DNA from: Candidatus Micrarchaeota archaeon
Lineage (GTDB): Archaea > Micrarchaeota > Micrarchaeia > Anstonellales > Bilamarchaeaceae
Assembly (NCBI GenBank): GCA_043827025.1
Contig: JBDRPL010000005.1
Location: forward strand, 35,569 to 99,568
Reading direction: 5' to 3'
Length of the DNA stretch: 64,000 bases
Shown here: piece after piece, positions 1 to 64,000 of the stretch
How the letters are laid out: each line of letters begins with the position of its first letter
Position numbering within the stretch: the first letter of the stretch is position 1
Program-made: the position numbers and the translations under genes
The notes under the pieces: generated by a model
Told to the model about the DNA's origin: nothing
The model's database searches: none
The model's input: the letters and a program-made list of their open reading frames with translations, nothing else

Positions 1-22
1 ACCCGACTAATGCGCCTTAATG

Positions 23-151
23 TCACTTCCTTTTCTTCTTTAGTTCATTCATGGCCCTTTTTGCGGTTCCGCATATCCAGTATTTCTTGTCAAAATCTTC
101 CTTGCTGAGAATCATTGCCTTTGTCATTTCCTTTGGAGTTGGTTTTTTCAT
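23..151 (-). CDS. hypothetical small basic protein (42 aa), window edge
   Basis: ATG...TGA ORF read manually from the reverse strand (MKKPTPKEMTKAMILSKEDFDKKYWICGTAKRAMNELKKKRK); below the ORF-track size cutoff; no recognisable family. Confidence 0.2.
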   Translation of the reverse strand: MKKPTPKEMTKAMILSKEDFDKKYWICGTAKRAMNELKKKRK

Positions 152-266
152 GATTTTAAAACGCGGCAAACATATTTAATAACAGCCCAAGGGGGCGAGT
201 ATGGCTAATCAAGATTGCCCCCTTAGTCCGTTACCGCCCAAACCCCCTTATTATAAACGAGTCAAT

Positions 267-1079
267 TTATTTTTTCTTTTCTTCTATGTACTTCTTAACG
301 GTATTGCCAAAAGTAGTCCACCAATACGAATAGGTTAATCTTTCTACTCCATGTTCATCTTTTTTCATCGCAGTATTGAGTTTTAAAATTCCTAAATCTA
401 ATAGCCTATATATCGAATCTCTTTTTTCTATGGGAGGGGGCATGAAATTTTTTTGCTTACCATGAATTTGTATGAGATAAAGGCCTTCATCATCTATTGA
501 CTCCGCTGCAAACCTAACAATTTTTCCTTTGTAATGCTCTTGATTTTTTAATGCTTCTTTGAGTATTTTCTGAACAAACTCTTCGTCGAGTGGCTCCACA
601 AATTCATTATAATTTGGACTTTGTATATAAAGTGATTCTCTTTCTTCTGATTCGGATTTTGGCCTTATAATTACAATATCCCACGGGTCTCTAATTGCCC
701 TAGCTATTCCTAGTTCATGCATTACACTTAGATTAATATGCTTGGTTCTCGTGTCTTTGGAAATATCAAAAAAGAGCATTTTAGCATTAATAATGCGATT
801 AACTACTTTGTCATCAGTATCAATTGCTACTTTTTCAGTATTTGATAGTTCTGTTCCAGATTTAAATTCATTTTCTTGATTTTCATTTTTTAGTCTCTTA
901 GTCGTGTCTTCAATTATCTTGTATTTGTTATCTTTATTCTTATCAAATGGCATACATACAAATAATTCGCTTATCTGTTCACTTTCCCAAAATCTTTTAG
1001 CATTTGGACTTACGATCATCATATGAACACCTATAATCACATTTCCTATATTCAAAACATATTTAATTCTTAACAGCAA
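267..1079 (-). CDS. hypothetical protein; N-terminal region has a TIR / nucleoside 2-deoxyribosyltransferase-like signature
   Basis: 270 aa ORF; motifs ELFVCMPFDKNKDN (beta-strand then acidic loop) and NLSVMHELGIARAI (conserved Glu in helix) recall the TIR/NDT-like fold; C-terminal 150 aa unassigned; real start probably at the internal Met (MIVSPNAKRF...). Confidence 0.5.
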   Translation of the reverse strand: MLLRIKYVLNIGNVIIGVHMMIVSPNAKRFWESEQISELFVCMPFDKNKDNKYKIIEDTTKRLKNENQENEFKSGTELSNTEKVAIDTDDKVVNRIINAKMLFFDISKDTRTKHINLSVMHELGIARAIRDPWDIVIIRPKSESEERESLYIQSPNYNEFVEPLDEEFVQKILKEALKNQEHYKGKIVRFAAESIDDEGLYLIQIHGKQKNFMPPPIEKRDSIYRLLDLGILKLNTAMKKDEHGVERLTYSYWWTTFGNTVKKYIEEKKK

Positions 1080-1102
1080 TAAGTCATTGGGAGGCTATCA
1101 TC

Positions 1103-2341
1103 ATGGATGAGTTGAAAAAAACAGACCCTGCAGTCTACGACCTGGTTCAGAAGGAATTGGATTATGAAAGGAAGACCTTGAGATTGATTCCATCGGAGAA
1201 TTATGTCTCCAAGGCTGTTTTAGAAGCAACTGGCTCTATTTTTGCCAATAAATATGCAGAAGGCTACCCTAGAAAGAGATACTATGCTGGCCAGAAATAC
1301 GTTGATGAAGTTGAGGAATTAGCAATAGAAAGGGCAAAGAAGCTGTTTGGCGTTGATTATGTCAATGTGCAACCTAATTCCGGTTCGCCTGCAAACATGG
1401 CAGCCTATTTTGCCATGCTTGAACATGGAGATACTATGATGGGTTTGGAATTATCCCAAGGAGGCCATCTGACCCATGGCTCACCTGTCAATTTCTCAGG
1501 CAAAACCTACAAGGTCGTTTCATACAAGCTTGATAAAACAACAGAAAGGCTTGATTTTGATGAGATACGAAAACTTGCAGTAGAAAGCAAGCCAAAGGTG
1601 ATTGTCTGCGGTTTCACTGCTTATCCTTACCAAGTTGATTTTCAGAAATTCAGGGAAATCGCTGATGAAGTTGGTGCTTATTTGATGGCAGATATTTCGC
1701 ACATTGCAGGCTTGATTGTAGGTGGTGTTCATCCTTCGCCGGTTTCTTATGCGGATATCATTACATCCACAACTCACAAGACACTGAGAGGGCCAAGAGG
1801 AGCAATAATAATGACGAATAGCGAAGAACTTGCAAAGAAAGTGGACAAGGCAATCTTCCCTGGAATTCAGGGTGGCCCTCAAATCCATTCAATTGCCGCA
1901 AAAGCAGTCTGCTTCCACGAGGCTCTACAACCGTCTTTTAAGGAATATGCTCATCAGATAGTGAAAAATGCAAAGGCATTGGCTGAAGATCTGTCAAAGC
2001 TTGGCATTAGATTAGTTGGAGGCGGGACAGAAACTCATTTGATACTGTTTGACACCCTGTCTTCCAAGAAAATAACTGGAAAAGAAGCGCATGAAGCGTT
2101 GGAAGAGGCAGGAATCATCGTGAACAAGAATACAATTCCTTATGATACGCAAAAGCCATTTATAGGTTCAGGTGTTCGAATAGGAACACCATCAGTGACT
2201 ACAATGGGTATGAAGGAGCCTGAGATGAAGAAGGTGGCAGAGCTAATTGTTAAGGTTCTTGATCATCCTGCAGATGTTTCTGTGAAGGAACATGTAAGAA
2301 AGGAAGTGGAAGCTCTTTGCGCGAAGTTTCCGATTTACTGA
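1103..2341 (+). CDS. glyA: serine hydroxymethyltransferase
   Basis: 412 aa; canonical SHMT motifs LIPSENYVS, GYPRKRYYAG, TTHKTLRGPRGA (PLP-Lys region); GGAGG Shine-Dalgarno 9 nt upstream of ATG. Confidence 0.95.
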   Translation: MDELKKTDPAVYDLVQKELDYERKTLRLIPSENYVSKAVLEATGSIFANKYAEGYPRKRYYAGQKYVDEVEELAIERAKKLFGVDYVNVQPNSGSPANMAAYFAMLEHGDTMMGLELSQGGHLTHGSPVNFSGKTYKVVSYKLDKTTERLDFDEIRKLAVESKPKVIVCGFTAYPYQVDFQKFREIADEVGAYLMADISHIAGLIVGGVHPSPVSYADIITSTTHKTLRGPRGAIIMTNSEELAKKVDKAIFPGIQGGPQIHSIAAKAVCFHEALQPSFKEYAHQIVKNAKALAEDLSKLGIRLVGGGTETHLILFDTLSSKKITGKEAHEALEEAGIIVNKNTIPYDTQKPFIGSGVRIGTPSVTTMGMKEPEMKKVAELIVKVLDHPADVSVKEHVRKEVEALCAKFPIY

Positions 2342-2358
2342 TTTTTTTTACTTTTTTA

Positions 2359-3273
2359 TTACTTTATTTCCATTATCTCCTTTATCTCATCTTCTGTTTT
2401 CGACATGCAAACCCTTGATCTAAGTTTTGTCGCACCGGGTATTCCTCTGATGAAACAAAGTGCCTGTGCCTTTAGGTCTCCGACGCTTCGTTTAATCCCA
2501 AGCTCACGGACTGTTTTTAGATATTCATCAAATGCCTTCAATCTCATTTCCGGAGTAACCTCAAAATCCTTCTTTTGTTTGCACTGCTTGAAGATGAATG
2601 GGTTGCCTAATGCTGCACGGCCAATCATCACTGCATCGCAACCTGTTTCATCAAACATTCGTTTTGCACTCGAATAATCAACAACATCCCCATTCCCGAA
2701 AACAGGAATCGAAAGCGCATCTTTGATTTGCTTTATCATATTCCAATCAGCCTTTCCAGAATAAATTTGATCTAAGGTTCTTCCGTGAACTGCGAGTGCA
2801 GATGCTCCGCTTTTTTCAATCAGTTTCGCAATCTCAACAGCCTTGTCCTTTGTCTTTATTCCAAGTCTCATCTTCGCAGTTACTGGCTTTTTGATTGTTG
2901 AAACAATCTCGCCAATTATCTCATTGATTAGTTTTGGCTTGTCTAACAATGATGCCCCGCCGCCACCTCTCAATACTTTTGGAGCTGGACAACCCAGATT
3001 AATATCAATTACGTCCGCCTTTTTCTCTAGTATGTGGGAAGCCTTTGCCATTACGCTTGGCTTTGAGCCGAAAATCTGTATTCCGCAAGGCCTTTCCTCA
3101 TCTGAAATGAAAAGCATTTCCTGCGTCTTCTTATTTTCCCTTACAACTGCTTCAGCTGAAACGAATTCCGTTACAACATAATCAGCGCCGTATCTTCTGC
3201 ACATCCATCTAAATGCAGCATCAGTATGCGATGCCATTGGAGAAAGAATGTACTTGATTTTTGAGAAATCCAT
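2359..3273 (-). CDS. dus: tRNA-dihydrouridine synthase (Dus family, TIM-barrel flavoenzyme)
   Basis: 304 aa; Dus motifs IQIFGSKP, DINLGCPAPKV, KMRLG. Confidence 0.9.
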   Translation of the reverse strand: MDFSKIKYILSPMASHTDAAFRWMCRRYGADYVVTEFVSAEAVVRENKKTQEMLFISDEERPCGIQIFGSKPSVMAKASHILEKKADVIDINLGCPAPKVLRGGGGASLLDKPKLINEIIGEIVSTIKKPVTAKMRLGIKTKDKAVEIAKLIEKSGASALAVHGRTLDQIYSGKADWNMIKQIKDALSIPVFGNGDVVDYSSAKRMFDETGCDAVMIGRAALGNPFIFKQCKQKKDFEVTPEMRLKAFDEYLKTVRELGIKRSVGDLKAQALCFIRGIPGATKLRSRVCMSKTEDEIKEIMEIK

Positions 3274-3307
3274 CTTTTTACCTATAATTTTTATGAAGAT
3301 AAAATTT

Positions 3308-3516
3308 TGCGGCCATCGGGAATTGAACCCGATCTATCAGCTCTTACCTTTTAGGAAAAGGTAAGTCCAAAACCCGTTTGTTCAGGTTTTTTGTTTAGCC
3401 TTTTTTTCCTTTTTGATGAAACTTTTTAGGCATCCCGAAAAAGTTTCTTGGGAAGCTGAAGTCATACCGTTGTCCGTTTATAGATAAAGAATCTATAATC
3501 TGTAGACCATGGCCGC
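3308..3516 (-). tRNA. candidate tRNA-Gly(CCC) interrupted by two putative introns (about 30 nt after position 26 and about 107 nt in the anticodon loop)
   Basis: Reverse strand shows a perfect T-arm plus acceptor 3' strand (TCGGG-TTCAATT-CCCGA-TGGCCGC-A) at 3308-3335. The complementary acceptor 5' strand GCGGCCA lies about 200 nt upstream (3510-3516), followed by a TG-GTCT...AGAT D-arm resembling archaeal tRNA-Gly 5' ends. An internal segment TCAGC-TTCCCAA(G)...GCTGA gives an anticodon stem-loop with CCC. Exon boundaries were estimated by eye and the D-loop lacks GG. Confidence 0.45.
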
Positions 3517-3671
3517 ATATCATGTATATTCATCTTCTTGTTTTTCATTTGTTCGCTTGGGCCCCTTTGAGAGGCTATTCGTTCTATTTTACTTATAATG
3601 TACATAGAATTTTATATACTAATGTTGGGGAAAATAAGAAAAAGAATAAAAAGTTAGAGGTTGTTGCCAGG

Positions 3672-4532
3672 TCACTGTATTGCCAATTGATCTACGTTCT
3701 TGAACAAAGGCAATCCATTGTTCTGGATTGGAACGTAGATGACGCTCTTCTGGTCCTTTAGGTTCTGTATCCAATACCAGGTAAGGTAAGAATCAGTCAA
3801 AGAGTTTGCGATTATTGTTTGACTCTCTGAGATACCTCTTGCTTCTATGACCTTTCTTTCAGCTTCGCTCTGCTCTTTCTGAAGGACGAATTGCATCCTT
3901 TTAGCATCCTGCTCTGCAGTCAGCTTTGTTTCGATTGCAGTCTGTATCTGGTCAGGAAGTACAATATCCCTTATAAGCACATCTTCAATTACGATTCCTC
4001 TGTCTATGAGTTTCGCTTTTATGTTGCTTGTCAGGCTTGATTGTAACACCACTCTTTTATCAGTAGTATAAAGGTCCTCTGCATTATATGTTGCAACAAG
4101 ATCCCTTGCAGTTGCCCTTGCAACTGGTTTGATAAGCACATTTGCATAGTCAGTGCCTACACTTTTGTAAAGTGATGGTGCATCGTTAGATTCAACGTGG
4201 TATAATACACTTAGGTCAAGCTTGACTGTAAGACCTTCTGCTGTAATAACATCTAAGCCTATATCATCTCCGCCCCTGTGCATATTATAGCTCATTGTCC
4301 TTAGGTTGTAGTGAGTTACAGTTTGCCACGGCATCATCACGTAGAATCCTTCGCCCAATGTCTTAGCCTGGACACCTCCTGCGAACGGATCATAAATAAC
4401 ACCCATATTACCCGCCTCAATCACTACAAAAATATTTCCAAGTATGAGAAGCAGCACGAACAGCACAACCAATGCTACAAACATTCCGCCAATCAGTTTT
4501 CCGATATTATCAAATAGTCCAAAACCCATCAA
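3672..4532 (-). CDS. SPFH/band-7 (stomatin/prohibitin/HflKC-like) membrane protein
   Basis: 286 aa; N-terminal TM helix, SPFH core, C-terminal coiled-coil (QTAIETKLTAEQDAKRMQ...). Confidence 0.85.
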   Translation of the reverse strand: MMGFGLFDNIGKLIGGMFVALVVLFVLLLILGNIFVVIEAGNMGVIYDPFAGGVQAKTLGEGFYVMMPWQTVTHYNLRTMSYNMHRGGDDIGLDVITAEGLTVKLDLSVLYHVESNDAPSLYKSVGTDYANVLIKPVARATARDLVATYNAEDLYTTDKRVVLQSSLTSNIKAKLIDRGIVIEDVLIRDIVLPDQIQTAIETKLTAEQDAKRMQFVLQKEQSEAERKVIEARGISESQTIIANSLTDSYLTWYWIQNLKDQKSVIYVPIQNNGLPLFKNVDQLAIQ

Positions 4533-4691
4533 TCATCATCCTCTTTGAGCGATCCAAAAATCGCTGCTAGCTGACCAATCTTCTGAAAATATTGTTGGTT
4601 GGCTATAGTTGAAGTATCAAGGTAAAGGTATAAAAATATTCCTAGATGCCGTTGATGCTAAAAATAGTGTTAAAATAAAAAAAATTAATTA

Positions 4692-5144
4692 TTATTCAGC
4701 TTCGCCTGATTTCCTGAACAGTCTTACTGTTTTTGATTTAACTGAAACAGGGATTGGGACAGCTACTTCGATGAGCTCTACGGTTATCTCATCTTTTGCA
4801 TCGTCGATTTTGACTACCTTTGCCTTTTCCCCTTTGAAAGGCCCTGAAATCATCTCGACAATATCCTTTATTTCGATTGTCACAGCGGGTTTGCTTGCTG
4901 ATGTCACAAGACCTTTTATATCTTCTGAAGCCATTGTCTTTGGTAAAAGCCCTTTTATGTGTTTGACTTTCTGGACCAAGCGAACAACTGCGTTCTCTTC
5001 AGGAGATTCTATGAATAAGTATCCTTTCACGCTGTCAACATAAACTATTGAATGTATGTTGGGTTCCTGCTCCTTTGCCTTTTTTCTGAGTATCTCGACA
5101 ATTATTTTTTCTTGTCCTGATGTTACTCTTGCTGTGAATATCAT
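4692..5144 (-). CDS. spt5: transcription elongation factor Spt5 (archaeal NusG)
   Basis: 150 aa; NGN domain plus KOW motif ISGPFKGEKAKVVKID; sits immediately downstream of secE as in most archaea. Confidence 0.9.
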   Translation of the reverse strand: MIFTARVTSGQEKIIVEILRKKAKEQEPNIHSIVYVDSVKGYLFIESPEENAVVRLVQKVKHIKGLLPKTMASEDIKGLVTSASKPAVTIEIKDIVEMISGPFKGEKAKVVKIDDAKDEITVELIEVAVPIPVSVKSKTVRLFRKSGEAE

Positions 5145-5153
5145 ATTTATACC

Positions 5154-5318
5154 TCACCCTATGAATCCGAATATTACTGCAACCACTACGCCGACGAGAC
5201 CAATAACTATAACTCCTATGGAAGTCACCTTTGCAACCTTTGTGAATTCGTCATGAGTAGGCTTCCTTGAGATTATCAATATCCTCAAACATCTTTTTAC
5301 AAGTTCTGTCAAATTCAT
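5154..5318 (-). CDS. secE: protein translocase subunit SecE / Sec61-gamma
   Basis: Manually translated 54-aa ORF absent from the ORF track (<60 aa): MNLTELVKRCLRILIISRKPTHDEFTKVAKVTSIGVIVIGLVGVVVAVIFGFIG, an amphipathic N-terminus plus a single C-terminal TM helix; conserved position between ftsZ and spt5. Confidence 0.8.
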   Translation of the reverse strand: MNLTELVKRCLRILIISRKPTHDEFTKVAKVTSIGVIVIGLVGVVVAVIFGFIG

Positions 5319-5323
5319 ACGTA

Positions 5324-6454
5324 TTACCCTATTATATCAATATCAAGACCGTCCAGTTCCTGATCTACAGTCTTTGTTTCCTTCTTAGTAAATCTTACTC
5401 CCGCAAGAACTATTAATACTCGCATTGACGACTTTTTCATATTTTCTTCTATCCTTGAACCCCAAATTATATGGGCATTCGGATTTATTCTTCTTGAAGT
5501 CTCTGCTACGATATATTCAGCTTCCTTTAATGTCATATCCTCTCCGCCTACGACATTAACAAGAGCTTTGGTGCACGAGTCTATCTCTGCATCAAGCAAT
5601 GGCGAATTCAATGCAGTGTCAATTGCTATCCTGCACCTTTCATCCCCTTTTGCATCAAGCGAAGCTTCTCCTAAACCAATTACTGCAAATCCTCCGCTGG
5701 ACAGTATTGTCCTAAGATCTGCAAAATCCACGTTTACAAGTCCTGATTTGGTGACCAGTTCTGTAATTCCTTTGACTGCACCTGCAAGAACTTCATCACA
5801 GACTTTGAACGCAGTATTAAGCGGAAGGTCTGGGACAAGGTTCAGGAGTTTGTCATTTTTTATTACTATGAGTGTGTCAGTGAATTTCTTGAGTTTTTCA
5901 AGGCCGGTCATTGCATTTTCCATCCTTATTTTTCCTTCTGAAGTGAAGGGCAATGTTACTACTCCTACTGTCAATGCGCCTGCTGCCTTTGCCTGCTCTG
6001 CAATTATTGGTGCGCTTCCTGTTCCTGTGCCGCCACCTAACCCGCAGGTTATGAATACTAATGAACCATCGCTTATTACATTTTTTATTTCTGACAGGGC
6101 CTCCTTTGCAGCTTCTTCTCCGACTGTAGGGTTGCTTCCAGCGCCCTTTCCTCCACTAACCTTTTTTCCTAAAATGATCTTTTTGTTTGCCCTTACCTTT
6201 AACAGATGTCGAGCATCAGTATTCATTGCAATTAGTTTCACACCATCGATTCCCAATTCAAATAATCTGTCAAGCGTGTTGCTTCCGCTTCCCCCAGACC
6301 CAACGATATATATTTTCTGCTTGTTTTCTTCTATGAATTTCAGTATTTCATCGTTGCTGTCAGCCTCGTCAGTGATGTCTTTTATAAGCTCGCTGTTCGT
6401 GGCATCTGCAACCATGATTTTTTCCGGGGTTTGAGTCTGTGGGACTTCTGACAC
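5324..6454 (-). CDS. ftsZ: cell division GTPase FtsZ
   Basis: 376 aa; tubulin/FtsZ signature GGGTGTGSAPIIAE and IYIVGSGGSG. Confidence 0.95.
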   Translation of the reverse strand: MSEVPQTQTPEKIMVADATNSELIKDITDEADSNDEILKFIEENKQKIYIVGSGGSGSNTLDRLFELGIDGVKLIAMNTDARHLLKVRANKKIILGKKVSGGKGAGSNPTVGEEAAKEALSEIKNVISDGSLVFITCGLGGGTGTGSAPIIAEQAKAAGALTVGVVTLPFTSEGKIRMENAMTGLEKLKKFTDTLIVIKNDKLLNLVPDLPLNTAFKVCDEVLAGAVKGITELVTKSGLVNVDFADLRTILSSGGFAVIGLGEASLDAKGDERCRIAIDTALNSPLLDAEIDSCTKALVNVVGGEDMTLKEAEYIVAETSRRINPNAHIIWGSRIEENMKKSSMRVLIVLAGVRFTKKETKTVDQELDGLDIDIIG

Positions 6455-6576
6455 TTGTAATCACCTATAAAAATAGATGCTAGATACTTGAAGCAAAAGG
6501 TATTTATATGTACCTTTTCTTGCATTCAGAATTCAAAATTCAAGACCCGAAACTCGAGACAGGAAACAATAATTGA

Positions 6577-6650
6577 CGCCCCCACTGAGATTTGAACTCA
6601 GGTTCCAGGATCCGCAATCCAGTGTTCTGTCCAGGCTATACTATGGGGGC
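6577..6650 (-). tRNA. tRNA, probably Arg(GCG); anticodon assignment tentative
   Basis: Reverse strand GCCCCCA...CTGAG-TTCAAAT-CTCAG-TGGGGGC-G gives a perfect 7-bp acceptor stem and T-arm. The best anticodon stem-loop is CTGGA-TTGCGGA-TCCTG with one U-U mismatch. The D-stem is irregular by eye. Confidence 0.7.
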
Positions 6651-6812
6651 TTCAAAGGATTAAGATGTGACACAAATGTTTAAATATGTAATGTTATAAA
6701 TTAGAGTTCTCTTTATTCTCAGATAACAAGGTAATTCCAATTGCTTTGCCTTAGGTTCTCTGCGGTTTGGATGAGAATGGGTGAATCCTGAATGGGATTC
6801 AGTGAAGGTGAA

Positions 6813-6959
6813 ATGATGAAATTATGTAGCTCATGTAACAGAATGACTAAGAACTTTGCTGCGTTCCCCTCGCCAGTCGGCGAAGGCGAAATAGTCAGAT
6901 GCTATTACTGCAGGGAAAACAAGAACCCTTACAAATACGGAGAGTTCCAGGGTCCCTAG
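6813..6959 (+). CDS. small zinc-ribbon protein (C-x2-C...C-x2-C), 48 aa
   Basis: Manually found ORF MMKLCSSCNRMTKNFAAFPSPVGEGEIVRCYYCRENKNPYKYGEFQGP; it sits directly upstream of aEF-1beta, the conserved position of the small zinc-finger gene found next to EF-1beta in many archaea. Confidence 0.5.
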   Translation: MMKLCSSCNRMTKNFAAFPSPVGEGEIVRCYYCRENKNPYKYGEFQGP

Positions 6960-6967
6960 GTGAATGA

Positions 6968-7228
6968 ATGTCTGACGAATTCAACGTATCTTTGACGCTT
7001 AAGATCTATCTTGAGGATTATAGCAAGATGGACCATGTGAAAAAAAACATATCTGAGAAGTACAAGGTTTCCAAATTTTGGGAAGAGGATATTGGTTTTG
7101 GAATAAAAGCCCTCAAGGCTTCACTTCTTTTGAACGATGGCAAAGGCGGAGCTGATGCGGTCGAGGAGTATCTGATGTCGCTTGAAGGAGTCAGCCAAGT
7201 CCAAGTAGAAGATATGTCTAGAATATAG
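6968..7228 (+). CDS. ef1b: translation elongation factor aEF-1 beta
   Basis: 86 aa; matches the archaeal EF-1beta pattern (EEDIGFGIKALKASLLLNDGKGGADAVEEYL...VQVEDMSRI); ends in TAG. Confidence 0.85.
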   Translation: MSDEFNVSLTLKIYLEDYSKMDHVKKNISEKYKVSKFWEEDIGFGIKALKASLLLNDGKGGADAVEEYLMSLEGVSQVQVEDMSRI

Positions 7229-7237
7229 GGTGTATTT

Positions 7238-7915
7238 ATGGGATTACCAAAGAAAAGAGAGAAAAAGGAAACTAAGAAAGAAATTGTAAAAACGTCTAAA
7301 CACGGCGAGAAGAAAGTAGAGGGAGCAGTAGAATTTAGGGGTATCGTAAGAATCGCAGGAAGAGATATCCGAGGTCAAGTCCAGCTTAAAAGGGCTATCT
7401 ACAAGGTCGTAGGGATCGGTTCCACATTGGCGATTGCAGCACAAAGAGTTATAGAGCGTGAGTTGACCATACCTGGAGAAACGCAGGTTGGAAACCTTAG
7501 TGAAGATCAAGTTGCAAACGTAGATGAGATACTATTCCATCTTCATAAATACAATGTTCCAAGATTTTTATTGAATTCAAGAAGAGGTGTGACCAACGGG
7601 AAAGATGAACATTTCATCATGAGCGACCTTGACTTTGCATTCAAGCAAAGCATCGAAACTGAGAAGAAATTGTTTTCATGGAAGGGTTACAGGCATGCTT
7701 ATGGCCAAAGAGTAAGAGGCCAAAGAACAAGAAATACTGGCAGAAAAGGTATGGCATTGGGTGTTATGAGAAAATCAATCATTGCAGCCTCTGCATCTGC
7801 CAAGGCTAGTCCAAAAGGGTCTGCAGGAGCGCCTGCAGCAGCAAAAGCACCATCGGGAGCAGCAAAGGAAGTGCCAAAGGCAGCTGAAAAGAAGCCAGCC
7901 GAAGCAAAGAAATAA
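7238..7915 (+). CDS. rps13: 30S ribosomal protein S13 (uS13) with Lys-rich N-terminal and Ala/Lys-rich C-terminal extensions
   Basis: 225 aa; S13 core GIVRIAGRDIRGQVQLKRAIYKVVGIG...RGQRTRNTGRKG; about 60-aa tail AASASAKASPKGSAGAPAAAKAPSGAAKEVPKAAEKKPAEAKK. Confidence 0.95.
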   Translation: MGLPKKREKKETKKEIVKTSKHGEKKVEGAVEFRGIVRIAGRDIRGQVQLKRAIYKVVGIGSTLAIAAQRVIERELTIPGETQVGNLSEDQVANVDEILFHLHKYNVPRFLLNSRRGVTNGKDEHFIMSDLDFAFKQSIETEKKLFSWKGYRHAYGQRVRGQRTRNTGRKGMALGVMRKSIIAASASAKASPKGSAGAPAAAKAPSGAAKEVPKAAEKKPAEAKK

Positions 7916-7927
7916 AGAGGTAATTGA

Positions 7928-8527
7928 ATGGGAGATCCACCAAAACTAAGAAACAAATATTCTCGTCCAAAACGATTATGGGATGTTGACAGGCTTAAGG
8001 AAGAAAAGGGGCTTAAAAAAGAGTATGGCCTGAAGAACATGAGGGAGCTTTGGGTAGTTGGCGCCAAACTGAAGAAATACAGGCGTGAAGCCAGGCGATT
8101 GCTTTCTCTTCCGGAAGATGAAAGGGAAAGAGACAAGGCAATCATACTCAATAAGCTTGTAAGCATGGGCATTCTTAAGACAGAATCTACTGTTGAAGAT
8201 ATTCTTTCTTTAGGTGTCAAGGCGTTTTTAGAGAGAAGGCTTCAGACAATTGTTTACAAAAAAGGCCTTGCAAGAAGCATTGATCAGAGCAGGCAATTGA
8301 TAACTCATGGATTTGTTTCAGTGAATGGAGGGCGAGTTTCCATTCCGAGTTATTTCGTTGATTCTGGAGATGAGGCAGATATTTCTTATTCAAAGAAAAT
8401 AGATATTGAGCCTCCGAAGGCTGCAGAACCTGTAAAAGAAGCTGCTGCAACGAAGGTAGAGGGCGGAAAACCGAATGAAAATAGTCCTGCAACTCCACAG
8501 CCAAAGGCTGAGGAAGCAGCATCTTAG
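7928..8527 (+). CDS. rps4: 30S ribosomal protein S4 (uS4) with a Pro/Ala/Lys/Glu-rich C-terminal tail
   Basis: 199 aa; S4 N-terminal zinc-less motif SRPKRLWD, S4 RNA-binding domain [37 protein letters not shown]; ends in TAG. Confidence 0.95.
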
Positions 8528-8535
8528 GTGAAAAA

Positions 8536-9024
8536 ATGGCAGAAGAAGTAAAAGAAGTAGTAAAGGAAGTACAGAAGGAAGTTCCAAAAGACTCACCAAA
8601 AGAAGTAGTAAAGGAAGTGCCAAGAGAAGTAAAGAAGACCAAGAATAAAGTGGCATTGCTTCACGTTTTCTCTTCAAAGAACGATACTATCATAACTGCA
8701 ACAGATCTGAGCGGTGCAGAGACACTTGCTTGGGCAAGCGGTGGAATGATGGTCAAGTCCGACAGAGAAGAAGGAAGGCCGTATGCTGCAATGCAAGCTG
8801 CAATCAAAGTGGTTAATCTTATAAAAGATAAAGGCATAACCCATGTTCATATACGCATTCGTGCACCGGGTGGAAATGGGACAAAGACCCCTGGTCCAGG
8901 TGCTCAGGCAGTTGTAAGAACAGTTGCAAGAGCAGGCGTTCGTATTGGTACTATCGAAGAAGTCACTCCGCTTCCAACGGACTCGATGAAGAGAAAGGGT
9001 GGAAGAAGAGGCAGAAGAGTATAA
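8536..9024 (+). CDS. rps11: 30S ribosomal protein S11 (uS11) with a KEVVKEV-repeat N-terminal extension
   Basis: 162 aa; S11 core [31 protein letters not shown]...[11 protein letters not shown]. Confidence 0.95.
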
Positions 9025-9036
9025 GGTGTTGTATTC

Positions 9037-9618
9037 ATGAAAGTAGCCATTGAAAAAGAGCACGAGAACAGGCTGGAGTTTTCAGTTGAAGGGATTACTC
9101 CGACATTTGCAAATGCCATAAGGCGTTATGCAATTGCAAGGGTTCCAATAATTGCGATTGATCAAGTGACTTTCTATGAAAACAGCTCCTATGTCTTTGA
9201 TGAATATCTTGCGCATAGGGTTGGGCAGCTTCCTTTGAAGACGCCTGACAAATTGAGTGAAAATGCGGAAATAACCCTTTCGCTTGATGCAACAGGGCCG
9301 AAACTTGTCAGTTCAAAGGACTTGAAGAGTTCTGATTCTCAGATTGTTGTTGTGAAGGACAATGTCCCTATAATTTCTCTGAACGAAGGACAAAGGCTTC
9401 AGTTCGAGGGAAAGGCAATTGTCGGTCGCGGAAGGACCCATGCAAAGTTCCAATCAGGTATAGTTGCCTATGGGATTGATGAAAAAACAGGCAAGATATC
9501 TTTCAAAGTAGAAGGATTTTATCAGATGCCTATAAAGGAACTTGTGATTCGTGCATGCACTCAGCTTGAGGATGATTTGGTTGAAATGACAAAGTTTCTT
9601 AAGAAAAAGTCGAAATAG
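9037..9618 (+). CDS. rpoD: DNA-directed RNA polymerase subunit D (Rpo3)
   Basis: 193 aa; RpoD/Rpb3 dimerisation-domain motifs ANAIRRYAIARVPIIAIDQV and HRVGQLPLK; short form without an Fe-S domain, as in some euryarchaea. Confidence 0.9.
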   Translation: MKVAIEKEHENRLEFSVEGITPTFANAIRRYAIARVPIIAIDQVTFYENSSYVFDEYLAHRVGQLPLKTPDKLSENAEITLSLDATGPKLVSSKDLKSSDSQIVVVKDNVPIISLNEGQRLQFEGKAIVGRGRTHAKFQSGIVAYGIDEKTGKISFKVEGFYQMPIKELVIRACTQLEDDLVEMTKFLKKKSK

Positions 9619-9708
9619 ATTTTTATATTCTTTCATTCTAGTTATTTGTTTCTTTAATTAGGTATTGTAGACAGGTTATTTGTGCATGTTTTGCACATGT
9701 TTTTATTT

Positions 9709-9792
9709 GCAGGGGTGGCGGAGTGGTCAAACGTGCTAGGTTGAGGGCCTAGTGGCTTAGTGCCTACGAGAGTTCGAACCTCTTTCCCTGCA
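9709..9792 (+). tRNA. tRNA-Leu(GAG), class II with a long variable arm
   Basis: GCAGGGG acceptor 5' strand / TCCCTGC-A 3' strand; 3-bp D-stem; perfect anticodon stem CTAGG-TTGAGGG-CCTAG (anticodon GAG); variable-arm hairpin GGC-TTAGT-GCC; T-arm GAGAG-TTCGAAC-CTCTT. Confidence 0.8.
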
Positions 9793-9796
9793 TACT

Positions 9797-9945
9797 GATC
9801 TGGTCTGAGGACACTAACCTTTTAGGTTCTCAGATTAGATCTCAAATCATGGCAAGAACGTCGCAACGTTCTTGACTGCCATTGTCGCAAGCGACAATAG
9901 CATGCCCTGAGGAACTCAGATCGGATCTGAGGTCTGAAGCTACTT
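9797..9945. repeat. structured intergenic block with several perfect hairpins and a GATC...GGTCTG motif that recurs at 14094-14115
   Basis: Inverted repeat gatctggtctgag / ctcagattagatc (9797-9841); hairpins caagaacg-tcgcaa-cgttcttg (9853-9874) and attgtcgc-aa-gcgacaat (9881-9898); ctcagatcggatctgaggtctgaa (9915-9938). Confidence 0.35.
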
Positions 9946-10024
9946 AACATTACAATGCCAAATTTAGCAAAATGTAGATCATCTCGCCGAGTGCTGTTCT
10001 GAGGAGAGAAGCTTATAAAGACTG

Positions 10025-10354
10025 CTACTGGCTTAACCAAACTAATTTGTTATTAGAATCAATAGGAAATCTACTTTTTAACGTATGTAAAAGGGTTCTA
10101 CTATCCCCTTTCTTTAAACAAAACCATGCCCCCATCAAACGATGGTATTCTCTAAGGGTTATTTTCGAATCTCCAATTTTTGTTTTAAGTCGTTCAAATG
10201 CCATTTTTTCAAAATCAAATTTTCTATTCGTTTCTTCTACTATCTCGGGTTCAATTTCTTTCTTTACCTGCGGTTTATTTTGCTTTTTTTCTTCAACCCT
10301 AGCGAATAAATCGTCTAGTATGGCATTCCATCTTTCAAGTTTTTCTCGATCCAT
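10025..10354 (-). CDS. hypothetical protein (about 109 aa from the internal Met MDREKLERW...)
   Basis: The ORF-track ORF 10025..10489 overlaps the upstream gene by 125 nt; the start at 10354 removes the overlap; no recognisable domain. Confidence 0.4.
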   Translation of the reverse strand: MDREKLERWNAILDDLFARVEEKKQNKPQVKKEIEPEIVEETNRKFDFEKMAFERLKTKIGDSKITLREYHRLMGAWFCLKKGDSRTLLHTLKSRFPIDSNNKLVWLSQ

Positions 10355-10364
10355 ATTAAAAACC

Positions 10365-11708
10365 CTATAAATCAATCTTATTGCCTTTTTTCGGGTGTAA
10401 TGCTCGATCCTTAAATAGTTCAGCATGATGAGTATGTATAGGTAAAACTTTTTTTGGATCAATCTCTTCAATGAATCCAAATATCTCACTCATAGCCGCA
10501 TGCCCGGAAGCGTGCAATTGGTGATATGTAAGACCGAAGGTATCAGTCCAATTATGTAAAACGTCATCAGAAACCTGAGAAATCGGATCCTCTTCAAAAG
10601 GTTCACTCATCGAATGAATACAAATTCCTCCTTTTGGTTTTATATCAATTAATTCAGTGAGTTGGAAAAAATCAAGCTCAAGAATACAATTGTTACAATT
10701 CTCAGAAACATATTCTGAATCAACACACTTTGGTAACATTGGTTTCTCCCATGGCTTGTAAACTTTCATTTCTCTACCATAAATTTTGATATGCTTATCT
10801 GAATATGGATCTGGCAAACCTATTGGATCATCTTTCAAAGATAAAAGCAAATGTGCCATCTTCATTGAGATTATCAAATCTTTTCCAGTTTCTTTTGCTA
10901 TCGAGTAAAACGTTCTAAATCTATCAATGTCTTTTGGATATCTCATGGCTAATATCAAACCTTTTGATTCTTGAACTACTTTTTTGCTCTCACTTTGCAC
11001 AATTGATTCTGTATGATTTTTTCGTGTTTCCTTTGGAGCAACTCTTGTTCCTTCTATAATCAAAACTTCAGGATCAAATTCCGATGCTTTTTTCACAAAA
11101 TCCTCGGTCATATCGCATCGTGGGCCATGCTTTCTCAAATCCCCAGAATAAGCGATATTTCCTTCTGAAGTTTCGATAACAAATCCATAAGCTCCAGGTA
11201 CAGAGTGGTCAACATGAACTGGGCAGACTTTGAAATCCCCTATTGAGAAGTCTTTTCCTGTTCTGAAAGTGTTAGTTTTAGTTTCTTCTTTGAAGAATTT
11301 CTGATTTGTTGTTTCTTGAGTAGAACCTAAAATAAGCTCAGTTGCTTCACCCAAATAAAGAGGAATGTCTGGATGTAAGTATTGCAAATGGGCAACATGA
11401 TCAAAATGAGCATGTGAAAGTATCACGCCGTCAAATTCTGGTTCTGCATAAGCCAGATCTGTTTTTTCCAAGACGTCTTTGGAGTATAAACCTTTGAGTT
11501 TTGGAATAAGATTAAATGCAAAATAATCCCTAAGTCCAAATCTTGCTCTTGGTGCAAGATATGCTTCAGGTACAAAATAATCATCTAAGAGATTAAATGA
11601 CTGTCCAAAATCCAAAAATATTCTTGACTTTTTATCTTCTATAAGAAATTTATTTCCGCCAATTTCGTTTATTCCACCATATGCAGTTATTGATGTCATA
11701 TTGCTCAC
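10365..11708 (-). CDS. beta-CASP family metallo-beta-lactamase ribonuclease (aRNase J / aCPSF2-like)
   Basis: 447 aa; MBL motif 2 SHAHFDHVAHL; beta-CASP motifs B and C near the C-terminus (HASGHAAMSEI...PIHTHH); N-terminal GGINEIGGNKFLIE...LDFG. Confidence 0.85.
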   Translation of the reverse strand: MSNMTSITAYGGINEIGGNKFLIEDKKSRIFLDFGQSFNLLDDYFVPEAYLAPRARFGLRDYFAFNLIPKLKGLYSKDVLEKTDLAYAEPEFDGVILSHAHFDHVAHLQYLHPDIPLYLGEATELILGSTQETTNQKFFKEETKTNTFRTGKDFSIGDFKVCPVHVDHSVPGAYGFVIETSEGNIAYSGDLRKHGPRCDMTEDFVKKASEFDPEVLIIEGTRVAPKETRKNHTESIVQSESKKVVQESKGLILAMRYPKDIDRFRTFYSIAKETGKDLIISMKMAHLLLSLKDDPIGLPDPYSDKHIKIYGREMKVYKPWEKPMLPKCVDSEYVSENCNNCILELDFFQLTELIDIKPKGGICIHSMSEPFEEDPISQVSDDVLHNWTDTFGLTYHQLHASGHAAMSEIFGFIEEIDPKKVLPIHTHHAELFKDRALHPKKGNKIDL

Positions 11709-12955
11709 TCCGTTAAATCTCTTATAAGTTCATAAACAGCATATAATTCACTAATTGTTTTTCTTACAAATGAAATTGTTTCGTCCTCACTCATCTTTAT
11801 TAAAGTTGCACGGGGCATCTCTTTACATATCTTAATTTCTAGTCCGTGATGTTTTCTTTTTAGAAGTTTTTTGAGTTTTTTAAAAATAATCAAATAATCA
11901 TTTTGTTCAGAAAAATCTAAATTCAAAGATAAGACTTCACTATATGAAGTTGGCGCATTTTTCCTGTTTTTGTCGCGTTCTATAAATTGAATAATAATTT
12001 TGTAACTTTTAGAATGTGTAGAACCTCCCTTTAATTGGTTAAACACTCGTGAAAGAGAAACGCCAGATTTGCGTAATTGGTCTGATTCAAGACAATCTTT
12101 AACTAACCTACGGATTTTAGCCTTGTTATTTAAAACTACAAATACCTCTAAACAACTTGGTGTCAGACCAGTAGAAATATGAGCAAAATCTTGTTGTCGT
12201 TCATATTTTGTTAGAACTGCACCAACCCACTGGTTTTCCATATTTAGCTTCGATTGATAAGCCAATGGTTTGACCCACATACTGCCTTTTTTAGGCTTAG
12301 CTTTTTTCAAGATTCCCTCAACTTTACTTTTTACATTCCTAGCCATTTCTTGATCTTCGAAAAATCCAAAATCTTTACTATTAAAATTTAATGTTGCCAT
12401 ATTATTCACCTCGAGATATTCAAGAAATTCAGTTAATAGAAAATTCACCAAAAGCTTCTTTTCAAATTTTTGTTGCATCTCTTTCAAGAAGGAATATACT
12501 TCTGGCCATTGATGCTTATTTTCTTTCTTAACATTAAGCAACTTACAATGTCTTCTAAGTTGATCTTTGTTTACGTTAGAACTTGTTTTGACCTCTACGA
12601 GTATTGCGAAGTTATCGTTATTACTATAAATCCAAGCGTCTGGAATACTATCATTAAGTTTAATTTTTCCATTTTCTCTCTTTTCTTTAGAATATATTAG
12701 CAAAACTGCTCTTTGTTTTTTAGATCTAAGATCTTTAGCTAAATCTCGATTTTGGAGTTCATATTTAATATTACTTCCAGAAGGAACCACGCTGGTAAAT
12801 TTTTTTATAAACTTACGGGTAATCTCAGGTTCGTCACATTTTTCTAATAAATTTATAAGTGATTTCGTAGTATTATTCTCTATCTGATACTCGTCTTTCT
12901 GTGGGTCAGAACTTTGAGTGCCATAATAATAAAATAAATTCTTATGTGGATCCAC
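11705..12955 (-). CDS. hypothetical protein with an N-terminal PD-(D/E)xK (Hjc-like) nuclease-fold domain and an unassigned 280-aa C-terminal region
   Basis: 416 aa; GTG start overlapping the HAD stop; stop overlaps the beta-CASP start by 4 nt (ATGA). Motifs LINLLEK...IPDAWIYSNNDNFAILVEVKTS match the E...D...EVK restriction-endonuclease-like core; compare Hjc DLVA...YLCIEVK. Confidence 0.6.
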   Translation of the reverse strand: MDPHKNLFYYYGTQSSDPQKDEYQIENNTTKSLINLLEKCDEPEITRKFIKKFTSVVPSGSNIKYELQNRDLAKDLRSKKQRAVLLIYSKEKRENGKIKLNDSIPDAWIYSNNDNFAILVEVKTSSNVNKDQLRRHCKLLNVKKENKHQWPEVYSFLKEMQQKFEKKLLVNFLLTEFLEYLEVNNMATLNFNSKDFGFFEDQEMARNVKSKVEGILKKAKPKKGSMWVKPLAYQSKLNMENQWVGAVLTKYERQQDFAHISTGLTPSCLEVFVVLNNKAKIRRLVKDCLESDQLRKSGVSLSRVFNQLKGGSTHSKSYKIIIQFIERDKNRKNAPTSYSEVLSLNLDFSEQNDYLIIFKKLKKLLKRKHHGLEIKICKEMPRATLIKMSEDETISFVRKTISELYAVYELIRDLTE

Positions 12956-13623
12956 TAAATTACCCCCGTTAATTCCTCAAATTTTTCTATTTCATAATCC
13001 GCTTGAATATTATCCTTGAACATCTGTCCGTATTTTGCTAGGCAAGTTTGCATACCTACCGCTTTAGCACCTTTAATGTCCCGTGTGGGATTATCACCAA
13101 CAAATAAAACTGCATCGGGTAATACTCCTAGTTTTTTTAGTGCCAATGTGAAAGCAGAAGGATGCGGTTTGAATTTTTGAGTGTCTGAATGTGTAATTAT
13201 AAAATCAAATTCATTTTCCAATCCAGTAATAATAAGTCGTTGCCAAACTTTGTTTCGTGGGCCATCAGAAACTATGCCCAATTTTACGCCTTTTTCTCTT
13301 ATTTTTCTAAGAGTTGGCTTTACCATTGGATAAGGTCGCAGAACTTCTGATTTTCTTTGTAAATAAGCCAAAATTCCAGCCTGTTGAATCTTTTCAGCTA
13401 GATTTACTTCTAATTTATACTGCTTAACTACTTCATAGAAAGTCTTTTGATATTCTATTCCTTTCTCATCATAAACCGAGAATATTTTTCCATAAACTTT
13501 TATTTCCTCATCTGGAAGGCCCTGCTTAATCATGGCCTTAGCGGCAGCTTTAGCAGTTTCTTTCTTGAAAGTAAGGAAATCCAGAAGCGTATTGTCCAAA
13601 TCGAAAAGAACTGCCTTAAACAT
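12955..13623 (-). CDS. HAD-superfamily hydrolase (subfamily IA phosphatase)
   Basis: 222 aa; motif I FDLDNTLLD, motif III lysine, motif IV VGDNPTRDIKGAKAVGM. Confidence 0.85.
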   Translation of the reverse strand: MFKAVLFDLDNTLLDFLTFKKETAKAAAKAMIKQGLPDEEIKVYGKIFSVYDEKGIEYQKTFYEVVKQYKLEVNLAEKIQQAGILAYLQRKSEVLRPYPMVKPTLRKIREKGVKLGIVSDGPRNKVWQRLIITGLENEFDFIITHSDTQKFKPHPSAFTLALKKLGVLPDAVLFVGDNPTRDIKGAKAVGMQTCLAKYGQMFKDNIQADYEIEKFEELTGVI

Positions 13624-13814
13624 GAATCAACCTTTAGAAAGATCATCTAAGTACTTAGTAAGAAATTTACTTACTGCCTCCTTTTTCTCTTCAAGGGAAT
13701 ACTCCTTTTTCTTTGCATTTTTCATTAACACACCTTGTCTATGTTTTTTATAGACATATCTGTTTAAAAGGTTAATGAAATTAAATATTACCATGACAGA
13801 AACGGTGCTTATCT

Positions 13815-14078
13815 CTACCTTTTACTCAGCCATTTGGCCCAGCAGCGCATACAATATACTACCTTGGCCACTCGCCCGTGGCTCGAACCCTTAGCTAACC
13901 GTATCTTGGAAAACGAAACTATGTCCTTTTTGTTTTCAGGACATATTTCCGGCTCTTTATCCATCTTGTCCAGCGCAGTGGCCAGACGCCTCGGATAGTT
14001 ATACAAATCTATATCCGCCATACCAATCACTCCGGCAGATGATCTATTTTTTATTTCCTGCAAAATTTGATACCACAA
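13815..14078 (-). CDS. questionable small ORF (67-87 aa) inside a GC-rich hairpin-rich segment; could instead be an ncRNA
   Basis: ORF-track ORF with no family match; the region carries GC-rich stems (gccactcgcccgtggc, atgtcctttttgttttcaggacat) unusual for this AT-rich genome. Confidence 0.2.
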   Translation of the reverse strand: MWYQILQEIKNRSSAGVIGMADIDLYNYPRRLATALDKMDKEPEICPENKKDIVSFSKIRLAKGSSHGRVAKVVYCMRCWAKWLSKR

Positions 14079-14218
14079 TGATAATTGGTTTGTGATCTCA
14101 GATCAGGTCTGTGAATTCTTCCCCTTGCATAGTCATTTTCTCTCAGTGCACTATTTTGTCGAAACACTGAGACTGAATCTCAACTTTCTTCCCCTGCACC
14201 ACTTCTTTTTCATAGTCA

Positions 14219-15409
14219 TTAGAACATGCTTTTGATCTTCTTTAGCGCTTCAGCCAATTTGTCCACATCTTCTTCTGTGTTGTAGATATAGAAACTTGCC
14301 CTTGAGGTTGCTGCCAGGTTTAGTCTTGTATGCAAAGGCATTGCACAGTGATGGCCACTTCTTGTTGCGACGTTGTATTCGCTTAGCATCGCAGAAACAT
14401 CGTGCGCGTGGATTCTGTCAATTGTGAATGGGATTATCCCGCCTCGCTGGTTCGTATCTTTTGGACCGTAGATCTTCACCAAGTTATCCAGTTTCTCAAA
14501 CGCATATTTTGTAAGTTTTATCTCGTGTTCTCTGATTCGCTTCATTCCAATCTTTTTTAGATAATCAATTGCAGTTCCAAGCCCGATCATTTCCGCGATT
14601 ATTGGGGTTCCAGCCTCAAACTTCAGCGGAACCTCATTCCAAGTAGTTTCTTCAACCTTTACTGATTTTATCATGTCTCCGCCATAGAGGAAAGGGTCCA
14701 TTTCTTCAAGCAGTTTCTTTTTTGCATACAGTGCGCCTGAACCGAAAGGGGCAAGCATCTTATGGCCTGAAAACACGAAGAAGTCGCAATCTATTCCCTT
14801 GACGTCGATTGGAATATGCGGGATGCTTTGGACCCCATCAATCAATGTGACAGCGCCTTCTTTCCTTGCTATTTGGCACAACCTTTTAACATCATTTATT
14901 GTTCCAAGTACATTTGAGCAATGGGTCACTGCAAAGAATTTGGCCCCTTTTAGCTTGTCCAATTCGCTATCCTTCAGCGTTCCATTATCATTGATGTCAA
15001 TAACTTCGAATTTTGCTTTCTTCTTTTTTGCAAGCTGCTGCCAGGGGATGAAATTGGCATGGTGTTCCATGATTGTTGTAACTATCTTGTCCCCTTCCTT
15101 GACGTTCTTTTCGCCCCATGCGCGCATAACAAGGTTGGTTGATTCAGTCGCTCCTTTTGTATAGATTATCTCTTTTTCTTCCCTTGCGCCAATAAAGTCC
15201 TTTATTTTTTTCCTTACTGCGTCATATTCAACTGTCGCATTCTCACTTAGCTTATATGTTCCTCTATGAACATTTGCATTTTCTTCGCTATAAAACTTAT
15301 TTAGTCGGTCAATAACGCATTTAGGCTTCTGGCTGGTTGCAGTTGAATCAAGATAAACAAGCTTTGGATTGCTCTGGAATATTGGAAAATCCTTCTTTAA
15401 TTCGTCCAT
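14219..15409 (-). CDS. sufS: cysteine desulfurase / selenocysteine lyase (class V aminotransferase, SufS-like)
   Basis: 396 aa; PLP-Lys region SGHKMLAPFGSG; N-terminal YLDSTATSQKP...ANVHRG; C-terminal active-site Cys region TRSGHHCAMP. Confidence 0.9.
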   Translation of the reverse strand: MDELKKDFPIFQSNPKLVYLDSTATSQKPKCVIDRLNKFYSEENANVHRGTYKLSENATVEYDAVRKKIKDFIGAREEKEIIYTKGATESTNLVMRAWGEKNVKEGDKIVTTIMEHHANFIPWQQLAKKKKAKFEVIDINDNGTLKDSELDKLKGAKFFAVTHCSNVLGTINDVKRLCQIARKEGAVTLIDGVQSIPHIPIDVKGIDCDFFVFSGHKMLAPFGSGALYAKKKLLEEMDPFLYGGDMIKSVKVEETTWNEVPLKFEAGTPIIAEMIGLGTAIDYLKKIGMKRIREHEIKLTKYAFEKLDNLVKIYGPKDTNQRGGIIPFTIDRIHAHDVSAMLSEYNVATRSGHHCAMPLHTRLNLAATSRASFYIYNTEEDVDKLAEALKKIKSMF

Positions 15410-15474
15410 GGATGGATATTCGGGATAATAGAATTAAAATGCTTCGATTACTGGTTGGAAAGCAGATAAACTAA

Positions 15475-16179
15475 TCAAATCTTCCTCAAGACTGTCAATA
15501 ACACAGGCATGAGCTTGGCCTCAGCCTTTCTTAGATGCTCTGCAAGCGTTGAAGGGCTCAGATCGAGTTTTTCAGCCAGTTCTTCGATACTGACTTTTTT
15601 AGGAATCTCATAATATCCCCAGTCGCAGGCCTTTGAGAATACTTCTAACTGTTTATCAGTCAGGACCTCCTTTGCAGATGTCAGGTCGAAGAAGCCGCTG
15701 GTCTTGAACATTCCAAGGCTCTTGACTTCATTTTCAGCAAGGTATCTCTTCTTTCTCAGCCTGACGTCCCATCCTTGCTCCTTCCAGGCACTTATGAGGT
15801 TGCTAAGGTCCTTGTAATTCTTTGCCATGAGGATTTCCTTATCAACCCCATGCCGGGTTACGGGGCTTTCAAGAAGCGTCACATTTGACTCATTAAGGAT
15901 GCTAAGGGTGAGGGATGAGAACTTGAAGGTTACTTTAAGGACTGCGCTATCAGGTTTGAGTAAGATTATCTCCACTCTCTTGACAAGTTCGTGCTTCCTT
16001 ATGAATTCTATGTCTTTTCTTGGATTTGGGGAAGTTAATTCAACCAGATAATCAACATTATCCTTTCTCATCCCAACGATCTGCAATGCTTTCAATTGGG
16101 CATCGGGATTGTGTTCTGTCAAATCAACGAACCAGCACGGATGGCTTATGTCAACTTCAAAGAATATAAGATCGCTCAT
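15475..16179 (-). CDS. transcriptional regulator with a C-terminal HTH_10 (bacterio-opsin activator-type) domain
   Basis: 234 aa; C-terminal LTDKQLEVFSKACDWGYYEIPKKVSIEELAEKLDLSPSTLAEHLRKAEAKLM is the characteristic HTH_10 signature. Confidence 0.75.
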   Translation of the reverse strand: MSDLIFFEVDISHPCWFVDLTEHNPDAQLKALQIVGMRKDNVDYLVELTSPNPRKDIEFIRKHELVKRVEIILLKPDSAVLKVTFKFSSLTLSILNESNVTLLESPVTRHGVDKEILMAKNYKDLSNLISAWKEQGWDVRLRKKRYLAENEVKSLGMFKTSGFFDLTSAKEVLTDKQLEVFSKACDWGYYEIPKKVSIEELAEKLDLSPSTLAEHLRKAEAKLMPVLLTVLRKI

Positions 16180-16255
16180 TCTGCACCATCTAGATTTTCG
16201 TTGATGCTATTTTTATTACTTGCTTAGATGTATGAAAAATAGAAAAAAGAAGAGA

Positions 16256-16714
16256 TTATTGAACCACTCCGTTCAATGTTCCTGCTTCCGAGTAGGTAAA
16301 TCCACTTGAAACATCAGTGTAGCCTATATTCAGATCCACTTTGAAAGATGTTCCTTTTGTGAATGTGCCCAGGTCTCCAACAGTTAATGTGCCTGTGCTT
16401 TTTCCAACTCCTAGATTAGTCACTGCAGGGCTTGATTCTATTGAAACATTAGAGTAAGTTGCATTTATTGTGTCGATATTTATTGTTTTTCCGACTTGGT
16501 TCTGCAATTTTACTGTCAATGTGCCGTCTTCAACCAGTTTGAAACCAACCACCTGTATTTCAGTGAAGGCTGCTGCCTTGTTACCAACAAAACTGCCTGT
16601 ATCAAAAATTCCCAATGCAAACAAGGCTGCTGCCACCAGAATAATAAGCACTATTGCCCAGCCGTAGGTCATTAAGAAATCAATAGCTGCTTGCCCTTTC
16701 TTTTCATTCTTCAT
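16256..16714 (-). CDS. archaeal type IV pilin (class III signal peptide)
   Basis: 152 aa; KKGQAAIDFLMTYGWAIVLIILVAA is the PibD/FlaK-type cleavage context followed by a hydrophobic helix; Thr/Gly/Ser-rich beta-domain. Confidence 0.8.
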   Translation of the reverse strand: MKNEKKGQAAIDFLMTYGWAIVLIILVAAALFALGIFDTGSFVGNKAAAFTEIQVVGFKLVEDGTLTVKLQNQVGKTINIDTINATYSNVSIESSPAVTNLGVGKSTGTLTVGDLGTFTKGTSFKVDLNIGYTDVSSGFTYSEAGTLNGVVQ

Positions 16715-16784
16715 CTCTTCACCTCAAATGAATATTGAAAAACTTTCATATTTAATCTTTATAAAGCTTGTCTAGGAATCATTT

Positions 16785-18695
16785 TTGATGAAACGTGGGC
16801 AGTCTAGTTTAGAGAGCCTTATTATGATTGGCTTTGGGTTGATCATATCGGTGGCATTTTTTTCCATGGCATTCATTTTCATTACTGATTCAATTGCAGC
16901 GCAGCAGGGAAAGGATGCGGCCAATCGGATAGGTAGCGAGATAGATTACGTTTATTCTTCTGGCGTAGGGACAGTGAGATATGTTGATGTTACCTTTCCT
17001 GCAGGCACCCAAAGTGTTCTTGTAGGTGATCATAGAGTCGTTGTCACAGTTCAGCTCTCCAGCGGCACTTCCCAATATTTTGCCAGTACTGATGCCTCTC
17101 TCGTGGGAATGATAGATTCTGAACCTGGACTTGAAAGGGTAAGGATTGAATATCTTGATTCTGAAAAACTCCTAGTTGGCACAGCATCGCTGAGCATGAC
17201 TCCTAAAAGATTGGATTTCGCACTACAGTCAACTGGTTTGGCATCTTCACAAGTGAATGCCTCAAACGAAGGCGCATCTTTACTGAACGGAATCGTTTCA
17301 ACGGTTGACACTTCTATATCTGATATGGTTTCCTTATCAGGAGTTCCAGCATCACTTGCTTCTGGTGCCTCCTCGCTTTTCAATGTCTTGGTCAGTGTTC
17401 CTGGTGGAAAAACACTTGGAATATATTCTGGCTTGGTAACATTGACATCAGCAAGTGGAGAAACAGACAGTACTCTAGTCGTGGTAAATATCCTTGGACA
17501 GACGCCTACATCATGTTCTATTTTACCAAGCATTGCAAATGTTTCTCAGGGCTCATCGCAGGAATTTACCATCTCTTGTCTTGATGCTAACTCATCCAGC
17601 GTATCTTGCCCTGTTTTCACATGGACAACAAATGCTGGCCAAGTGATTCCTCCAACTTCATCGACTTCAACTACGCTCATAGTTACTCAAACATCTGGCA
17701 CATATGTTCTTGCATCTGCAGGTTTCATTTGTTCTGCAACCTTGGTTTTCAATGGCACCACTCTAGATACGCAAGGTCCAATTGCAACAATTCTTTCTCT
17801 AAGCCCAGCATCTCCACAAACAGGAAATTCCATAACTGTTAATGCAACTGGTGATGATACAACAACTGGCAACAACAATATCCAATCCTGCGAAGCAAAG
17901 ATGGATGTTGCAGGTGCATGGAATCTGATGACTGCAGTTGATGGTTCTTACAGTTCGCCGATCGAAAATGTCACCTACACATTCAATCCGCAATCTAAGG
18001 GTTCGCATACTATTTATGTAAGATGCACTGACAGCATAGGCAACCTAGGAAATGAAACTTCAATCGCATTCAATGTTACAAAGCCAATAAAGCCAATTTT
18101 GTTTATTCAGGATGCGGCAGGTGCAACTGCAACTGAAACTTATTGGAAGAGTTGGATAAGTGGCCACACTTCAGCACAAGGATATAATTGGTCCTACGAT
18201 GTCAGTAATGTGGCGGATGTGACTGGTGGAGTGACTGATCCAACTGGCTACAAGATTGTTGTGATGGCGGAATATCCGAATGGAAACGCCCTACTTAATA
18301 GCAATTTAACAAATTACAAAACAGGTGGAGGATATGTGGTGTTATTAGCAAATGCACTTCAAAGAGGCCCACAGAATCTTGGGCTTACAGGATCAACAGG
18401 GAATCAACAAAGCAGAAATGAGATGGAGATCATTACGGCCCATAATATAACCACTGGTTACACCGTAGGCATCCAGTACACGATTCAAAACTCAAATCAA
18501 AATATTTATTACAACAACAATCTGGTGACAAATATAGGCGCTATGGAAACAGGAAGTACCAGAACCATGCTTGGGGAAAATTCTAGGATTCTTACCTATG
18601 GACCAACAAGGCCAGATATATTCAATGCCGATGGGAACACCTTTGCAACAAGAGTGCTTGACTGGGCGCTTGCTCAATCAACAATAGCAGGTTGA
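16785..18695 (+). CDS. large pilin-like surface protein / adhesin with class III signal peptide
   Basis: 636 aa; N-terminal MMKRGQSSLESLIMIGFGLIISVAFF; long Ser/Thr-rich extracellular region. Confidence 0.7.
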   Translation: MMKRGQSSLESLIMIGFGLIISVAFFSMAFIFITDSIAAQQGKDAANRIGSEIDYVYSSGVGTVRYVDVTFPAGTQSVLVGDHRVVVTVQLSSGTSQYFASTDASLVGMIDSEPGLERVRIEYLDSEKLLVGTASLSMTPKRLDFALQSTGLASSQVNASNEGASLLNGIVSTVDTSISDMVSLSGVPASLASGASSLFNVLVSVPGGKTLGIYSGLVTLTSASGETDSTLVVVNILGQTPTSCSILPSIANVSQGSSQEFTISCLDANSSSVSCPVFTWTTNAGQVIPPTSSTSTTLIVTQTSGTYVLASAGFICSATLVFNGTTLDTQGPIATILSLSPASPQTGNSITVNATGDDTTTGNNNIQSCEAKMDVAGAWNLMTAVDGSYSSPIENVTYTFNPQSKGSHTIYVRCTDSIGNLGNETSIAFNVTKPIKPILFIQDAAGATATETYWKSWISGHTSAQGYNWSYDVSNVADVTGGVTDPTGYKIVVMAEYPNGNALLNSNLTNYKTGGGYVVLLANALQRGPQNLGLTGSTGNQQSRNEMEIITAHNITTGYTVGIQYTIQNSNQNIYYNNNLVTNIGAMETGSTRTMLGENSRILTYGPTRPDIFNADGNTFATRVLDWALAQSTIAG

Positions 18696-18699
18696 TTTC

Positions 18700-19104
18700 A
18701 TGAAAGGGCAGGCAAGTATGGAATTCCTTATCTTCGTATGCATTGGCATGTTCTTTCTTCTAATTTCAGTTGTTTTCTATGCGGACAGAATCTTCGAGGT
18801 TTCTGAATTCCAGATTGTTTCTGAGATGAGAGGGATTTGCAACACCCTTTCAAGTTCAGCAAGCATGGTCTACACTGGGAAGGATGGAACAAACATCTCA
18901 CTTTCCTTTCCAGAAGAGATATACGGAAAACCCTATTTTATCAGAGTCAACAGCATTGACAAGACAGTTGCAATTGCAAGGGACAATTCCACCATGGTCG
19001 CCTGTTCATTTTTCGTTAATGCCTCCAATGGCCTAAACAACACGTTCGAAGCATCAAAATCACCTGTTCTGCAGAACAGGAAAGGGGTGGTTGTGTTTGG
19101 CTAA
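18700..19104 (+). CDS. pilin-like protein (class III signal peptide)
   Basis: 134 aa; MKGQASMEFLIFVCIGMFFLLISVVF. Confidence 0.65.
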   Translation: MKGQASMEFLIFVCIGMFFLLISVVFYADRIFEVSEFQIVSEMRGICNTLSSSASMVYTGKDGTNISLSFPEEIYGKPYFIRVNSIDKTVAIARDNSTMVACSFFVNASNGLNNTFEASKSPVLQNRKGVVVFG

Positions 19105-19555
19105 TTCACTTGATTTCATGTTTTCCACATTCATCTTTCTGATAGTGTTCATGTATTTGATACTTCTTTATTCGAATTACGTTGACAAGTATAATATCGA
19201 AGAAGTAAAGAGGGCTTTGGAAAGCGAGGCTCTGTCAGCATCAGAAATACTTGTTAAGACCCAAGGTGTTCCATACAATTGGGAAAAAAATACGAGCCAG
19301 ATATATTCGATTGGTTTGGCAAACAGCGAAAACGTGCTTGATGGTGATAAAGTATCATTCATCTCCAGCCTAAATTATGATTTGTTGAAAAATTATACTG
19401 GTTTTAGCAGGGATTATTACCTAAGATTGAAAACAATTTCAGGAACAACTGTTTTTGAGAAAGGCAATTCAACTGGTGAACTCTCGGTTTCCATAATACG
19501 CACTGTGATATATAACAATTCGATTGCGCGTCTGACGGTGAGGCTCTATGGTTAA
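19091..19555 (+). CDS. membrane-anchored minor pilin-like / hypothetical protein of the pilus locus
   Basis: 154 aa ORF; likely start at the internal Met (MFSTFIFLIVFMYLILLYS); single N-terminal TM helix. Confidence 0.45.
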   Translation: MCLANSLDFMFSTFIFLIVFMYLILLYSNYVDKYNIEEVKRALESEALSASEILVKTQGVPYNWEKNTSQIYSIGLANSENVLDGDKVSFISSLNYDLLKNYTGFSRDYYLRLKTISGTTVFEKGNSTGELSVSIIRTVIYNNSIARLTVRLYG

Positions 19556-19940
19556 TTTCACTGTTGATGCGCTTTTCGCAGTTCTCATTGCCATAATCTT
19601 CCTTTTTGCAATAGGAGGGTTCATATCGGAAACAGACAAATTTCAGGATTCCTATGTCATCAACGATATCCTCATAGTCCTTGACAAGCAAAACACACTA
19701 TCGACATTTGATTCTGCGACAATCAACAACTCTCTTGACATTCTTTTAGATGCAAATTATAGGTTAGAGATCACAACTTATAATGCGACGTCATTTGCTT
19801 TGCTAAGAAACATGGCGATTGGGCAGAATCTTCCGCAGATCAATGACTATGAGATAATGACTGCTGACAGGTATTTTGTGCAGTCTGCAGGAAATCGGAT
19901 ACAGAACCTGTCAAAGGCGAGGTTGTACGCATGGCGCTGA
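19548..19940 (+). CDS. pilin-like protein
   Basis: 130 aa; N-terminal hydrophobic helix VDALFAVLIAIIFLFAIGGFI. Confidence 0.55.
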   Translation: MVNFTVDALFAVLIAIIFLFAIGGFISETDKFQDSYVINDILIVLDKQNTLSTFDSATINNSLDILLDANYRLEITTYNATSFALLRNMAIGQNLPQINDYEIMTADRYFVQSAGNRIQNLSKARLYAWR

Positions 19941-20725
19941 CTTCAAACAATGGAACAACGAATGCCAAGAAAGGCATATTTCTTGTAGTATCAGTGTTTG
20001 TGATGATGCTTGCCTTGTTTGCCATGTCATCTCTTTTGTACAACATACAAACTCAGAAGAAGAATGCGATGTCAGGCACGCTTTTGCTTTCGACAATGAA
20101 TGAAAAGGCTTCAAACCTTGGTTACATAGCAGGAAAAATCTATTCTTCATCAGGAAGGTCAGTAAGCAGGTTTGGGGATTATGTTCAGATAATACAGGAT
20201 GATAATCTTTCTTCCAACTTGGACTATAACCTTAACCTAATAGTTTCATTGACTAATTTTACAAATTCGTCCCTTTCAATATCTGACAAGCGAAGGGTTT
20301 ATTTCGGTGAACAGCAGGCTCAATTCATTTACTTTTCTGTTCCCAATACCACGATAAACGTAAATACCACTTATCTTCATATAGGTGTGCATATGTCCTG
20401 CACCAACCTTTCATCTTCCTGGTCTTCAAGAAGTTCAGGGAATAGAAATGTCTCAGTATATGTTGACTGCACGAATTCCGGATCCTACGTCAGTGTTTTG
20501 GATAGCATACAATCAGGCATTTTGAATGTCACTGATAGTGGAGAAACTGTAATTTCAATAGACGTGAATGACAGGGTGCAAATCATGAAATACAGAGGCG
20601 CATATTTAAATATGATAACGAAGATGAATGAAACATCTCCTGCAGGCTTAAACGGTTCGATATCCGTTTCAAGAGGCAGTGCAAACAAGAATTCGATATT
20701 ATGGATGGATGGCTATGTTGGTTAG
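19931..20725 (+). CDS. pilin-like protein (class III signal peptide)
   Basis: 264 aa; NAKKGIFLVVSVFVMMLALFAMSSLLY; N-glycosylation sequon-rich (many N-x-S/T). Confidence 0.6.
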   Translation: MALTSNNGTTNAKKGIFLVVSVFVMMLALFAMSSLLYNIQTQKKNAMSGTLLLSTMNEKASNLGYIAGKIYSSSGRSVSRFGDYVQIIQDDNLSSNLDYNLNLIVSLTNFTNSSLSISDKRRVYFGEQQAQFIYFSVPNTTINVNTTYLHIGVHMSCTNLSSSWSSRSSGNRNVSVYVDCTNSGSYVSVLDSIQSGILNVTDSGETVISIDVNDRVQIMKYRGAYLNMITKMNETSPAGLNGSISVSRGSANKNSILWMDGYVG

Positions 20726-21359
20726 TGAATTGATGAGGAAGGAGTTTATTTCCATAGATGCAAATCAGAGCCTGCTTTACATCATAAAATTGTTTGCGAA
20801 ACATGGTGTACATGAGGCTCCTGTCATAAACAATAAGCTTTTCCTTGGCCTTGTTTCGGATAGGGAGATATCTCGTGCAATTGTCAGCAGGCCGTGGTTC
20901 AAGAAACCCTTCATGAAATCACGCGATGATTTTGAGGGGCTAAAGGCAATCGATGTTGTCAATAAATCTCCCCTTAAACTCAAGCCTGATGACTCTGTGA
21001 TTAATGCCATACTTGACATGGGTTCAAAACACATTAACATAATCCCTGTTCTTGATAAAGGAGTGCTTGTAGGCATAATTACTGGAAAGGATATAATCCA
21101 GTATCTTTCCCTAGATATTGCTAAACAAACAATTTCCAAAACAGATGACTCTACTGTCAAGTCGCTCATAGATTCCTTTCTTTTGATAATAAGGAACTCA
21201 AAGAAGATAAATGCGCAGAAGGTTGCGAAGATGCTTAAGATACGGGTGGAAAAGGCTGAAGAGATTGCAAAAGCGCTTGAATCGCACCATCTTATAGCGA
21301 TTGAATATTCTCTTTCAGGAAACATGATTTTGAGGGATAAAAATGCTGGACAAATATAA
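20679..21359 (+). CDS. CBS-domain pair protein with a C-terminal winged-HTH
   Basis: 226 aa (probable start at the internal MAMLVSELMRKEF); two CBS motifs (GVHEAPVINNKLFLGLVSDREI and INIIPVLDKGVLVGIITGKDIIQYL); C-terminal KVAKMLKIRVEKAEEIAKALESHHLIAIE. Confidence 0.7.
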   Translation: MQTRIRYYGWMAMLVSELMRKEFISIDANQSLLYIIKLFAKHGVHEAPVINNKLFLGLVSDREISRAIVSRPWFKKPFMKSRDDFEGLKAIDVVNKSPLKLKPDDSVINAILDMGSKHINIIPVLDKGVLVGIITGKDIIQYLSLDIAKQTISKTDDSTVKSLIDSFLLIIRNSKKINAQKVAKMLKIRVEKAEEIAKALESHHLIAIEYSLSGNMILRDKNAGQI

Positions 21360-22812
21360 CATTCGTGAAAACCATACTACTTTGCAGGTGACCATAGACA
21401 AGGACGAAACATCATACACTGACGTTTATAAGTTGTCAATCCCAAAAATATCCGAAGCAACTCTTGCTTATGTAGACAGCATAAAAACAGACCTTTTGAA
21501 AGACATCACCATCTCAAAGACGGAGATACTTGATGAATCCAAAATGGATGTGCTTAAACAATATTTACATTCAGAAGCAACAAAAAGGCAGAAATCTTTC
21601 ATGCCTGATGCTGATGAGGACACATTATGCTACGTTTCTTGTACAATCGTTAGGGATATGCTTGGGCTTGGGGAGATCGAGTTTCTTCTTGCAGATGAAA
21701 ATCTTGAGGAAATATGCGTGAATGGGGCGCAATTCGCAATCTGGGTATATCATAAAAAGCATGGCTGGCTGAAAACGAATCTCAAACCAAAAAGCGAGAT
21801 GGAAATACGGAATTATTCAGCATCCATAGGCCGAAGGGTGGGCAGGCAAATAACGGTCCAGGACCCTCTTTTAGACGCCCATTTGATCACAGGCGACCGT
21901 GTCAATGCGACCCTCTCGCCAATATCTGCATTTGGAAACACAATCACCATAAGAAAGTTTGCAAGAAAACCCTGGACTGTTGTGGACCTTATCAAGAATG
22001 GAACACTTGATTTTGAATCAACCGCATTTCTGTGGATGTGTCTTCAGTATGAATTGAATCTCATAGTTTCAGGGGGAACAGGCTCAGGAAAAACCTCGTT
22101 TCTCAATTCTCTTTCATCATTTTTCCCTCCAAACCAAAGAACCATAAGCATAGAGCAGACAAGGGAGATAGTTCTTCCAAAATACCTGCAATGGGTGCCA
22201 TTGGTTATAAGGGAAGCCACGGGCGAAGGGAAAGGCCAGGTCGGCATGCTTGACCTTATGATAAATTCATTAAGAATGAGGCCTGACCGCATCATAGTCG
22301 GCGAAGTCAGGTCGAGCGATGAGGCCCAGGTGCTATTCGAAGCAATGCATACTGGCCATTCTGTTTACGCAACAATGCATGCAGAAACTGCCTATGAATC
22401 TCTCAGAAGGCTGACAAATAAGCCAATTGATATTCCTTCGGTTGTGCTTGGCTCATTGCATCTTATTGCAGTGATGTATCGCGACAGGCGCTCTGGAATA
22501 CGCCGTCTTTTTGAGGTTGTAGAATTGCTTCCAACTGAAAGGAAAGAGGACATGTCCATACGTTTCCTCTATAAATGGAGGCCGTTTAAGGACACTATCT
22601 CCACAAGTGAAAACAGTGTAAGGTGTTTTGATACGATAAAGACATTCACAAGGATGGATGAGGATGCTATCAAAAGAGATCTTGCTGAAAAAGAGCAGAT
22701 CCTAAGGTGGCTTGTAAAGAATGATGTTAATGATGTTGATAAATTCGGTGCGCAGATAGGCGAGTATTATTTCGATAAGGAAGCGTTCCTCAAGAAATTG
22801 AAAATTAAATAG
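21343..22812 (+). CDS. type IV pilus / archaellum-type secretion ATPase (PilB/FlaI/TadA, VirB11-like)
   Basis: 489 aa; Walker A SGGTGSGKTSFLNSL, Walker B DRIIVGEVRSSDE, His-box HTGHSVYATMHAET. Confidence 0.9.
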   Translation: MLDKYNIRENHTTLQVTIDKDETSYTDVYKLSIPKISEATLAYVDSIKTDLLKDITISKTEILDESKMDVLKQYLHSEATKRQKSFMPDADEDTLCYVSCTIVRDMLGLGEIEFLLADENLEEICVNGAQFAIWVYHKKHGWLKTNLKPKSEMEIRNYSASIGRRVGRQITVQDPLLDAHLITGDRVNATLSPISAFGNTITIRKFARKPWTVVDLIKNGTLDFESTAFLWMCLQYELNLIVSGGTGSGKTSFLNSLSSFFPPNQRTISIEQTREIVLPKYLQWVPLVIREATGEGKGQVGMLDLMINSLRMRPDRIIVGEVRSSDEAQVLFEAMHTGHSVYATMHAETAYESLRRLTNKPIDIPSVVLGSLHLIAVMYRDRRSGIRRLFEVVELLPTERKEDMSIRFLYKWRPFKDTISTSENSVRCFDTIKTFTRMDEDAIKRDLAEKEQILRWLVKNDVNDVDKFGAQIGEYYFDKEAFLKKLKIK

Positions 22813-22821
22813 TGTAGGGTT

Positions 22822-23706
22822 ATGCAAATGAGGGTTCCGTTTATATTGCCTGACAGGCTTTCAGACATTCTTTCAAGGCCATTTAGCATTCCAATGGCAT
22901 ATCTAGCAAAGCTTTTCCCTGAAACTTCAGGTGCGCTTGAGCTTTCTGAAATAAAAATGAAGGACGTGGAATATCTGAGAAAGGCGCTGATAAATGCGTT
23001 TTTCGTAGGAATCATCCTTGGTTTTTCATTCTATCTCTTTGCTTTCAGGATGAAAGTTTCAGATTCAATCCTATTTTTTGGCTCGATATTCTTTGGTGTT
23101 GCATTGTTTTTTGGATATTTCTTTTATCTTGTAATATTTCCTAACTGGCTGATTGTGAAAAGATCTCAGGAAATAGACGAATACCTTATATTTGCAATGA
23201 GGCACATTTCCGTGCAGGTGAGTGCAGGTGTTCCTGTTTTTGATGCCATTCAGTCAGCATCAACAGGTTATGGGGCAGTTTCCAAAGAATTTAGAAAAAT
23301 AGTTACAAATGTCAACGGGGGCCAGGATTTTGCTGATGCCATAGATGAGAGTGCAGAAAAATCCCCATCAACATATTACAGGAGGATAATGTGGCAACTT
23401 TCCAACTCAACCCGGTCAGGCTATGCTATAAAAGACATACTAAAGGAATTGGTTGATTTCCTAACTGATGACCAAAAAACAAGGCTCAAGAAATTCGGTT
23501 CTGAGTTGAATGTCATTTCCATATTTTATCTTTCAACTGCAATCATACTTCCAACATTGGGGTTGATATTCGTAATAATCGCCTCTTCTTTCGGAGTAGT
23601 GAGTCCAAATACTGCAGTACTTTCGATGTTTGTATTTCTTATAACTCTTTTCAATTTGATATTTCTAGGGTTGATAAAGTCCAAGAGGCCAAGGGGGATA
23701 ATGTAA
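22822..23706 (+). CDS. pilus assembly membrane platform protein, TadB/FlaJ-like (first half)
   Basis: 294 aa; polytopic, T2SS-F-like domain; abuts the next gene (shared base at 23706). Confidence 0.75.
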   Translation: MQMRVPFILPDRLSDILSRPFSIPMAYLAKLFPETSGALELSEIKMKDVEYLRKALINAFFVGIILGFSFYLFAFRMKVSDSILFFGSIFFGVALFFGYFFYLVIFPNWLIVKRSQEIDEYLIFAMRHISVQVSAGVPVFDAIQSASTGYGAVSKEFRKIVTNVNGGQDFADAIDESAEKSPSTYYRRIMWQLSNSTRSGYAIKDILKELVDFLTDDQKTRLKKFGSELNVISIFYLSTAIILPTLGLIFVIIASSFGVVSPNTAVLSMFVFLITLFNLIFLGLIKSKRPRGIM

Positions 23707-24638
23707 TGATTGTCGAAAACATAGGAACACTTTTGAAATATTGCGACATCGATATCAATGCAAGGAAGTTTCTTCTTTTTGTGATCTGGTTCCCATTAGG
23801 CATTTCCTTAGTATTCCCTATCATGTTTAATGCAGACCTCTTGCTTGGTTTCGTACTTTTCATAGTTTCATCAGTATTTATAGTGCTAACTATTTTTGCT
23901 TACCTGTATATGATAAAGAACAAAAGGGCAGAGCTTGTAGAGGCTAACCTTCCGGATTATCTTTTGCTTGTTGCCAATAACATAAGGAGCGGGATACCTC
24001 CTGAAAAGGCGCTCATGATCTCAGCTAAAAAAGAGTTTGGCGTATTAAGCAAGGAAGTTATGGGTGTGATGAAGCTTTCCTTTTCAGGTAAGTCCTTGGA
24101 AGAGATTCTTCCGGAGATAAGTGCAAGGATAGACTCTGAGGTTCTCAGAAATTCCATAAACCTGATTGTCGAAGGGATGCAATCTGGAGGAGAATTGCCT
24201 TCGCTTCTTGAAAGGACGTCCTATGACCTAAGGAGCTTTGAATCAGTGAGAAAAGACATAAAATCAGTCATAACTACCTATGAATTGTTTATTGCAGCTG
24301 CAGCTTCATTTGCAGCGCCTTTGTTGCTTGCAACATCCACTTACATCGTTCAGATAATGACCTCTTTAAAGTCAAGGATTCCGGAGGACATTGCAGCAGG
24401 TTCTATTCCAGTTTTCAAGCAAAGCGAGATTGCAATAACCTCGGATGACCTTCTTATATTTTCATTTGTCTCCATCTTCATCACTGCATTTTTTGCATCT
24501 CTTGCAATTGGCTTGATGTCAAAAGGAAAAATAGTTGAAGGTGTAAAGAGCATTCCAATGCTTGTGGCTTTGGGGTTAGCACTTTTTTTCATATTCAGGC
24601 TGCTTCTCCAGGGGATGCTTGGGAATCTTATTGTCTAG
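23706..24638 (+). CDS. pilus assembly membrane platform protein, TadC/FlaJ-like (second half)
   Basis: 310 aa; polytopic T2SS-F-like domain; together with the previous ORF corresponds to the two domains of single-chain archaeal FlaJ. Confidence 0.75.
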   Translation: MIVENIGTLLKYCDIDINARKFLLFVIWFPLGISLVFPIMFNADLLLGFVLFIVSSVFIVLTIFAYLYMIKNKRAELVEANLPDYLLLVANNIRSGIPPEKALMISAKKEFGVLSKEVMGVMKLSFSGKSLEEILPEISARIDSEVLRNSINLIVEGMQSGGELPSLLERTSYDLRSFESVRKDIKSVITTYELFIAAAASFAAPLLLATSTYIVQIMTSLKSRIPEDIAAGSIPVFKQSEIAITSDDLLIFSFVSIFITAFFASLAIGLMSKGKIVEGVKSIPMLVALGLALFFIFRLLLQGMLGNLIV

Positions 24639-24656
24639 TATTTGCTAGAATATTTT

Positions 24657-25187
24657 CTAGATTTTTATAACTTTATCACAGAGCTGGGATATTGTAGGAG
24701 TCATCTTTTCAATCTTTGGGTCGTTGATGCCTATTGCAATTGCTTTTATTCCAAGTATTTTTGATTTCTTCATTAGGTAATAAAAGAAACGCGTTGTTGT
24801 ATCCACTTCATTGTAAAGTGTAGTGCCATTTATCAAATCAAATATTATGAATTTGAATCTGCCAGTGTTCAGGTTTTTCGTCATCAATATAGATAGTTCT
24901 GTAAGTGATCCTGGGCTTTTTATCCTTGTAAGTCCTTCTGCGTCGTTTTTTCCAGTTGCAATTATTTGAACCTTGGATTTATCTATGCCCTGTTTTTTGA
25001 AATCCTCAAGTATCGAATTGAAATCTTTGTTAGTACTTACATATATTCCAGCCATCTTTTGCTTTGAAATCAGGTTTTTCAAGAGTTTTGATGAAAGATA
25101 GGCGTAATCTTCAGTATTGGTCAAAACAATGGCGCTGTTTATTTTTTTGATTACACCCAACTCGGAATATTGGTTCTTCATGTTCAC
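24657..25187 (-). CDS. hypothetical protein, KaiC/RecA-like fold without a Walker A motif (DUF835-like)
   Basis: 176 aa; IYVSTNKDFNSILEDFKKQGID and KFIIFDLINGTTLYN resemble KaiC/RadA strands but there is no GxxxxGK[ST]. Confidence 0.4.
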   Translation of the reverse strand: MNMKNQYSELGVIKKINSAIVLTNTEDYAYLSSKLLKNLISKQKMAGIYVSTNKDFNSILEDFKKQGIDKSKVQIIATGKNDAEGLTRIKSPGSLTELSILMTKNLNTGRFKFIIFDLINGTTLYNEVDTTTRFFYYLMKKSKILGIKAIAIGINDPKIEKMTPTISQLCDKVIKI

Positions 25188-25756
25188 TGCCTCTTCCTGC
25201 CATATTGCTCGTAAAACACCAATTCTTCCAAGGATTTCCTTTCCTTTTCTTTCTGATATGCTCCTTTTTTCTCATAACCAAGGCCAATGCCAAGTATCGC
25301 TTCCTTATCTTTTGGAACGTTCAGGAGCCTGTTCGTTTCATTAACCTTGAGCGAAAGGATGCAGTTGCCAATGCCAAGCGAAGTTGCCTCGAAACACATG
25401 CTTGTCAATGCTGCACCTGAATTAAGATACCTGTGCTTTGGAAAAATCCCCATTGCTTCTGCATGGGCAGCTGCCTTTTCCTTAGTATGGACTTCTTCGC
25501 TCAGTATGACAAGTATTACTTTGGGTATGGAATGGAAGAAACCATAGTAAACAGAATCCATTATTTTTTCGATTTTCTTTTTGTCTCTGACCACTATAAA
25601 ATACCAGGGTTGGCTGTTCAATGAACTTGGAGATAACCTGCCCGCCTCAAGAATCTTGGTTATGTCTGTTTCTTTGACATTCTAGTCTGTGAACTCATAG
25701 GTTGTCTTCCGTTCATTCGCCAGCTTGAGAAAATCGCATCTTTTGTTGAATAGCAT
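25184..25756 (-). pseudogene. nitroreductase-family gene interrupted by an in-frame TAG (amber) codon
   Basis: Manual reverse-strand translation gives MLFNKRCDFLKLANERKTTYEFTD-TAG-NVKETDITKILEAGRLSPSSLNSQPWYFIVVRDKK... The TAG lies at 25682-25684. The ORF track shows only the C-terminal 145 aa, started at an internal TTG. Confidence 0.6.
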
Positions 25757-25765
25757 GTTCTCGCC

Positions 25766-26566
25766 TCAGAATATCTCTGCATCAGGATAAACTTCAATGC
25801 CTTCCTTCTTGATCTCCATTGGCAGGAGCCTTAATGGATGTTCAGTGAAGTCTAATTTCCTTATCTGCAATGCCCTTACGTATATTGCCTGGTCTGATTT
25901 TGCTATCAGGTGAAGCATGAATACTCCGTTTGCAACAAATTCCTCGAATCCGCTTGCAGAGAATGCCCTTTCCCCTTCCTTTACATCTGAAATGGCAAGA
26001 GCAGTGCATCCTCTTTTTCGCATTATTGTTCTAAGCTGTGACAGTGCTTTCCTTACATCATAAGTGCTTTCAAAATATGCAGTTATGAAACTGAAGGGGT
26101 TTACAACAACTCTTTTAGCCCCCATCTTTTCCACTTCATCTTCTATTAATTCTTTGAGAACATCAAACCTATAAACCTCAGGCCTTAGGACAACTAATTT
26201 CTTCTCTTTTATAAGTTTTCTAAGGTCTGGCCAGTGCATTTCCATTGCTTCTATAACTTCGTCGACTTCTTCTTCTAAGCTAATGTATAATCCTGGTTCG
26301 CCATTCTGCGCGCCATAGTAAAGGAACTGCATGGCAAAGGTTGCCTTTCCGCTTCCAGAATAGCCTGAAAGGAGATTAAGCGTTCCTACAGGTATTCCGC
26401 CTTCAATTACAGAATCAAGGCCTTCAATGCCTGTTTTGCACCTTTCTTTTTTCTTAGGCTCCTTTTGTGTCTTTTCAATTTTTTCAGCAGTACCTTTTGG
26501 AACCTCAGCTTTCTGTTTCATCCTTGCTGCAAGCTCTTTTGTCTTGTTACGTTTCTTCGAAGGCAT
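25766..26566 (-). CDS. KaiC-like / RecA-superfamily ATPase with a Lys-rich N-terminal extension
   Basis: 266 aa; Walker A LSGYSGSGKATFAMQF; KaiC motif IEGLDSVIEGGIPVGT; Walker B VVLRPEV; N-terminal about 45 aa rich in K/E. Confidence 0.85.
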   Translation of the reverse strand: MPSKKRNKTKELAARMKQKAEVPKGTAEKIEKTQKEPKKKERCKTGIEGLDSVIEGGIPVGTLNLLSGYSGSGKATFAMQFLYYGAQNGEPGLYISLEEEVDEVIEAMEMHWPDLRKLIKEKKLVVLRPEVYRFDVLKELIEDEVEKMGAKRVVVNPFSFITAYFESTYDVRKALSQLRTIMRKRGCTALAISDVKEGERAFSASGFEEFVANGVFMLHLIAKSDQAIYVRALQIRKLDFTEHPLRLLPMEIKKEGIEVYPDAEIF

Positions 26567-26661
26567 GAATAAAGCACCAATCTAATATTTAAAAATCATA
26601 CTGTCTTCTGAAATCTGCTGTTTTTCATAAAACATTTAAACATTTCCTGTTCATTATACTT

Positions 26662-27813
26662 ATGAAAAGGAATGTCACAGTCAACTATTTTCCTAAACCT
26701 AATTTGGATATCGAATTCGTGGAACGAAAGGGCCTTGGTCATCCTGATTCTTTGACTGATGGAATAGTTGAGTTGATATCAAGGGAGCTTTGCAAGTATT
26801 ATCTTGATCATTTTGGAACAATACTTCACCACAATGTTGACAAGGCTCAGTTGATTGCAGGGAATGTGGTTCGCAAGAAATTCATCAAACCAATCAGGTT
26901 TGTTTTGGGAGGAAGGGCAACAGATTCCTTCAAGGGAAAGAAGATTCCTGTAAAAGAAATCGCAGAAAACTCTGTTGAGTTATATCTTTCTAAGATAGTG
27001 CCTCAACTGAAATCTAAAGACTATATTATTGATTGCTATATTGCTCCTGGTTCTGCAGACCTTAATGAGTTGTTTTTAAGAAAATCGAAGGTGCCACTGG
27101 CTAATGATACTTCTTTTGGGGTTGGCTATGCCCCCTATTCTGAGCTGGATGCTTTGGTCCTATCTGTTGAGAAATATTTAAATTCAGAGTATGCAGATAG
27201 ACATTCCTATATAGGGTCCGACATCAAAGTCATGGGATTCAGGGAAAACAACAGGATAGGTTTGACACTTTCAGTTGCTTTCATCTCAAAATTCGTTCCA
27301 TCCATTGACAGCTATTTAAAATACAAGGAAAAACTGGCTTCAGATGTTCTAAGGTATGCTGAAAAAACAATAAAAAAGAAGATCATGGTACAGATAAATA
27401 CTGCTGATGACCCTAAAAACAAGTCTGTTTATTTGACTTTATCCGGCACAAGTGCTGAAATGGGGGATGATGGAGAGGTTGGCAGAGGCAATCGGGTTAA
27501 TGGTTTAATTACACCTGGAAAGCCAATGAGTTTGGAGGCAGCTGCTGGTAAAAATCCAGTAACGCATGTTGGTAAGCTATATAACATACTGGCATTTGAA
27601 ACTGCCAAACAAATTTCAGAGGAATTGGATACCTATGCAGAAATCTATCTGCTTTCTTTTATCGGGACACCAATCAATGTTCCAAAAGCAGCATACCTAA
27701 AGATTTCAAGGAAAAATATAGAAAAGAAAGCCCAGTATATTCTCTCAAAGAATATCGAGGATATCCAGGATTTGACTTCAAAGCTAGTCTCTGGGAAATT
27801 AAGCATTTTCTAG
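26662..27813 (+). CDS. mat: S-adenosylmethionine synthetase, archaeal type
   Basis: 383 aa; N-terminal [41 protein letters not shown] matches the archaeal MAT signature region. Confidence 0.9.
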
Positions 27814-27933
27814 CTTTCTAGAGGCGCGTTCGAGTTCGCATCTTAGCTAATACATTTGCTAAGATGTATGCATCCTAGCTAATCAATTGACTAAAATGCA
27901 TATATTTTTAAAGCAAATAGACTTAATATACTC

Positions 27934-29160
27934 ATGGACGTAAACCAAGAAATACTGGAGCTTAGTGCAAGGGCAAAGGAAGAGGGAAAAGAATATCCAA
28001 AAAAAAGGTTTTTCCATGACAAGATAATGAGTTATCTGCCAGAGCGAATTTTCATTGCTTTGGTTGGTCCGCGAGGCGTTGGAAAAACAGTAACACTAAA
28101 ACAAATATTGTCTGAGACTGAGGCCGCACTTTATGTCTCTCTTGATACAACAAAACCTGAAAACGGAATATATGATTTTGCAAAAGAAGCTGAAGGAAGA
28201 GGCATAAAATTGTTACTTCTTGATGAGGTGCACAATTATCCGGGTTTTGATCGAGAACTTAAAAAAATATACGATGTTCTGAAAATCAATGTGATATTTA
28301 CTTCTTCAGCAGCACTTGCACTTCATGAGTTAACCTATGACCTCTCACGGCGCGTAAGGGTATTGCCAGCACCACCATTTTCCTTCAGAGAATTTGTATT
28401 TTTTGAAAAAGGAGATAAACCGCCAGCACTATCCTTTGACAATTTATTGGATGAGAATTATGCCAAGGAATATTATGGGAAAGTTATGCATGTGGAATAT
28501 TTATTTGAAAGATATTTGGAAGGTAGAAATTATCCATTTACATTGGACAAAACTGATCGATTGCCATTATTTTACAATATCCTTGAAACAATAATAAACA
28601 AAGACTTACTTCTCACTGGCAAAGTAACACTCGAAGAGGCAATAGAAGTCCGACGACTTATGACCTTCATCGGAAATTCACCTGTTGAAGATATGAATTA
28701 CACGACAATTGCGAAGAATCTTGGAATAACAAGATACAAAACAGAAAAATATCTTGATCTTCTTGAAAAGGCATTCGTTCTGAAAAGAGTGATTCCTGCA
28801 GGCACTAACGTTCTCAAAGAACCTAAAATACTTTTGGGCCTACCATATCGTCTCCTTTACAAAAATTTTCGTGATTGTGTTGGTGCACTGAGAGAAGATT
28901 TCTTTACTGATTCTATGAGATACCTAGGTTTTGAATTACATTACCTAAAATCCAATAGAGGAGAAAAAATGCCAGATTATGCTGTTAAAGATGTTGTTAT
29001 TGAGATTGGAGGAACCTCGAAAGGTATTTCACAGTTCAAAGGTTTTTCAACAAAAAGAAAAATCGTGTTGACTCATCCAGGAACCATTGATAAAATACAC
29101 AGACCTTTATTTTTTGCTGGTTTGGTTGACTCGTATGAAGCGAACACTACTGTTTTTTAG
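27934..29160 (+). CDS. AAA+ ATPase of the archaeal-ATPase / DUF4143 family
   Basis: 408 aa; Walker A LVGPRGVGKTV, Walker B LLLLDEVH; C-terminal DUF4143-like region. Confidence 0.8.
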   Translation: MDVNQEILELSARAKEEGKEYPKKRFFHDKIMSYLPERIFIALVGPRGVGKTVTLKQILSETEAALYVSLDTTKPENGIYDFAKEAEGRGIKLLLLDEVHNYPGFDRELKKIYDVLKINVIFTSSAALALHELTYDLSRRVRVLPAPPFSFREFVFFEKGDKPPALSFDNLLDENYAKEYYGKVMHVEYLFERYLEGRNYPFTLDKTDRLPLFYNILETIINKDLLLTGKVTLEEAIEVRRLMTFIGNSPVEDMNYTTIAKNLGITRYKTEKYLDLLEKAFVLKRVIPAGTNVLKEPKILLGLPYRLLYKNFRDCVGALREDFFTDSMRYLGFELHYLKSNRGEKMPDYAVKDVVIEIGGTSKGISQFKGFSTKRKIVLTHPGTIDKIHRPLFFAGLVDSYEANTTVF

Positions 29161-29200
29161 TCCAGTCATATATTTTTCTAGTTTTTAGCCACATTCCAGA

Positions 29201-29722
29201 TCAAATTAAAATATTGCAGGTAACTGCAGGCAATCTCCAAGGAACTGTAACTTCTTCTGGCGCCCTACCCTGCCTGAGTATCCTAAAATGTAATTCCGGC
29301 TCTCTTCCCTCATGCATTTTTCTGGCAAATTGTGAGAAAATCTCGCTATTGCTTCTCCATGGGACTATGACTGTTCCTGAGACTGCGCTTTCTATGAGTC
29401 GCATTGCTACAGTCCCATCGATTCCAGTTTCAGAAAAAAGAAGCCTTCCTATATTCCATGGAAGATTTGGAAAAACAGTTCCTGATAAGGAGTAATAACC
29501 GCGTACTCCTTCAAAACCGCCTGCGCCATAATGCGGTGGATTTGAAAGTACGTGCATCCCTGCAATTTCAGGAGGGATGAAACCGCCTGCGCCACTTAAA
29601 AAAGTAGCAGATGCTTCATAGTCCATCGGCAAAGTATCTAGGGTTAACCCGCCAACGACAAAATCTCTGTGTTCAGCATAAGTTACCTTTGGTCCGCTAC
29701 GTAATAACAGTTCTTCATCCAT
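29201..29722 (-). CDS. hypothetical protein with an NPPH motif (possible methyltransferase remnant); GC-elevated segment
   Basis: 173 aa; VLSNPPHYGAGG resembles amino-methyltransferase motif IV but there is no clear SAM motif I; local GC well above the flanks. Confidence 0.35.
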   Translation of the reverse strand: MDEELLLRSGPKVTYAEHRDFVVGGLTLDTLPMDYEASATFLSGAGGFIPPEIAGMHVLSNPPHYGAGGFEGVRGYYSLSGTVFPNLPWNIGRLLFSETGIDGTVAMRLIESAVSGTVIVPWRSNSEIFSQFARKMHEGREPELHFRILRQGRAPEEVTVPWRLPAVTCNILI

Positions 29723-29902
29723 GTAAACACCACGTAAAATTGCTGCATCTATTTTGCGGGCTCAATTTTTTAAATGCTTTATGAATTTTCTCTGTTATTT
29801 GTCGAATATTTAGTTTTGACCAATAAAAAACAATTATAAACTTTCATCCTGATATATACTCGAATAGATATTCGAACTTATTATTTAGGTAGGGTTGAGA
29901 TT

Positions 29903-30820
29903 ATGTTGAACAACGCAGACTGGACAAACAAACAAATTGTAATATTGGCTTTTGACCACAGAGGAAGCTTCACAAAGAACCTTTTTGGGATTTCAGGAAG
30001 AGGGCCAACTGCTGAAGAATCAAAGAAGGTGTCAGATTACAAGACAGTCATTTACGAAGGATTCAAGAAAGCCCTGACAAACGGAGTTTCTAAAGATGTT
30101 GCTGGCATTTTAGTAGACGAACAATTTGGAAAAGAGATTGTGCATGATGCAAAGAAAAACGGCTTCAGATTCGCCATGCCGGTTGAAAAATCAGGGCAGG
30201 ATGAATTTGACTTCGAGTATGGCCAGGATTACCAAAAGCACATAAAGGAATTTGACCCTACGTTTTGCAAGATTCTTGTAAGATTGAATCCGGAAGGTGA
30301 TAGGGCAGTCAATGAAAGGCAGATGAAGCGCCTTAGGGAACTTGGTGAATTCCTAAAATCCATCAATAAACCTTATTTATTCGAACTTTTAGTTCCTGCA
30401 ACTCCAGAACAGTTGCAAAGCGTTGGAAATGACAAGAAGAAATATGATTTTGAATTACGCCCAAAGCTCATGGCATGGGCAGTTGCAATGGTCCAGGCAG
30501 CTGGAATTGAGCCAGATATTTGGAAACTAGAGGGTGTTGACAGGGCAGAAGATGCAAAACGAATTGTCGGGCAAGTCCAGTCTGCTGGTAGAACGGCAGG
30601 TGTTGTTACCTTAGGAAGAGGAGAAGATGCAGAAAAAGTCACAGAATGGCTTAAAATCGGAGCAAAAATCAACGGAGTCATTGGATTTGCCATTGGAAGG
30701 ACAATCTTTTGGGATGCGCTTGCAGGCCTAAGGGATGGCAAATATGACAGGCAGAAAGCAATTGAGATAATCGCTGATAATTACCAAAGATTCGTCAAAC
30801 TCTGGGTAGGGACCCGATGA
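29903..30820 (+). CDS. TIM-barrel aldolase-like protein (DUF2090 / class I aldolase-type)
   Basis: 305 aa; N-terminal ILAFDHRGSF is characteristic of DUF2090-type aldolase-like proteins; adjacent to the glpX-type FBPase. Confidence 0.5.
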   Translation: MLNNADWTNKQIVILAFDHRGSFTKNLFGISGRGPTAEESKKVSDYKTVIYEGFKKALTNGVSKDVAGILVDEQFGKEIVHDAKKNGFRFAMPVEKSGQDEFDFEYGQDYQKHIKEFDPTFCKILVRLNPEGDRAVNERQMKRLRELGEFLKSINKPYLFELLVPATPEQLQSVGNDKKKYDFELRPKLMAWAVAMVQAAGIEPDIWKLEGVDRAEDAKRIVGQVQSAGRTAGVVTLGRGEDAEKVTEWLKIGAKINGVIGFAIGRTIFWDALAGLRDGKYDRQKAIEIIADNYQRFVKLWVGTR

Positions 30821-30843
30821 ATTGAGTTCATAATGGTGAACAA

Positions 30844-31788
30844 ATGCAGGATACGATCATTCAAAACAAAGATTTTCAGAATCAACTGCTTCGAGTAACT
30901 GAAAAGGCAGCAATCGCATGTTATGAATGGATTGGCAAGAAGAATGCGAAGTCTGCAGATCAGGCAGCTGTTGATGCAATGAGAAAGGAATTCAATTTTG
31001 TTGATATTGATGGCACAGTTGTTATTGGTGAAGGAGAAAGAGATGAGGCTCCGATGCTTTATATCGGAGAAAAAGTAGGCAATGGCAAAGGCCCTGAATG
31101 TGATATAGCAGTTGATCCGTTGGAAGGAACGAATCTTTGCGCCAATAACCTGCCAAATGCAGTTGCAGTGCTTGCCCTTGCCCCAAAAGGCACGCTGTTG
31201 CATGCACCTGATACTTATATGGATAAGATAGCAGTTGGCCCTAAGATCGGCAATGCAGTCTCACTTAAACGATCTGTCAAAGAAAATCTTGAAATCGTAT
31301 CTCAAAAGCTTGGAAAACCAATGAAAGATGTTAGAGTGATAATGCTTGAACGCGATCGCCATAAACAACTGGCAAAAGAGGTTATTGATGCAGGCGCTCA
31401 GATAAAATATATCTCTGATGGAGATGTTTTCGGTGCAGTTGCAACTCTTTGGGGTAAAGTAGACATTTTGCTTGGAATAGGTGCAGCTCCTGAAGGAGTG
31501 CTTGCAGCATCTGCCCTCAAACCGCTTGGTGGTTATATGGAAGGAATGCTCAAATTCAGGAATGAAGATGAAAGAAAGAGGGCAATCGCTTATGGCATGA
31601 AAGAGCCTGATAAACTACTGACAATCAATGATCTTGTGAAAACCAATGAATCGCTTTTTATGGCGAGCGGAGTCACTGACGGAGACTACCTAAATGGCGT
31701 TAAAATTGAAGGAAAAATAGGAAAAATAAATTCTGTCGTAATAGATAAATACGGACACAGAATTATAGAAGAGAGGTTGGATATATAG
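30844..31788 (+). CDS. glpX: fructose-1,6-bisphosphatase class II (GlpX)
   Basis: 314 aa; near-identical motif block VVIGEGERDEAPMLYIGEKVG...DIAVDPLEGT and GIGAAPEGVLAA versus GlpX. Confidence 0.9.
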   Translation: MQDTIIQNKDFQNQLLRVTEKAAIACYEWIGKKNAKSADQAAVDAMRKEFNFVDIDGTVVIGEGERDEAPMLYIGEKVGNGKGPECDIAVDPLEGTNLCANNLPNAVAVLALAPKGTLLHAPDTYMDKIAVGPKIGNAVSLKRSVKENLEIVSQKLGKPMKDVRVIMLERDRHKQLAKEVIDAGAQIKYISDGDVFGAVATLWGKVDILLGIGAAPEGVLAASALKPLGGYMEGMLKFRNEDERKRAIAYGMKEPDKLLTINDLVKTNESLFMASGVTDGDYLNGVKIEGKIGKINSVVIDKYGHRIIEERLDI

Positions 31789-31794
31789 AAAGAA

Positions 31795-32010
31795 TTAGTT
31801 CATCTTTTTCATTTTTTGAGAGCATACTCTTATCAATTTAGTTACTCTCTTTCTAGACAATTCATCCAAATCCCTTCCATTTAATTTGGTCAACTGAATA
31901 GATATTTCCTGAACTGCTGCCGGGCTGATTGAGCTGGTAAAGCAGTCTTCGTAATACTGGATATCATCTTCCAGTTTTCTTCTTAACATTCCTGCAGTCA
32001 TTCTTCTCAT
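31795..32010 (-). CDS. hypothetical small protein
   Basis: 71 aa ORF, convergent with glpX; no family recognised. Confidence 0.3.
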   Translation of the reverse strand: MRRMTAGMLRRKLEDDIQYYEDCFTSSISPAAVQEISIQLTKLNGRDLDELSRKRVTKLIRVCSQKMKKMN

Positions 32011-32165
32011 ACAACAAAACCTCTCAATAAGTTTTACAAAAATTCAGAACAATTAACTTAAACAAATATGTTAGATGTTCAAAATAGATGTATTATATAT
32101 ACAACGGAACTCCTTTAAATACCTTTGGTTTGTAGTTATGAATGGGAATTCACAGCAAATTTGCA

Positions 32166-32414
32166 TTATTTTAGGTTTTTCCTTAGTAAATCCAGAGCTT
32201 CCTTTACAGTCTTATTCTTTAGTTTAACTGCTTCTTTCATATGCTCCCCGCAAAACCACACTTCGTTCGAAGGCTGGTCAGTGAGGCCTGCCCTTTCCAA
32301 TCTTTTACGCTGTTTTTTATCTTCTTTGGTTTCCTTGAAACAGACAGTATCATACTTCAAATCAGGAAAGTCTTGTATTCCCCTTCCACATATTGCGCAT
32401 ATTGGAGGTTCCAT
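32166..32414 (-). CDS. small zinc-finger protein (C-x2-C...C-x2-H)
   Basis: 82 aa; ICAICGRG...FCGEH; Lys-rich. Confidence 0.4.
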   Translation of the reverse strand: MEPPICAICGRGIQDFPDLKYDTVCFKETKEDKKQRKRLERAGLTDQPSNEVWFCGEHMKEAVKLKNKTVKEALDLLRKNLK

Positions 32415-32490
32415 GCTTCTAATTGGTGTTTAAGATTTAAATGTTTTGTGTGTGTTACATATTTAAATACTTTGAAACACTCTTTAATCT

Positions 32491-33312
32491 ATGATTGCCG
32501 TAAATAACAGACCATCCATAATCTTTCTGCGTTCCAAAAAGCAGTCTGATTCATCTGTTCATTTCAGGGACAGGCTTTCGTATCCCACATACACTGCAAT
32601 ACATCGAACCCCGGAGGAATTCGAATTTCTACGTGGCAGAATCTCTAGCATTCCTGATGCAAGGATACGTGTGCTTCAGGTTGGAATCGGAGAGGATCTT
32701 GTAGGAGAAACTCTTAGTTTGTTGGATATGCTGCATAGGACTGGCAAAGAGTATGAAATTACCTGTCTGGATCCAAATACAAGAGTTGTTTTTGGCCATG
32801 CATCGCAAAATGAATTCGAATTGCATGCCGATACTTTGTTATCCTGCGGGTTTGATGCAACGAATGCAAGAAGAATTCTCGGGGAAATGCAGATAGTCAG
32901 AGATGTACATGAAATATCTGAGGAACCATTAGATGACGGATTTCATCGTCTTCAAATGGCAACATTTCGTTTTAATATTTTACCAGGAGTCCTTGATAGG
33001 CTTGCATATGTCGTAGGGGATATTTCAGAAGATCGATTACCTGGGGATATGCAAGGATTTCATGCAATAGTTTGTTTTCATACGCTTTATCATTTAGAAC
33101 ACGATCCTCGATTAATAATTGAAGCAGTGAAAAACATGGCTTCTTATTTGCTTAAAGGAGGTTGTCTTGCAATAGATAGTGCCAGGTTTAATGTTTATGG
33201 CCTGCTTACGTCTGAATTGGTTCAAGAAATCGGGTTGAAGCTTGTTTATGATTCAAATGTACATGCAAGGCACCCCTTGAAAGAGAATCCAAGGATATAT
33301 GAACGAATTTAA
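32491..33312 (+). CDS. class I SAM-dependent methyltransferase-like protein
   Basis: 273 aa; motif-I-like VLQVGIGEDLVGET, acidic strand ITCLDPN, IVCFHTLYHLEHD, LLKGGCLAID; GC-elevated. Confidence 0.55.
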   Translation: MIAVNNRPSIIFLRSKKQSDSSVHFRDRLSYPTYTAIHRTPEEFEFLRGRISSIPDARIRVLQVGIGEDLVGETLSLLDMLHRTGKEYEITCLDPNTRVVFGHASQNEFELHADTLLSCGFDATNARRILGEMQIVRDVHEISEEPLDDGFHRLQMATFRFNILPGVLDRLAYVVGDISEDRLPGDMQGFHAIVCFHTLYHLEHDPRLIIEAVKNMASYLLKGGCLAIDSARFNVYGLLTSELVQEIGLKLVYDSNVHARHPLKENPRIYERI

Positions 33313-33391
33313 TCTATCTATCCTATGGTTATTTTCCACGTATTTCTATTTTATAAACCCTTTCTAACACAATCTACAAACATATGATTGG

Positions 33392-34645
33392 TTGATATTT
33401 ATGACACAAAGAGCTTTGGTTATGCAGGGAGGAGGACCGACGAGAGTAATTAATTCGACTCTTGTAGGGGTAGCAAGGCAGGCAAGAGTAAGGGAACTTG
33501 AATTAATTGGAGTAAGAAGGGGAATTGAAGGGATTTTGGGTGATCGACCGAACATCATCCATTTTTCAGACATCAATGATGGTAGATTAGATCTCATTTC
33601 CAGAACACCAGGCGCAGCATTAGGCACCACACGGGTAAAACCAACTCAAAAAGATTGTGAAAAAATAGTAGATCTTTTGATTGAAAATAATATCAAATAT
33701 TTATTCTATATTGGCGGAAATGATACTGCACTTGCAGTTCAATTGATGGATACGTATGCCAAATCAAAAGGTGCAGACATAGTATTTACTCATGTCATCA
33801 AAACTATTGATAATGATGTTCCAGTGAATGATCATACGCCGGGATATGGCAGCGCTGCTAGATATGTCGCTTCTGTGGTAAGGGGTGCAGCACTTGATAA
33901 TCTTGCATTGCCAGGAATATATCTTGCAGTTACTATGGGCAGAAATGCAGGTTTCCTTACCGCGGCTTCTGCACTTGCAAGAAGCAAAAATATACCTGAA
34001 CTTGGACCACACATTATTTGTTTGCCTGAAAAAGAATTTGTTGAATCTGACTTTTTATCTCAAATTCATCAGACCTATTCCCGACTTGGAAGAGCAGTCA
34101 TAGTTGTTTCTGAAGGAATATGGATTATGAAGGACGGTCAAAAAGTAGAGCTTACTAAATTATTGAAAGAAGGGTCAAAAAATGGCAATGGAAATGGGGA
34201 AGATGGGTTTTATCATCCGCAACTTTCAGGAAGCGGCGCCCTTGCAGACCATCTTTCTGCCAGAATAACTGCTGAACTCAATATAAGACGGGTTCGGGGA
34301 GATACACTTGGATATGCACAAAGAAGTTTTCTTGAAGGTTATTCAGAAGTTGATTGGAATGAAGCTCTTATGATTGGCGTTGATGCTGTGAATTACGCAG
34401 TTGATGGTCACGTATCAGGGTCTGTTGCTTTGCTAGCGAACAGAGGAGTAATATATCGATCCCACACAACAACCTGTGGGTTATCAGAGGTTGCTGACAA
34501 AGTACGGGTTCTTCCAGAAGAATTCATTGCAACAAATGGGCATGACATAACTCCTGCATTTATCGAATATCTTACTCCGTTGATAGGGATACCTCTTCTT
34601 GAAGTTGACACGTTTCTTCAGGTCGATCGTAAACGAAGGCTATAA
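33392..34645 (+). CDS. pfk: phosphofructokinase-family protein (PfkA / PPi-PFK-like)
   Basis: 417 aa; GGGPTRVIN, variant GGDGS motif (GGNDT), catalytic MGR motif TMGRNAGFL. Confidence 0.7.
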   Translation: MIFMTQRALVMQGGGPTRVINSTLVGVARQARVRELELIGVRRGIEGILGDRPNIIHFSDINDGRLDLISRTPGAALGTTRVKPTQKDCEKIVDLLIENNIKYLFYIGGNDTALAVQLMDTYAKSKGADIVFTHVIKTIDNDVPVNDHTPGYGSAARYVASVVRGAALDNLALPGIYLAVTMGRNAGFLTAASALARSKNIPELGPHIICLPEKEFVESDFLSQIHQTYSRLGRAVIVVSEGIWIMKDGQKVELTKLLKEGSKNGNGNGEDGFYHPQLSGSGALADHLSARITAELNIRRVRGDTLGYAQRSFLEGYSEVDWNEALMIGVDAVNYAVDGHVSGSVALLANRGVIYRSHTTTCGLSEVADKVRVLPEEFIATNGHDITPAFIEYLTPLIGIPLLEVDTFLQVDRKRRL

Positions 34646-34691
34646 TCAAGAGATGAAGAACAAATATAAACATTAAGTTAGTATTTCTTTT

Positions 34692-34982
34692 ATGGAAATG
34701 CCATCTTTTTCGGAATCTTCTCCGTTTGAAATGATAAAAAAAATAAAGGTACCTCATTGTGCACGTGGACCGGCCAGTTGTGAAAAATGCGAGGAAATAA
34801 ACAAGAAACCTGCAAAATATAGTCTTGTCAAAGTGGCTTCTGATCCAAATGTTTGTAGGCCAATGACTTACTTTGGAACAGGAAAAACTAGTGTTTTAAT
34901 GCCCTATGAGGTAGTGAAGGTTTTCTCTTCGGAAAAGGAAGCAAAGGAGTATGCAAAAAAGAACAAGATAGAAATTCAATGA
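34692..34982 (+). CDS. small CxxC protein, paralog A
   Basis: 96 aa; HCARGPASCEKC plus C-terminal EKEAKEYAKKNK; related to the next ORF. Confidence 0.45.
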   Translation: MEMPSFSESSPFEMIKKIKVPHCARGPASCEKCEEINKKPAKYSLVKVASDPNVCRPMTYFGTGKTSVLMPYEVVKVFSSEKEAKEYAKKNKIEIQ

Positions 34983-34994
34983 GGGGAATATGTT

Positions 34995-35267
34995 ATGACA
35001 ATCGTTCGAGATGGAGTGCTACAATGCAAGTTCTGCAAGGGATATTTTGTAGGTTCTGTGAGTTTCTTTGTTCATATTGGCCCTGACGGCAAATCAGATA
35101 TGAACACTATGGCGCCCAAGATCTGTCCTTATTGTAAAAAGGAGCTGAAGTATGCAGATTGGGGTGAAAATATAATGTATAATCCAACGCTTCAGCCAAG
35201 ATATAATAAAATGAGTGAGAAGGAAGCTTACAAGAAAGTGAAGGAATCGCAGGATAAGGCCAAATGA
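34995..35267 (+). CDS. small CxxC zinc-ribbon protein, paralog B
   Basis: 90 aa; CKFCKG...CPYCKK; C-terminal EKEAYKKVKESQDK similar to paralog A. Confidence 0.45.
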   Translation: MTIVRDGVLQCKFCKGYFVGSVSFFVHIGPDGKSDMNTMAPKICPYCKKELKYADWGENIMYNPTLQPRYNKMSEKEAYKKVKESQDKAK

Positions 35268-35396
35268 CTTATTTTCTTGTCTTTGAAAGAGAATGTTAGA
35301 ATTTCTAATATTATTTTAGTAGCATTGAATTAAACGTTATTACATACGTAAAAAAACGTAACATTTAATATATTAAACATACAATAAGCTGCAGAT

Positions 35397-35594
35397 ATGC
35401 AAAAGCTTCTTTCAAGACCTGAGAAAAATATTATTATATTGCAAGAACTGCCTTTACTTGGTGTAGATGTTGCCAAGAAATTAAGAACTGCTTTTGAACG
35501 TTCTGAAAACAAAGGGTATTTTGAAATTCACACTGTTCCAGAGCCTGGAAAGGCTAAAAGTGATGAAGTGTTTACAAGTAGCGTGCCAAAATAA
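35397..35594 (+). CDS. hypothetical small protein
   Basis: 65 aa ORF abutting the next ORF; no family. Confidence 0.3.
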   Translation: MQKLLSRPEKNIIILQELPLLGVDVAKKLRTAFERSENKGYFEIHTVPEPGKAKSDEVFTSSVPK

Positions 35595-36070
35595 TGATAA
35601 TACAAAATTATTTTCCTGATCAGATCCCTTTCTATTTTAGTGATTTTGAAATATATACTGACCATTCTCCTTTTATCCTAATAACTGGAGAACCAGATGC
35701 GCCAATTCCAATTCCTAGTAACTGGGAACAAGTACTTTCTAGTTTAGCTGAGTTAGGGCTTAGAAAAATACATTTGTTTGGTTATGAAGCTCAAACAGTG
35801 CCTTTTGAAATGTGGGAAATATTTTATTCTAGGCGCTTAGATAATCCCCATCATAAAAGGATCTATGAAACAATGCACAAATTGTTTTTAGAAAAGCCTG
35901 AAGTCAAAGAAGAACCTGTTTTGATGATAGGTTGTGTTCTTGGTGCATATATTGAATTATTGGCAGCAAGAAAACAGTTTGGTTGTGATATTGTTCTTGA
36001 GCATGAGCTATTGAATCCAGGTTTTGATGAACAGAATGTTGCGATATGGGCCCAAATCCTAGCAAAATAA
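35594..36070 (+). CDS. hypothetical protein
   Basis: 158 aa ORF; no recognisable motif. Confidence 0.4.
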   Translation: MIIQNYFPDQIPFYFSDFEIYTDHSPFILITGEPDAPIPIPSNWEQVLSSLAELGLRKIHLFGYEAQTVPFEMWEIFYSRRLDNPHHKRIYETMHKLFLEKPEVKEEPVLMIGCVLGAYIELLAARKQFGCDIVLEHELLNPGFDEQNVAIWAQILAK

Positions 36071-36480
36071 CAATATATTGGAATTTCTAGAAGTTTATTG
36101 GAAAGAGATAATTTACCTATGTCCCCAATCGGTTTCACGTTGGTAATGGTATTGTTCTAAGTTTTAGCAATGCAAAAGCCTACCTAATTGATACGGAAAT
36201 ACTAAAGAATATTACACTGATTGACACAGTATTTCATCGCATTTCCAGAACAATTAATGCAGAAAAGATCGCGTCATTCTAACAGTAAACTACTTTCATT
36301 ATCAAGTACTGTTAGTGTAAACCAGACTTTATTGCACACAGCACAATTTTGTAGATCGGTTTACTAACACAGTATGAAGTGGCAAAACTGGAAAAGGTAA
36401 TCCTGGTTAAACGGATGAAAGGGTTGAAAAGAAGTGTTTTGAAGGAATTTTGGCATAACTGGCGTACTGCTACGGTGTTT
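36071..36480. repeat. 410-nt non-coding stretch with nested inverted repeats (ctaacagta...tactgttag; tgttagtgtaaacc...ggtttactaacaca)
   Basis: Read directly: 9-bp perfect inverted repeat at about 36283-36320, and a 14-15-nt imperfect inverted repeat around gtaaacc/ggtttac at about 36315-36375. This is the boundary of the GC-elevated island. Confidence 0.35.
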
Positions 36481-36483
36481 ATT

Positions 36484-37179
36484 TTATGGGGGTTTACTGA
36501 GGTGGTGTTTTTCAAAAGTTGGACAAAGGTTATCAAAAAGTTCAAACTCAAATCCTCGAATAATAGACACAAGTTTTGAATCAACTGAAAATCCAAGGAG
36601 TTCATAGTCATTTGTATCCCATCGGACATATACCTGATCATTTCTTTTAGAAGTCTTATGTTCGTACCTAGTACGTAAATTATTTACCTCTTTTATCCAA
36701 AGAGAATATTCTTTCAGTAGCCATTCACACAATTCGTGATCTCTTTTAATGATTAGATAATCTTCTTTAATTAAATCCATGTACTCTTTTCCACAATTCC
36801 CACATAAATTCCTTATTTTTGTAGAAACTTGCGTATTCAAAGAATTAAAGAATGAAGTCAGTTCAAAAGTTTGTAATGTTTTAGTTGTAGCTCCGTTCTG
36901 CTGAAGAATTATACGACATGTACAGTTTACAAGTCTTTTTGCACTAGTAATAAATGAGTCGCATTCAAAATCTAAAGGTGCAAGTTTAACCTTTGGCATT
37001 TTGCCTTTTAGAAGTGGATCTATTGATTCAAAAATTTCAGTACTTGTATAATATTTTCTCATATTGGAGAAATGATATCCACATTTTTCTTTTAAATAAA
37101 AATATTCAGAAATAAGGTCTTCTTTTTGTCCTACTTCATTCTCAAGTTTCTTCATTTTCATCCCATTTCCTTTCCTCAT
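36484..37179 (-). CDS. Cys-rich hypothetical protein
   Basis: 231 aa; C-x-C and C-x2-C clusters (NCTCRI, NLCGNCGKEY); no family recognised. Confidence 0.45.
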   Translation of the reverse strand: MRKGNGMKMKKLENEVGQKEDLISEYFYLKEKCGYHFSNMRKYYTSTEIFESIDPLLKGKMPKVKLAPLDFECDSFITSAKRLVNCTCRIILQQNGATTKTLQTFELTSFFNSLNTQVSTKIRNLCGNCGKEYMDLIKEDYLIIKRDHELCEWLLKEYSLWIKEVNNLRTRYEHKTSKRNDQVYVRWDTNDYELLGFSVDSKLVSIIRGFEFELFDNLCPTFEKHHLSKPP

Positions 37180-37233
37180 CCCATCTATTTATTCCTTTCT
37201 TTCCTAAATGTTATTAGTTTTTCTAAGTATGTC

Positions 37234-37611
37234 TTAGATAAGTTCAACATCAACCAAACCCTTGAAATCACGATCCTTTGTCCAAAGGATTAAACCATGA
37301 CACCTTGCAGATGTGTAAATTATGCAATCAATAAGGCTTATTTTTCCATTTTTTCTTCGTTCGTCAGCATATATCCTTCCGCTGGCTACGAATACGTCCT
37401 CGTCCAATTCAAGCATTACTGAAAGGGATCTAATAGTTTCAAGGTATTTCTCAGGAGATTCATTGTTCTTATGGCACCAGGCCGAAATCTCTGCAAGCGT
37501 AATCGGACAGGTATAAACGCCGACATTCTGATAAAGCAACTTCCTGATTTTATTACCTGTTTCCGTAGACGTAAGATACTCTATCCATGCAGACGTATCT
37601 AATAAAATCAT
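37234..37611 (-). CDS. vapC: PIN-domain toxin VapC
   Basis: 125 aa; MILLDTSAWIEYL acidic PIN motif; 1-nt overlap with the upstream antitoxin gene. Confidence 0.85.
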   Translation of the reverse strand: MILLDTSAWIEYLTSTETGNKIRKLLYQNVGVYTCPITLAEISAWCHKNNESPEKYLETIRSLSVMLELDEDVFVASGRIYADERRKNGKISLIDCIIYTSARCHGLILWTKDRDFKGLVDVELI

Positions 37612-37826
37612 CAGAATTCCCTTGTTTTCTTATCTCTCTCGAAAGGTTTTGTGAAATGTTTTGCCATTCCAAATCCAAGATCAATTTCCGCCATATCTCT
37701 ATGCTTAAGCAATACAACATCGATTTCGTCGCCGATTTTCAGGTTTTCCTGCTCTAGCCGTTCCTTTGGTATAAGTACACACGCCGAAGAACCAAGAGGC
37801 CTTATTTTAGATTTAAAGATGTCCAC
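37611..37826 (-). CDS. vapB: AbrB/SpoVT-type antitoxin VapB
   Basis: 71 aa; swapped-hairpin motif GSSACVLIPKERLEQENLKIGDEI. Confidence 0.8.
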   Translation of the reverse strand: MDIFKSKIRPLGSSACVLIPKERLEQENLKIGDEIDVVLLKHRDMAEIDLGFGMAKHFTKPFERDKKTREF

Positions 37827-37900
37827 ACAATCACCAATTATAATATATTATACGAAAGGTTTATAATTATAATTGATTATAATTTATCTGTCATTTTGTT

Positions 37901-38278
37901 TCATCTCTTTACCTCTTTCAATAGATCCTCATCAAAGCTAATCAATTCTGAGCCTGTCGTTCTTGCCAGATAAACTAATGACGCGTCAATAAAGCTCAGC
38001 TGATGCTTCTGTTTCTTGTAGATATCTATGATTTTACCAAAATCATCCTCTGAGACAAATATGATTCTAAAATTTTCAGCTTGTTGCACAGTTTCAAGGA
38101 ATGCTTTTGAAGCTTCCAATCCATTTTTATACAACAAAACCGTTGCTGTTTCCCCGATTACGTATTCTGAAAGCAGGAACTTCCTATCGACGTAATTCTT
38201 CATCATGGAAATTGCCTTCTCGTGATTGGAATCATCCTTATCGTAAAACGAAATTAAAAAAGAGCTGTCAAGGATCAT
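37901..38278 (-). CDS. vapC: PIN-domain toxin VapC (second copy)
   Basis: 125 aa; MILDSSFLISFYDKDD...; abuts the upstream small gene. Confidence 0.85.
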   Translation of the reverse strand: MILDSSFLISFYDKDDSNHEKAISMMKNYVDRKFLLSEYVIGETATVLLYKNGLEASKAFLETVQQAENFRIIFVSEDDFGKIIDIYKKQKHQLSFIDASLVYLARTTGSELISFDEDLLKEVKR

Positions 38279-38545
38279 CTAATCACGTTTCCCATAAAGG
38301 ATTTTGTCTATATTTTTACTCAAATCTTTCTCGCCAGATCTGAATGCAATCCTATCATAAGTATCAAAGAAGCTTTTGTACTTCTTCTTCGATTTCTGCT
38401 GATCCTTTTCCTTCAAATGCTCCTTGGCCAACCTAGCGATTTCATCCAAAGCTTCACCAGTATTCAGGTCGTGCAAATGTGCGTATTCATAAATGAATTC
38501 CTTTGTCTTCTCATCAACTTTTCGAACTGCGAATATGTCTGCCAT
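38279..38545 (-). CDS. putative antitoxin partner of VapC
   Basis: 88 aa; small acidic/basic protein immediately upstream of the PIN gene; fold not assigned. Confidence 0.6.
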   Translation of the reverse strand: MADIFAVRKVDEKTKEFIYEYAHLHDLNTGEALDEIARLAKEHLKEKDQQKSKKKYKSFFDTYDRIAFRSGEKDLSKNIDKILYGKRD

Positions 38546-38561
38546 CTAAACACCTGTATAA

Positions 38562-38605
38562 CATGTTAAACAAATAGTTTTTAAAGGTTATACTTGTTTA
38601 ACATG
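38562..38605. promoter_or_regulatory. 12-bp perfect inverted repeat (catgttaaacaa N20 ttgtttaacatg) in the promoter region of the second vapBC operon; probable autoregulatory operator
   Basis: Read directly from the sequence, about 20-60 nt upstream of the antitoxin start at 38545. Confidence 0.4.
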
Positions 38606-38683
38606 CGACCTAGAGCTTACTTTGATATTTACAATATACCTCAATTAGTAACACTTTTATTCATTTCCTAATATCATATAACT

Positions 38684-40009
38684 ATGCCTTTAGCTGAATT
38701 CACAGAAATATACAACTATCTTTTGAAATTCACCTCGCCACCTAGCAGTACAGTTGAGAGCGCACATAGAGGACTTGATTCCATTTCATCTATTCAAAAT
38801 AGTACTGATGCCCTAAAAGAAACTCCGTTTTCAGAGACATTAAGGCTAGCCAGAATCACTTTGGGCAGGTTTGAAGAAGCTGGAATAACCTACGAGCAAA
38901 CAGTAAATCAAGCGAGGAATTTGGCTGAAAAACTTGTTTCTGCATTACATTCTGTTCGTAATCTTCCGTGGAAAGGTTGGAGCCTTTCCAACGACCAAAT
39001 AGATTTTTTGTTTGATGTTGTCATGCCGGCCCAAAAAGCAGAGCGTGAGCTTAGGAATATGCTTTCTGGAAAAAGACTGGTCCATCCAGATATCATGGAA
39101 AATAAAGACACAATCAGCATCCTGGAGATTCATGTTACTGAGAGGTGTATGGTAGGCTGCCCCTTTTGTGGAAATGCCTCTAAACCTAATAATCCAGTCA
39201 TGGATATTCAGATGGTTCATGACCTTCTGCAAAGCCCACAGGTTTCTTTCGATGGGTCAAAGACTGTTTATATTGGGAGTGCAGAGGTTTTAGCATATCC
39301 TTATCCAAGAGAACTTGCTGAGTGCGCGATTTCAATGGTCAAGGATTATGGAATTTTTCTAGGTTTCAATATTTCAGGTTTATTGCCTCCAAATCGTCAT
39401 TTTGGCAAAACCTTCCTTGAAGGATTGGCTGAATTTGGTCCCTACGCCCAGGACGTAGTTGTCTTTCTGAGTATTAATCCTATGAATCCATATGCAGTAA
39501 AAGATAGTTCTGCATATATTGATTCTCTAGCTGATACTATTGGTTTACTCAAAGCTGCAAATGTCAGGCATTATTTGAATGCACGATATAGGGAGGAATC
39601 TGAACAAGATGCAGTTTTTCAGTTAATCAAAAGACTCGAGTCGCGATGCGGCCACAGTCTTGGAAAAGAGATTCGTCCGATAAACGCTATCGGAGATGGT
39701 GTGAACGTTATTGGCAATGTTTACACCGGACGCTGTGACATTTGGTTCAAAACTGATCCACAATTCGGAATTCGGCATAACGGCGAAGCAGTGGTAGGTT
39801 GTTGTGGCCTTGGAGCACGCGGATCCAGTTGCGGGAATGTTTACGAACATGATGCAACCCAGCTAAGGCAAAACCTATCAGTTATGCTAAGGAAGTTACG
39901 AGGAGCATATGAAAATGAGAGAATCAAAACCAGTTGTGAATTCCACAGGACTTGCGGAATCAACATTACTTCGCCTCGTTCTTCTAGACCAATTCTTCAG
40001 AGGCGTTGA
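38684..40009 (+). CDS. radical SAM enzyme with an N-terminal 150-aa extension and a C-terminal SPASM-like Cys cluster
   Basis: 441 aa; CxxxCxxC at HVTERCMVGCPFCGN; C-terminal cysteines GRCDIW...GCCGLGARGSSCGN...CEFHRTCG (seven Cys); GC clearly above the genome background. Confidence 0.75.
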   Translation: MPLAEFTEIYNYLLKFTSPPSSTVESAHRGLDSISSIQNSTDALKETPFSETLRLARITLGRFEEAGITYEQTVNQARNLAEKLVSALHSVRNLPWKGWSLSNDQIDFLFDVVMPAQKAERELRNMLSGKRLVHPDIMENKDTISILEIHVTERCMVGCPFCGNASKPNNPVMDIQMVHDLLQSPQVSFDGSKTVYIGSAEVLAYPYPRELAECAISMVKDYGIFLGFNISGLLPPNRHFGKTFLEGLAEFGPYAQDVVVFLSINPMNPYAVKDSSAYIDSLADTIGLLKAANVRHYLNARYREESEQDAVFQLIKRLESRCGHSLGKEIRPINAIGDGVNVIGNVYTGRCDIWFKTDPQFGIRHNGEAVVGCCGLGARGSSCGNVYEHDATQLRQNLSVMLRKLRGAYENERIKTSCEFHRTCGINITSPRSSRPILQRR

Positions 40010-40071
40010 TCCTTGAGTTAACCATAGAAAAACATATAAACTATATTATCTACATATTATAACTGATCATA

Positions 40072-40575
40072 ATGTCCCATAAAAAACAATTAACTGCTAG
40101 AAATATTTATCCACATACTTCAAGAGCATTAGTATTCATGCGCGGGGTGATATCATTTTCACTCAGTAATGAGGTTGCTTTAGAAGGCCTAAGGAGATTT
40201 GAGGGTAAAACAGGTTTCAAACTGCAACGAAATAACTATCTACGACAACTAAGAGATGGTGCTACTTTTTTTGATATTTGCCGGATTCTTCAAAGAGAGA
40301 AATTGTCTTCAGAAGCACAGATATATCTTACCAAAGAGCTTAAACAACTTTACGATCAGACGCTTAACTTTGCTTTAGCTAAAAGCTACGGAATATTTGC
40401 GCAATTGACTCCAGAAACGCTTCGACAACATTTTATGCATGACGTGCAAATTGCCTTTCAGGATCTAGAGCCTGTTCCCGCCCTTAAGAGAATGTGGTTG
40501 CAAGCAAAGGAATTGGAAGTAAAGCAATTGTGTGGACCTGCAAGAAGGAATATTGTAGATTTGATTCAGTTTTGA
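40072..40575 (+). CDS. hypothetical protein downstream of the radical SAM gene
   Basis: 167 aa; no recognisable motif; same strand, 62-nt gap. Confidence 0.4.
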   Translation: MSHKKQLTARNIYPHTSRALVFMRGVISFSLSNEVALEGLRRFEGKTGFKLQRNNYLRQLRDGATFFDICRILQREKLSSEAQIYLTKELKQLYDQTLNFALAKSYGIFAQLTPETLRQHFMHDVQIAFQDLEPVPALKRMWLQAKELEVKQLCGPARRNIVDLIQF

Positions 40576-40678
40576 CAAACCTACTTCCAAAAGATTCCTT
40601 CGTCACCTGCCGTTCAATTTTTCACATCCTTTTTAAACCCTCTTTTTCAATCCTAATCATCTAATTTAGGGTGGCAAA

Positions 40679-42595
40679 ATGAACATTACTCAAAAGATAA
40701 TAAAGGAGCACTTAGTCGAAGGAGAAATGGTTGCTGGGAAGGAAATCGGAATCAAGATAGACCAGACTCTAACCCAGGATGCGACGGGAACAATGGCATA
40801 CCTGGAATTTGAGGCATTGAATATTCCAAGAGCGAAAACCGAATTGTCAGTGAGTTACGTTGACCATAATATGCTTCAAACCGATTTCAAGAATCCGGAT
40901 GATCATTTATACTTACAGTCAATTGCTGCAAAATATGGCATTCTATTTTCAAGGCCTGGGAATGGCATATGCCATCAAGTCCATTTAGAGAGATTCGCAA
41001 GGCCTGGAAGAACATTGATTGGAAGTGATTCCCATACGCCTACTGCAGGAGGTATTGGTTCATTATCTATAGGTGCAGGAGGATTAGATGTTGCACTTGC
41101 AATGGGTGGAGATACCTTTTATTTGAATATGCCTAAAGTAGTTGGCGTAAAACTAACTGGAAAATTAGGTCCATGGACATCTGCAAAGGATGTGGTTCTG
41201 GAGTTATTGAAAAGAGTCACTGTAAAAGGAGGAAAGGGCAAGGTTTACGAGTATTTTGGCCCGGGAACAAAAACATTGTCTGTTGCAGAACGAGCTACAA
41301 TCACAAACATGGGAACAGAAACAGGGGCAACAAGCTCAATTTTCCCTTCTGATGAAATCACAAAAGAGTTCCTGAAATCCCAAAAAAGAGAAAATCAGTG
41401 GATAGAATTGAAGGCGGATTCAGAACAATATGATGAAATAATTGAAATCGATTTGTCTTCAATAGAGCCCTTGATTGCCAAACCACATTCACCAGGAGAG
41501 GTTGTGCCTGTGAAAAAGGTAGAGGGAACAAGAATAAGGCAGGTTATTGTGGGATCATGTACTAATTCATCCTACAAGGATTTGATGATTTTTGCAAAGG
41601 CAATGAAAGGAAAGACAGTTCATCCTGAGGTAAGCCTTTGTGTTTTACCAGGTTCGAGACAGGTCTATCAGGAAATTGCAAGAAATGGCGCATTGGCAGA
41701 CCTTATCAAAGCAGGTGCAAGAATATTGGAATCAGCCTGTGGCCCCTGCATAGGCATGGGACAAGCACCACCATCTGAGAGTGTCACAATAAGGACATTC
41801 AACAGGAATTTCGAAGGAAGATGCGGGACAAAAGATGCAAAGGCATATCTATGTTCTCCGGAAGTTGCAGCAGCATGTGCAATATATGGAGAAATTGCAG
41901 ACCCACGGAAATTAGGTGTATGCCCTGAAATAGAGCCTTCAGCAGGAATTGTTGATGATTCTATGATAATCCTGCCTACAAAGGACGGATCTTCAGTTAA
42001 AATAGTAAAAGGCCCGAACATAAAACCATTGCCTGAGATGAAACCCTTGGAGGACAATATTTCAAAAGAGGTTTTGTTGAAGGTCGGGGACAATATTACA
42101 ACAGACCATATAATGCCTGCGGGCGCACAGATATTGCCATTGCGCTCTAACATCCCGGCAATTTCTGAATTCGTTTACAATTCCGTTGACAAGGACTTCG
42201 TAAAAAGAGCAAAGGAAAAACAAGGAGGAATGATTATCGGCGGCGAAAACTATGGCCAGGGATCTTCAAGGGAACATGCTGCAATTGCTCCTTTATACTT
42301 AGGAATAAAGGCAAAGATAGTGAAATCCTATGCAAGGATACATCTTGCAAATTTAGTTAATTGGGGAATACTGCCTTTGGAATTTGCCGATCCGTCAGAT
42401 TATGACAAGATTGAACAGGGAGACAAATTGGAACTTATGGATATTAAGGAATCATTAAAGAATGGAAAGAACATAAAAGTAAAAAACACAACAAAATCAT
42501 TCGAGTTTGAGGCAAAATATAATTTATCTAAAAGAGACGTTGCAACACTTGTTGCTGGCGGTTCAATTAATTATGTAAAACAAAGACATGGATAA
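40679..42595 (+). CDS. acn: aconitate hydratase (short mitochondrial-type aconitase-family protein)
   Basis: 638 aa; GICHQVHLERFARPGRTLIGSDSHTPTAGGIGSLSIGAGGLDVA matches the aconitase Fe-S ligand region; Cys ligands in GSCTNSSY and ACGPCIGMGQ; swivel domain at the C-terminus. Confidence 0.9.
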   Translation: MNITQKIIKEHLVEGEMVAGKEIGIKIDQTLTQDATGTMAYLEFEALNIPRAKTELSVSYVDHNMLQTDFKNPDDHLYLQSIAAKYGILFSRPGNGICHQVHLERFARPGRTLIGSDSHTPTAGGIGSLSIGAGGLDVALAMGGDTFYLNMPKVVGVKLTGKLGPWTSAKDVVLELLKRVTVKGGKGKVYEYFGPGTKTLSVAERATITNMGTETGATSSIFPSDEITKEFLKSQKRENQWIELKADSEQYDEIIEIDLSSIEPLIAKPHSPGEVVPVKKVEGTRIRQVIVGSCTNSSYKDLMIFAKAMKGKTVHPEVSLCVLPGSRQVYQEIARNGALADLIKAGARILESACGPCIGMGQAPPSESVTIRTFNRNFEGRCGTKDAKAYLCSPEVAAACAIYGEIADPRKLGVCPEIEPSAGIVDDSMIILPTKDGSSVKIVKGPNIKPLPEMKPLEDNISKEVLLKVGDNITTDHIMPAGAQILPLRSNIPAISEFVYNSVDKDFVKRAKEKQGGMIIGGENYGQGSSREHAAIAPLYLGIKAKIVKSYARIHLANLVNWGILPLEFADPSDYDKIEQGDKLELMDIKESLKNGKNIKVKNTTKSFEFEAKYNLSKRDVATLVAGGSINYVKQRHG

Positions 42596-42601
42596 TACTA
42601 G

Positions 42602-43849
42602 GTGAAAAATATGGTGATAAGTGGAGAAAAAATAAAGATGGAGAATGGAAAACTAGTGGTACCCAACATACCTTATATCCCATACATCAAAGGGGACGGA
42701 GTTGGAGAAGACATCTGGCCAGTAGTCCAAAGAATCATTGATGCAGCAGTTGCAAAGGCATATGGAAACACTAACAGGGTGCCGAACAAAGCAATATTTT
42801 GGCTTGAAGCTCCTGCCGGAGATAAGGCATATAAAGAAACCGGCGAATATCTTCCCCAAAACACAGTAGATATGATAAGAGAATACCTAGTTGCAATAAA
42901 GGGTCCTTTAACTACTCCAGTTGGTGGGGGCCACAGATCATTGAATGTAACTATGCGCCAAGTGTTAGACCTATATTGTTGTGTCAGACCTGTCAAATGG
43001 TTCGAGGGGGTTCCAAATCCAATGAAAAATCCTGAGAAATTGAATGTGGTGATTTTCAGGGAAAATACAGAAGATGTATATGCGGGAATCGAATTCAAGG
43101 AAGGCAGCGATGAAGTAAAAAAAGTGATTGACCTGATGTCCAACATGGGCAAGAAGATAAGGCCAGATTCAGGCATCGGAATAAAACCGATTTCAATAAC
43201 TGGAACCAAAAGATTGGTGGAAGCTGCTATTGATTATGCAATAAAATATAGGAAAACTAGAGTGACTTTGATGCACAAGGGAAACATAATGAAATTTACA
43301 GAAGGCGCATTCAGGGAATGGGGTTATGCGGTTGCAAAGGAAAAGTTTCCTGATAAGGTCATAACAGAACAGGAAGTCACGGATAACCACGGAGGAAAAA
43401 TCCCTGAGGGAAAAATAATGATAAATGACAGAATTGCAGACTCAATGTTCCAGCAGGTTTTATTAAGGCCTGATGAATATGAGGTAATTGCCACAACCAA
43501 TCTGAATGGGGATTACATAAGCGATGCATGTGCTGCACAGGTTGGCGGTTTGGGAATTGCTCCTGGCGCAAACATCAATTATAAGACCGGACATGCATTG
43601 TTTGAAGCAACACATGGCACTGCACCAAAGCATGCAGGGCAGGACAAGGTGAATCCAGGCTCTTTGCTTCTTTCAGCAGTCATGATGCTTGATTATATGG
43701 GATGGGAAGAGGCTGCCAAAATGATTGAATCAGCATTTGAAAAGACAATCAACCAAAAGATCGTGACCTACGATTTTGCAAGGCAGATGGAAGGCGCAAC
43801 TGAAGTCAAATGTTCTGAATTTGGCGCGAAAATAATTGAAAATCTTTGA
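42602..43849 (+). CDS. icd: isocitrate dehydrogenase (NADP-type)
   Basis: 415 aa; signature [27 protein letters not shown]. Confidence 0.9.
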
Positions 43850-43881
43850 ATGGGAAACAATGAATAACGAGGGACAATCAC

Positions 43882-45114
43882 ATGGCAAGAAGAAAAATCC
43901 GCGAATACGATGGGCGAAGGCTTTTTGGCGAATACTTTGGAATTCCTAGCGAATCGATCCTAGTTGATTCTTCTACGGATATTGAAGGATTGGGCAAAAC
44001 TCACCCCTGGCTGAATTCAAAAAAACTGGTGGTGAAGCCAGATGTGTTGATGGGGAAAAAAGGCAAGCACAACCTCATTCTCCTAAATGCGGATTTTTCT
44101 GCTGCCAAAGGCTTCATAAAAGAGCACCTCAATAAAGAAATGAAAATCGGGAACATTTCAGGAGTTCTGACACACTTCATAATCCAGCCATTTGTCCCTC
44201 ATCAAAATGAATATTTCGTTTCCATCATGAGCGGAAGGGATGCTGACAAGATATACATCTCTGAAAAAGGAGGGGTTGACATTGAAGAGAACTGGGAAAC
44301 AGTCAAACACATAGATGTTCCTATTGCCGGCCCCTTTCCCAAAGAAGAATTGGCAAAATGCCTTTCTTCATTTGGAAATGAAAAAGATGCAACAACGAAA
44401 TTCATAGAAAAACTTTACCAGTTCTTTGCAGAATATGATTTTTCATACTTGGAGCTAAACCCGTTTTGTTTTGTGGATGGAAAGGCAATTCCATTGGGAT
44501 TTGTTGGAGAGGTGGATGATTGTGCAGAATATAAGGATTATAAGAGATGGGGCAATTTGGCATTTCCCCAGTCCTTTGGCAAGAAACTGACGAAAGAGGA
44601 AGAGTTCATAAAAGACCTGGATTCCAAGACAGGGGCTTCCCTGAAACTTACAATTTTGAATCCAAAGGGCAAGATATGGCCCATGGTCGCAGGAGGAGGC
44701 GCATCAGTTATCTATGCAGACACAATTGTAGATCTTGGATGCGGCAATGAGCTTGCCATATATGGGGAATATTCCGGGGACCCCAATGAAGAAGAAACCT
44801 ATCAGTATGCCAAGACTGTTTTGGACCTGATGACAAGGGAATCAAGAAAAGACGGCAAGGTTCTGCTGATAGGAGGCGGAGTTGCAAATTTCACAGATGT
44901 TGCAAAAACATTCAAAGGCATCATCCGAGCATTGAAGGAATATAAGGAAAAACTAAAGAAAAATAATGTCAAGATATACATCAGAAGGGGCGGACCAAAT
45001 TATGAGGTTGGCCTGGAACTTATGAGAAAACTAGGAGGGGAATTAGGAGTACCTATGGAGGTTTATGGCCCAGAAACCCACATGACAAAGATTGTCGCGT
45101 TAGCTTTGAAGTGA
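43882..45114 (+). CDS. aclB: ATP-citrate lyase, subunit B (ATP-grasp/N-terminal part of ACLY)
   Basis: 410 aa; long blocks colinear with the human ACLY N-terminus: HPWL...LVVKPD, EPFVPH, ASLKLTILNPKGKIWPMVAGGGASVIYADTIVDLG...NELA(I/N)YGEYSG, RRGGPNYEVGL. Confidence 0.9.
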   Translation: MARRKIREYDGRRLFGEYFGIPSESILVDSSTDIEGLGKTHPWLNSKKLVVKPDVLMGKKGKHNLILLNADFSAAKGFIKEHLNKEMKIGNISGVLTHFIIQPFVPHQNEYFVSIMSGRDADKIYISEKGGVDIEENWETVKHIDVPIAGPFPKEELAKCLSSFGNEKDATTKFIEKLYQFFAEYDFSYLELNPFCFVDGKAIPLGFVGEVDDCAEYKDYKRWGNLAFPQSFGKKLTKEEEFIKDLDSKTGASLKLTILNPKGKIWPMVAGGGASVIYADTIVDLGCGNELAIYGEYSGDPNEEETYQYAKTVLDLMTRESRKDGKVLLIGGGVANFTDVAKTFKGIIRALKEYKEKLKKNNVKIYIRRGGPNYEVGLELMRKLGGELGVPMEVYGPETHMTKIVALALK

Positions 45115-45118
45115 TACT

Positions 45119-46942
45119 ATGACCGATTTATTCACAAACAAAACACAGGCATTCATATACAATTTTAAGGCAAACCCTGTGCAGAGAATGCTTGATTTTG
45201 ATTACATCTGCAGAAGAAAAACCCCTAGCATTGCAGGGCTTATCAATCCAGGAGGATCAGGTTTTCACAAAGCATTTTTTGGTGCAACTGAAATCATGCT
45301 TCCCATATATTCAAGCATTGATGCTGCAACAAAAGCTCATCCAAATGCAGATGTGATGGTTAATTTTGCTTCGTTCAGGAGCGCCTACGCATCATCATTG
45401 GAAGCGCTTAACAATACTTCCATAAAGACCGTTGCCATCATAGCCGAGGGGATTCCTGAAAGACTGACAAAGGAATTGATTGCAATAGCAAACAAAAAGA
45501 AGAAATGGATAATCGGGCCTGCAACAGTTGGAGGATTGGCAGCAGGCAAATTCAGGATAGGGAATACTGCAGGCACCATTGACAACATAATCAAATGCAA
45601 GGCTTACAGACCCGGCTCAGTTGGCTTTGTTTCAAAATCAGGAGGTCTTTCCAATGAGATGTTCAATGTCATTGCAAGAACTACTGATGGAATTTATGAA
45701 GGAATTGCAATTGGCGGAGATGCATGCCCAGGCTCCAAATTAATAGACCATATCCTAAGGTATGAAAATAATCCTGCAATCAAAATGATTGTTGCTCTTG
45801 GAGAACTTGGAGGAAATGAGGAATATGAGATCGCCAATGCAGTGAAAGCGAAAAAAATAACCAAACCAATTGTCATGTGGGTTGCAGGAACCTGTGCAAA
45901 TGTTTTCCCAGGGGAAGTGCAGTTCGGCCACGCAGGCGCAAAAAGCGGTAAACAAGAAAATTCAGCAGCTGCCAAGAACAAGGCATTGAAAGAAGCTGGA
46001 GTCATCGTGCCAAATTCATACGAGGATTTTGACCAAAGGATAAAGGAAACGTTTGACAGGTTGAAGAAAGATGGCAAAATAAAGGAAATTGAAGAGCCCG
46101 AGGTTCCAAAATTACCTATGGACTATTTAGAAGCACTGAAAAAAGGAGTGATACGTAAACAAACCAATTTCATCTGCTCAATTTCAGACGATAGGGGGGA
46201 TGAGCCCTATTATGCAGGCATTCCAATGAGCAAAATGATTGAGGATGACTATTCTGTTGGCGAAATAATTTCCTTATTGTGGTTTAAGAAAAGATTGCCA
46301 AAATATGCCACGAAATTCATTGAAACTGTGATGATAATTGCAGCAGATCACGGGCCATGTGTATCAGGTGCCCACAATACAATAATTACTGCAAGGGCAG
46401 GGAAGGACCTGATATCCTCATTATGCTCTGGCTTATTGACAATCGGCCCAAGATTCGGAGGTGCAATTGATGATGCTGCAAGATATTTCAAGCATGCAGC
46501 TGATTCTGGAATGGCTCCTGATGAATTTGTCAGTGAAATGAAGAAAAAGGGCATTAATATCCCTGGAATTGGCCATAGGATAAAATCTGCAAAAAACCCT
46601 GACAAGAGGGTCGAAATACTAAAGGCGTATGCAAAGAAAAACTTCCCCCAGACAAAATACCTTGACTATGCTTTGTCAGTTGAAAAAGAGACGCTGAAAA
46701 AGGCAGACAACCTTATTTTAAATGTGGATGGCTGTATAGGCATTTTATTCGTGGATTTGATGGATGGTTGCGAGGCATTTTCAAAGGAAGAACTTAATTC
46801 AATTGTTGATATAGGCTACCTGAACGGTTTGTTCATCTTGGCAAGATCAATAGGGTTAATGGGCCATGTATTTGACCAAAAGAGGCTGAAACAGACACTC
46901 TACAGGCATCCATGGGATGATGTGTTGTTTATAGACCGTTAA
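45119..46942 (+). CDS. aclA: ATP-citrate lyase, subunit A (CoA-binding and citryl-CoA lyase part)
   Basis: 607 aa; colinear with the ACLY C-terminal half: QRMLDFDYICRR, catalytic-His region GHAGA, IAADHGPCVSGAHNTIITARAGKDLISSL, LYRHPWDDV. Confidence 0.9.
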   Translation: MTDLFTNKTQAFIYNFKANPVQRMLDFDYICRRKTPSIAGLINPGGSGFHKAFFGATEIMLPIYSSIDAATKAHPNADVMVNFASFRSAYASSLEALNNTSIKTVAIIAEGIPERLTKELIAIANKKKKWIIGPATVGGLAAGKFRIGNTAGTIDNIIKCKAYRPGSVGFVSKSGGLSNEMFNVIARTTDGIYEGIAIGGDACPGSKLIDHILRYENNPAIKMIVALGELGGNEEYEIANAVKAKKITKPIVMWVAGTCANVFPGEVQFGHAGAKSGKQENSAAAKNKALKEAGVIVPNSYEDFDQRIKETFDRLKKDGKIKEIEEPEVPKLPMDYLEALKKGVIRKQTNFICSISDDRGDEPYYAGIPMSKMIEDDYSVGEIISLLWFKKRLPKYATKFIETVMIIAADHGPCVSGAHNTIITARAGKDLISSLCSGLLTIGPRFGGAIDDAARYFKHAADSGMAPDEFVSEMKKKGINIPGIGHRIKSAKNPDKRVEILKAYAKKNFPQTKYLDYALSVEKETLKKADNLILNVDGCIGILFVDLMDGCEAFSKEELNSIVDIGYLNGLFILARSIGLMGHVFDQKRLKQTLYRHPWDDVLFIDR

Positions 46943-47390
46943 GCGCGAATATCCAATAATTAAGCACTGAGGCAAAGCTTACCCACAGCAGATAAGGGAT
47001 CATAAGATAGGTTGCTGTTTTGGAAACCCTGTAAAATGCCAACATTGTTGCCACAATAGAAAGCCACAGCGCGATAATGCAGATGAGCCCATAAATCGGA
47101 GACCTCAAACCAAAGAACAGGACAGACCATAGCAGATTAAGCCCAAGTTGAACGGAATACAATGAAATAGCAGTCTTATTTTTCTTTGCAATCCAAACCA
47201 GATAGAATGCAACCCCCATCAATATATATAGAAGCGTCCAAACAGGCCCAAAAAGCCAGGAAGGAGGATTAAACGATGGTTTTTCCAAAGTTGAATACCA
47301 AGTATTAACTGAAGAAATCGTGAAATAAGAACCTACAAAGCCCACCAGCAAAGGAATCAAAATTGCAATACCAAGCATTTTCCAGTTCAT
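46929..47390 (-). CDS. tspO: TspO/MBR tryptophan-rich sensory protein
   Basis: 153 aa; five TM helices; Trp-rich motifs (PSWLFGPVWTLLY). Confidence 0.85.
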   Translation of the reverse strand: MNWKMLGIAILIPLLVGFVGSYFTISSVNTWYSTLEKPSFNPPSWLFGPVWTLLYILMGVAFYLVWIAKKNKTAISLYSVQLGLNLLWSVLFFGLRSPIYGLICIIALWLSIVATMLAFYRVSKTATYLMIPYLLWVSFASVLNYWIFALNGL

Positions 47391-47701
47391 TATTCCTCTC
47401 CTGCAAGCGAACTCAATATTTCCTTTGCTTTTGATTTTGAACCTGGGTCTTGCGAATACACTATGAACAAATAAGCGCCTGAAACTCCTGATTCAAATAC
47501 CGGATAAATTGTTTTCTGAAGTAGTTTAATCTTTCCAAGTTCAGGAATTGCAAGATCCTGCCTTTCGAACCTATAAAGCTCGATATGAACTTTATCCATG
47601 ACATAAAATGTAGCCTCACGATAATTTTTTACCATCTTGTGCCCGCTTATATGTGCAGTTTTCAAGCCTTTTTTCGGCAACCTTGCTTCCATGTAATCCA
47701 T
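47390..47701 (-). CDS. hypothetical protein
   Basis: 103 aa; abuts tspO; no family. Confidence 0.4.
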   Translation of the reverse strand: MDYMEARLPKKGLKTAHISGHKMVKNYREATFYVMDKVHIELYRFERQDLAIPELGKIKLLQKTIYPVFESGVSGAYLFIVYSQDPGSKSKAKEILSSLAGEE

Positions 47702-48256
47702 TCATCCACCTTGTTTCTGGAGTTTTTTCTCCTTGTCCTTCACTTTCTTGCTTTTTTTCACAGAAGCCTTTTGATCTGAAACAGCTGTATTGGGCTCTTC
47801 GACAGTTGTTCGTATGTCCTTTACTTTTTCAGCTCCAAGCCTTGTCTTAAATTCATTGAGCATCTCCTGGCAAAGTCCTTTTTGATTAGTTTCAAGCTGT
47901 ATACGATAAACTGCATAGTCAGGAAGCGTACGGATGAATAGTGCATAGCCTGGCTTCAGAGTAATGTTGCCTTCTGTTCGTTCGGATTGCGAATAAATGG
48001 CAAAGACATCATATATTTGATAATATGCAAATTCATTGTAGGAAATCGATGGCCGAATTACAGCAAATTTAGTGTCATAGAATACATAATCCATCTTCCA
48101 CATAAAGAACAATGTGACTAAGAATGAAGTTATCAAAAGCATCAGAGAGCCCCTGCAGATGGACATCTTAAATAAAAACAAAGCAGCCAAAAAGAACAGA
48201 ATTGACAGTATCCCAATCAACAAGCGGTTTTTTGAGGTTGTGAATTTACGGATCAT
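47702..48256 (-). CDS. hypothetical membrane protein with a Lys-rich C-terminal tail
   Basis: 184 aa; two N-terminal TM helices; C-terminal KKSKKVKDKEKK. Confidence 0.4.
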   Translation of the reverse strand: MIRKFTTSKNRLLIGILSILFFLAALFLFKMSICRGSLMLLITSFLVTLFFMWKMDYVFYDTKFAVIRPSISYNEFAYYQIYDVFAIYSQSERTEGNITLKPGYALFIRTLPDYAVYRIQLETNQKGLCQEMLNEFKTRLGAEKVKDIRTTVEEPNTAVSDQKASVKKSKKVKDKEKKLQKQGG

Positions 48257-48318
48257 GCAATGTCATCTCACATGACCTATTTAATCTTTGCCTTGCAGTC
48301 ATATTCACTGGAAGTATT

Positions 48319-49149
48319 GTGTTTGAAGATGTAAATATAGGTTTAAAAGCATTACGAAACATAACTTTGTTCATGAAGACAACCACTAAACCAAAGGTTC
48401 AGAACCAGGTTGGCATTGCTAGAATAAGCAAGGACACTTCTCCTAAGGAAGCACAAAGATTGTTTGGGGCATTTAAAAAATTGACTGCTACTGCAGGCAA
48501 AATCGTCTGTCTCGAAACAGATTTGCCTTTCGGAAAGTCAGAACACAGGGAATGGCATGAGGCCGTAGAAGCTGGGGAAAGAACAGTCTTGCTTGCGCTT
48601 AAAGAAGGCAGTGCTGTAGGAACTTTCTCGATTGTTGAAGGTGCTTTACCAGTTTTATCAATCACAGACGGCATAATCTCAAGCACAGTCGATATGGTTG
48701 TTGCAGGTCTTGACCTCACAGCCGCTTTTATACTAGAGAATCAAAGAGGAAAAGGTGTTTGTAGGGCACTTGCAGAAGAAGTCAGAAAAACAGCAGTCGA
48801 ACAGGCAACAGGCACTAACAATGACGTTCATATGAGCATCTCGACAGGAGAAGAAGCATATGAGATAACAAATCCAATACTTGCAAGAATGCTTGGAAAA
48901 ACAAATGAAGAAATAGAAGGACTCGCAACTGTTGTTCTCTTCAGCATGTTCGCAGGAATGAAAGGAAAAACACTTACCTCTGATGAAATGAAAGGGATTG
49001 TTGATATTACCCAAAGAATTGGAATAAATCCAGATTCCGCAGCAATTAAGACAATACTTGACAGCTGGGTTTCAAAAGGAAATGCAAGATTCGTAGGCCA
49101 CTCAGTAGATGGTGCAGAGCCTGTTTGGGTTATGCATCCTTTGAGTTGA
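48319..49149 (+). CDS. GNAT-like acetyltransferase-domain protein
   Basis: 276 aa (start may be at the internal MKTTT); motif-A-like ENQRGKGVCRALAEEV. Confidence 0.5.
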   Translation: MFEDVNIGLKALRNITLFMKTTTKPKVQNQVGIARISKDTSPKEAQRLFGAFKKLTATAGKIVCLETDLPFGKSEHREWHEAVEAGERTVLLALKEGSAVGTFSIVEGALPVLSITDGIISSTVDMVVAGLDLTAAFILENQRGKGVCRALAEEVRKTAVEQATGTNNDVHMSISTGEEAYEITNPILARMLGKTNEEIEGLATVVLFSMFAGMKGKTLTSDEMKGIVDITQRIGINPDSAAIKTILDSWVSKGNARFVGHSVDGAEPVWVMHPLS

Positions 49150-49172
49150 AATTTTTCCATTTTAGATGAGCC

Positions 49173-49619
49173 CTAATGACTAATGCCATCAAGTTCAGTA
49201 AAACTAAAAACGCCTGTTTCTTCTTCGGACCCGATAGTACAGTTTTCTTTCTCCCTTATACATGTTAAACTAAAGGGGTGCTTGCCATCTAATGCATCTA
49301 CCTTGCAGTTATATTGCTTTTTATCTTTGGTTTCTTCTGCACTGCATGAACATCCAAAAACAGCGAAATCAGGATACCCTTTTTCCCTTGCAAGTTCTTT
49401 TGCCTTCAGAAGGCAATTCCGTTCCACTGAAGATTTCCCTATCTGTGACCACAGATCAACAGTCTGATTCATAGTCTTATTGATCTCTGTTTCATTAGCC
49501 AGAACATCCTGGTTTCTGGGAATAAGGAGATTGACAAATATTGTGACGAGTACAGAAATAGCAAGTACTAACGCTATGACCGCAAAGAACATCGTCATTG
49601 ATCTTTTTTTGGATAGCAT
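49173..49619 (-). CDS. membrane-anchored Cys-rich hypothetical protein
   Basis: 148 aa; N-terminal TM helix; six Cys in the ectodomain. Confidence 0.4.
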   Translation of the reverse strand: MLSKKRSMTMFFAVIALVLAISVLVTIFVNLLIPRNQDVLANETEINKTMNQTVDLWSQIGKSSVERNCLLKAKELAREKGYPDFAVFGCSCSAEETKDKKQYNCKVDALDGKHPFSLTCIREKENCTIGSEEETGVFSFTELDGISH

Positions 49620-49623
49620 AAAA

Positions 49624-49923
49624 TCATTTCTCTTTCTTCAGCCTTTCTATCTCTTTTCTTGCAGTGCCGCAAACCTTGCTCATTGGATCTGCCTTTAGGC
49701 AATTCTGGCAAATGAATATAGGTTCAATGTCTTTAACCATTTTCTCTGCACTGCCTATTGCCATATTCCCTAGACACTGGGCATTCCCCTTTAGAACTTC
49801 CTCGTGCATATTCCCAACATTCGAATCAGATTCAAAAAAGAGCATCATCTCCTTTCCACAGCAATTGCATTTTACCAAGTAAACATCTCGGCCATATGCT
49901 TTTTCTTTTTGCATGGAATTCAC
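49624..49923 (-). CDS. small zinc-finger protein
   Basis: 99 aa; CNCCGKE...CQNC...C. Confidence 0.4.
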   Translation of the reverse strand: MNSMQKEKAYGRDVYLVKCNCCGKEMMLFFESDSNVGNMHEEVLKGNAQCLGNMAIGSAEKMVKDIEPIFICQNCLKADPMSKVCGTARKEIERLKKEK

Positions 49924-50798
49924 TGAAAAACCCTATATGGAACAATAAGGCCGGGCATCCTTTTGAAAACAGGGTCTATGGCCACTGCCTCGTCTCCTTT
50001 ACATTCGATTGCAAACAAGACCAAATGAGAAGGATTTCCCTTTATATCTGTTGAGCCGCCTGTAATTGAAATAGCATATATCTTGTTTCCTTGAAAAGCC
50101 AAATCAAACGCCTTTCCCTCTCTTAAGGTATCGTTTGCCCATGCAGGGGGTTTGGATTTTTCATCCTGAGTGATTACTTTGACCAGTTGTTGCCAAGAAC
50201 GCTGAAGAGTTTGCATCAAAGCCTCGTTTTTATCCTTTGCTTTCAAAGCTTTGCTTATTTCCGATAGAAGCGTGAGTTTCATATATTGTTGGGGCGTATG
50301 CATATGCAGCTCCCCTTCTTTATCAAGATAAAGTTGGGCAACAGCTTCCTTTCCATTAATAACAAGAACTGTGTTCGTCCAACTATCGAATTTAACTTTT
50401 AAGGATCCTGATTCAATGAGCCCTGCCAAATCACCTTTACTACCCTCTTTCTGCGAAGCCAGCTTATTTACGATGAATCTGCAGGCATCGTCCCTGGAAA
50501 GAATCTCTTTGGCTAAATAATTCAATGAACCAAAGTATCTAACCTCCTCAGAACGTGCTCCGCCATATCTTGCCTCTGGATTATCAAAATAAACCCTTCC
50601 GTGTTGTATGATTCGTGAAACTGCATCTTTGAGATCCTCTTCCACACCTTGTTTTTGAATAAGTGCCATGGAATACATTGGGAATGAAACTTTAAGAATC
50701 TTATACTTTAACAGATAGTAATGGAACCTCAAGAATTTAAGGACTGGCTCTCGACTTACACGAATGCCGACCAGTGCTTGGAAGCATTCAGAAACCAA
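49920..50798 (-). CDS. hypothetical protein (probable start at the internal Met MYSMALIQ...)
   Basis: 292 aa ORF overlapping the start of the divergent gene; no family recognised. Confidence 0.4.
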   Translation of the reverse strand: MVSECFQALVGIRVSREPVLKFLRFHYYLLKYKILKVSFPMYSMALIQKQGVEEDLKDAVSRIIQHGRVYFDNPEARYGGARSEEVRYFGSLNYLAKEILSRDDACRFIVNKLASQKEGSKGDLAGLIESGSLKVKFDSWTNTVLVINGKEAVAQLYLDKEGELHMHTPQQYMKLTLLSEISKALKAKDKNEALMQTLQRSWQQLVKVITQDEKSKPPAWANDTLREGKAFDLAFQGNKIYAISITGGSTDIKGNPSHLVLFAIECKGDEAVAIDPVFKRMPGLIVPYRVFQ

Positions 50799-51596
50799 AA
50801 GGAGTTCTTTAGGGTAAACACCATCAAAATGGACGTAGATCGTTTTCAGTTAACAACAAAGATAAAGTGCAAGAAAAGCCCTTATTGCGCTGCAGGCTTT
50901 GAACTCGAAGAAACCAATTATGCAATTGGAAGGACATGGGAATATTTCCTGGGTTATATCTACCCCCAGAGCTTGAGCTCGATGCTTGTTTCGCCTGTTC
51001 TCGATCCAAAACCTGGTGAATGCATATTGGATGTTGCAGCATCCCCTGGATCCAAGTTCTCGCATATGGCAATGCTTATGCAGAATAAAGGCGTTTTGGT
51101 AGCGAATGACATCAAGAAAGATAAGATTTCTGCGATTTACTCAACAATTAATCGATTGAACATATTGAATTCAATTGTCACAGTCAGAGATGGAACACAA
51201 TTGGATTGGAAGGAAAGATTTGATAAGATTTTATTGGACGCACCGTGTACTGCGCTTGGAAGCGGAGAAAGCGCTCCAGAAAGATGGCAATTGGAGAATT
51301 CGCAGAAAATATCAGTACTCCAAAAAAAGATGCTCTTCAGCGCCTATGATGCGCTTAAGAAAGGCGGCGAGCTTGTTTATTCTACATGCACATACGCAAA
51401 AGAGGAGAATGAGGCAGTTGTTGCTAATCTTCTGGATAATGTTTCAACAGCAAAATTGGAATCAATTGAACTAGATATTCCACATGAATCAGGTTTGAGT
51501 GAATATGGAAACGAATTCAAAAAAGTTTACAGGATATACCCTCAGCACATAAACAGCGAGGGATTTTTCATAGCAAAGATAAAGAAGAGCGAGTGA
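50721..51596 (+). CDS. NOL1/NOP2/Sun-family RNA cytosine-C5 methyltransferase
   Basis: 291 aa; motifs DVAASPGSK, DAPCTALG, catalytic YSTCT. Confidence 0.85.
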   Translation: MEPQEFKDWLSTYTNADQCLEAFRNQKEFFRVNTIKMDVDRFQLTTKIKCKKSPYCAAGFELEETNYAIGRTWEYFLGYIYPQSLSSMLVSPVLDPKPGECILDVAASPGSKFSHMAMLMQNKGVLVANDIKKDKISAIYSTINRLNILNSIVTVRDGTQLDWKERFDKILLDAPCTALGSGESAPERWQLENSQKISVLQKKMLFSAYDALKKGGELVYSTCTYAKEENEAVVANLLDNVSTAKLESIELDIPHESGLSEYGNEFKKVYRIYPQHINSEGFFIAKIKKSE

Positions 51597-51606
51597 TGGT
51601 GGCAAT

Positions 51607-52035
51607 ATGGGCATAGGGCATAAGGAAAGGAATTTCGAAAAATACCTTGAGAAGCACTTCGAGATAAAGTTGCCTGAAGGGGTGGAGATCTTTTATGCAA
51701 AAGGCATTAGAATAGGCAATACAGATTTGATGAAGAGTCATCTTCATGGAGATTTAGGCTATGCTGCATGCGATTTTGGCTTCAATCCTACAAATTCAAT
51801 GATTCAAAACTTCGGCCATTTGGCAAGGAAAAATGTTATCAAAGTAGAGGAGAAAGATGCTAAAGAATTTGCTTCTGGAAAGGACATGATTAAAGAGCTT
51901 GGAACAAAAAGCAAGTTCGTCATTGTCAGATACGGATCACATATTATTGGTTTAGGGCATTATGATCCTAAGAGGAAAAGAATATTGAATAAGATGCCTG
52001 AGAAAAGAAGGAGAGATATTGTAAATTCAATTTGA
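51607..52035 (+). CDS. PUA-like RNA-binding domain protein (hypothetical)
   Basis: 142 aa; C-terminal FVIVRYGSHIIGLGHYDPKRKRI resembles PUA-type beta-barrels; operonic with the m5C methyltransferase. Confidence 0.4.
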   Translation: MGIGHKERNFEKYLEKHFEIKLPEGVEIFYAKGIRIGNTDLMKSHLHGDLGYAACDFGFNPTNSMIQNFGHLARKNVIKVEEKDAKEFASGKDMIKELGTKSKFVIVRYGSHIIGLGHYDPKRKRILNKMPEKRRRDIVNSI

Positions 52036-52044
52036 AAACTAAAA

Positions 52045-53007
52045 TTATGCGCCCATCTCTTTCTTCACCTTAAGCAATGCTCCAAGCCTCTTGTAAGTTA
52101 AAGGATGGGTGCTTATTATTTCAAATCCTCCATGTTTTTTCTCATTCTCTATTGCCTGCGCTATCTTTTCAGGATGGCCTGTCTTTATCAACTGAACGAT
52201 TTCTCCTGAAAAATTAGCCTCGTTTTTAGAGGGATTAGCAAAATAGAATGCCTTTATCATGCCTCCTGAATCAGAAGGTTTTGTTGCAGAGGTGTAGCTT
52301 ATCTTCGCAAGGGCATTTATCAGATAATCTGGTTTTCCAGTTGCCTTAGCAGCAAATTCATCTGCACAATATTCCCTGCTTCTTGAAAGCCAAAGCACGA
52401 GCAATTGGCCTATAAATTGAGATGCTAATGCTCCAAGCCATACTACCAAAAATCCTCCGCTTCTGTTATCCCTTCCTCCAAAAATAAGAACCCCATAATA
52501 TATCATTACAGGAATGACGCTTGCAAGAGTCATTATTATAACATCGCGATGCTTTATGTGTGCAATTTCATGGGCTAGAACACCTTCGATTTCCTCTTTG
52601 TTCAAGACATTCATCAACCCACTATAGATTGCAATACCAGCGCTCTTTTGAGTCCTCCCAAAAGCAAATGCATTTGCATTCGGACTATCAACAATGTAAA
52701 GCTTTGGCATTGGTATTTTGGCAACCACAATCAACCGCTCAACTATTTCATAAATCCCAGGAGCTTGTTCTCTTGGAAGATCCTTTGCCTTGGTAGACCA
52801 TTTGATTATTATTGGCCCAAGGTACCATTGAATAAAAACCATGAATAGCGAAAGGCCTATCCACACAGTGATACTTCCTGAACCAAATCCAGTGAAATAG
52901 ATTATTGCACCAATTATTACAGTTATAAATGTGAATAAGAGGACTGTAGTAAGAAAAATCCTCATATCCAGATTGAATAAACCTGAAGTTTTAATCTGTT
53001 CGACCAT
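52045..53007 (-). CDS. htpX: M48-family zinc metalloprotease HtpX
   Basis: 320 aa; HEIAHIKHRD (HExxH) plus downstream Glu; four TM helices. Confidence 0.9.
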   Translation of the reverse strand: MVEQIKTSGLFNLDMRIFLTTVLLFTFITVIIGAIIYFTGFGSGSITVWIGLSLFMVFIQWYLGPIIIKWSTKAKDLPREQAPGIYEIVERLIVVAKIPMPKLYIVDSPNANAFAFGRTQKSAGIAIYSGLMNVLNKEEIEGVLAHEIAHIKHRDVIIMTLASVIPVMIYYGVLIFGGRDNRSGGFLVVWLGALASQFIGQLLVLWLSRSREYCADEFAAKATGKPDYLINALAKISYTSATKPSDSGGMIKAFYFANPSKNEANFSGEIVQLIKTGHPEKIAQAIENEKKHGGFEIISTHPLTYKRLGALLKVKKEMGA

Positions 53008-53017
53008 AGAGATACCT

Positions 53018-54313
53018 TCATTTCGGCTTGAGATAGCCCCATTTCTCCAAGGCTTCTCTTAGTTCTACACACTTATTGGCCTTTTCTTTTAAGCTTTTGC
53101 TTTCCATTGTTGCTTCAATAGCCTGCATAGTTGCCTTTGCACCTGCACGTGTCCCTTTTGGATGGCCATGGATTCCCCCACTTACAAGCAACACAAACTC
53201 ATTTCCATAAATTTTCATGACATCTGGTACCAACCCTGGATGCAACCCGCCAGATGAAACTGGAAAGGCTGATTTTATGTGGCCCCAATCCTGTTCTAAT
53301 AGCATATTCTGGACAGGCTTTGTCTTTGCATCACGCAAAAGATCTGCAAGTGCTTCAACCTCGCCTTTTGCAGCAGTTAATTTGCCAACTTCTGTTCCTG
53401 AATGAATTTGGCTTACTCCGATCAATCGCATCATCTTTGCCAAGAACTGCATTGTCAATCCATGTTTTGGATTCCTGTCAAATGCAGCATGCATTGCACG
53501 ATGTGCATGAATAGCCAAACCAAGATCTGAACAATAATCCCGCATTGTTTGGACGCCAGCATATCCTGCAATTACAACATCAATCATGCAATAATTCCAG
53601 CCATTGTCTGCAAGCAGTTTTGCCCGCTTTTTCATTACTTCTGTCTCACTAGTTATGTTTATGAACGCGGATTTCACTTCTCCTGTTTCTTTTTCAGCCT
53701 TTTCCCTCATTTTTGTCATGAGATTAACGCGATCCTCGAACCTATTGAATTTCTGCGAAGTTAAATTCTCATCATCCTTTACGAAATCGAATCCTCCCAT
53801 CCAGGTTTCATAACCAATTTCTGCGTGTTCTTTTGCACTGAAACCAATCTTTGGCTTTGGCACTGCGCCTGTCAAAGGCCGCTTATAGACTTTCATCATT
53901 TTCCTAAGGCCATCTATCCCAAATTTAGGTCCTTTAAAATATTTTATATATTCTTTTGGCAAAGTCGCATCTATTAATCTAAGATTCTTCACAGCCTTCA
54001 TTCCGAAGATATTGCCTGCGATTCCGCTGAGAAGCTGGCAGGCGTTTCCTTCTTCCCAAAGGTCTAACGGATAGGATACCTTGAGGTAATTCCCATTGAT
54101 CTCGAATGCAGTTGCCTCTAAAGATTTCATTCTTGGGGGCAATCTCTGGAGAGTTGTCCATGTTCCTGTTGAACTCTCAGATGCGATTCTTCCTGCAACT
54201 TCCTTGAGGCCCATTCCCTTATCTGGCTCAAAATAAAACAAACAGATTATCTCGTCTTTAGACGGCTTGTATTTCAAATCCACAAATTCATCATACCAGT
54301 CGATCTTCGCCAT
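53018..54313 (-). CDS. rbcL: ribulose-1,5-bisphosphate carboxylase large subunit, form III (archaeal type)
   Basis: 431 aa; ESSTGTWTT, carbamylated-Lys motif GGFDFVKDDEN, IHAHRAMHAAFDR, SGGLHPG. Confidence 0.85.
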   Translation of the reverse strand: MAKIDWYDEFVDLKYKPSKDEIICLFYFEPDKGMGLKEVAGRIASESSTGTWTTLQRLPPRMKSLEATAFEINGNYLKVSYPLDLWEEGNACQLLSGIAGNIFGMKAVKNLRLIDATLPKEYIKYFKGPKFGIDGLRKMMKVYKRPLTGAVPKPKIGFSAKEHAEIGYETWMGGFDFVKDDENLTSQKFNRFEDRVNLMTKMREKAEKETGEVKSAFINITSETEVMKKRAKLLADNGWNYCMIDVVIAGYAGVQTMRDYCSDLGLAIHAHRAMHAAFDRNPKHGLTMQFLAKMMRLIGVSQIHSGTEVGKLTAAKGEVEALADLLRDAKTKPVQNMLLEQDWGHIKSAFPVSSGGLHPGLVPDVMKIYGNEFVLLVSGGIHGHPKGTRAGAKATMQAIEATMESKSLKEKANKCVELREALEKWGYLKPK

Positions 54314-54361
54314 AAGAAGTAAAAACAGACAAGGAATATAAAGATTTGCAATAGGGGCGAA

Positions 54362-55129
54362 TTAAATCTTGATTTTATTTAAATCGCAGTATTTTTTGAC
54401 AATTTCCAGTTCATTTTCATTCAATCTTTTGTTTCCCGCATAAAAGAAGGATTCATGGAAACCTGAAAAATCGTATAAAAAGATATCATAGCCTTCTTTT
54501 GATTTTTGACAAATAATCCTAAAAACAACATCCCCCTGATGATTCTGTTCAATGGATAAAAGATCGTTCTTCTTAGATGCTCGATAGGTGTACTTATCTG
54601 CGTATTTATTGTTGGGATCCTTGAATTCTTGAATAATTGGATCACCGTCAGCAGTTTCCTTATAATTCAGGGTTTCCGTGTCAAAGTTTTCTTTGATATA
54701 ATCTCCAAGCTCATTTATAGGAATGGACTGGTTGACCTTGATTTCAATGATTCCTTCCTTTTCATTCTTTTCAATAACCTTCTTGGGAATACATTCAACT
54801 ATGCGCGTCTTGGAATCAAGATACTCCTCTTCAGAAGATTCAGGATAAAAAAGCGCCCAGAACCTTTCAGGCAATCTTATGCGAAAAGGATTTTTTACTT
54901 TTATTCTGCAGGTAGCCCCTTGCATAGGAGAGTTTTCACTAAACTGTCCCTTCTTGTCCAACCAGATCATATTTGTAAATCCAGTCATTACTGCCCAGTA
55001 AGGTCGTTTGTATTCATCTAGGAACTTGCCCCTATTGCCTTCACAGCACCAGTTCAGGGTTTCAAAAGAGATCTCAGAGTCAACTATTTGTTTGTCAGCC
55101 ATTTTTGATCCAACTTCCTTTTTGTACAT
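54362..55129 (-). CDS. hypothetical protein
   Basis: 255 aa; no family recognised. Confidence 0.4.
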   Translation of the reverse strand: MYKKEVGSKMADKQIVDSEISFETLNWCCEGNRGKFLDEYKRPYWAVMTGFTNMIWLDKKGQFSENSPMQGATCRIKVKNPFRIRLPERFWALFYPESSEEEYLDSKTRIVECIPKKVIEKNEKEGIIEIKVNQSIPINELGDYIKENFDTETLNYKETADGDPIIQEFKDPNNKYADKYTYRASKKNDLLSIEQNHQGDVVFRIICQKSKEGYDIFLYDFSGFHESFFYAGNKRLNENELEIVKKYCDLNKIKI

Positions 55130-55134
55130 TCAGT

Positions 55135-55815
55135 TCAATCGATAACTTTCTTTTCCCTTAATATATTCAACTTTTGGCCATCATTGTTCCCTATGAGAAT
55201 GGATTGTATCCTTATGAAAACATCCTTTGCATTCATCCTAGAATTATTCTCGGGATTTTTAAGTGCAATATCAAGAAGCTGATCCACCCATTTACCAAAA
55301 TCCTTGCTTTTTGAAACCAGCTTGGATAATGAATAAGAAATCGAATTCCTTGTCGAGTTGTACTGTATTCCTGGCGTACACAGGTATTTTATTATCGAAT
55401 CTATCGCTTTTTCATCGCCAAGGTTACCAAGAGCCTGGCACGCTGCTGATTTTATATCTTCGTTCTCTCCACTATCCTCAACAAGCTTGATGAGTTGTGG
55501 CACAAGATGAGGCATGCTTATCAGAGGACTTAGCCTAAGAGAGATTACATACAGGGCGACCTTCCTATCTTCAAAGACCGTATTCGATTTATCTATTCTC
55601 TTGGCCAATTTATTTATCTGCTTAGAAAGATCATTGTTCTTTGAGATCATCTGCAATGCATTGGCAGAACGTTCGGTGATCTGCCAGTCCGAACCCTCAA
55701 GAAGCCCGAACAGGATTTCGATGGTGTTTTGGTCTCCTTTTGTCAACTCTTTGACCTCTGCTTCCGTACCATTCAAGAGTATTTCCTTTATCTTTTCCCC
55801 AGTGAATTTTACCAT
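55135..55815 (-). CDS. HEAT/PBS-lyase-type repeat protein
   Basis: 226 aa; repeated helical pairs with ...AA..ALG.LGDEKAIDSLIK... pattern. Confidence 0.6.
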   Translation of the reverse strand: MVKFTGEKIKEILLNGTEAEVKELTKGDQNTIEILFGLLEGSDWQITERSANALQMISKNNDLSKQINKLAKRIDKSNTVFEDRKVALYVISLRLSPLISMPHLVPQLIKLVEDSGENEDIKSAACQALGNLGDEKAIDSIIKYLCTPGIQYNSTRNSISYSLSKLVSKSKDFGKWVDQLLDIALKNPENNSRMNAKDVFIRIQSILIGNNDGQKLNILREKKVID

Positions 55816-55885
55816 AAGAATCTCCAGTGCTTATTCAAAGCCAATATTTATAAGAATTGCACGAGTTCTCTGAGCGGTGAAATAA

Positions 55886-56089
55886 ATGACAGTTGTAAAG
55901 GTAATTGAATTATTGGGGATTTCAGAAAAGAGCTTTGAAGATGCAATTGAAACAGCAATAAAAAAGGCAAACAAGTCACTAAAGCACATCCATGGTGCAG
56001 ACATCATAGGGCAAAAGGTAAAGGTGAATGACAAGGGAAAGATTGTTGAATATCGAGTAGATATGAAAGTGGCATTCAAGCTTGATTAG
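55886..56089 (+). CDS. dodecin (small flavin-binding protein)
   Basis: 67 aa; KVIELLGISEKSFEDAIETAIKKANKSLKHIHGADIIGQKVKVNDKGKIVEYRVDMKVAFKLD matches the dodecin family along its whole length. Confidence 0.8.
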   Translation: MTVVKVIELLGISEKSFEDAIETAIKKANKSLKHIHGADIIGQKVKVNDKGKIVEYRVDMKVAFKLD

Positions 56090-56597
56090 CCTTTCTTTTA
56101 AGCAAAATCTCTGTCAATTCCCTCATCATTTGTTCCTCAACATCCAAAAGCATGGCCATAAGCTTCTGATTAATTTTTGGAATGCTTATATTCATCACAA
56201 TATAACCATTTTTATATGCAAACGAAGGACGATGTTTGCCGTCGCTTTTCAAAAACTCAAAATTTACATTTAGATTCTCCCGAATTACATCTTGATCCAT
56301 TTTGTCCATAGGTCCAAAATTATGTAAAAAATAGGCATCGAAATTTGATATCAGTTCATATCTTTGGCCCGTCAAAGTAAGAGGATTTGCCTTGACATTG
56401 ATCAAAAATCCATTATGGAAAACAAGTATCAGCTTGCTCTTGTTCGGGTTGACATTAAATCTTTCGATCTTAGCCCCAATGTTCTTTAATATCAAAACAT
56501 CCTCGTCATTCTGCCCGCTTTTTACTACATGGAATGCAAAACTGGCAAGAAATATGAAAACCAGAAACAAGAACAAAGTTATGGCAAGCTCAATCAT
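56076..56597 (-). CDS. hypothetical membrane-anchored protein
   Basis: 173 aa; N-terminal TM helix. Confidence 0.4.
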   Translation of the reverse strand: MIELAITLFLFLVFIFLASFAFHVVKSGQNDEDVLILKNIGAKIERFNVNPNKSKLILVFHNGFLINVKANPLTLTGQRYELISNFDAYFLHNFGPMDKMDQDVIRENLNVNFEFLKSDGKHRPSFAYKNGYIVMNISIPKINQKLMAMLLDVEEQMMRELTEILLKRKANQA

Positions 56598-56601
56598 CTT
56601 T

Positions 56602-59600
56602 TCACTTATATTCTCTGAATTCCTCTATATTTAATTCTTTGTTTCTCAGCTGCTTCAGAGCATTTAGAAGCTGGATAGCTGTTTCCAGATTAGTTATGCA
56701 TGGAATGCCTTTTTCAATTGAAGCGCGCCTTATCTTGAATCCGTCGGTTGCGGATCGTCCACCGCGTCTTGGAGTGTTGATTATCAGATCGATCTTGCAT
56801 TCCGATATGATATCTATTATGTCTGGCTTCTGATCCCCTATTTTTGGAATGGAAGTTGCGAGTTTCAGGCTTTTTGCAGTTCCAGGTGTTGCATATATCA
56901 TATACCCAAGATCTTGTAACAGGGATTTCAGCTTCTGTGCATTCACCTTGTCCAAATCATTCAAACTTACTATACAATCGCCCCTTTCCTTTATTCGGAT
57001 TCCGGCTGCAAGCAATGCCTTGTAGTATGCGATTTCAAAAGAATGGCCAATACCCATGGTCTCTCCAGTTGATTTCATTTCCGGACCCAAGGTAATGTCT
57101 GCTCCGACGATTTTAAGAAAAGGGAAAACTATTGATTTGACTGCATAGCCTTTCTGCTTGTTTGCAGATTCCAAACTAAATTCAGACAAATGATGGCCAG
57201 CCATTACTTTAGTGGCGATTTTTGCCATTGGAATCCCAATTGCCTTGCTTAGGAATGGAACAGTACGAGATGCACGAGGATTGGCTTCAAGGCAATAAAT
57301 GATTCCATCCTTCACAACATATTGAACATTGATCATTCCGACTATTCCAAGAGCTTCTGCCATATCCTGAGTGTATTTAGTAATTGTTTTCTTGTCACTA
57401 TCGGTCAACCTAATTGACGGAACAACGATATTTGCATCTCCTGAATGAACTCCAGCAGGCTCAATGTGCTCCATTATCCCGCCAATGAATAATTGAGAGC
57501 CATCAAAAATTGCATCCACTTCACATTCAATTGCATTGTCAAGATATTTATCTATCAGAATAGGCTTCTTTTCGCTTATGTCAACAGCTTCTCGCATGTA
57601 TTTCTTCAATTCTTCGTCATCGTATACGATTGCCATAGCCCTTCCCGCAATCACATAACTTGGCCTTACTACAATGGGATAAGTTATCCGTTTAGCAAGT
57701 ACAAGCGCCTGCTCTTCCTTGAATGCAATCCCATGGTCTGGCTGTGGAATCTTCAGCTTTTTCATTAGTTGGCTGAATTTATCCCTGTCTTCTGCAACAT
57801 CAAGGCCCTTTGGGCTTGTCCCAATTACCTTGAAACCATGTTCTGTAAGTGAATCCACAAGATTAAGGCTGGTCTGGCCTCCGAATTGGACGATTACGCC
57901 ATCAGGTTTTTCAAGCTCACAGATATTAAGAACATCTTCTGCAGTAAGAGGCTCGAAATACAATCTATCAGATGAATCAAAATCTGTTGAAATGGTTTCT
58001 GGATTGTTGTTTATGACAATGCTTTCGATATCCATCTCCTTTAATGCAAAGGCTGCATGCGAACAGCAATAATCGAACTCTATGCCCTGACCGATTCTGA
58101 TTGGACCAGAACCAATGACAATTGCTTTTCGCTTTTTGCTGGGAATTACCTCATTCTCCTGCTCATAAGTTGAATAATAGTATGGAGTCACTGCTTCGAA
58201 TTCGCCTGCACAGCTGTCAACTATTTTATATGTTGGGATGATGCCGTGTTTGTGCCTAAGCGTTCGAACACCTTCCTCGTCCTTGCTGACAAGTTTGGCA
58301 ATTTGCTTGTCTGAAAATCCCAAACGTTTCGCTTTTCTCAGCAGATCTCCGCTAGCACCATTTTGCTTCAATTCGGATTCCATTTTGGCGATGTTCTCCA
58401 ATTTATAAAGAAACCACTTGGAGATATTTGTGATTTGATTTAATTTTTCAACACTCTCGCCTTTTCTAAGGAGTTCAAAGATGGCAAACAGCCGGATATC
58501 CGTTGCAGGATTCAGATGTTTATAAGGATCTTCAATCTTTGGAGGTTTTATGTCAAGGCTTCTCAACGCCTTTAACAAGGATTCTTCAAATGTCCTTCCA
58601 ATAGACATTGTTTCTCCCGTTGATTTCATTTGCGTTCCTATGGTTCGGTCAGACATCTCGAACTTGTCAAAAGGCCACCTTGGTATTTTTGTAACGATAT
58701 AATCAAGAGATGGCTCAAAGGCTGCATTTGTTCCTGTGATTGCATTTTTGATTTCATATAAATCATAGCCAAGTGCGATCTTTGTCGCGACTCTTGCAAT
58801 CGGATAGCCCGTTGCTTTTGACGCAAGCGCAGAAGACCTAGAAAGCCTGGGATTGATTTCAATTACTGCAAACTCCCCTGTCTTTTGATTGAACGAGAAT
58901 TGGACATTGCACGAACCTTTGATTCCGATTTCATCCACTATCCTTAATGCTGCATTTCTGAGCATCTGATGATCTTTATCATTTAATGTTTGGGAAGGTG
59001 CAACTACAATGCTTTCACCAGTGTGGATACCCATAGGATCGAAGTTTTCCATATTGCAGATGATGATCGAATTGCCTCTTGCATCTCTTACAACCTCATA
59101 TTCGAATTCTCCCCAACCTAAAACAGATTTTTCTACCAACGCCTCATGGTTTGCACTTAATCTAAAAGCAAGCTCAAGTATCCGCTTCAGGTCTGATTTG
59201 TTGTATGCAATTCCGCCCCCTGTTCCACCTAAGGTGAATGATGGTCGGATTATGAGCGGATAGCCTATCCTGTCAGCAAATTCAAGGGCCTCATCATAGT
59301 TCTTGATTGTTCTTCCAGGAAGGATTGGAACTCCTATCTTATCCATGGCTTCGTTGAATGACTCCCTGCCTTCTGCGCGTTGAATTGATTGTGCACCAGT
59401 CCCAAGGAATTCAACTCCGTATTTGGCAAGTATGCCTGCGCCATGAAGTTCCAATGACAAATTAAGAGCAGTCTGTCCACCTACTGTTGCAAGTATCCCT
59501 TCTGGTTTTTCCTTTGCAATTATCTTTTCAAGCACTTCAATAGTCAATGGCTCTATGTAAATGCGGTCAGCAGTTTCAGGATCTGTTTGGATGGTTGCAG

Positions 59601-59742
59601 GATTAGAGTTGACTAATACTACTATAATACCTTCTTCGCGCAATACCTTGCAGGCCTGTGTCCCAGAGTAATCAAATTCAGCACTTTGTCCGATGACAAT
59701 CGGCCCTGAACCTATTACAAGGACTTTTTTGGGTTTTTTCAT
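56602..59742 (-). CDS. carB: carbamoyl-phosphate synthase large subunit
   Basis: 1046 aa; duplicated ATP-grasp halves, MGS-like C-terminus; typical CarB N-terminus KKVLVIGSGPIVIGQSAEFDYSGTQA. Confidence 0.95.
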   Translation of the reverse strand: MKKPKKVLVIGSGPIVIGQSAEFDYSGTQACKVLREEGIIVVLVNSNPATIQTDPETADRIYIEPLTIEVLEKIIAKEKPEGILATVGGQTALNLSLELHGAGILAKYGVEFLGTGAQSIQRAEGRESFNEAMDKIGVPILPGRTIKNYDEALEFADRIGYPLIIRPSFTLGGTGGGIAYNKSDLKRILELAFRLSANHEALVEKSVLGWGEFEYEVVRDARGNSIIICNMENFDPMGIHTGESIVVAPSQTLNDKDHQMLRNAALRIVDEIGIKGSCNVQFSFNQKTGEFAVIEINPRLSRSSALASKATGYPIARVATKIALGYDLYEIKNAITGTNAAFEPSLDYIVTKIPRWPFDKFEMSDRTIGTQMKSTGETMSIGRTFEESLLKALRSLDIKPPKIEDPYKHLNPATDIRLFAIFELLRKGESVEKLNQITNISKWFLYKLENIAKMESELKQNGASGDLLRKAKRLGFSDKQIAKLVSKDEEGVRTLRHKHGIIPTYKIVDSCAGEFEAVTPYYYSTYEQENEVIPSKKRKAIVIGSGPIRIGQGIEFDYCCSHAAFALKEMDIESIVINNNPETISTDFDSSDRLYFEPLTAEDVLNICELEKPDGVIVQFGGQTSLNLVDSLTEHGFKVIGTSPKGLDVAEDRDKFSQLMKKLKIPQPDHGIAFKEEQALVLAKRITYPIVVRPSYVIAGRAMAIVYDDEELKKYMREAVDISEKKPILIDKYLDNAIECEVDAIFDGSQLFIGGIMEHIEPAGVHSGDANIVVPSIRLTDSDKKTITKYTQDMAEALGIVGMINVQYVVKDGIIYCLEANPRASRTVPFLSKAIGIPMAKIATKVMAGHHLSEFSLESANKQKGYAVKSIVFPFLKIVGADITLGPEMKSTGETMGIGHSFEIAYYKALLAAGIRIKERGDCIVSLNDLDKVNAQKLKSLLQDLGYMIYATPGTAKSLKLATSIPKIGDQKPDIIDIISECKIDLIINTPRRGGRSATDGFKIRRASIEKGIPCITNLETAIQLLNALKQLRNKELNIEEFREYK

Positions 59743-59752
59743 TTTTCATCAC

Positions 59753-60136
59753 TCAGATGATGATCTCATTCTCGCATTTCACACATTTTATCTTCTGGCC
59801 TTTTAGATCTGCAATTTTATCCCACACATCCCCAAAAAGAGCATATGTCACTTCTTTTTTTTCTTGCTTCTTCTCAAGACTGTAGCTTCCTGAGCAACCA
59901 ATGTCAAAAACAATCGGCGTACCGCATTTCAAGCACATCCTGCCTGTCAAATCGTTTTCAACGCATTTGCAAACCTCTGCCTTCTTCTTGCAGAAGACGC
60001 AGGTCTTGACAAGCTTGCCGTTCTTGCATTTCGAACAGGCCTTTGCCGAATCAGCGAAGTACTCATTGCATTTATCGCAGATATACCAAATTCTCCTTGT
60101 TGCCTCGTTTTGCAAAGCTTCTGTATTAATGTCCAT
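59753..60136 (-). CDS. multi-CxxC zinc-ribbon protein encoded between carA and carB (long paralog)
   Basis: 127 aa; five C-x2-C pairs; C-terminal EKKQEKKEVTYALFGDVWDKI...IKCVKCENEI is paralogous to the next ORF. Confidence 0.5.
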   Translation of the reverse strand: MDINTEALQNEATRRIWYICDKCNEYFADSAKACSKCKNGKLVKTCVFCKKKAEVCKCVENDLTGRMCLKCGTPIVFDIGCSGSYSLEKKQEKKEVTYALFGDVWDKIADLKGQKIKCVKCENEIII

Positions 60137-60138
60137 GT

Positions 60139-60369
60139 TTACACCATTTCTTTCCTAAGAATTGAAATAACATATTCAAAACCGCACTTTACACATCTAA
60201 GCGGATGAGTAGTTGGATCAACAAACCAGTCTACAGACCCCAACGGAATATAGTTTACTTCTTTTTTTGCGCATTTCTTTTCTAATTCTTTGTTTGGTTC
60301 AGAATTATCATCTACGAATATAGGTATTCCGCATTTTTTGCACTTAAATTCCTCAATCATTGCCACCAT
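60139..60369 (-). CDS. CxxC zinc-ribbon protein encoded between carA and carB (short paralog)
   Basis: 76 aa; CKKCG...CAKKEVNYIPLGSVDWF...LRCVKCGFEYV. Confidence 0.5.
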   Translation of the reverse strand: MVAMIEEFKCKKCGIPIFVDDNSEPNKELEKKCAKKEVNYIPLGSVDWFVDPTTHPLRCVKCGFEYVISILRKEMV

Positions 60370-60381
60370 ACCATAACACCA

Positions 60382-61506
60382 TTATTTTAACAGTTTAATG
60401 AACTCATCAAACAAATACTTAGAATCATGCGGTCCAGCTGTTGCTTCTGGATGATACTGAACCGAGAATATTTGTTTGTCTAAATGTTTCATACCTTCAT
60501 TGGTTTTGTCATTTAAATTCTGATGCGTTAATTCAAAACCTTTTGGAACTTCTTTGACTGCAAATCCATGATTTTGCGTTGTGATTACCACTTTCTTTCT
60601 AGTCAAGTCGATGACTGGTTGATTGCAACCTCTATGGCCAAACTTAAGTTTAAAAGTCTCAGAACCAAATGCATGGCCAATCAACTGATGGCCAAGACAG
60701 ATTGCCATGATAGGATAGTCCTTGTCAGCAAGATTACGAATCACTTTATGTGCATGAGTCAATATCTTTGGATCTCCTGGGCCATTTGAAAGCATGACAC
60801 CATCAGGTTCGTATTGCCGTATCTGTTCACTCGTATAAAATGAAGGGACTACAATAACTTTCAAGCCACGCGCCACAAGTTCATTTGCAATATTCCTCTT
60901 GTATCCATAATCAATCAGAACTACCTTTCCTTTTTTGTTTTCTCCAAACTCCAAAGGCTGTTTTGTTGTTACTTTTTCAACGAAATCAACTGATGAGTAA
61001 TCGAATTTGAGTTTCTTTTGAAGTGAACTGATGTCCAAGTCTCCATCATAGGTGGAAATTATGGCTGGGACGACTCCTTTTGACCGAATATGTCTAACTA
61101 GAAAACGAGTATCAATTCCAGTTATTCCAGGAACATCAAAATCCTTCAGGAACTGGTCAATTGATTGAAATGCATCTTTATGTTCGTACTTTTCGCAGAT
61201 TTCCCTTGTGCAAAGCCCTTCAACATGGATTTTATCGCTCTCAAAATCAGTTTTATTTATGCCGTAATTGCCAATCATCGGATAAGTGGAAATCAGTATC
61301 TGGCCGGCATAGCTTGGATCTGTCAGACTTTCCTGATAGCCAATCATAGAAGTATTAAAGACTAGTTCACCTATCCGCGTGGTCTTTGCACCAAACCCAT
61401 TTCCATGGATGATTGTGCCGTCTGCCAACAGTAACACTGATTTCATCATTAATACTCCAGTAAGCCGAGAACTATGTTCTCGATTGACGGAATTTAATTC
61501 CATCAA
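60382..61506 (-). CDS. carA: carbamoyl-phosphate synthase small subunit (glutamine amidotransferase)
   Basis: 374 aa (real start probably at the internal MKSVLLL); GATase triad region AICLGHQL and HPE. Confidence 0.9.
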   Translation of the reverse strand: MMELNSVNREHSSRLTGVLMMKSVLLLADGTIIHGNGFGAKTTRIGELVFNTSMIGYQESLTDPSYAGQILISTYPMIGNYGINKTDFESDKIHVEGLCTREICEKYEHKDAFQSIDQFLKDFDVPGITGIDTRFLVRHIRSKGVVPAIISTYDGDLDISSLQKKLKFDYSSVDFVEKVTTKQPLEFGENKKGKVVLIDYGYKRNIANELVARGLKVIVVPSFYTSEQIRQYEPDGVMLSNGPGDPKILTHAHKVIRNLADKDYPIMAICLGHQLIGHAFGSETFKLKFGHRGCNQPVIDLTRKKVVITTQNHGFAVKEVPKGFELTHQNLNDKTNEGMKHLDKQIFSVQYHPEATAGPHDSKYLFDEFIKLLK

Positions 61507-61572
61507 GAACTAGAACAATATCTCTCAACGAAAGTTTATATATTTAGCGCATGAATAAGATTTGGCGAGGCT

Positions 61573-62535
61573 ATGACATCCGAATTATCAAAACTTGTTG
61601 ACAAAGTTTTGCAGCTAAGTGAAAAAATAAAAAATGGGAAGGACGGGGTTGATTTCTGTGTCCCATCTAAGAATGAGCCTGGGTTTGAAAGTACTCCTCT
61701 TGAAACTGAGATTTATGAATTAATGGGGAAGGTAATTAAAAACCTGGAAAAAAATCCGAAGGATGTTGATTCCAAGATTGTTGAAAAACTTATGATCTGC
61801 ATGGAAAATTCCAGCAGGGCAAGAAAACAGGATAGGGGCGATGTGGGTTTTGGATATACGGATTTTGATTCTACACTTTACAGCATAATCTGGGATTTGA
61901 GATACAAGCTGAAAGATGCCCTTGACAAACTCAAGAACAAAACGGACATCCTAAGCAAGGTGGATAAAAGGCTTCTTGAGGCAAACAATGGAGAATATCT
62001 TGCGCTTTATGGCGTAAGCAGGGAACAAAGTAATGAGTTCAAGTTCAAATTTACAGTTGATAAACTCTTGAATCTAAGCAATGAAGCAAAAAAATCAGGA
62101 AAGAAGGGTATGGAAGGCCTGAAAGAAGAAATACGAGGGTGTCTGCACGAGGTATATATGACTATGGACATTGATATAATAGAAGACAAGTCATACCATT
62201 ACTCTGATTCCGGATACTCCCCTAGAACATACAACAGCGACGGCACGATACAGGATGGAAACATAATGAAATACTTTGATGAAAAACTGTTGAACAAGCT
62301 ATTGGAGAGTTTGATAAACTGCAAAGTGCTTTTCGTAAAAGGGGATTATGATCCAATAAAATCAAAAATAAAAGAAGTTGTTTATGCCTTGAAATACCTT
62401 TTGCTTGAGATGAAGAAGAATAAGATTTCACCATTGGAAAAGGCAGACCAGAAACTGTTCAAATCCAAGGAAAATGGCTTCAGGAAAACATTCTATGGAT
62501 ATTTTGCCGATGAAAAACCTGGCGAGTTTTGCTAA
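61573..62535 (+). CDS. hypothetical protein
   Basis: 320 aa; Lys/Glu-rich, no family recognised. Confidence 0.4.
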   Translation: MTSELSKLVDKVLQLSEKIKNGKDGVDFCVPSKNEPGFESTPLETEIYELMGKVIKNLEKNPKDVDSKIVEKLMICMENSSRARKQDRGDVGFGYTDFDSTLYSIIWDLRYKLKDALDKLKNKTDILSKVDKRLLEANNGEYLALYGVSREQSNEFKFKFTVDKLLNLSNEAKKSGKKGMEGLKEEIRGCLHEVYMTMDIDIIEDKSYHYSDSGYSPRTYNSDGTIQDGNIMKYFDEKLLNKLLESLINCKVLFVKGDYDPIKSKIKEVVYALKYLLLEMKKNKISPLEKADQKLFKSKENGFRKTFYGYFADEKPGEFC

Positions 62536-62574
62536 CAGGATTGCAAAATAAAAACATCACATTTAAAAACAGTT

Positions 62575-62829
62575 TTGCACATATTTCATAACATGGTTGC
62601 AGAACAAAAACAAAAAGGCGATTCAAAAATATCCGTCAATGATTCAAAGGCAAGGCAGGACCCAGAAAATTGTTTGACTCAGCCTGAACCACATCCAATT
62701 CAAAAGGTGCACAAGATAGATGAAACTAACTTAAGGATAGACAATCTTACACCTGCACTTGCATTCGGACTTCTTACTGTTGCAATGTTCGGTGCTGCAT
62801 ACCTATTCTCAAAAAACAATAAGAATTGA
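62575..62829 (+). CDS. hypothetical tail-anchored small membrane protein
   Basis: 84 aa; single C-terminal TM helix LTPALAFGLLTVAMFGAAYLF. Confidence 0.35.
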   Translation: MHIFHNMVAEQKQKGDSKISVNDSKARQDPENCLTQPEPHPIQKVHKIDETNLRIDNLTPALAFGLLTVAMFGAAYLFSKNNKN

Positions 62830-62875
62830 GCAAGAGTCAATACTATTTATTATCTTTTCTTTCTTAATCTTCTTT

Positions 62876-64000
62876 ATGAAACTTGAAGAGATCATCAGAA
62901 AACACACTCTGAAGAATGCTTTTGAATACGGCAAGGCCAATCTAGGCTCTGTAGTTGGAAAAGTAATCGGCGAGATGCCCAATGTCAAAAAAGATATGAA
63001 AAAAACGATAGAACTCATAAACAAGGCTGTTGTTGAAGTCAACAAGATGCAGAAGGATGCTGTTGAAAAAGAGCTTGAGAAATACCATTTTGAGAAAAAA
63101 GAGGAGAAAGAGAAGAAGATAATCGAAGCAAAGGAAAATGTGATTACCAGATTCCCCCCTGAACCTTCTGGTTATCCACATATAGGCCATGCAAAGGCAG
63201 CTTGGCTTGATTATACTGTTGCCGAAGAAAATGGCGGAAAGATGATTCTAAGGTTTGATGACACTAATCCGGAAAAAGAAACGCTAGAGTTTGTTGATGC
63301 AATAAAAGAAGGGCTGAAATGGCTTGGAGTAAAATGGAGCGAAGAATCATATACTTCTAACAATATGGAGAAGCTCTATTCCTTTGCTGAAAAACTCATA
63401 AAGGATGGGAAGGCATACGTTTGCACTGAAAAACAAGAAGAAATGTCAGAGATGCGGACTTCAAAAAAACCACTTAAAGACCGAGCAAACAAGCCGGAAG
63501 ACAACATGAAACTATGGAATGAAATGAAAAAGGGCAAGAGATATGTTCTCTTGTTCAAAGGCGATTTAAAATCCGAAAATACTGTGATGAGGGATCCCAC
63601 GCTTGCAAGGGTGATTGAGGGTAAACATTACAAACAAGGAGATAAATACAAGGTCTGGCCAAATTATGACTTGGCAGTAGTTGTAATGGATAATCTTGAA
63701 GGCATAACCCATTCCATGAGAACCAAGGAATATGAGTTAAGGGATGAATTGTATTTTGCATTGTGCGATGCCCTCGGATTCAAAAAACCAGAGCTTATAG
63801 GATTTTCAAGGCTTGAAATAAAAAATGCGCCGATAAGCAAAAGGCTACTCAAGCCTCTTGTCGAAGAAAAGAAAGTCATGGGATGGGATGACCCCAGATT
63901 GCCAACACTAAGCGGTCTTAAAAGACGAGGCATTCTGCCACATGCAATAAAAGATTTTGTACTTTCTTTTGGACTTTCAAAAGTCGAAAGCAATCCTGAT
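62876..64000 (+). CDS. gltX: glutamyl-tRNA synthetase, archaeal/eukaryal type (3'-truncated by the window edge)
   Basis: Manually read ORF not in the track (runs off the window); class I HIGH motif PEPSGYPHIGHAKAA; catalytic-domain blocks FDDTNPEKE and VMRDPT. Confidence 0.85.
   Translation, partial: MKLEEIIRKHTLKNAFEYGKANLGSVVGKVIGEMPNVKKDMKKTIELINKAVVEVNKMQKDAVEKELEKYHFEKKEEKEKKIIEAKENVITRFPPEPSGYPHIGHAKAAWLDYTVAEENGGKMILRFDDTNPEKETLEFVDAIKEGLKWLGVKWSEESYTSNNMEKLYSFAEKLIKDGKAYVCTEKQEEMSEMRTSKKPLKDRANKPEDNMKLWNEMKKGKRYVLLFKGDLKSENTVMRDPTLARVIEGKHYKQGDKYKVWPNYDLAVVVMDNLEGITHSMRTKEYELRDELYFALCDALGFKKPELIGFSRLEIKNAPISKRLLKPLVEEKKVMGWDDPRLPTLSGLKRRGILPHAIKDFVLSFGLSKVESNPD

Follow-up and report, generated by a model that had tools for sequence, protein, structure and literature searches.

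The window analysed here, a stretch of 64,000 nucleotides with a G+C content of 39%, carries at its positions 3516 to 3308, on the minus strand, a locus with the anatomy of a tRNA-Gly(CCC) gene interrupted by two introns. Its neighbours are archaeal genes, encoding FtsZ, Spt5/NusG, ribosomal proteins S13, S4 and S11, RpoD and an archaeal-type AdoMet synthetase. An identical copy of the adjacent Dus protein occurs in a genome bin named 'Candidatus Micrarchaeota archaeon', and its nearest relatives are in Micrarchaeota; this agrees with an earlier note on this DNA, which had linked such a gene to certain uncultured or thermophilic archaeal lineages. Among the 70 window ORFs scanned, no match to the Pfam families of EndA, RtcB or archease was obtained; in one relative (L001) an archease gene adjoins Dus.

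An orthologous tRNA gene that keeps both intron positions was located by alignment on a 3-kb metagenome contig (L091), which shares the order FtsZ-Spt5-SPFH-tRNA with the window and encodes an SPFH protein 90% identical to that of the window. Synteny through this upstream SPFH gene worked for L091 but failed for L092-L094, and the Dus gene downstream gave no such link, as no tRNA stands upstream of Dus in the relatives L001-L003. Further relatives were gathered by a T-arm plus acceptor pattern, which returned 59 loci from a metagenome collection and 28 from a genome collection, the latter not including the genome of the window itself. Many of these loci are tRNA-Gly genes, contributed by Micrarchaeota, Woesearchaeota, Aenigmatarchaeota and Thermoplasmata, and introns are common among them.

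The features of the locus are as follows; the T-arm, acceptor strands, anticodon-stem strands and T run were read directly from the sequence.

3308 to 3516, minus strand: whole pre-tRNA-Gly(CCC) gene, 209 nt, three colinear exons and two introns; the L091 ortholog has the same architecture
3502 to 3516, minus strand: exon 1, 15 nt, GCGGCCATGGTCTAC; junction placed by homology to intron-containing and intronless relatives
3470 to 3501, minus strand: intron 1, 32 nt, in the D-loop at 15/16, AGATTATAGATTCTTTATCTATAAACGGACAA; bulge and helix geometry common to homologs
3449 to 3469, minus strand: exon 2, 21 nt, CGGTATGACTTCAGCTTCCCA; anticodon CCC at 3452-3450
3343 to 3448, minus strand: intron 2, 106 nt, at the canonical 37/38 position; from ARAGORN -i after in-silico removal of intron 1
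3308 to 3342, minus strand: exon 3, 35 nt, AGCTGATAGATCGGGTTCAATTCCCGATGGCCGCA, from A38 to discriminator A73
3516 to 3510, minus strand: 5' acceptor strand GCGGCCA, perfect complement of TGGCCGC
3459 to 3448, minus strand: TCAGC-TTCCCAA, with its partner GCTGA at 3341-3337
3332 to 3316, minus strand: T-arm TCGGG-TTCAATT-CCCGA
3315 to 3309, minus strand: 3' acceptor strand TGGCCGC, followed by discriminator A at 3308
3418 to 3447, minus strand: hairpin P1 of intron 2, 10 bp, GAAACTTTTT-loop-AAAAAGTTTC, starting one base past the 5' splice site
3354 to 3375, minus strand: 22-nt block GGGTTTTGGACTTACCTTTTCC in the branch of intron 2, identical in L091
3301 to 3304, minus strand: TTTT run, 3 bases past the discriminator
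L091, 2530 to 2793: orthologous tRNA gene, from the alignment with the window gene

Exon 1 contains the acceptor 5' strand, U8, G9, the D-stem 5' strand GTCT, A14 and C15. Exon 2 holds the remaining D-loop, the D-stem 3' strand, U26, the anticodon stem 5' strand and the loop through A37, while exon 3 consists of A38, the anticodon stem 3' strand, a 4-nt variable loop, the T-arm, the acceptor 3' strand and A73, and encodes no CCA. The TTTT run at 3304-3301 is a possible archaeal oligo-T terminator. At the usual distance upstream no archaeal promoter is recognisable; the upstream sequence is not conserved in L091, and no promoter element common to the three tRNAs of the window, or to L091, was found.

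Taken together, the gene anatomy, the fit to the cloverleaf, the conserved geometry of the junctions and the purifying selection on the exons most likely reflect a working gene, and we consider it very probable that a Candidatus Micrarchaeota (DPANN) archaeon has here, on minus strand 3516-3308, a functional tRNA-Gly(CCC) gene with two introns.

Detection and cloverleaf fit

Both strands of the window were scanned for a 5-bp T-stem with G53-C61 and a TTCRANN loop. Only three sites were returned, namely tRNA-Arg(GCG), tRNA-Leu(GAG) and the tRNA-Gly locus, and in the 500 nt upstream of the last there is one fully complementary 7-mer, at a distance of 208 nt. The earlier note had described much of this arrangement: a T-arm and 3' acceptor strand at 3308-3335 on the minus strand, a sole complementary 5' acceptor strand GCGGCCA about 200 nt away, and between them a middle exon TCAGC-TTCCCAA with its partner GCTGA beside the T-arm. 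Each of these elements was found where it had been proposed. A 226-nt region around the locus folds at -70.4 kcal/mol (z = -5.8 against shuffles, with 0 of 200 shuffles as good), and the fold includes the acceptor, anticodon and T stems.

The note had also warned that such a gene is often missed by annotation, and neither default ARAGORN nor an Rfam gathering scan reports a tRNA at the locus; a permissive Rfam scan likewise gave no tRNA match at 3200-3650. Once both introns are removed in silico, the resulting 71-nt sequence is called as tRNA-Gly(ccc) by ARAGORN at default stringency, in agreement with the proposed tRNA-Gly(CCC), which two introns spread over about 210 nt. When intron 1 alone is taken out, the intron search that had been recommended as a check (ARAGORN -i) gives a 106-nt intron at 37/38, close to the anticodon-loop intron of about 107 nt that had been predicted, and with intron 1 left in place ARAGORN calls no tRNA. 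Standard tools thus miss the gene because the D-loop intron blocks its detection. At low stringency, ARAGORN reads the unspliced locus as tRNA-Gly(tcc), placing an intron of 127 nt at 32/33 and giving the tRNA a long variable arm; this call was rejected because it appears only below the default threshold and because the exon model has the support of homologs.

The stems of the spliced product are complete in the acceptor (7/7), anticodon (5/5) and T (5/5) arms. When it was aligned with the tRNA-Gly of 17 relatives, gaps were confined to the D-loop, and 98.1% of the cloverleaf cells in the 18-sequence alignment had standard pairs, compared with 26-45% when the partners were slid. Archaeal tRNA-Gly is recognised by the identity elements A73, C2-G71, G3-C70, C35 and C36, and the whole set is present here. 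The D-stem has a U13·U22 mismatch. Pair 13-22 is non-standard in 4 of the 18 aligned sequences, the window gene included, and L012, when its sequence is read directly, also shows U·U at this position; the mismatch thus has parallels among the intronless tRNA-Gly of the alignment.

Could the locus instead be a chance juxtaposition, for example of a 3' tRNA fragment left by an integrating element and an unrelated complementary 7-mer? Fragments of the 3' part of tRNA-Gly that have no 5' partner do occur, at L018, L038 and L049. At the present locus, however, none of the three exons is missing and they are colinear and in register; ARAGORN accepts the spliced product at its default settings, and the whole arrangement is conserved in L091. 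We regard chance as excluded on account of the ARAGORN call, the cloverleaf fit and the conservation in L091, and its probability as negligible.

Predicted splicing motifs

At intron 1, the D-stem 5' strand GTCT of the exon (3507-3504) can form a central helix of 4/4 pairs with intronic GGAC (3475-3472). This helix is flanked by two bulges of 3 nt each, AC↓A and AA↓C (the arrow marks the cut), and by an inner helix made of a G-C pair, an A·A mismatch and an 8-bp hairpin at 3498-3478. The junctions, for which the earlier note had asked that bulge-helix-bulge folding be checked, are therefore predicted to lie in a motif of the relaxed HBh' form, with a 4/4 central helix, a 5' bulge and an inner helix. 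Shuffled versions of intron 1 satisfy this geometry in 0.7% of trials.

Introns at the same D-loop position, 15/16, occur in six other tRNA-Gly genes (L014, L024, L025, L026, L069 and L091), in which the central helix GTCT/GG[AG]C is again 4/4 and the bulges read A[GC]↓N and A[ATG]↓C. The first five of these introns end in ...GG[AG]C A[ATG]↓CGGT. The inner-helix sequences are unrelated from gene to gene, and an outer helix is absent in all seven genes (the window gene and the six homologs). L014 is identical to L045, and L069 comes from a Micrarchaeota genome bin.

The exact bond is fixed by a pair of relatives. The intronless L064 (Bilamarchaeaceae) reads GTCTAG-CGGTTAGGAT, and L025 reads GTCTAG-[16 nt]-CGGTTAGGAT; the junction of L025 is thereby exactly defined, since L064 reads straight through it, and it coincides with what a rule of cutting two bases into each bulge predicts. 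The earlier note was thus right about a non-canonical intron but had placed it after about position 26, whereas L025/L064 and the other homologs put it in the D-loop at 15/16. It follows that exon 1 extends from the acceptor 5' strand through two loop bases only, and that the rest of the D-arm belongs to exon 2. A variant with a 9-nt D-loop, in which the 3' splice site lies two bases earlier, also passes ARAGORN; it was rejected because its cut would fall at the helix end, not in a bulge, and would conflict with the L025/L064 junction. Blind enumeration of bulge-helix-bulge-like pairs in the region was too noisy to be used alone.

At intron 2 the anticodon stem TCAGC/GCTGA (5 bp) supplies the outer helix, the bulges are again 3 nt each (CA↓A and AG↓A), and the central helix TTCC/GGTA has 3/4 pairs with one U·U mismatch. 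In the 37/38 introns of the tRNA-Gly(CCC) relatives L050, L052, L057 and L085, TTCC pairs with GGAA as the central helix, the bulges read CA↓N and A[CGT]↓A, and the anticodon stem again serves as outer helix; the central helix of L004, like that of the window gene, has 3/4 pairs. Hairpin P1 has pair probabilities of about 0.9 and is the sole such site in the window, where none is expected by chance. In L050, L004 and L075 this helix takes the inner position of strict motifs, and P1 is here taken as the inner helix (h') of the predicted motif of intron 2. In L004 and L050 the GA(A/G)ACT...AGTTTC helix runs straight into the 3' strand of the central helix, giving a strict motif, whereas in the window gene about 69 nt of structured RNA stand between P1 and the central helix. 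This branch places the 5' splice site in a multi-branch junction and not in a simple bulge, and we class the predicted motif of intron 2 as a relaxed, branched bulge-helix-bulge form.

In the unconstrained ensemble the TTCC/GGTA pairing has a probability of at most 0.07, and both bases flanking the 3' splice site of intron 2 are mostly paired. When the anticodon arm is constrained to the motif, its fold lies 5.8 kcal/mol above the minimum, in the window gene and L091 alike, and only the local register changes. An alternative 10-bp hairpin, CTTACCTTTT with AAAAGGTAAG (3365-3343), has a probability of about 0.37. Within the conserved GGGTTTTGGACTTACCTTTTCC block, CCTTTT pairs with an upstream AAAAGG in the L091 folds, for which the partner in the window is AGGAAA.

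Sequential loss of closely spaced introns is documented, and in some tRNAs of Thermoproteales one intron must leave before the next motif can form (PMC8450103). It is conceivable that intron 2 is composite in this manner, an inner 86-nt intron (CA↓A ... GGAC TT↓A) being removed first and the remaining 20 nt afterwards. A motif for the first step does exist, in which TTCC/GGAC forms the central helix (3/4) and GAAACTT/GGGTTTT an inner helix of 7 bp, and the block GGGTTTTGGACTTACC is identical in L091. Yet the GAAACTT/GGGTTTT pairing has a probability of about zero in the ensemble because P1, at about 0.9 and with one compensatory pair, competes with it, and the conformer lies 10.8 kcal/mol above the minimum-energy fold. 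Moreover, an exhaustive path search in both orthologs gave no acceptable motif for the second step, the minimum being 3/4 pairs in the central helix, 3 bp in the outer helix and 2 bp in the inner one. Two-step removal thus seems unlikely, and we retain a single 106-nt intron at 37/38.

Other intron and gene types were considered. Group I introns have a self-splicing core of P1-P9 and are usually longer than 200 nt; the introns here are of 32 and 106 nt, and no Rfam group I match appeared at gathering or permissive thresholds. Three colinear exons on one strand, all within 209 nt, also set the gene apart from the split or permuted tRNA genes of Nanoarchaeum, Caldivirga and Thermofilum.

Conservation in an orthologous gene

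Between the window and L091 the exons are identical at 70 of 71 positions (14/15 in exon 1, 21/21 in exon 2 and 35/35 in exon 3), and the sole change, C5 to T in L091, retains pairing with G68. Intron 1 measures 36 nt in L091 compared with 32 nt in the window, and intron 2 157 nt compared with 106 nt; in intron 2 of L091 the loop of P1 is new, 12 nt are deleted and 54 nt are inserted. P1 itself is conserved, with one compensatory pair (U-A to G-C), and the geometry of intron 2, including the mismatch in the central helix, is the same in both orthologs. RNAalifold on the two anticodon arms is informative for P1 only, since the MAFFT alignment set the 54-nt insertion in the wrong place.

In the adjacent gene 31.8% of third codon positions differ between the window and L091, and 14 of the 122 aligned intron columns (11.5%) do so, in addition to 87 gap columns. 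The exon divergence of 1.4% is lower than that of third codon positions (Fisher p = 1.8e-9) and than that of the aligned intron columns (Fisher p = 0.011). Such conservation of the exons amid diverged introns and third codon positions points to a functional gene and not to a pseudogene.

The earlier note had held a fragmented or pseudo tRNA in reserve, and several features could be read in that sense, as marks of a once-functional gene that is no longer processed while another isoacceptor reads the GGG codons. In principle tRNA-Gly(CCC) may be dispensable where a UCC isoacceptor exists. In intron 2 one pair of the central helix is mismatched and about 69 nt are inserted between that helix and the inner one, the D-stem has its U·U pair, a clear promoter is lacking and default tools report nothing. 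Against decay, the exon conservation in L091 contradicts this fallback: the only substitution keeps its pair, while third codon positions have diverged by 31.8% and the introns are rich in indels. The acceptor, anticodon and T stems are without a flaw (7/7, 5/5 and 5/5), and the central-helix mismatch is kept in both orthologs and has its counterpart in the 3/4 helix of L004. We therefore find a decaying gene distinctly improbable.

The aligned intron columns also diverge less than neutral sites (11.5% compared with 31.8%), and four blocks are identical in L091, which would be the signature of introns under structural constraint. The same figures might be taken to mean that intron 2 hosts a separate functional RNA, such as the box C/D guide of archaeal pre-tRNA-Trp, for which an intronic C/D RNA is known (PMC4090602). 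No RUGAUGA C box is present, however, and the sole CUGA of the intron sits in the segment deleted in L091; the permissive Rfam scan gave no credible match on the tRNA strand, and the conserved blocks can all be explained as helix strands beside the splice sites. An intron-borne RNA is accordingly a very remote prospect, and constraint by the splicing structure itself is the reading that we follow.

Proposed processing and known systems

In the pathway that we propose, folding of the 209-nt primary transcript would bring every exon-intron junction into a bulge-helix-bulge-like motif, with the D-stem 5' strand GTCT pairing with the intronic decoy GGAC in the HBh' motif of intron 1. An archaeal tRNA splicing endonuclease would then cut two bases into each 3-nt bulge, at AC↓A and AA↓C to release the 32-nt D-loop intron (15/16), and at CA↓A and AG↓A to release the 106-nt intron (37/38). 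Finally, an RtcB-type ligase would join the three exons into a 71-nt tRNA, to which CCA would be added later. Transcription, cleavage at these exact bonds, ligation and the type of enzyme are inferred. As modelled, neither motif has the strict 3-4-3 form and both are relaxed, which would call for an endonuclease of broad specificity like the epsilon2 enzyme of ARMAN-2.

The inner helix of intron 2 recurs elsewhere. In the 664 kb of fetched loci, whose sampling was biased towards tRNA-Gly, six of eight distinct occurrences of the GAAACT...AGTTTC helix fall in tRNA-Gly introns. One of them (L075) lies at 21/22 of a GCC gene, and the first 40 nt of that intron resemble intron 2 of the window. We tentatively suggest, with rather less than even confidence, that intron 2 belongs to a family of related and possibly mobile bulge-helix-bulge introns in tRNA-Gly genes of Micrarchaeota and other DPANN archaea. 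Members of such a family may share the inner helix A↓R-GA(A/G)ACT...AGTTTC and occupy 37/38 in CCC and TCC genes and 21/22 in a GCC gene (L075), and they may grow as hairpin modules are added between inner and central helix, the intron measuring 47 nt in L050, 106 nt in the window gene and 157 nt in L091. The idea is a lead only, given the sampling bias towards tRNA-Gly. If it is true, intron transposition, so far described in Thermoproteales, would extend to DPANN archaea, and the splicing endonuclease would tolerate branched motifs.

The gene would add a glycine isoacceptor to the tRNA set of the genome, which bears on estimates of tRNA complement and of completeness for DPANN genome bins. 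Together with L091 it would provide a natural pair of substrates for probing archaeal splicing endonucleases of relaxed specificity, offering both a D-loop motif without an outer helix and a branched 37/38 motif, and the helix GAAACT/AGTTTC that these introns share gives a hint of the way in which they spread and lengthen. Current understanding is left unchanged by these results; they extend the known behaviour of tRNA genes in Micrarchaeota.

The gene can be compared with three known systems. The canonical archaeal intron at 37/38 is a strict hBHBh' motif (Marck and Grosjean 2003, cited in PMC8450103). Intron 2 resembles it in having the anticodon stem as outer helix, 3-nt bulges cleaved after the second base, and a central helix formed by bases 32-35 and the 3' end of the intron; it differs in the single U·U of the central helix and in an inner helix that is a local hairpin beyond a branch of about 69 nt.

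Thermoproteales tRNAs have multiple introns and show intron transposition (Sugahara et al. 2008; Fujishima et al. 2010, via PMC4033280). The likeness to the present gene lies in multiple introns per gene (up to three there), non-canonical positions, relaxed motifs and similar intron sequences that recur across tRNAs and positions. These organisms belong, however, to the phylum Crenarchaeota and use an (alpha-beta)2 endonuclease (PMC4033280). The element shared here, the GAAACT...AGTTTC inner helix, is so far known only from tRNA-Gly genes of DPANN-type contigs, a restriction that stems from how the loci were sampled.

The closest likeness in phylum is to ARMAN-2 (Candidatus Micrarchaeum acidiphilum), in which 56% of the tRNA genes are disrupted (PMC3239211) and whose epsilon2 endonuclease cuts relaxed as well as strict motifs when assayed in vitro (Fujishima et al. 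2011, PMC3239211). As described in the available part of that paper, its introns occupy canonical and non-canonical positions, sometimes two to a gene, relaxed motifs (hBH or bulge-helix-loop) serve as substrates, and the genes escape standard finders (PMC3239211). The intron examples given there lie at 37/38, 53/54 and 59/60, with none at D-loop 15/16, and the introns of its splicing substrates are of 13-25 nt, compared with 106 nt and a branched interior in intron 2 here (157 nt in L091) (PMC3239211). Because intron-disrupted tRNAs are documented in Micrarchaeota by ARMAN-2 (PMC3239211), the window gene extends an already known kind, and what is modestly new is the conserved D-loop 15/16 intron of tRNA-Gly, the unusual length and branching of the 37/38 intron and the recurring GAAACT...AGTTTC helix.

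Genes flanking the tRNA-Gly(CCC) locus

The gene that follows the window tRNA, whose D-loop is interrupted, belongs to the DusB type:

2359-3273, minus strand: DusB-type tRNA dihydrouridine synthase (Dus) gene, starting 35 nt downstream of the tRNA

This adjacency was not kept in the relatives that we examined, namely L001-L003, found through Dus, and the metagenome contig L091, which carries the ortholog of the window tRNA. Among the Dus matches beyond Micrarchaeota, the sole one with a bacterial name was a lower-ranked match to Oscillospiraceae, and this similarity hints that the window gene may be of bacterial origin.

Synteny between the window and L091 stops precisely at the tRNA 3' end, and the gene downstream of the L091 tRNA is not Dus. 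About 60 nt past that tRNA (L091:2794-2900), its last ~9 bases and the trailer are repeated (CGGCCGCATAAATAATTAT versus TGGCCGCATAATTTAT), a repeat that could be an att-like remnant of integration at the tRNA.

Introns and possible fragments among other tRNA-Gly genes

Two interrupted tRNA-Gly(GCC) genes were located in related genomes:

L075:2183-2329, minus strand: tRNA-Gly(GCC) gene, Candidatus Micrarchaeota CAYHPR010000033.1
L086:1387-1664, plus strand: tRNA-Gly(GCC) gene of 278 nt, Candidatus Micrarchaeia JBMFNT010000013.1

The first of these holds a 74-nt intron at position 21/22, with a strict motif and two GAAACT...AGTTTC hairpins. Over its first 40 nt this intron resembles the beginning of window intron 2, the 106-nt intron at 37/38, which suggests from the sequences that the two are related introns residing at different positions.

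Long anticodon-loop introns were also observed elsewhere. That of L086 spans ~205 nt and consists of ~2.5 tandem copies of a ~78-nt unit. By subtraction, those of L089 (Candidatus Asbonarchaeaceae; gene of 213 nt) and L077 (Woesearchaeota; gene of 169 nt) measure roughly 140 and 97 nt, respectively. A GAAACTGC...GCAGTTTC hairpin is also present inside the L089 intron.

At three other pattern matches, L018 and L038 (identical in sequence) and L049, we observed a tRNA-Gly-like T-arm and 3' acceptor strand, but the 460 nt upstream contain no 5' acceptor that is complementary. Each of these loci could represent a 3' fragment, one half of a split tRNA or a gene with a very long intron.

Other genes in the window

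Several further gene groups lie in the window:

16785-20725, plus strand: five consecutive ORFs (636, 134, 154, 130 and 264 aa)
20679-24638: CBS-domain gene, type IV pilus-like ATPase and two T2SSF genes
37234-38545, minus strand: two PIN-domain genes and, after one of them, an 88-aa ORF
40679-46942, plus strand, and 53018-54313, minus strand: aconitase, isocitrate dehydrogenase, a two-gene ATP-citrate-lyase-like pair and a RuBisCO large-subunit homolog

None of the five ORFs, which lie directly upstream of the CBS-domain, ATPase and T2SSF genes, had a Pfam match, nor did the 88-aa ORF. The PIN-domain genes are probably toxin-antitoxin pairs. The central-carbon genes, from aconitase to the RuBisCO large-subunit homolog, are noteworthy for a DPANN genome.

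Follow-up and report, generated by a model that had tools for sequence, protein, structure and literature searches.

Integration hotspots flanked by core genes, together with defence islands, form a category of loci in prokaryotic genomes. In the PD-(D/E)xK nuclease superfamily, members such as the PDDEXK_4 and RecB/Cas4-type domains carry a Q-x-x-x-Y/H helix after the ExK motif; the archaeal Holliday-junction resolvase Hjc (PDB 1GEF) falls in the same broad superfamily as a single domain of about 120–140 aa. YktB/DUF1054 proteins (UPF0637; PDB 2a8e, 3mqz) stand alone at ~210 aa, and no biochemical role for them was found in the literature. Among beta-CASP ribonucleases, aRNase J has been described as euryarchaeal (PMC7144898, PMC3553952).

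The window analyzed here, a 64,000-nt stretch of contig JBDRPL010000005.1 from a Candidatus Micrarchaeota archaeon, contains three closely spaced genes (Table 1): a HAD phosphatase gene (HAD), a middle gene encoding a predicted nuclease (MID) and an RNase J-like gene (RNJ). MID is most likely a lone accessory DNA nuclease riding in a housekeeping operon, for defence or for selfish spread.

Table 1. Features at and around the HAD–MID–RNJ locus, in window coordinates.
Feature	Position	Strand	Description
HAD-superfamily IA phosphatase gene (HAD)	12955–13623	−	222 aa; first gene of the conserved pair
Middle gene (MID)	11705–12955	−	416 aa, GTG start; inserted accessory gene
MID N-terminal domain	12386–12955	−	aa 1–190; predicted PD-(D/E)xK nuclease core
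MID C-terminal domain	11708–12385	−	aa 191–416; YktB/DUF1054-like, alpha+beta
MID key residues	12878–12880 (E26); 12638–12640 (D of P105-D106); 12593–12595 (E121); 12587–12589 (K123)		E26, P105-D106, E121, K123
MBL/beta-CASP RNase J-like gene (RNJ)	10365–11699	−	444 aa from ATG 11699; second gene of the conserved pair
Segment absent from L181	11693–12948	n/a	1255 nt; MID ORF presence/absence
Small ORF	10025–10354	−	109 aa from ATG 10354; begins 10 nt past the RNJ stop; low GC3, as the block
tRNA-Leu(GAG)	9708–9793	+	ARAGORN; Rfam tRNA, 48.2 bits; convergent with the operon

The original prediction described three overlapping ORFs. The ORFs and their coordinates stand, as does the 1-nt overlap between the HAD TAG stop (12955–12957) and the MID GTG start; this GTG is taken as the true start of MID because homologues begin with the same N-terminus, M-DPH(K/R)N-FYYY. 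The proposed 4-nt overlap of MID with RNJ has to be given up, as it needs GTG 11708 as the RNJ start, which would yield a protein of 447 aa. RNJ orthologues are 443–448 aa long with the N-terminus MxS(I/L)T(A/F)YGG, and their lengths and N-termini therefore place the real start at ATG 11699, located 5 nt past the MID TGA and 7 nt past a GGAG. The MID–RNJ spacing is tight, but probably without overlap. A Shine-Dalgarno-like GG(A/G)G precedes each downstream start. Coding density is 92%, and same-strand neighbours overlap in 12 of 53 pairs and lie at most 20 nt apart in 31 of 53; tight packing is thus the norm of this genome and weak evidence for a functional unit.

The identities proposed for the two outer genes were confirmed by sequence searches. 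The upstream protein belongs to HAD superfamily IA, subfamily TIGR02253 (175.2 bits against an NCBIfam cutoff of 169.75), matches Pfam Hydrolase (E = 9e-32) and HAD_2 (E = 1e-30), and carries the DxDxT motif as LFDLDNTL (residues 6–13) and a GDNPTRD motif. RNJ is an MBL/beta-CASP RNase J-like protein at the superfamily level. It matches Pfam Lactamase_B_2 (E = 2.7e-15), with RMMBL at 21.5 bits, barely under its cutoff of 21.6, and TIGR00649 (E = 1e-25) at 90.2 bits, far under the 400-bit cutoff. Residues H96xH98xD100H101, H162, D164, D187, E216, H362, H396, H400 and H422 show no variation across 31 orthologues; E216, H362 and H396/H400 are candidate beta-CASP motif residues, motifs A–C having been assigned from position. 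With its MBL HxHxDH motif, these candidate residues and an RMMBL-type C-terminus, RNJ resembles RNase J and other beta-CASP ribonucleases and aligns with RNase J chains over ~350 residues, but, unlike bacterial RNase J, it lacks the bacterial C-terminal domain. Its closest solved chain is the uncharacterized EF2904 (2az4; E = 3e-41), followed by bacterial RNase J (E = 6.5e-23) and the euryarchaeal aRNase J of M. psychrophilus (5haa; E = 1.5e-9, residues 79–274 only). The search returned 3788 homologues, and the best 120 of the 3788 are 52–90% identical, many of them named Micrarchaeota or "ribonuclease J". In PADLOC-DB 2.0 HAD gave only a generic hydrolase match, and neither RNJ nor MID had a match at E ≤ 0.1.

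The PD-(D/E)xK motif reported in MID was borne out: E26, D106, E121 and K123 are invariant across 52 homologues, at least 90% of which also have P105. Q132 and H136 sit in the helix following ExK, Q being conserved, so that the invariant E...PD...ExK and the conserved Q of the next helix match the superfamily pattern. The AlphaFold model (pLDDT 83.6, pTM 0.83) has helices at residues 18–39 and 130–139 and strands at 81–88, 107–111, 116–122 and 145–149, and it fits the alpha-beta-beta-beta-alpha-beta core topology in the canonical order of elements. Pfam PDDEXK_4 matches MID weakly (E = 0.012; 4e-4 for the best family member). A striking likeness to Hjc, which had been proposed, dissolved on profile comparison: hhalign against 1GEF gave a probability of 0.18% over 9 aligned columns, and what the two proteins have in common is the generic (I/V)E(V)K strand and the broad superfamily, while the two domains and 416 aa of MID contrast with the single domain of Hjc. 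Searches of Pfam and NCBIfam for NucS/EndoMS, Hef or a named restriction enzyme returned nothing at E ≤ 0.1 except a sub-threshold BsuBI_PstI_RE match, and no methyltransferase adjoining MID was found in the window.

The C-terminal portion, described before as 280 aa of no recognizable family, is a DUF1054/YktB domain, matched by sequence profile and by fold across the whole domain; unlike stand-alone YktB, it is fused behind the nuclease core. A known family thus accounts for this domain but not for the whole protein, which, judged from profile searches, belongs to an uncharacterized family without a name or a Pfam model. Ten longer family members yielded no informative fusions, being devoid of Pfam domains. 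A Candidatus Micrarchaeota MAG encodes a hypothetical protein with 100% identity to MID.

The relatives compared are all metagenome contigs. Nineteen Micrarchaeota-like loci whose RNase J is at least 54% identical were informative. In 14 of them a same-strand HAD gene lies upstream of RNJ, abutting it in eight (L016, L102–L104, L106, L108, L114 and L181) and separated from it by an insert in six; at 44–49% RNase J identity the linkage is found in 0 of 62 loci. HAD–RNJ is a conserved gene pair of Micrarchaeota. The neighbourhood conservation sought for the three genes therefore holds for the pair, whereas the full three-gene order occurs only in the window and L113. In the closest relative found, L181 (RNJ 90% identical), HAD (455–1123) abuts RNJ (1124–2458) and MID is absent. 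MAFFT alignment of window positions 10300–13700 (minus strand) with L181 contains a single 1255-column gap as the only large difference, with nucleotide identity of 80% on its HAD side and 82% on its RNJ side. Between the window and this nearest relative, MID is a clean single-ORF presence/absence difference; it may have been lost in the L181 lineage, rather than gained in that of the window.

The gap between HAD and RNJ is variable in content. Besides MID in the window and L113, it houses a 151-aa ORF (L018), a Zn-ribbon ORF with a 203-aa ORF (L101), a DUF6308-like 167-aa ORF (L175) and six genes with ankyrin proteins (L109); no homology was found among these cargo genes, including between L101 and L109. 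The order is HAD–MID–RNJ in L113 and HAD–MID–DUF6308-like in L068, both DPANN contigs. Because diverged members of the MID family lie behind HAD in these other contigs, the HAD|RNase J junction resembles a site of repeated insertion, although their position in L113 and L068 could also reflect a functional tie instead of a shared slot.

Base composition sets MID apart as well: it has the lowest GC content among window genes of at least 150 aa (0.308, z = −2.6), and the MID gene of L113 has 0.35 against 0.47 and 0.51 in its flanks. The small ORF behind RNJ had no Pfam, NCBIfam or PHROG match and a marginal PADLOC match to JetA (E = 1e-3), and was not found beside RNJ in relatives. On its downstream side the low-GC block is bounded by the tRNA-Leu(GAG) gene. 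We considered whether the whole block is a tRNA-integrated element and rejected this: the only att-type repeat of the tRNA-Leu 3′ end (11 of 12 positions, 14187–14198, E = 2.8) was not significant, nor was a 25-nt inverted repeat of 80% identity (9969–9993/14028–14052). A resemblance of ORF87 to an integrase N-terminus found no support in Pfam, NCBIfam or PHROG, and the hairpin-rich spacer contains no Rfam family.

The MID family is large, patchy and mostly bacterial, without a conserved neighbour. At E ≤ 1e-3 a profile search returned 1594 representatives, or ~1600 clusters at 50% identity, and 80 genome loci were collected from Planctomycetota, Chloroflexota, Desulfobacteraceae, Ignavibacteria, Bacteroidota, Bacillaceae and several archaeal phyla. 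Neither all-against-all ORF clustering of the 80 loci nor a Pfam and PADLOC census of 117 immediate neighbours revealed a conserved partner. HAD adjoins a MID homologue in only three of ~90 loci (the window, L113 and L068); the absence of conserved linkage to the flanking genes, which counts against the original prediction, holds outside DPANN archaea. The only minor recurrence concerns a DUF6308-like gene of ~190 aa that accompanies six distinct MID genes; it is not present in the window.

We favour the explanation, at a probability of roughly three in four, that a solitary accessory MID gene with a role in genetic conflict has been placed exactly between the housekeeping HAD and RNJ genes. 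Inserted there, MID would be expressed from the host operon, the HAD|RNJ gap serving as a slot that recombination can reach and fill with accessory cargo, while its conserved flanks may act as homology arms. The protein is a predicted Mg2+-dependent DNA endonuclease, in which the N-terminal core with E26, D106, E121, K123 and Q132 would cut, while the YktB/DUF1054 domain may contribute target or partner recognition, or oligomerization. MID would act alone, without the phosphatase or the RNase, as a single-gene defence or a selfish nuclease, and HAD and RNJ would be housekeeping proteins. The fallback of the original prediction, a housekeeping operon with a novel partner, lies close to this evidence. 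We also propose, tentatively and with some doubt, that Micrarchaeota and related DPANN archaea have a dedicated slot for accessory genes at the HAD|RNJ junction and that PD-(D/E)xK–YktB proteins are solitary conflict nucleases of a new kind, spreading across bacteria and archaea by seamless operon insertion; such a nuclease would serve either anti-virus or anti-plasmid defence, or act as a homing-type endonuclease targeting empty junctions between core genes.

A narrower alternative casts MID as a selfish, free-standing endonuclease of the homing type, cutting the empty HAD|RNJ junction of genomes without MID and being copied in by recombinational repair. Homing would explain why MID sits so precisely between two conserved genes that are both intact, and it suits the single-ORF indel between near relatives, the AT-richness of MID against its flanks and the lack of a methyltransferase or other partner. 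The repeated presence of family members at this junction (window and L113; behind HAD in L068) also fits, but the MID proteins found in this slot share only 27–30% identity and fall into different NJ clades, and the slot likewise accepts cargo other than nucleases, for instance ankyrin and DUF6308-like proteins. Lone insertions in bacteria tightly beside core genes, among them those for PNPase, AccA and prephenate dehydrogenase, are compatible with homing; so are the incongruent identities to the window of HAD and RNJ in L101 (87% and 66%) and L016 (66% and 73%), hinting at recombination at the junction, yet the comparison with L181 revealed neither a co-conversion tract nor an identity gradient there. 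A 416-aa protein with a YktB-like domain is also unlike known homing endonuclease families. We regard this alternative as unlikely.

It also appears improbable that MID, rather than being a conflict gene, encodes a housekeeping nuclease for DNA repair or recombination and that its position is incidental. In favour of such an enzyme, the catalytic residues show strict conservation over a wide phylogenetic range, YktB/DUF1054 is a chromosomal protein of Bacilli, and several MID homologues neighbour genes of DNA metabolism, namely a UDG-family gene (L027) and Y-family polymerase genes (L182 and a B. toyonensis plasmid). The family had no match in phage collections (IMG/VR contigs and GenBank phages), which agrees with a repair role. 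PADLOC and PHROGs likewise gave no match to a known defence system or phage family. Against the repair reading stand the very patchy distribution, with MID absent from the closest relative, its atypical composition and the lack of a stable genomic context: other tight neighbours of the family include BREX, UvrD+PIN+NOV_C, Mrr and toxin-antitoxin genes and transposases, and N-terminal-domain matches (tblastn, ~45% of the query) occur on seven Bacillaceae megaplasmids.

That phosphatase, DNA nuclease and RNase form a joint nucleic-acid processing or defence module, with obligatory co-expression, is very unlikely despite the stop/start overlap or 5-nt spacing, the ribosome-binding motifs and the recurring gene order in L113 and, for HAD–MID, in L068: close packing is general in this genome, L181 and seven other loci have HAD–RNJ without MID, HAD and RNase J are both missing from the vicinity of MID in ~87 of 90 loci, RNJ is a ubiquitous single-lineage orthologue in Micrarchaeota and PADLOC is silent, leaving a new three-gene defence module unsupported.

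If MID is a lone accessory nuclease, as we favour, its family deserves attention in its own right. Its ~1600 clusters combine an intact nuclease motif with a fused YktB/DUF1054 domain, have neither a name nor a Pfam model, and behave, in archaea as in bacteria, like a solitary gene that is mobile. Homologues occur in cultured Bacillaceae, among them Peribacillus frigoritolerans JCM 11681 and Virgibacillus flavescens (loci L069 and L071), and direct testing is therefore possible; the function of MID could give a first functional clue to the DUF1054/YktB fold. DPANN archaea have tiny genomes in which few defence or mobile elements are recognized, and a cargo slot that recurs within a conserved operon would be a simple handle on their accessory genes.

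Like core-gene-flanked integration hotspots and defence islands, the HAD|RNJ junction consists of two conserved genes bracketing lineage-specific, compositionally atypical and partly nuclease-like cargo. Unlike them, the slot is part of an operon in a very small DPANN genome, and its cargo, with a putative defence role, usually amounts to one or a few genes that sit seamlessly in that operon, without an integrase or repeats.

The locus described here is an ordinary conserved pair of genes, for a HAD phosphatase (HAD) and an RNase J-like MBL/beta-CASP enzyme (RNJ), bearing an inserted member (MID) of a PD-(D/E)xK–YktB protein family. The contig with the most similar RNJ protein (L181, 90% identical) carries the pair alone: HAD ends at 1123 and RNJ begins at 1124, and its alignment with the window, at 80–82% nucleotide identity on both sides, contains one clean 1255-nt gap against window positions 11693–12948, corresponding to the MID ORF alone. 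Given this single-ORF presence/absence polymorphism, other loci with an empty or differently filled gap, and MID genes elsewhere lacking a shared neighbour family, HAD, MID and RNJ are not a unit, and the three-component system of the original prediction is not supported. The interest of the locus lies in the uncharacterised MID family and in the slot between HAD and RNJ, not in the operon.

Coordinates of the features discussed (window positions unless another locus is named)
Feature	Locus	Coordinates	Strand	Length
HAD ORF	window	12955-13623	minus	222 aa
MID ORF	window	11705-12955	minus	416 aa
RNJ ORF as first read	window	10365-11708	minus	447 aa
Low-GC block (ORF109-RNJ-MID-HAD)	window	10025-14113		
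Bordering ORF	window	13815-14078		87 aa
Spacer, tRNA-Leu(GAG) to ORF109	window	9794-10030		
Copy of tRNA 3′ end (11/12)	window	14187-14198		
Inverted repeat (80%)	window	9969-9993 / 14028-14052		25 nt
Palindrome copies	window	9829-9845; 9915-9931		
Palindrome, degenerate copy	window	14097-14113		
DUF6308-like gene	L068	9239-9832		
DUF6308-like gene	L087	1068-1643		
DUF6308-like gene	L080	5898-6422		
DUF6308-like gene	L098	5700-6413		
DUF6308-like gene	L032	9686-10321		
DUF6308-like gene	L001	6242-6817		
DUF6308-like gene	L175	2779-3282		
DUF6308-like gene	L109	3032-3598		
Csa3_N-domain gene	L020	5375-6004		

The original observation largely holds. All three ORFs were found where predicted, and the 1-nt HAD/MID overlap was confirmed, the HAD stop TAG sharing one base with the MID GTG. 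To judge by protein N-termini, this GTG is the genuine start, since homologues from unrelated organisms share M-DPH(K/R)N-FYYY. The proposed 4-nt MID/RNJ overlap needs a GTG at 11708; RNJ orthologues (443–448 aa, N-terminus MxS(I/L)T(A/F)YGG) point instead to ATG 11699, 5 bases past the MID TGA and 7 past a GGAG, and the RNJ start is therefore placed there. The tight spacing of starts and stops makes co-transcription very probable. Such packing is unexceptional for the window, where coding density is 92% and, of 53 pairs of neighbours on the same strand, 12 overlap and 31 lie at most 20 nt apart.

The HAD–RNJ pair is conserved and the cargo of its gap is variable. Among 19 informative loci (RNJ protein sharing 54% or more identity with that of the window), a same-strand HAD gene lies upstream of RNJ in 14; it abuts RNJ in eight (L016, L102, L103, L104, L106, L108, L114, L181), and the gap is occupied in six. 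The occupants are MID (window and L113), a 151-aa ORF (L018), a zinc-ribbon ORF plus a 203-aa ORF (L101), a DUF6308-like 167-aa ORF (L175) and six genes, two of them encoding ankyrin-repeat proteins (L109), with no homology among the cargo genes. In DPANN archaea the HAD|RNJ junction is a recurrent home for accessory genes. No HAD gene was found near any of 62 more distant RNJ-like loci (44–49% identity).

MID itself has no conserved partner. Its 80 genome loci (Planctomycetota, Chloroflexota, Desulfobacteraceae, Ignavibacteria, Bacteroidota, Bacillaceae isolates, several archaeal phyla) have no neighbouring gene family in common, and among these loci HAD adjoins MID in L068 only. Tightly coupled neighbours include housekeeping genes (PNPase, AccA, prephenate dehydrogenase, ABC-2 permease) and conflict or mobile genes (BREX, UvrD+PIN+NOV_C, Mrr, a DUF4258/MqsA pair, IS21 and IS4 transposases). 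Matches to the N-terminal domain occur on seven Bacillaceae megaplasmids (tblastn, ~45% of the query covered); phage collections yielded none.

Y-family polymerase genes lie close to MID homologues in L182 and L184 (the latter B. toyonensis plasmid NZ_CP126529.1, 126140-138715). Megaplasmids of the Bacillus cereus group encode a 324-aa N-terminal-domain homologue, flanked on one side by a Y-family polymerase/YolD cassette and on the other by a folE-queE-queD-queC 7-deazaguanine cluster, and a Y-family polymerase fragment likewise adjoins a further homologue (P0276). In one Planctomycetaceae MAG, the MID-family genes of two contigs (L047, L048) have one and the same 653-aa IS4-type DDE transposase (DUF4277 + DDE_Tnp_1) behind them, which suggests that the gene is able to travel with an insertion sequence. 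Genes of a DUF6308-like family (~170–200 aa; Pfam DUF6308 E 0.002–0.004, sub-threshold) are found beside MID-family genes or in their vicinity across several unrelated phyla, and on their own in the HAD|RNJ slot in L175 and L109; they are possibly a second cargo type or an occasional MID partner.

A MID-family gene directly behind HAD recurs in L113 (HAD-MID-RNJ) and in L068 (HAD-MID-DUF6308-like, every overlap 4 nt, after which the contig ends). We favour repeated capture by a slot that takes other cargo too, because unrelated genes sit at the same position and because HAD and RNJ identities to the window are incongruent (87% and 66% in L101; 66% and 73% in L016), as recombination with breakpoints at the junction would produce. 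An alternative reading is a single old insertion with many later losses and rapid divergence. The L113 and L068 copies share 39% identity with each other and only 27–30% with the window's; a rough NJ tree groups both with planctomycete, Omnitrophota and nanoarchaeal sequences in a clade of 17 that leaves out window MID, whose long branch makes this tree weak evidence. A homing-type mechanism, in which the MID nuclease's own site preference directs insertion, is also a live rival, against which the window and L181 display no co-conversion gradient at the junction.

MID has the lowest GC (0.308, z −2.6) of window genes of at least 150 aa, and the L113 homologue stands at 0.35, with 0.47 and 0.51 in its flanks; both fit a horizontal origin. 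GC3 is 0.24–0.27 throughout the block, compared with 0.358 on average for the window and 0.40–0.51 in the genes just outside. Since HAD, RNJ and the small ORF109 share this low GC3, the whole block may have been swapped with a lower-GC relative. It is bordered by tRNA-Leu on one side and on the other by an 87-aa ORF that may resemble an integrase N-terminus but has no database match. No significant att-type repeats of a classical integrated element surround the block, the tRNA-end copy and the inverted repeat being insignificant.

The spacer between tRNA-Leu(GAG) and ORF109 forms a row of 4–5 near-perfect hairpins, one with a 20-bp stem (MFE ~ −75 kcal/mol, z −3.5 to −3.7 on either strand), and contains no convincing ORF or Rfam match. 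Its two copies of the palindrome CTCAGATC-N-GATCTGAG have a degenerate counterpart on the far side of the block (7 matches vs 1.5 expected). Possible identities for the spacer are a bidirectional terminator, a MITE-like element and an unknown RNA.

A word-indexed search gave only seven MID relatives; a full profile search raised this to 1594 cluster representatives (E<=1e-3), with 203 at E<=1e-30; almost all measure 400–430 aa and match end to end. The PD-(D/E)xK–YktB family is undescribed but widespread. Across 52 homologues, E26, D106, E121, K123 and Q132 are invariant and P105 almost so; the motif is intact, and the C-terminal domain is YktB-like. A second AlphaFold model (pLDDT 83.6, pTM 0.83) places the motif residues on a helix-strand-strand-strand-helix-strand series, the element order of PD-(D/E)xK nucleases. 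The predicted likeness to Hjc does not hold: profile comparison with P. furiosus Hjc aligned nine columns at 0.18% probability. We hypothesize that MID acts alone as a metal-dependent DNA endonuclease and uses its YktB-like domain for recognition or oligomerisation. It would be an accessory conflict gene that relies on read-through and re-initiation inside a host operon for its expression, with HAD and RNJ as functionally independent housekeeping enzymes. SD-like GG(A/G)G motifs lie ahead of both downstream starts.

The HAD call holds for a HAD-IA hydrolase (TIGR02253, 175.2 bits vs a curated cutoff of 169.75). In one Micrarchaeota contig (L020), a gene with a Csa3_N domain (CARF-like regulator) overlaps the RNJ start in its place; HAD lies two genes downstream, and DndB and an N6/N4 methyltransferase a few kb beyond. 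RNJ, predicted to be of RNase J/CPSF type, is an MBL/beta-CASP enzyme that has HxHxDH, the remaining metal ligands and ~350 residues alignable with RNase J chains, and scores below the RNase J family cutoff (90 vs 400 bits). Its homologues number thousands; the best 120 are 52–90% identical, many being from Micrarchaeota and labelled ribonuclease J. Since aRNase J is described as euryarchaeal (PMC3553952, PMC7144898) and RNJ lies nearer to EF2904, this DPANN group, conserved across Micrarchaeota, may, on these profiles, form a beta-CASP lineage of its own that is as yet unstudied. EF2904 of E. faecalis, uncharacterised but listed as a beta-CASP structure (PMC3095777), matches RNJ more closely (2az4, E 3e-41) than do bacterial RNase J (E 6.5e-23) and euryarchaeal aRNase J (5haa, E 1.5e-9).

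Follow-up and report, generated by a model that had tools for sequence, protein, structure and literature searches.

A conserved aconitase, isocitrate dehydrogenase and ATP-citrate lyase gene cluster in a Micrarchaeota archaeon is likely a stand-alone citrate node

A stretch of archaeal DNA of 64,000 nucleotides, the window analysed here, carries genes for ATP-citrate lyase (ACL) next to genes for aconitase and isocitrate dehydrogenase (IDH). This raises the question of whether the gene cluster is part of a reductive TCA (rTCA) cycle or serves citrate metabolism on its own. Four co-directional ORFs fill positions 40679-46942 exactly, with the following predicted products:

40679..42595, plus strand: acn, aconitate hydratase, 638 aa
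42602..43849, plus strand: icd, homodimer-type NADP-dependent isocitrate dehydrogenase, ORF of 415 aa
43882..45114, plus strand: aclB, ACL subunit with ATP-grasp and citrate-binding domains, 410 aa
45119..46942, plus strand: aclA, CoA-binding/phospho-histidine subunit fused to a citryl-CoA lyase module, 607 aa

The host belongs to the Bilamarchaeaceae/Anstonellales group of the Micrarchaeota (DPANN), and the operon is chromosomal. The archaeal origin given in the original prediction was borne out by an archaeal SAM synthetase, an S13/S4/S11/RpoD cluster and an HTH_10 regulator encoded in the window, and by its GenBank label, Candidatus Micrarchaeota. The exact proteins had been deposited in GenBank before, under a Candidatus Micrarchaeota MAG. 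The window also encodes carAB, and Rfam and tRNA scans of it returned only two tRNAs, distant from the cluster. A recently acquired island was unsupported, since the GC content of the gene cluster (0.40-0.42) is close to that of its surroundings (about 0.39), the cassette is present in every recovered Micrarchaeota locus, and these loci form a clade.

The intergenic gaps between acn, icd, aclB and aclA amount to 6, 32 and 4 nt, respectively. Candidate expression signals were read upstream of acn and icd:

40630..40637, plus strand: candidate TATA-like box of the archaeal type, TTTTTAAA, some 45 nt ahead of the acn start, read from the sequence
40670..40674, plus strand: Shine-Dalgarno-like GGTGG, 4 nt ahead of the acn ATG, read from the sequence
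42600-42604, plus strand: Shine-Dalgarno-like AGGTG preceding icd, read from the sequence

A scan for bacterial sigma-70 promoters and terminators was uninformative, with counts equal to those in shuffled sequence, and no terminator signal beyond shuffled expectation was found inside the operon. Because of the short gaps, the Shine-Dalgarno-like motifs and the lack of an internal terminator above the shuffled level, the four genes are predicted to form one operon, in which acn and icd are co-transcribed with aclBA. We infer that the TATA-like box might be the sole promoter for all four genes. Translation of icd probably starts at the ATG at 42611, yielding a product of 412 aa, rather than at 42602, since the AGGTG motif lies at 42600-42604. 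The product from 42611 is identical to the Logan gene call of 412 aa, while the GenBank version has 411 aa.

Acn scored 989 bits against the equivalog model NF005558 (cut-off 612) and contains the Pfam domains Aconitase and Aconitase_C. It is of the PRK07229/TIGR01342 type and is deposited as MFH2105807.1, ‘aconitate hydratase’. Icd scored 632 bits against TIGR00183, the equivalog model for prokaryotic NADP-IDH (cut-off 567). Thus, the ORF layout and both equivalog matches confirmed the earlier statement that the ACL genes are clustered with aconitase and IDH.

As judged from their sequences, AclB and AclA make up a complete ACL of the archaeal/eukaryote-like type with all catalytic residues checked intact. 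AclB scored 212 bits against PF24948 (ATP-citrate-synthase ATP-grasp; cut-off 83) and 291 bits against PF16114 (ACL citrate-binding; cut-off 26.8). Its eukaryotic counterparts are plant ACLA and residues 1-425 of human ACLY, and its residues 29-409 align to human ACLY 35-419. Among PDB chains, AclB scored 488 bits to the Methanosaeta concilii ACL (6hxi_A), 381 bits to human ACLY and 184 bits to Chlorobium ACL, and 61 and 30 bits to citryl-CoA synthetase (CCS) and the beta subunit of succinyl-CoA synthetase (SCS), respectively. The residues that we take from the 3MWD structure to form the citrate site (G309, N346, T348 and R379 in human numbering, counted off the alignment to 3mwd_A) are conserved in AclB, where the motifs EYSGDP, VANFTDV and IRRGGPNY span the site.

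AclA combines a CoA-ligase domain (PF00549, 68 bits) with a citrate-synthase-like domain (PF00285, residues 396-596). Its eukaryotic counterparts are plant ACLB and residues 490-1101 of human ACLY, and AclA residues 2-605 align to human 490-1094 with a lone one-residue gap. The predicted colinearity with both halves of ACLY was thereby upheld. The PDB bit scores of AclA were 864 to 6hxi_B, 766 to human ACLY and 423 to Chlorobium 6hxj_B, and 98 to the best SCS-alpha chain, 79 to CCS and 53 to stand-alone citryl-CoA lyase (CCL). The phospho-histidine segment, for which a check on a proper alignment had been proposed, is present as the loop EVQFGHAGA, with His271 opposite human H760. The citryl-CoA lyase triad of His411, His486 and Asp537 aligns with human H900, H975 and D1026.

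The E-values of AclB and AclA ranged from 1e-112 to 1e-259, which excludes chance resemblance. In GenBank, AclA carries the name ‘citrate/2-methylcitrate synthase’, and a homologue that of ‘Succinate--CoA ligase subunit alpha’. These names, together with weak NCBIfam matches to SCS and CCL models, would speak for an SCS or a CCS/CCL pair. However, the matches lie far under the cut-offs of the models, with 85 bits against 376 for TIGR01016 and 143 bits against 336 for NF004230 (the SucC/SucD equivalogs), and the PDB scores of AclB/AclA are 488/864 to ACL as compared to 61/79 to CCS and 30/98 to SCS. In addition, the ACL-specific citrate-binding domain is present. In CCS/CCL systems, a protein of its own, about 260 aa long, serves as the lyase, and the alpha subunit has no citrate-synthase-like module; here, the lyase lies inside the 607-aa AclA, fused to the alpha subunit. 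An SCS or CCS/CCL identity was rejected based on domain content, lyase-module fusion and score ranking, and its probability is considered practically negligible. Going by the domains, the ranking of the bit scores and the catalytic residues, the cluster almost certainly encodes aconitase, IDH and a genuine heteromeric ACL (EC 2.3.3.8), in agreement with the original prediction of a true two-subunit enzyme.

The order acn-icd-aclB-aclA was found in 8/8 recovered Micrarchaeota loci, and the flanks were not conserved. Across these eight loci, the four-gene cassette is the unit that is conserved in the phylum, and the Ca. Bilamarchaeum type MAG has the same cassette (L004). When flanking ORFs were clustered, for 11 loci at first and then for 80, acn and icd were the only neighbours recurring beside aclBA across the 80 loci from many phyla. 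Among the clustered flanking ORFs of Micrarchaeota, no conserved neighbours that would set the direction of the pathway (transporters, gdh/glt, kor/por) were found. Nearest-neighbour Pfam scans at the Micrarchaeota cassettes returned unrelated genes, except for an aspartate kinase gene inserted within the operon in locus L002. In locus L082, a related aclB-aclA-icd operon has argJ and a gene for an argH-like lyase nearby.

The statement that ACL is rare in archaea turned out to be overstated. A pattern scan of species-representative genomes detected the same ACL type in Micrarchaeota, Methanotrichaceae, Thermoplasmatota, Bathyarchaeia, Altiarchaeota and the Asgard groups Hod- and Promethearchaeota, as well as in several bacterial groups, and ACL in DPANN and Asgard archaea has already been published (PMC11976288; bioRxiv 10.1101/2022.10.25.513756). 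In a rough neighbour-joining (NJ) tree with Kimura distances and midpoint rooting only, built without Chlorobium-type or CCS outgroups, plant-type eukaryotic ACL nested inside the Micrarchaeota clade with bootstrap values of 88% and 86%, and human ACLY grouped elsewhere. The tree agrees with the published branching of eukaryotic ACLA/B with DPANN (PMC11976288).

The cluster had been read as the citrate-side arm of an rTCA cycle. ACL is the signature gene of this cycle, KorAB/OforAB was reported for the sister lineage LFWA-III, which includes Ca. Bilamarchaeum (PMC8561730), and a survey counted a ‘theoretically complete rTCA’ in Micrarchaeota (bioRxiv 10.1101/2022.10.25.513756). Moreover, the same ACL type is linked to mdh and fumAB in Desulfofervidaceae and Syntrophobacter, a pattern to be expected of a true rTCA cycle, which speaks against a stand-alone node. 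However, 2-oxoglutarate or pyruvate:ferredoxin oxidoreductase (POR), fumarate reductase, fumarase, malate dehydrogenase and succinyl-CoA synthetase were all absent from the scanned window ORFs of at least 150 aa and from about 9 kb of extra flank, covered on the left side only via edge proteins. The flanks of all eight Micrarchaeota cassettes contained none of the other rTCA cycle genes. The sister MAGs, of about 1.2-1.3 Mb, were described as fermentative, no TCA or ETC components were reported for them, and POR was not detected in any LFWA-III MAG (PMC8561730). This reconstruction overlooked the ACL cluster, though the Ca. Bilamarchaeum type MAG has the cassette. The rTCA table of the survey pools accessions from different Micrarchaeota MAGs, including ARMAN-2. 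Thus, the role as an rTCA arm was not borne out, and an arm of a complete CO2-fixing rTCA cycle is regarded as very improbable.

The original prediction had also combined the cluster with a form III RuBisCO into an unusual carbon metabolism. The gene is real:

53018-54313, minus strand: type III RuBisCO, TIGR03326 580 bits (cut-off 497)

Type III RuBisCO in DPANN commonly serves nucleotide salvage, and the gene alone is no sign of unusual autotrophy. Neither AMP phosphorylase nor ribose-1,5-bisphosphate isomerase is encoded adjoining it.

The absence of cycle partners from the scanned ORFs and flank argues for a stand-alone citrate node instead of an rTCA arm, and we consider this reading likely. 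The node would interconvert acetyl-CoA and oxaloacetate (with ADP and Pi), citrate (with ATP and CoA), isocitrate, and 2-oxoglutarate with CO2 and NADPH. Of the directions considered, the oxidative, anabolic one is tentatively put forward as the most likely. In this direction, ACL would run reversibly and form ATP, standing in for citrate synthase, and the output would be NADPH and 2-oxoglutarate for glutamate, arginine and lysine in a fermentative organism without the rest of the TCA cycle. A comparable arrangement exists in Clostridium, where Re-citrate synthase shares an operon with IDH and an aconitase of the same type, serving the synthesis of glutamate. The ACL reaction was described as fully reversible, and Desulfobacter postgatei uses ACL for ATP synthesis (Moller et al. 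1987, cited in PMC12137691). The sister MAGs were described as making arginine and lysine de novo (PMC8561730), for which 2-oxoglutarate is needed. From the statement on related MAGs in the same study, which overlooked the ACL cluster, we infer that the host would lack citrate synthase. The aspartate kinase gene in L002, the argJ and argH-like genes in L082 and carAB in the window were counted as biosynthetic neighbours for the anabolic reading. On this reading, amino-acid synthesis would draw on 2-oxoglutarate from the cassette, and ACL would take the place of citrate synthase.

Since all three enzymes are reversible, no sequence feature sets the direction, and other uses of the cassette were weighed. 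Imported citrate might be cleaved in part by ACL, at the cost of ATP, to acetyl-CoA and oxaloacetate, and the rest might pass through aconitase and IDH to yield 2-oxoglutarate and NADPH. The trio equals the eukaryotic cytosolic handlers of exported citrate, ACLY, ACO1 and IDH1. Cleavage is the canonical ACL direction, and a single operon for all citrate-consuming enzymes suits a shared substrate. DPANN archaea rely on partners for metabolites, and another source of acetyl-CoA would be useful since POR was undetected in the sister MAGs (PMC8561730); the nesting of plant-type ACL in the Micrarchaeota clade (NJ tree; PMC11976288) points in the same direction. However, no citrate transporter was found among the scanned window ORFs or beside any of the eight cassettes, and the amino-acid biosynthesis neighbours are compatible with either reading, so that citrate splitting appears somewhat unlikely. 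A bolder extension of it would make the cassette the prokaryotic counterpart of ACLY-ACO1-IDH1: a TCA-less episymbiont would take citrate from its partner and convert it to acetyl-CoA, oxaloacetate, 2-oxoglutarate and NADPH in a two-cell shuttle, and the eukaryotic heteromeric ACL would descend from a Micrarchaeota-type cassette, because plant-type ACL nests in the Micrarchaeota clade. This scenario is judged highly unlikely.

Alternatively, IDH might carboxylate 2-oxoglutarate, derived from glutamate or made by KorAB, to isocitrate, and after conversion to citrate ACL would release oxaloacetate and acetyl-CoA, the latter serving isoprenoid lipids. Every step is reversible, and animal cells have an analogous route in reductive glutamine metabolism. 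It is consistent with the NADPH-linked group 3b hydrogenase and KorAB reported in the sister MAGs and with undetected POR (PMC8561730). KorAB together with the cassette would permit succinyl-CoA to be converted reductively to acetyl-CoA, a point against the oxidative node. However, glutamate or succinyl-CoA would be required from outside, and the reported de novo synthesis of arginine and lysine uses up 2-oxoglutarate; we consider this direction decidedly unlikely.

ACL of this kind and its presence in Micrarchaeota are already known, and neither a new enzyme nor a new pathway is described here. The NJ tree independently reproduces the published position of plant-type ACL within Micrarchaeota, which is relevant to how eukaryotic cytosolic acetyl-CoA metabolism arose. 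The GenBank names of AclA and a homologue are misleading, and the conserved four-gene order can serve as an easily recognised marker of ACL of the archaeal/eukaryote-like type. A citrate/2-oxoglutarate node would alter the view of the supply of glutamate-family precursors, acetyl-CoA and possibly ATP in these comparatively self-sufficient DPANN archaea.

Compared with known systems, the ACL of M. concilii (Methanothrix soehngenii; PDB 6HXI/6ZNW) is likewise split over two genes, with identical domain order and the same length. Its AclA is about 61% identical, and all catalytic motifs are common, including the Asp mutated in 6ZNW. In Methanothrix loci, the gene after aclBA encodes a LeuC/HacA-like large subunit with 32-37% identity to Acn of the window, and icd is missing, whereas a full-length aconitase gene and icd lie upstream of aclBA in the window. 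In ANME-1/ANME-2c, the same ACL, aconitase and IDH activities form a partial oxidative TCA branch, for which ACL was proposed to operate in the ATP-forming direction to make 2-oxoglutarate without a full cycle (PMC9012536). The likeness is one of activities. Those hosts are large-genome methanotrophs, and the host of the window is a DPANN archaeon whose genome measures about 1.2 Mb. The ACL of Chlorobium limicola (PDB 6HXJ) belongs to the same family with the same two-subunit layout, but is much more distant (184 and 423 bits) and acts within a complete autotrophic rTCA cycle. CCS and CCL of Hydrogenobacter (PDB 6HXQ, 6HXP) have homologous domains and achieve the same overall chemistry in two steps, with the lyase as a separate protein and scores to the window proteins of 61, 79 and 53 bits. 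Among the eukaryotic enzymes, which work in the cytosol on citrate exported from mitochondria, Arabidopsis ACLB is 65% identical to AclA. Human ACLY is 55% identical to it over residues 490-1094 and colinear throughout, but is a single chain, and its linker (residues 420-489) has no counterpart in the window proteins.

The cluster predicted at 40679-46942 was recovered with limits exact to the base, and it comprises four + strand ORFs:

ORF1, + strand, 638 aa: acn, aconitate hydratase (NF005558 equivalog, 989 bits against a cut-off of 612)
ORF2, from 42602, + strand, 415 aa: icd, prokaryotic NADP-isocitrate dehydrogenase (TIGR00183 equivalog, 632 bits against 567)
ORF3, + strand, 410 aa: aclB, ATP-citrate-synthase ATP-grasp domain and ACL-specific citrate-binding domain
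ORF4, 45119-46942, + strand, 607 aa: aclA, CoA-ligase domain followed by a citrate-synthase-like domain

Aconitase and isocitrate dehydrogenase (IDH) both passed their equivalog cut-offs and are co-directional with aclBA, the genes of ATP-citrate lyase (ACL). The intergenic gaps are 6, 32 and 4 nt; this spacing and the common orientation suggest that acn-icd-aclB-aclA form a single operon. A Shine-Dalgarno-like GGTGG is located 4 nt upstream of the acn ATG, and TTTTTAAA, about 45 nt upstream of acn, is a plausible candidate for an archaeal TATA box. The mechanical icd start GTG at 42602 lies within a Shine-Dalgarno-like AGGTG, with an in-frame ATG at 42611 located 3' of this motif. Most likely, icd starts at the latter (412 aa) rather than at the GTG; the product has 412 aa in the Logan gene call and 411 aa in GenBank.

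A TspO/MBR family membrane protein gene (46929-47390, - strand) is convergent with aclA and overlaps its final 14 nt. Immediately upstream of acn (38684-40575, + strand) are genes for a 441-aa protein, whose sole radical-SAM match stays below threshold (27.9 bits, cut-off 29.5), and for a 167-aa protein without family; neither is kept beside the cassette in other Micrarchaeota. Further upstream, two PIN-domain genes, each accompanied by a small upstream ORF (37234-38545, - strand), are likely tandem VapBC-type toxin-antitoxin pairs.

In a search against solved structures, AclB and AclA scored 488 and 864 bits with the ACL of Methanosaeta concilii (6HXI), 381 and 766 bits with human ACLY and 184 and 423 bits with the Chlorobium limicola enzyme. 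The scores were just 61 and 79 bits with citryl-CoA synthetase, 53 bits with a stand-alone citryl-CoA lyase and 30 and 98 bits with succinyl-CoA synthetase. Human ACLY 35-419 aligned with AclB and 490-1094 with AclA, the latter with one single-residue gap; thus, the subunits are split exactly at the human linker. Alignment showed that the phospho-histidine is kept as AclA His271 in EVQFGHAGA (human H760), the triad of the lyase module as AclA His411, His486 and Asp537 (human H900, H975 and D1026), and the citrate-site equivalents of human G309, N346, T348 and R379 in AclB. Given these scores and residues, neither an affinity to succinyl-CoA or citryl-CoA enzymes nor a missing phospho-histidine segment speaks against the original prediction of a true ACL. 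As judged from sequence, AclB and AclA are a true ATP-citrate lyase.

The relationships of 59 AclA sequences were analyzed by neighbour joining on Kimura distances (100 bootstraps; midpoint rooting without a distant outgroup). In the resulting rough tree, the window AclA grouped at 100% bootstrap with homologue P0014 and that of the closest species-representative genome (locus L002), within one Micrarchaeota subclade at 86%. A second Micrarchaeota subclade joined plant-type eukaryotic ACLB at 86%, and the combined clade of Micrarchaeota and eukaryotes reached 88%, values which at this roughness should not be over-read. The tree agrees with the published branching of eukaryotic ACLA/B with DPANN (PMC11976288).

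Another prokaryotic ACL variant was observed at L082:1924-7738, a locus of the microbial-mat MAG GCA_964484815.1, and also at loci L083 and L084 (proteins P0002-P0013 and P0023). Its AclA is about 1003-1040 aa long and partially duplicated internally. Copy 1 keeps the phospho-histidine loop and its lyase motifs look degraded; copy 2 has a degraded histidine loop and an intact lyase module. Copy 1 shares 64% identity with human ACLY, and the two group together at 100% in the neighbour-joining tree. The operon is aclB-aclA(dup)-icd, with argJ and a gene for an argH-like lyase close by.

Among species-representative genomes, a Bilamarchaeaceae MAG is closest by AclA identity (77%); further Micrarchaeota come next, among them the Ca. 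Bilamarchaeum dharawalense type MAG (73%). When the four proteins were compared with 80 related loci by tblastn, the order acn-icd-aclB-aclA was shared by all eight Micrarchaeota loci and one TA06 bacterium, while Hodarchaeota, Bathyarchaeia, Thermoplasmata and others showed permuted orders. Aconitase and IDH were the only recurrent neighbours of aclBA over the 80 loci, and comparison of the flanking ORFs between loci revealed no conservation of the flanks. In L002, an aspartate kinase gene (AA_kinase and ACT domains; 3771-5102, + strand) is located between acn and icd. Since this ACL type occurs over many archaeal and bacterial phyla, its supposed rarity in archaea was overstated.

The exact AclA sequence is already present in GenBank (117.6-kb contig) and in the Logan assembly of SRR26275510. 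The four proteins correspond to MFH2105807 to MFH2105810, where the name of AclB goes no further than "ATP citrate lyase citrate-binding domain-containing protein" and AclA (MFH2105810.1) bears the name "citrate/2-methylcitrate synthase"; the Ca. Bilamarchaeum homologue of AclA is entered as "Succinate--CoA ligase [ADP-forming] subunit alpha". This mis-annotation of AclA is worth correcting. Earlier publications cover this ACL type, its occurrence in DPANN and its relatedness to the eukaryotic enzyme. A modestly new point is that a lineage of Micrarchaeota said to lack TCA enzymes carries the four genes as a conserved cassette.

The remainder of the window is, by family scans, ordinary archaeal chromosome, with a ribosomal protein/RpoD cluster, FtsZ, archaeal SAM synthetase, KaiC, type-IV-pilus-like genes and carAB. 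A sugar-phosphate cluster (29903-34645, + strand) encodes a DUF2090 aldolase-like protein with weak tagatose-bisphosphate-aldolase similarity, a GlpX-type fructose-1,6-bisphosphatase, an unassigned ORF product of 273 aa and, scoring 358 bits with NF010675, a PPi-dependent phosphofructokinase. ORFs of 636, 416, 276 and 292 aa (16785-18695, +; 11705-12955, -; 48319-50798) had no Pfam or NCBIfam match. The form III RuBisCO expected at 53-54 kb is present (53018-54313, - strand; TIGR03326, 580 bits), beside an M48 peptidase, a 255-aa protein without family and a HEAT-repeat protein; neither AMP phosphorylase nor ribose-1,5-bisphosphate isomerase adjoins it. In DPANN genomes, type III RuBisCO is widespread and commonly has a role in nucleotide salvage. 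On present evidence, RuBisCO and the ACL cluster do not combine into an unusual carbon-fixation scheme.

It is not in doubt that the four predicted proteins would link acetyl-CoA and oxaloacetate, citrate, isocitrate and 2-oxoglutarate; their role and direction we infer. A full reductive TCA cycle appears highly improbable. No further cycle gene was found among the scanned window ORFs of at least 150 aa, in about 9 kb of additional flank or beside the Micrarchaeota cassettes, and a complete cycle in Micrarchaeota has been claimed just once, by pooling proteins of different MAGs. Moreover, PMC8561730 presents the sister lineage LFWA-III as fermentative and reports neither TCA nor electron transport components, nor pyruvate:ferredoxin oxidoreductase; listed as present are KorAB/OforAB, a group 3b hydrogenase and the de novo synthesis of arginine and lysine. 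The reductive arm and unusual carbon metabolism originally predicted are not supported. The full acn-icd-aclBA cassette is present in the type MAG of Ca. Bilamarchaeum (L004), of the lineage published as lacking TCA components, and was evidently missed there by PMC8561730. A reductive half-pathway starting from 2-oxoglutarate is improbable as well. The main rival, which seems rather unlikely, would have citrate imported and split in both directions, as happens in the cytosol of eukaryotes.

A stand-alone node making 2-oxoglutarate is favoured, its direction having slightly less than an even chance. ACL would replace citrate synthase, converting acetyl-CoA and oxaloacetate to citrate, which would pass via isocitrate to 2-oxoglutarate and supply amino-acid synthesis without a TCA cycle. 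This node is favoured because such synthesis needs a source of 2-oxoglutarate, because neighbouring and inserted genes are biosynthetic, and because there is precedent together with reversibility of ACL. The reaction is reversible, and its ATP-forming direction is the one employed by Desulfobacter postgatei (Moller et al. 1987, cited in PMC12137691). In ANME-1 and ANME-2c, the same three activities were taken to form a partial oxidative branch in which ACL works in the ATP-forming direction (PMC9012536).

In contrast to Micrarchaeota, a fuller reductive gene set accompanies the window-type ACL in Desulfofervidaceae and Syntrophobacter:

L018:4737-15124, also loci L023 and L075: acn-aclB-aclA, resolvase-like gene, monomeric IDH, malate dehydrogenase, two-subunit fumarase

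None of the eight Micrarchaeota loci adds monomeric IDH, malate dehydrogenase or fumarase. The additions in Desulfofervidaceae and Syntrophobacter are those expected of a real reductive cycle.
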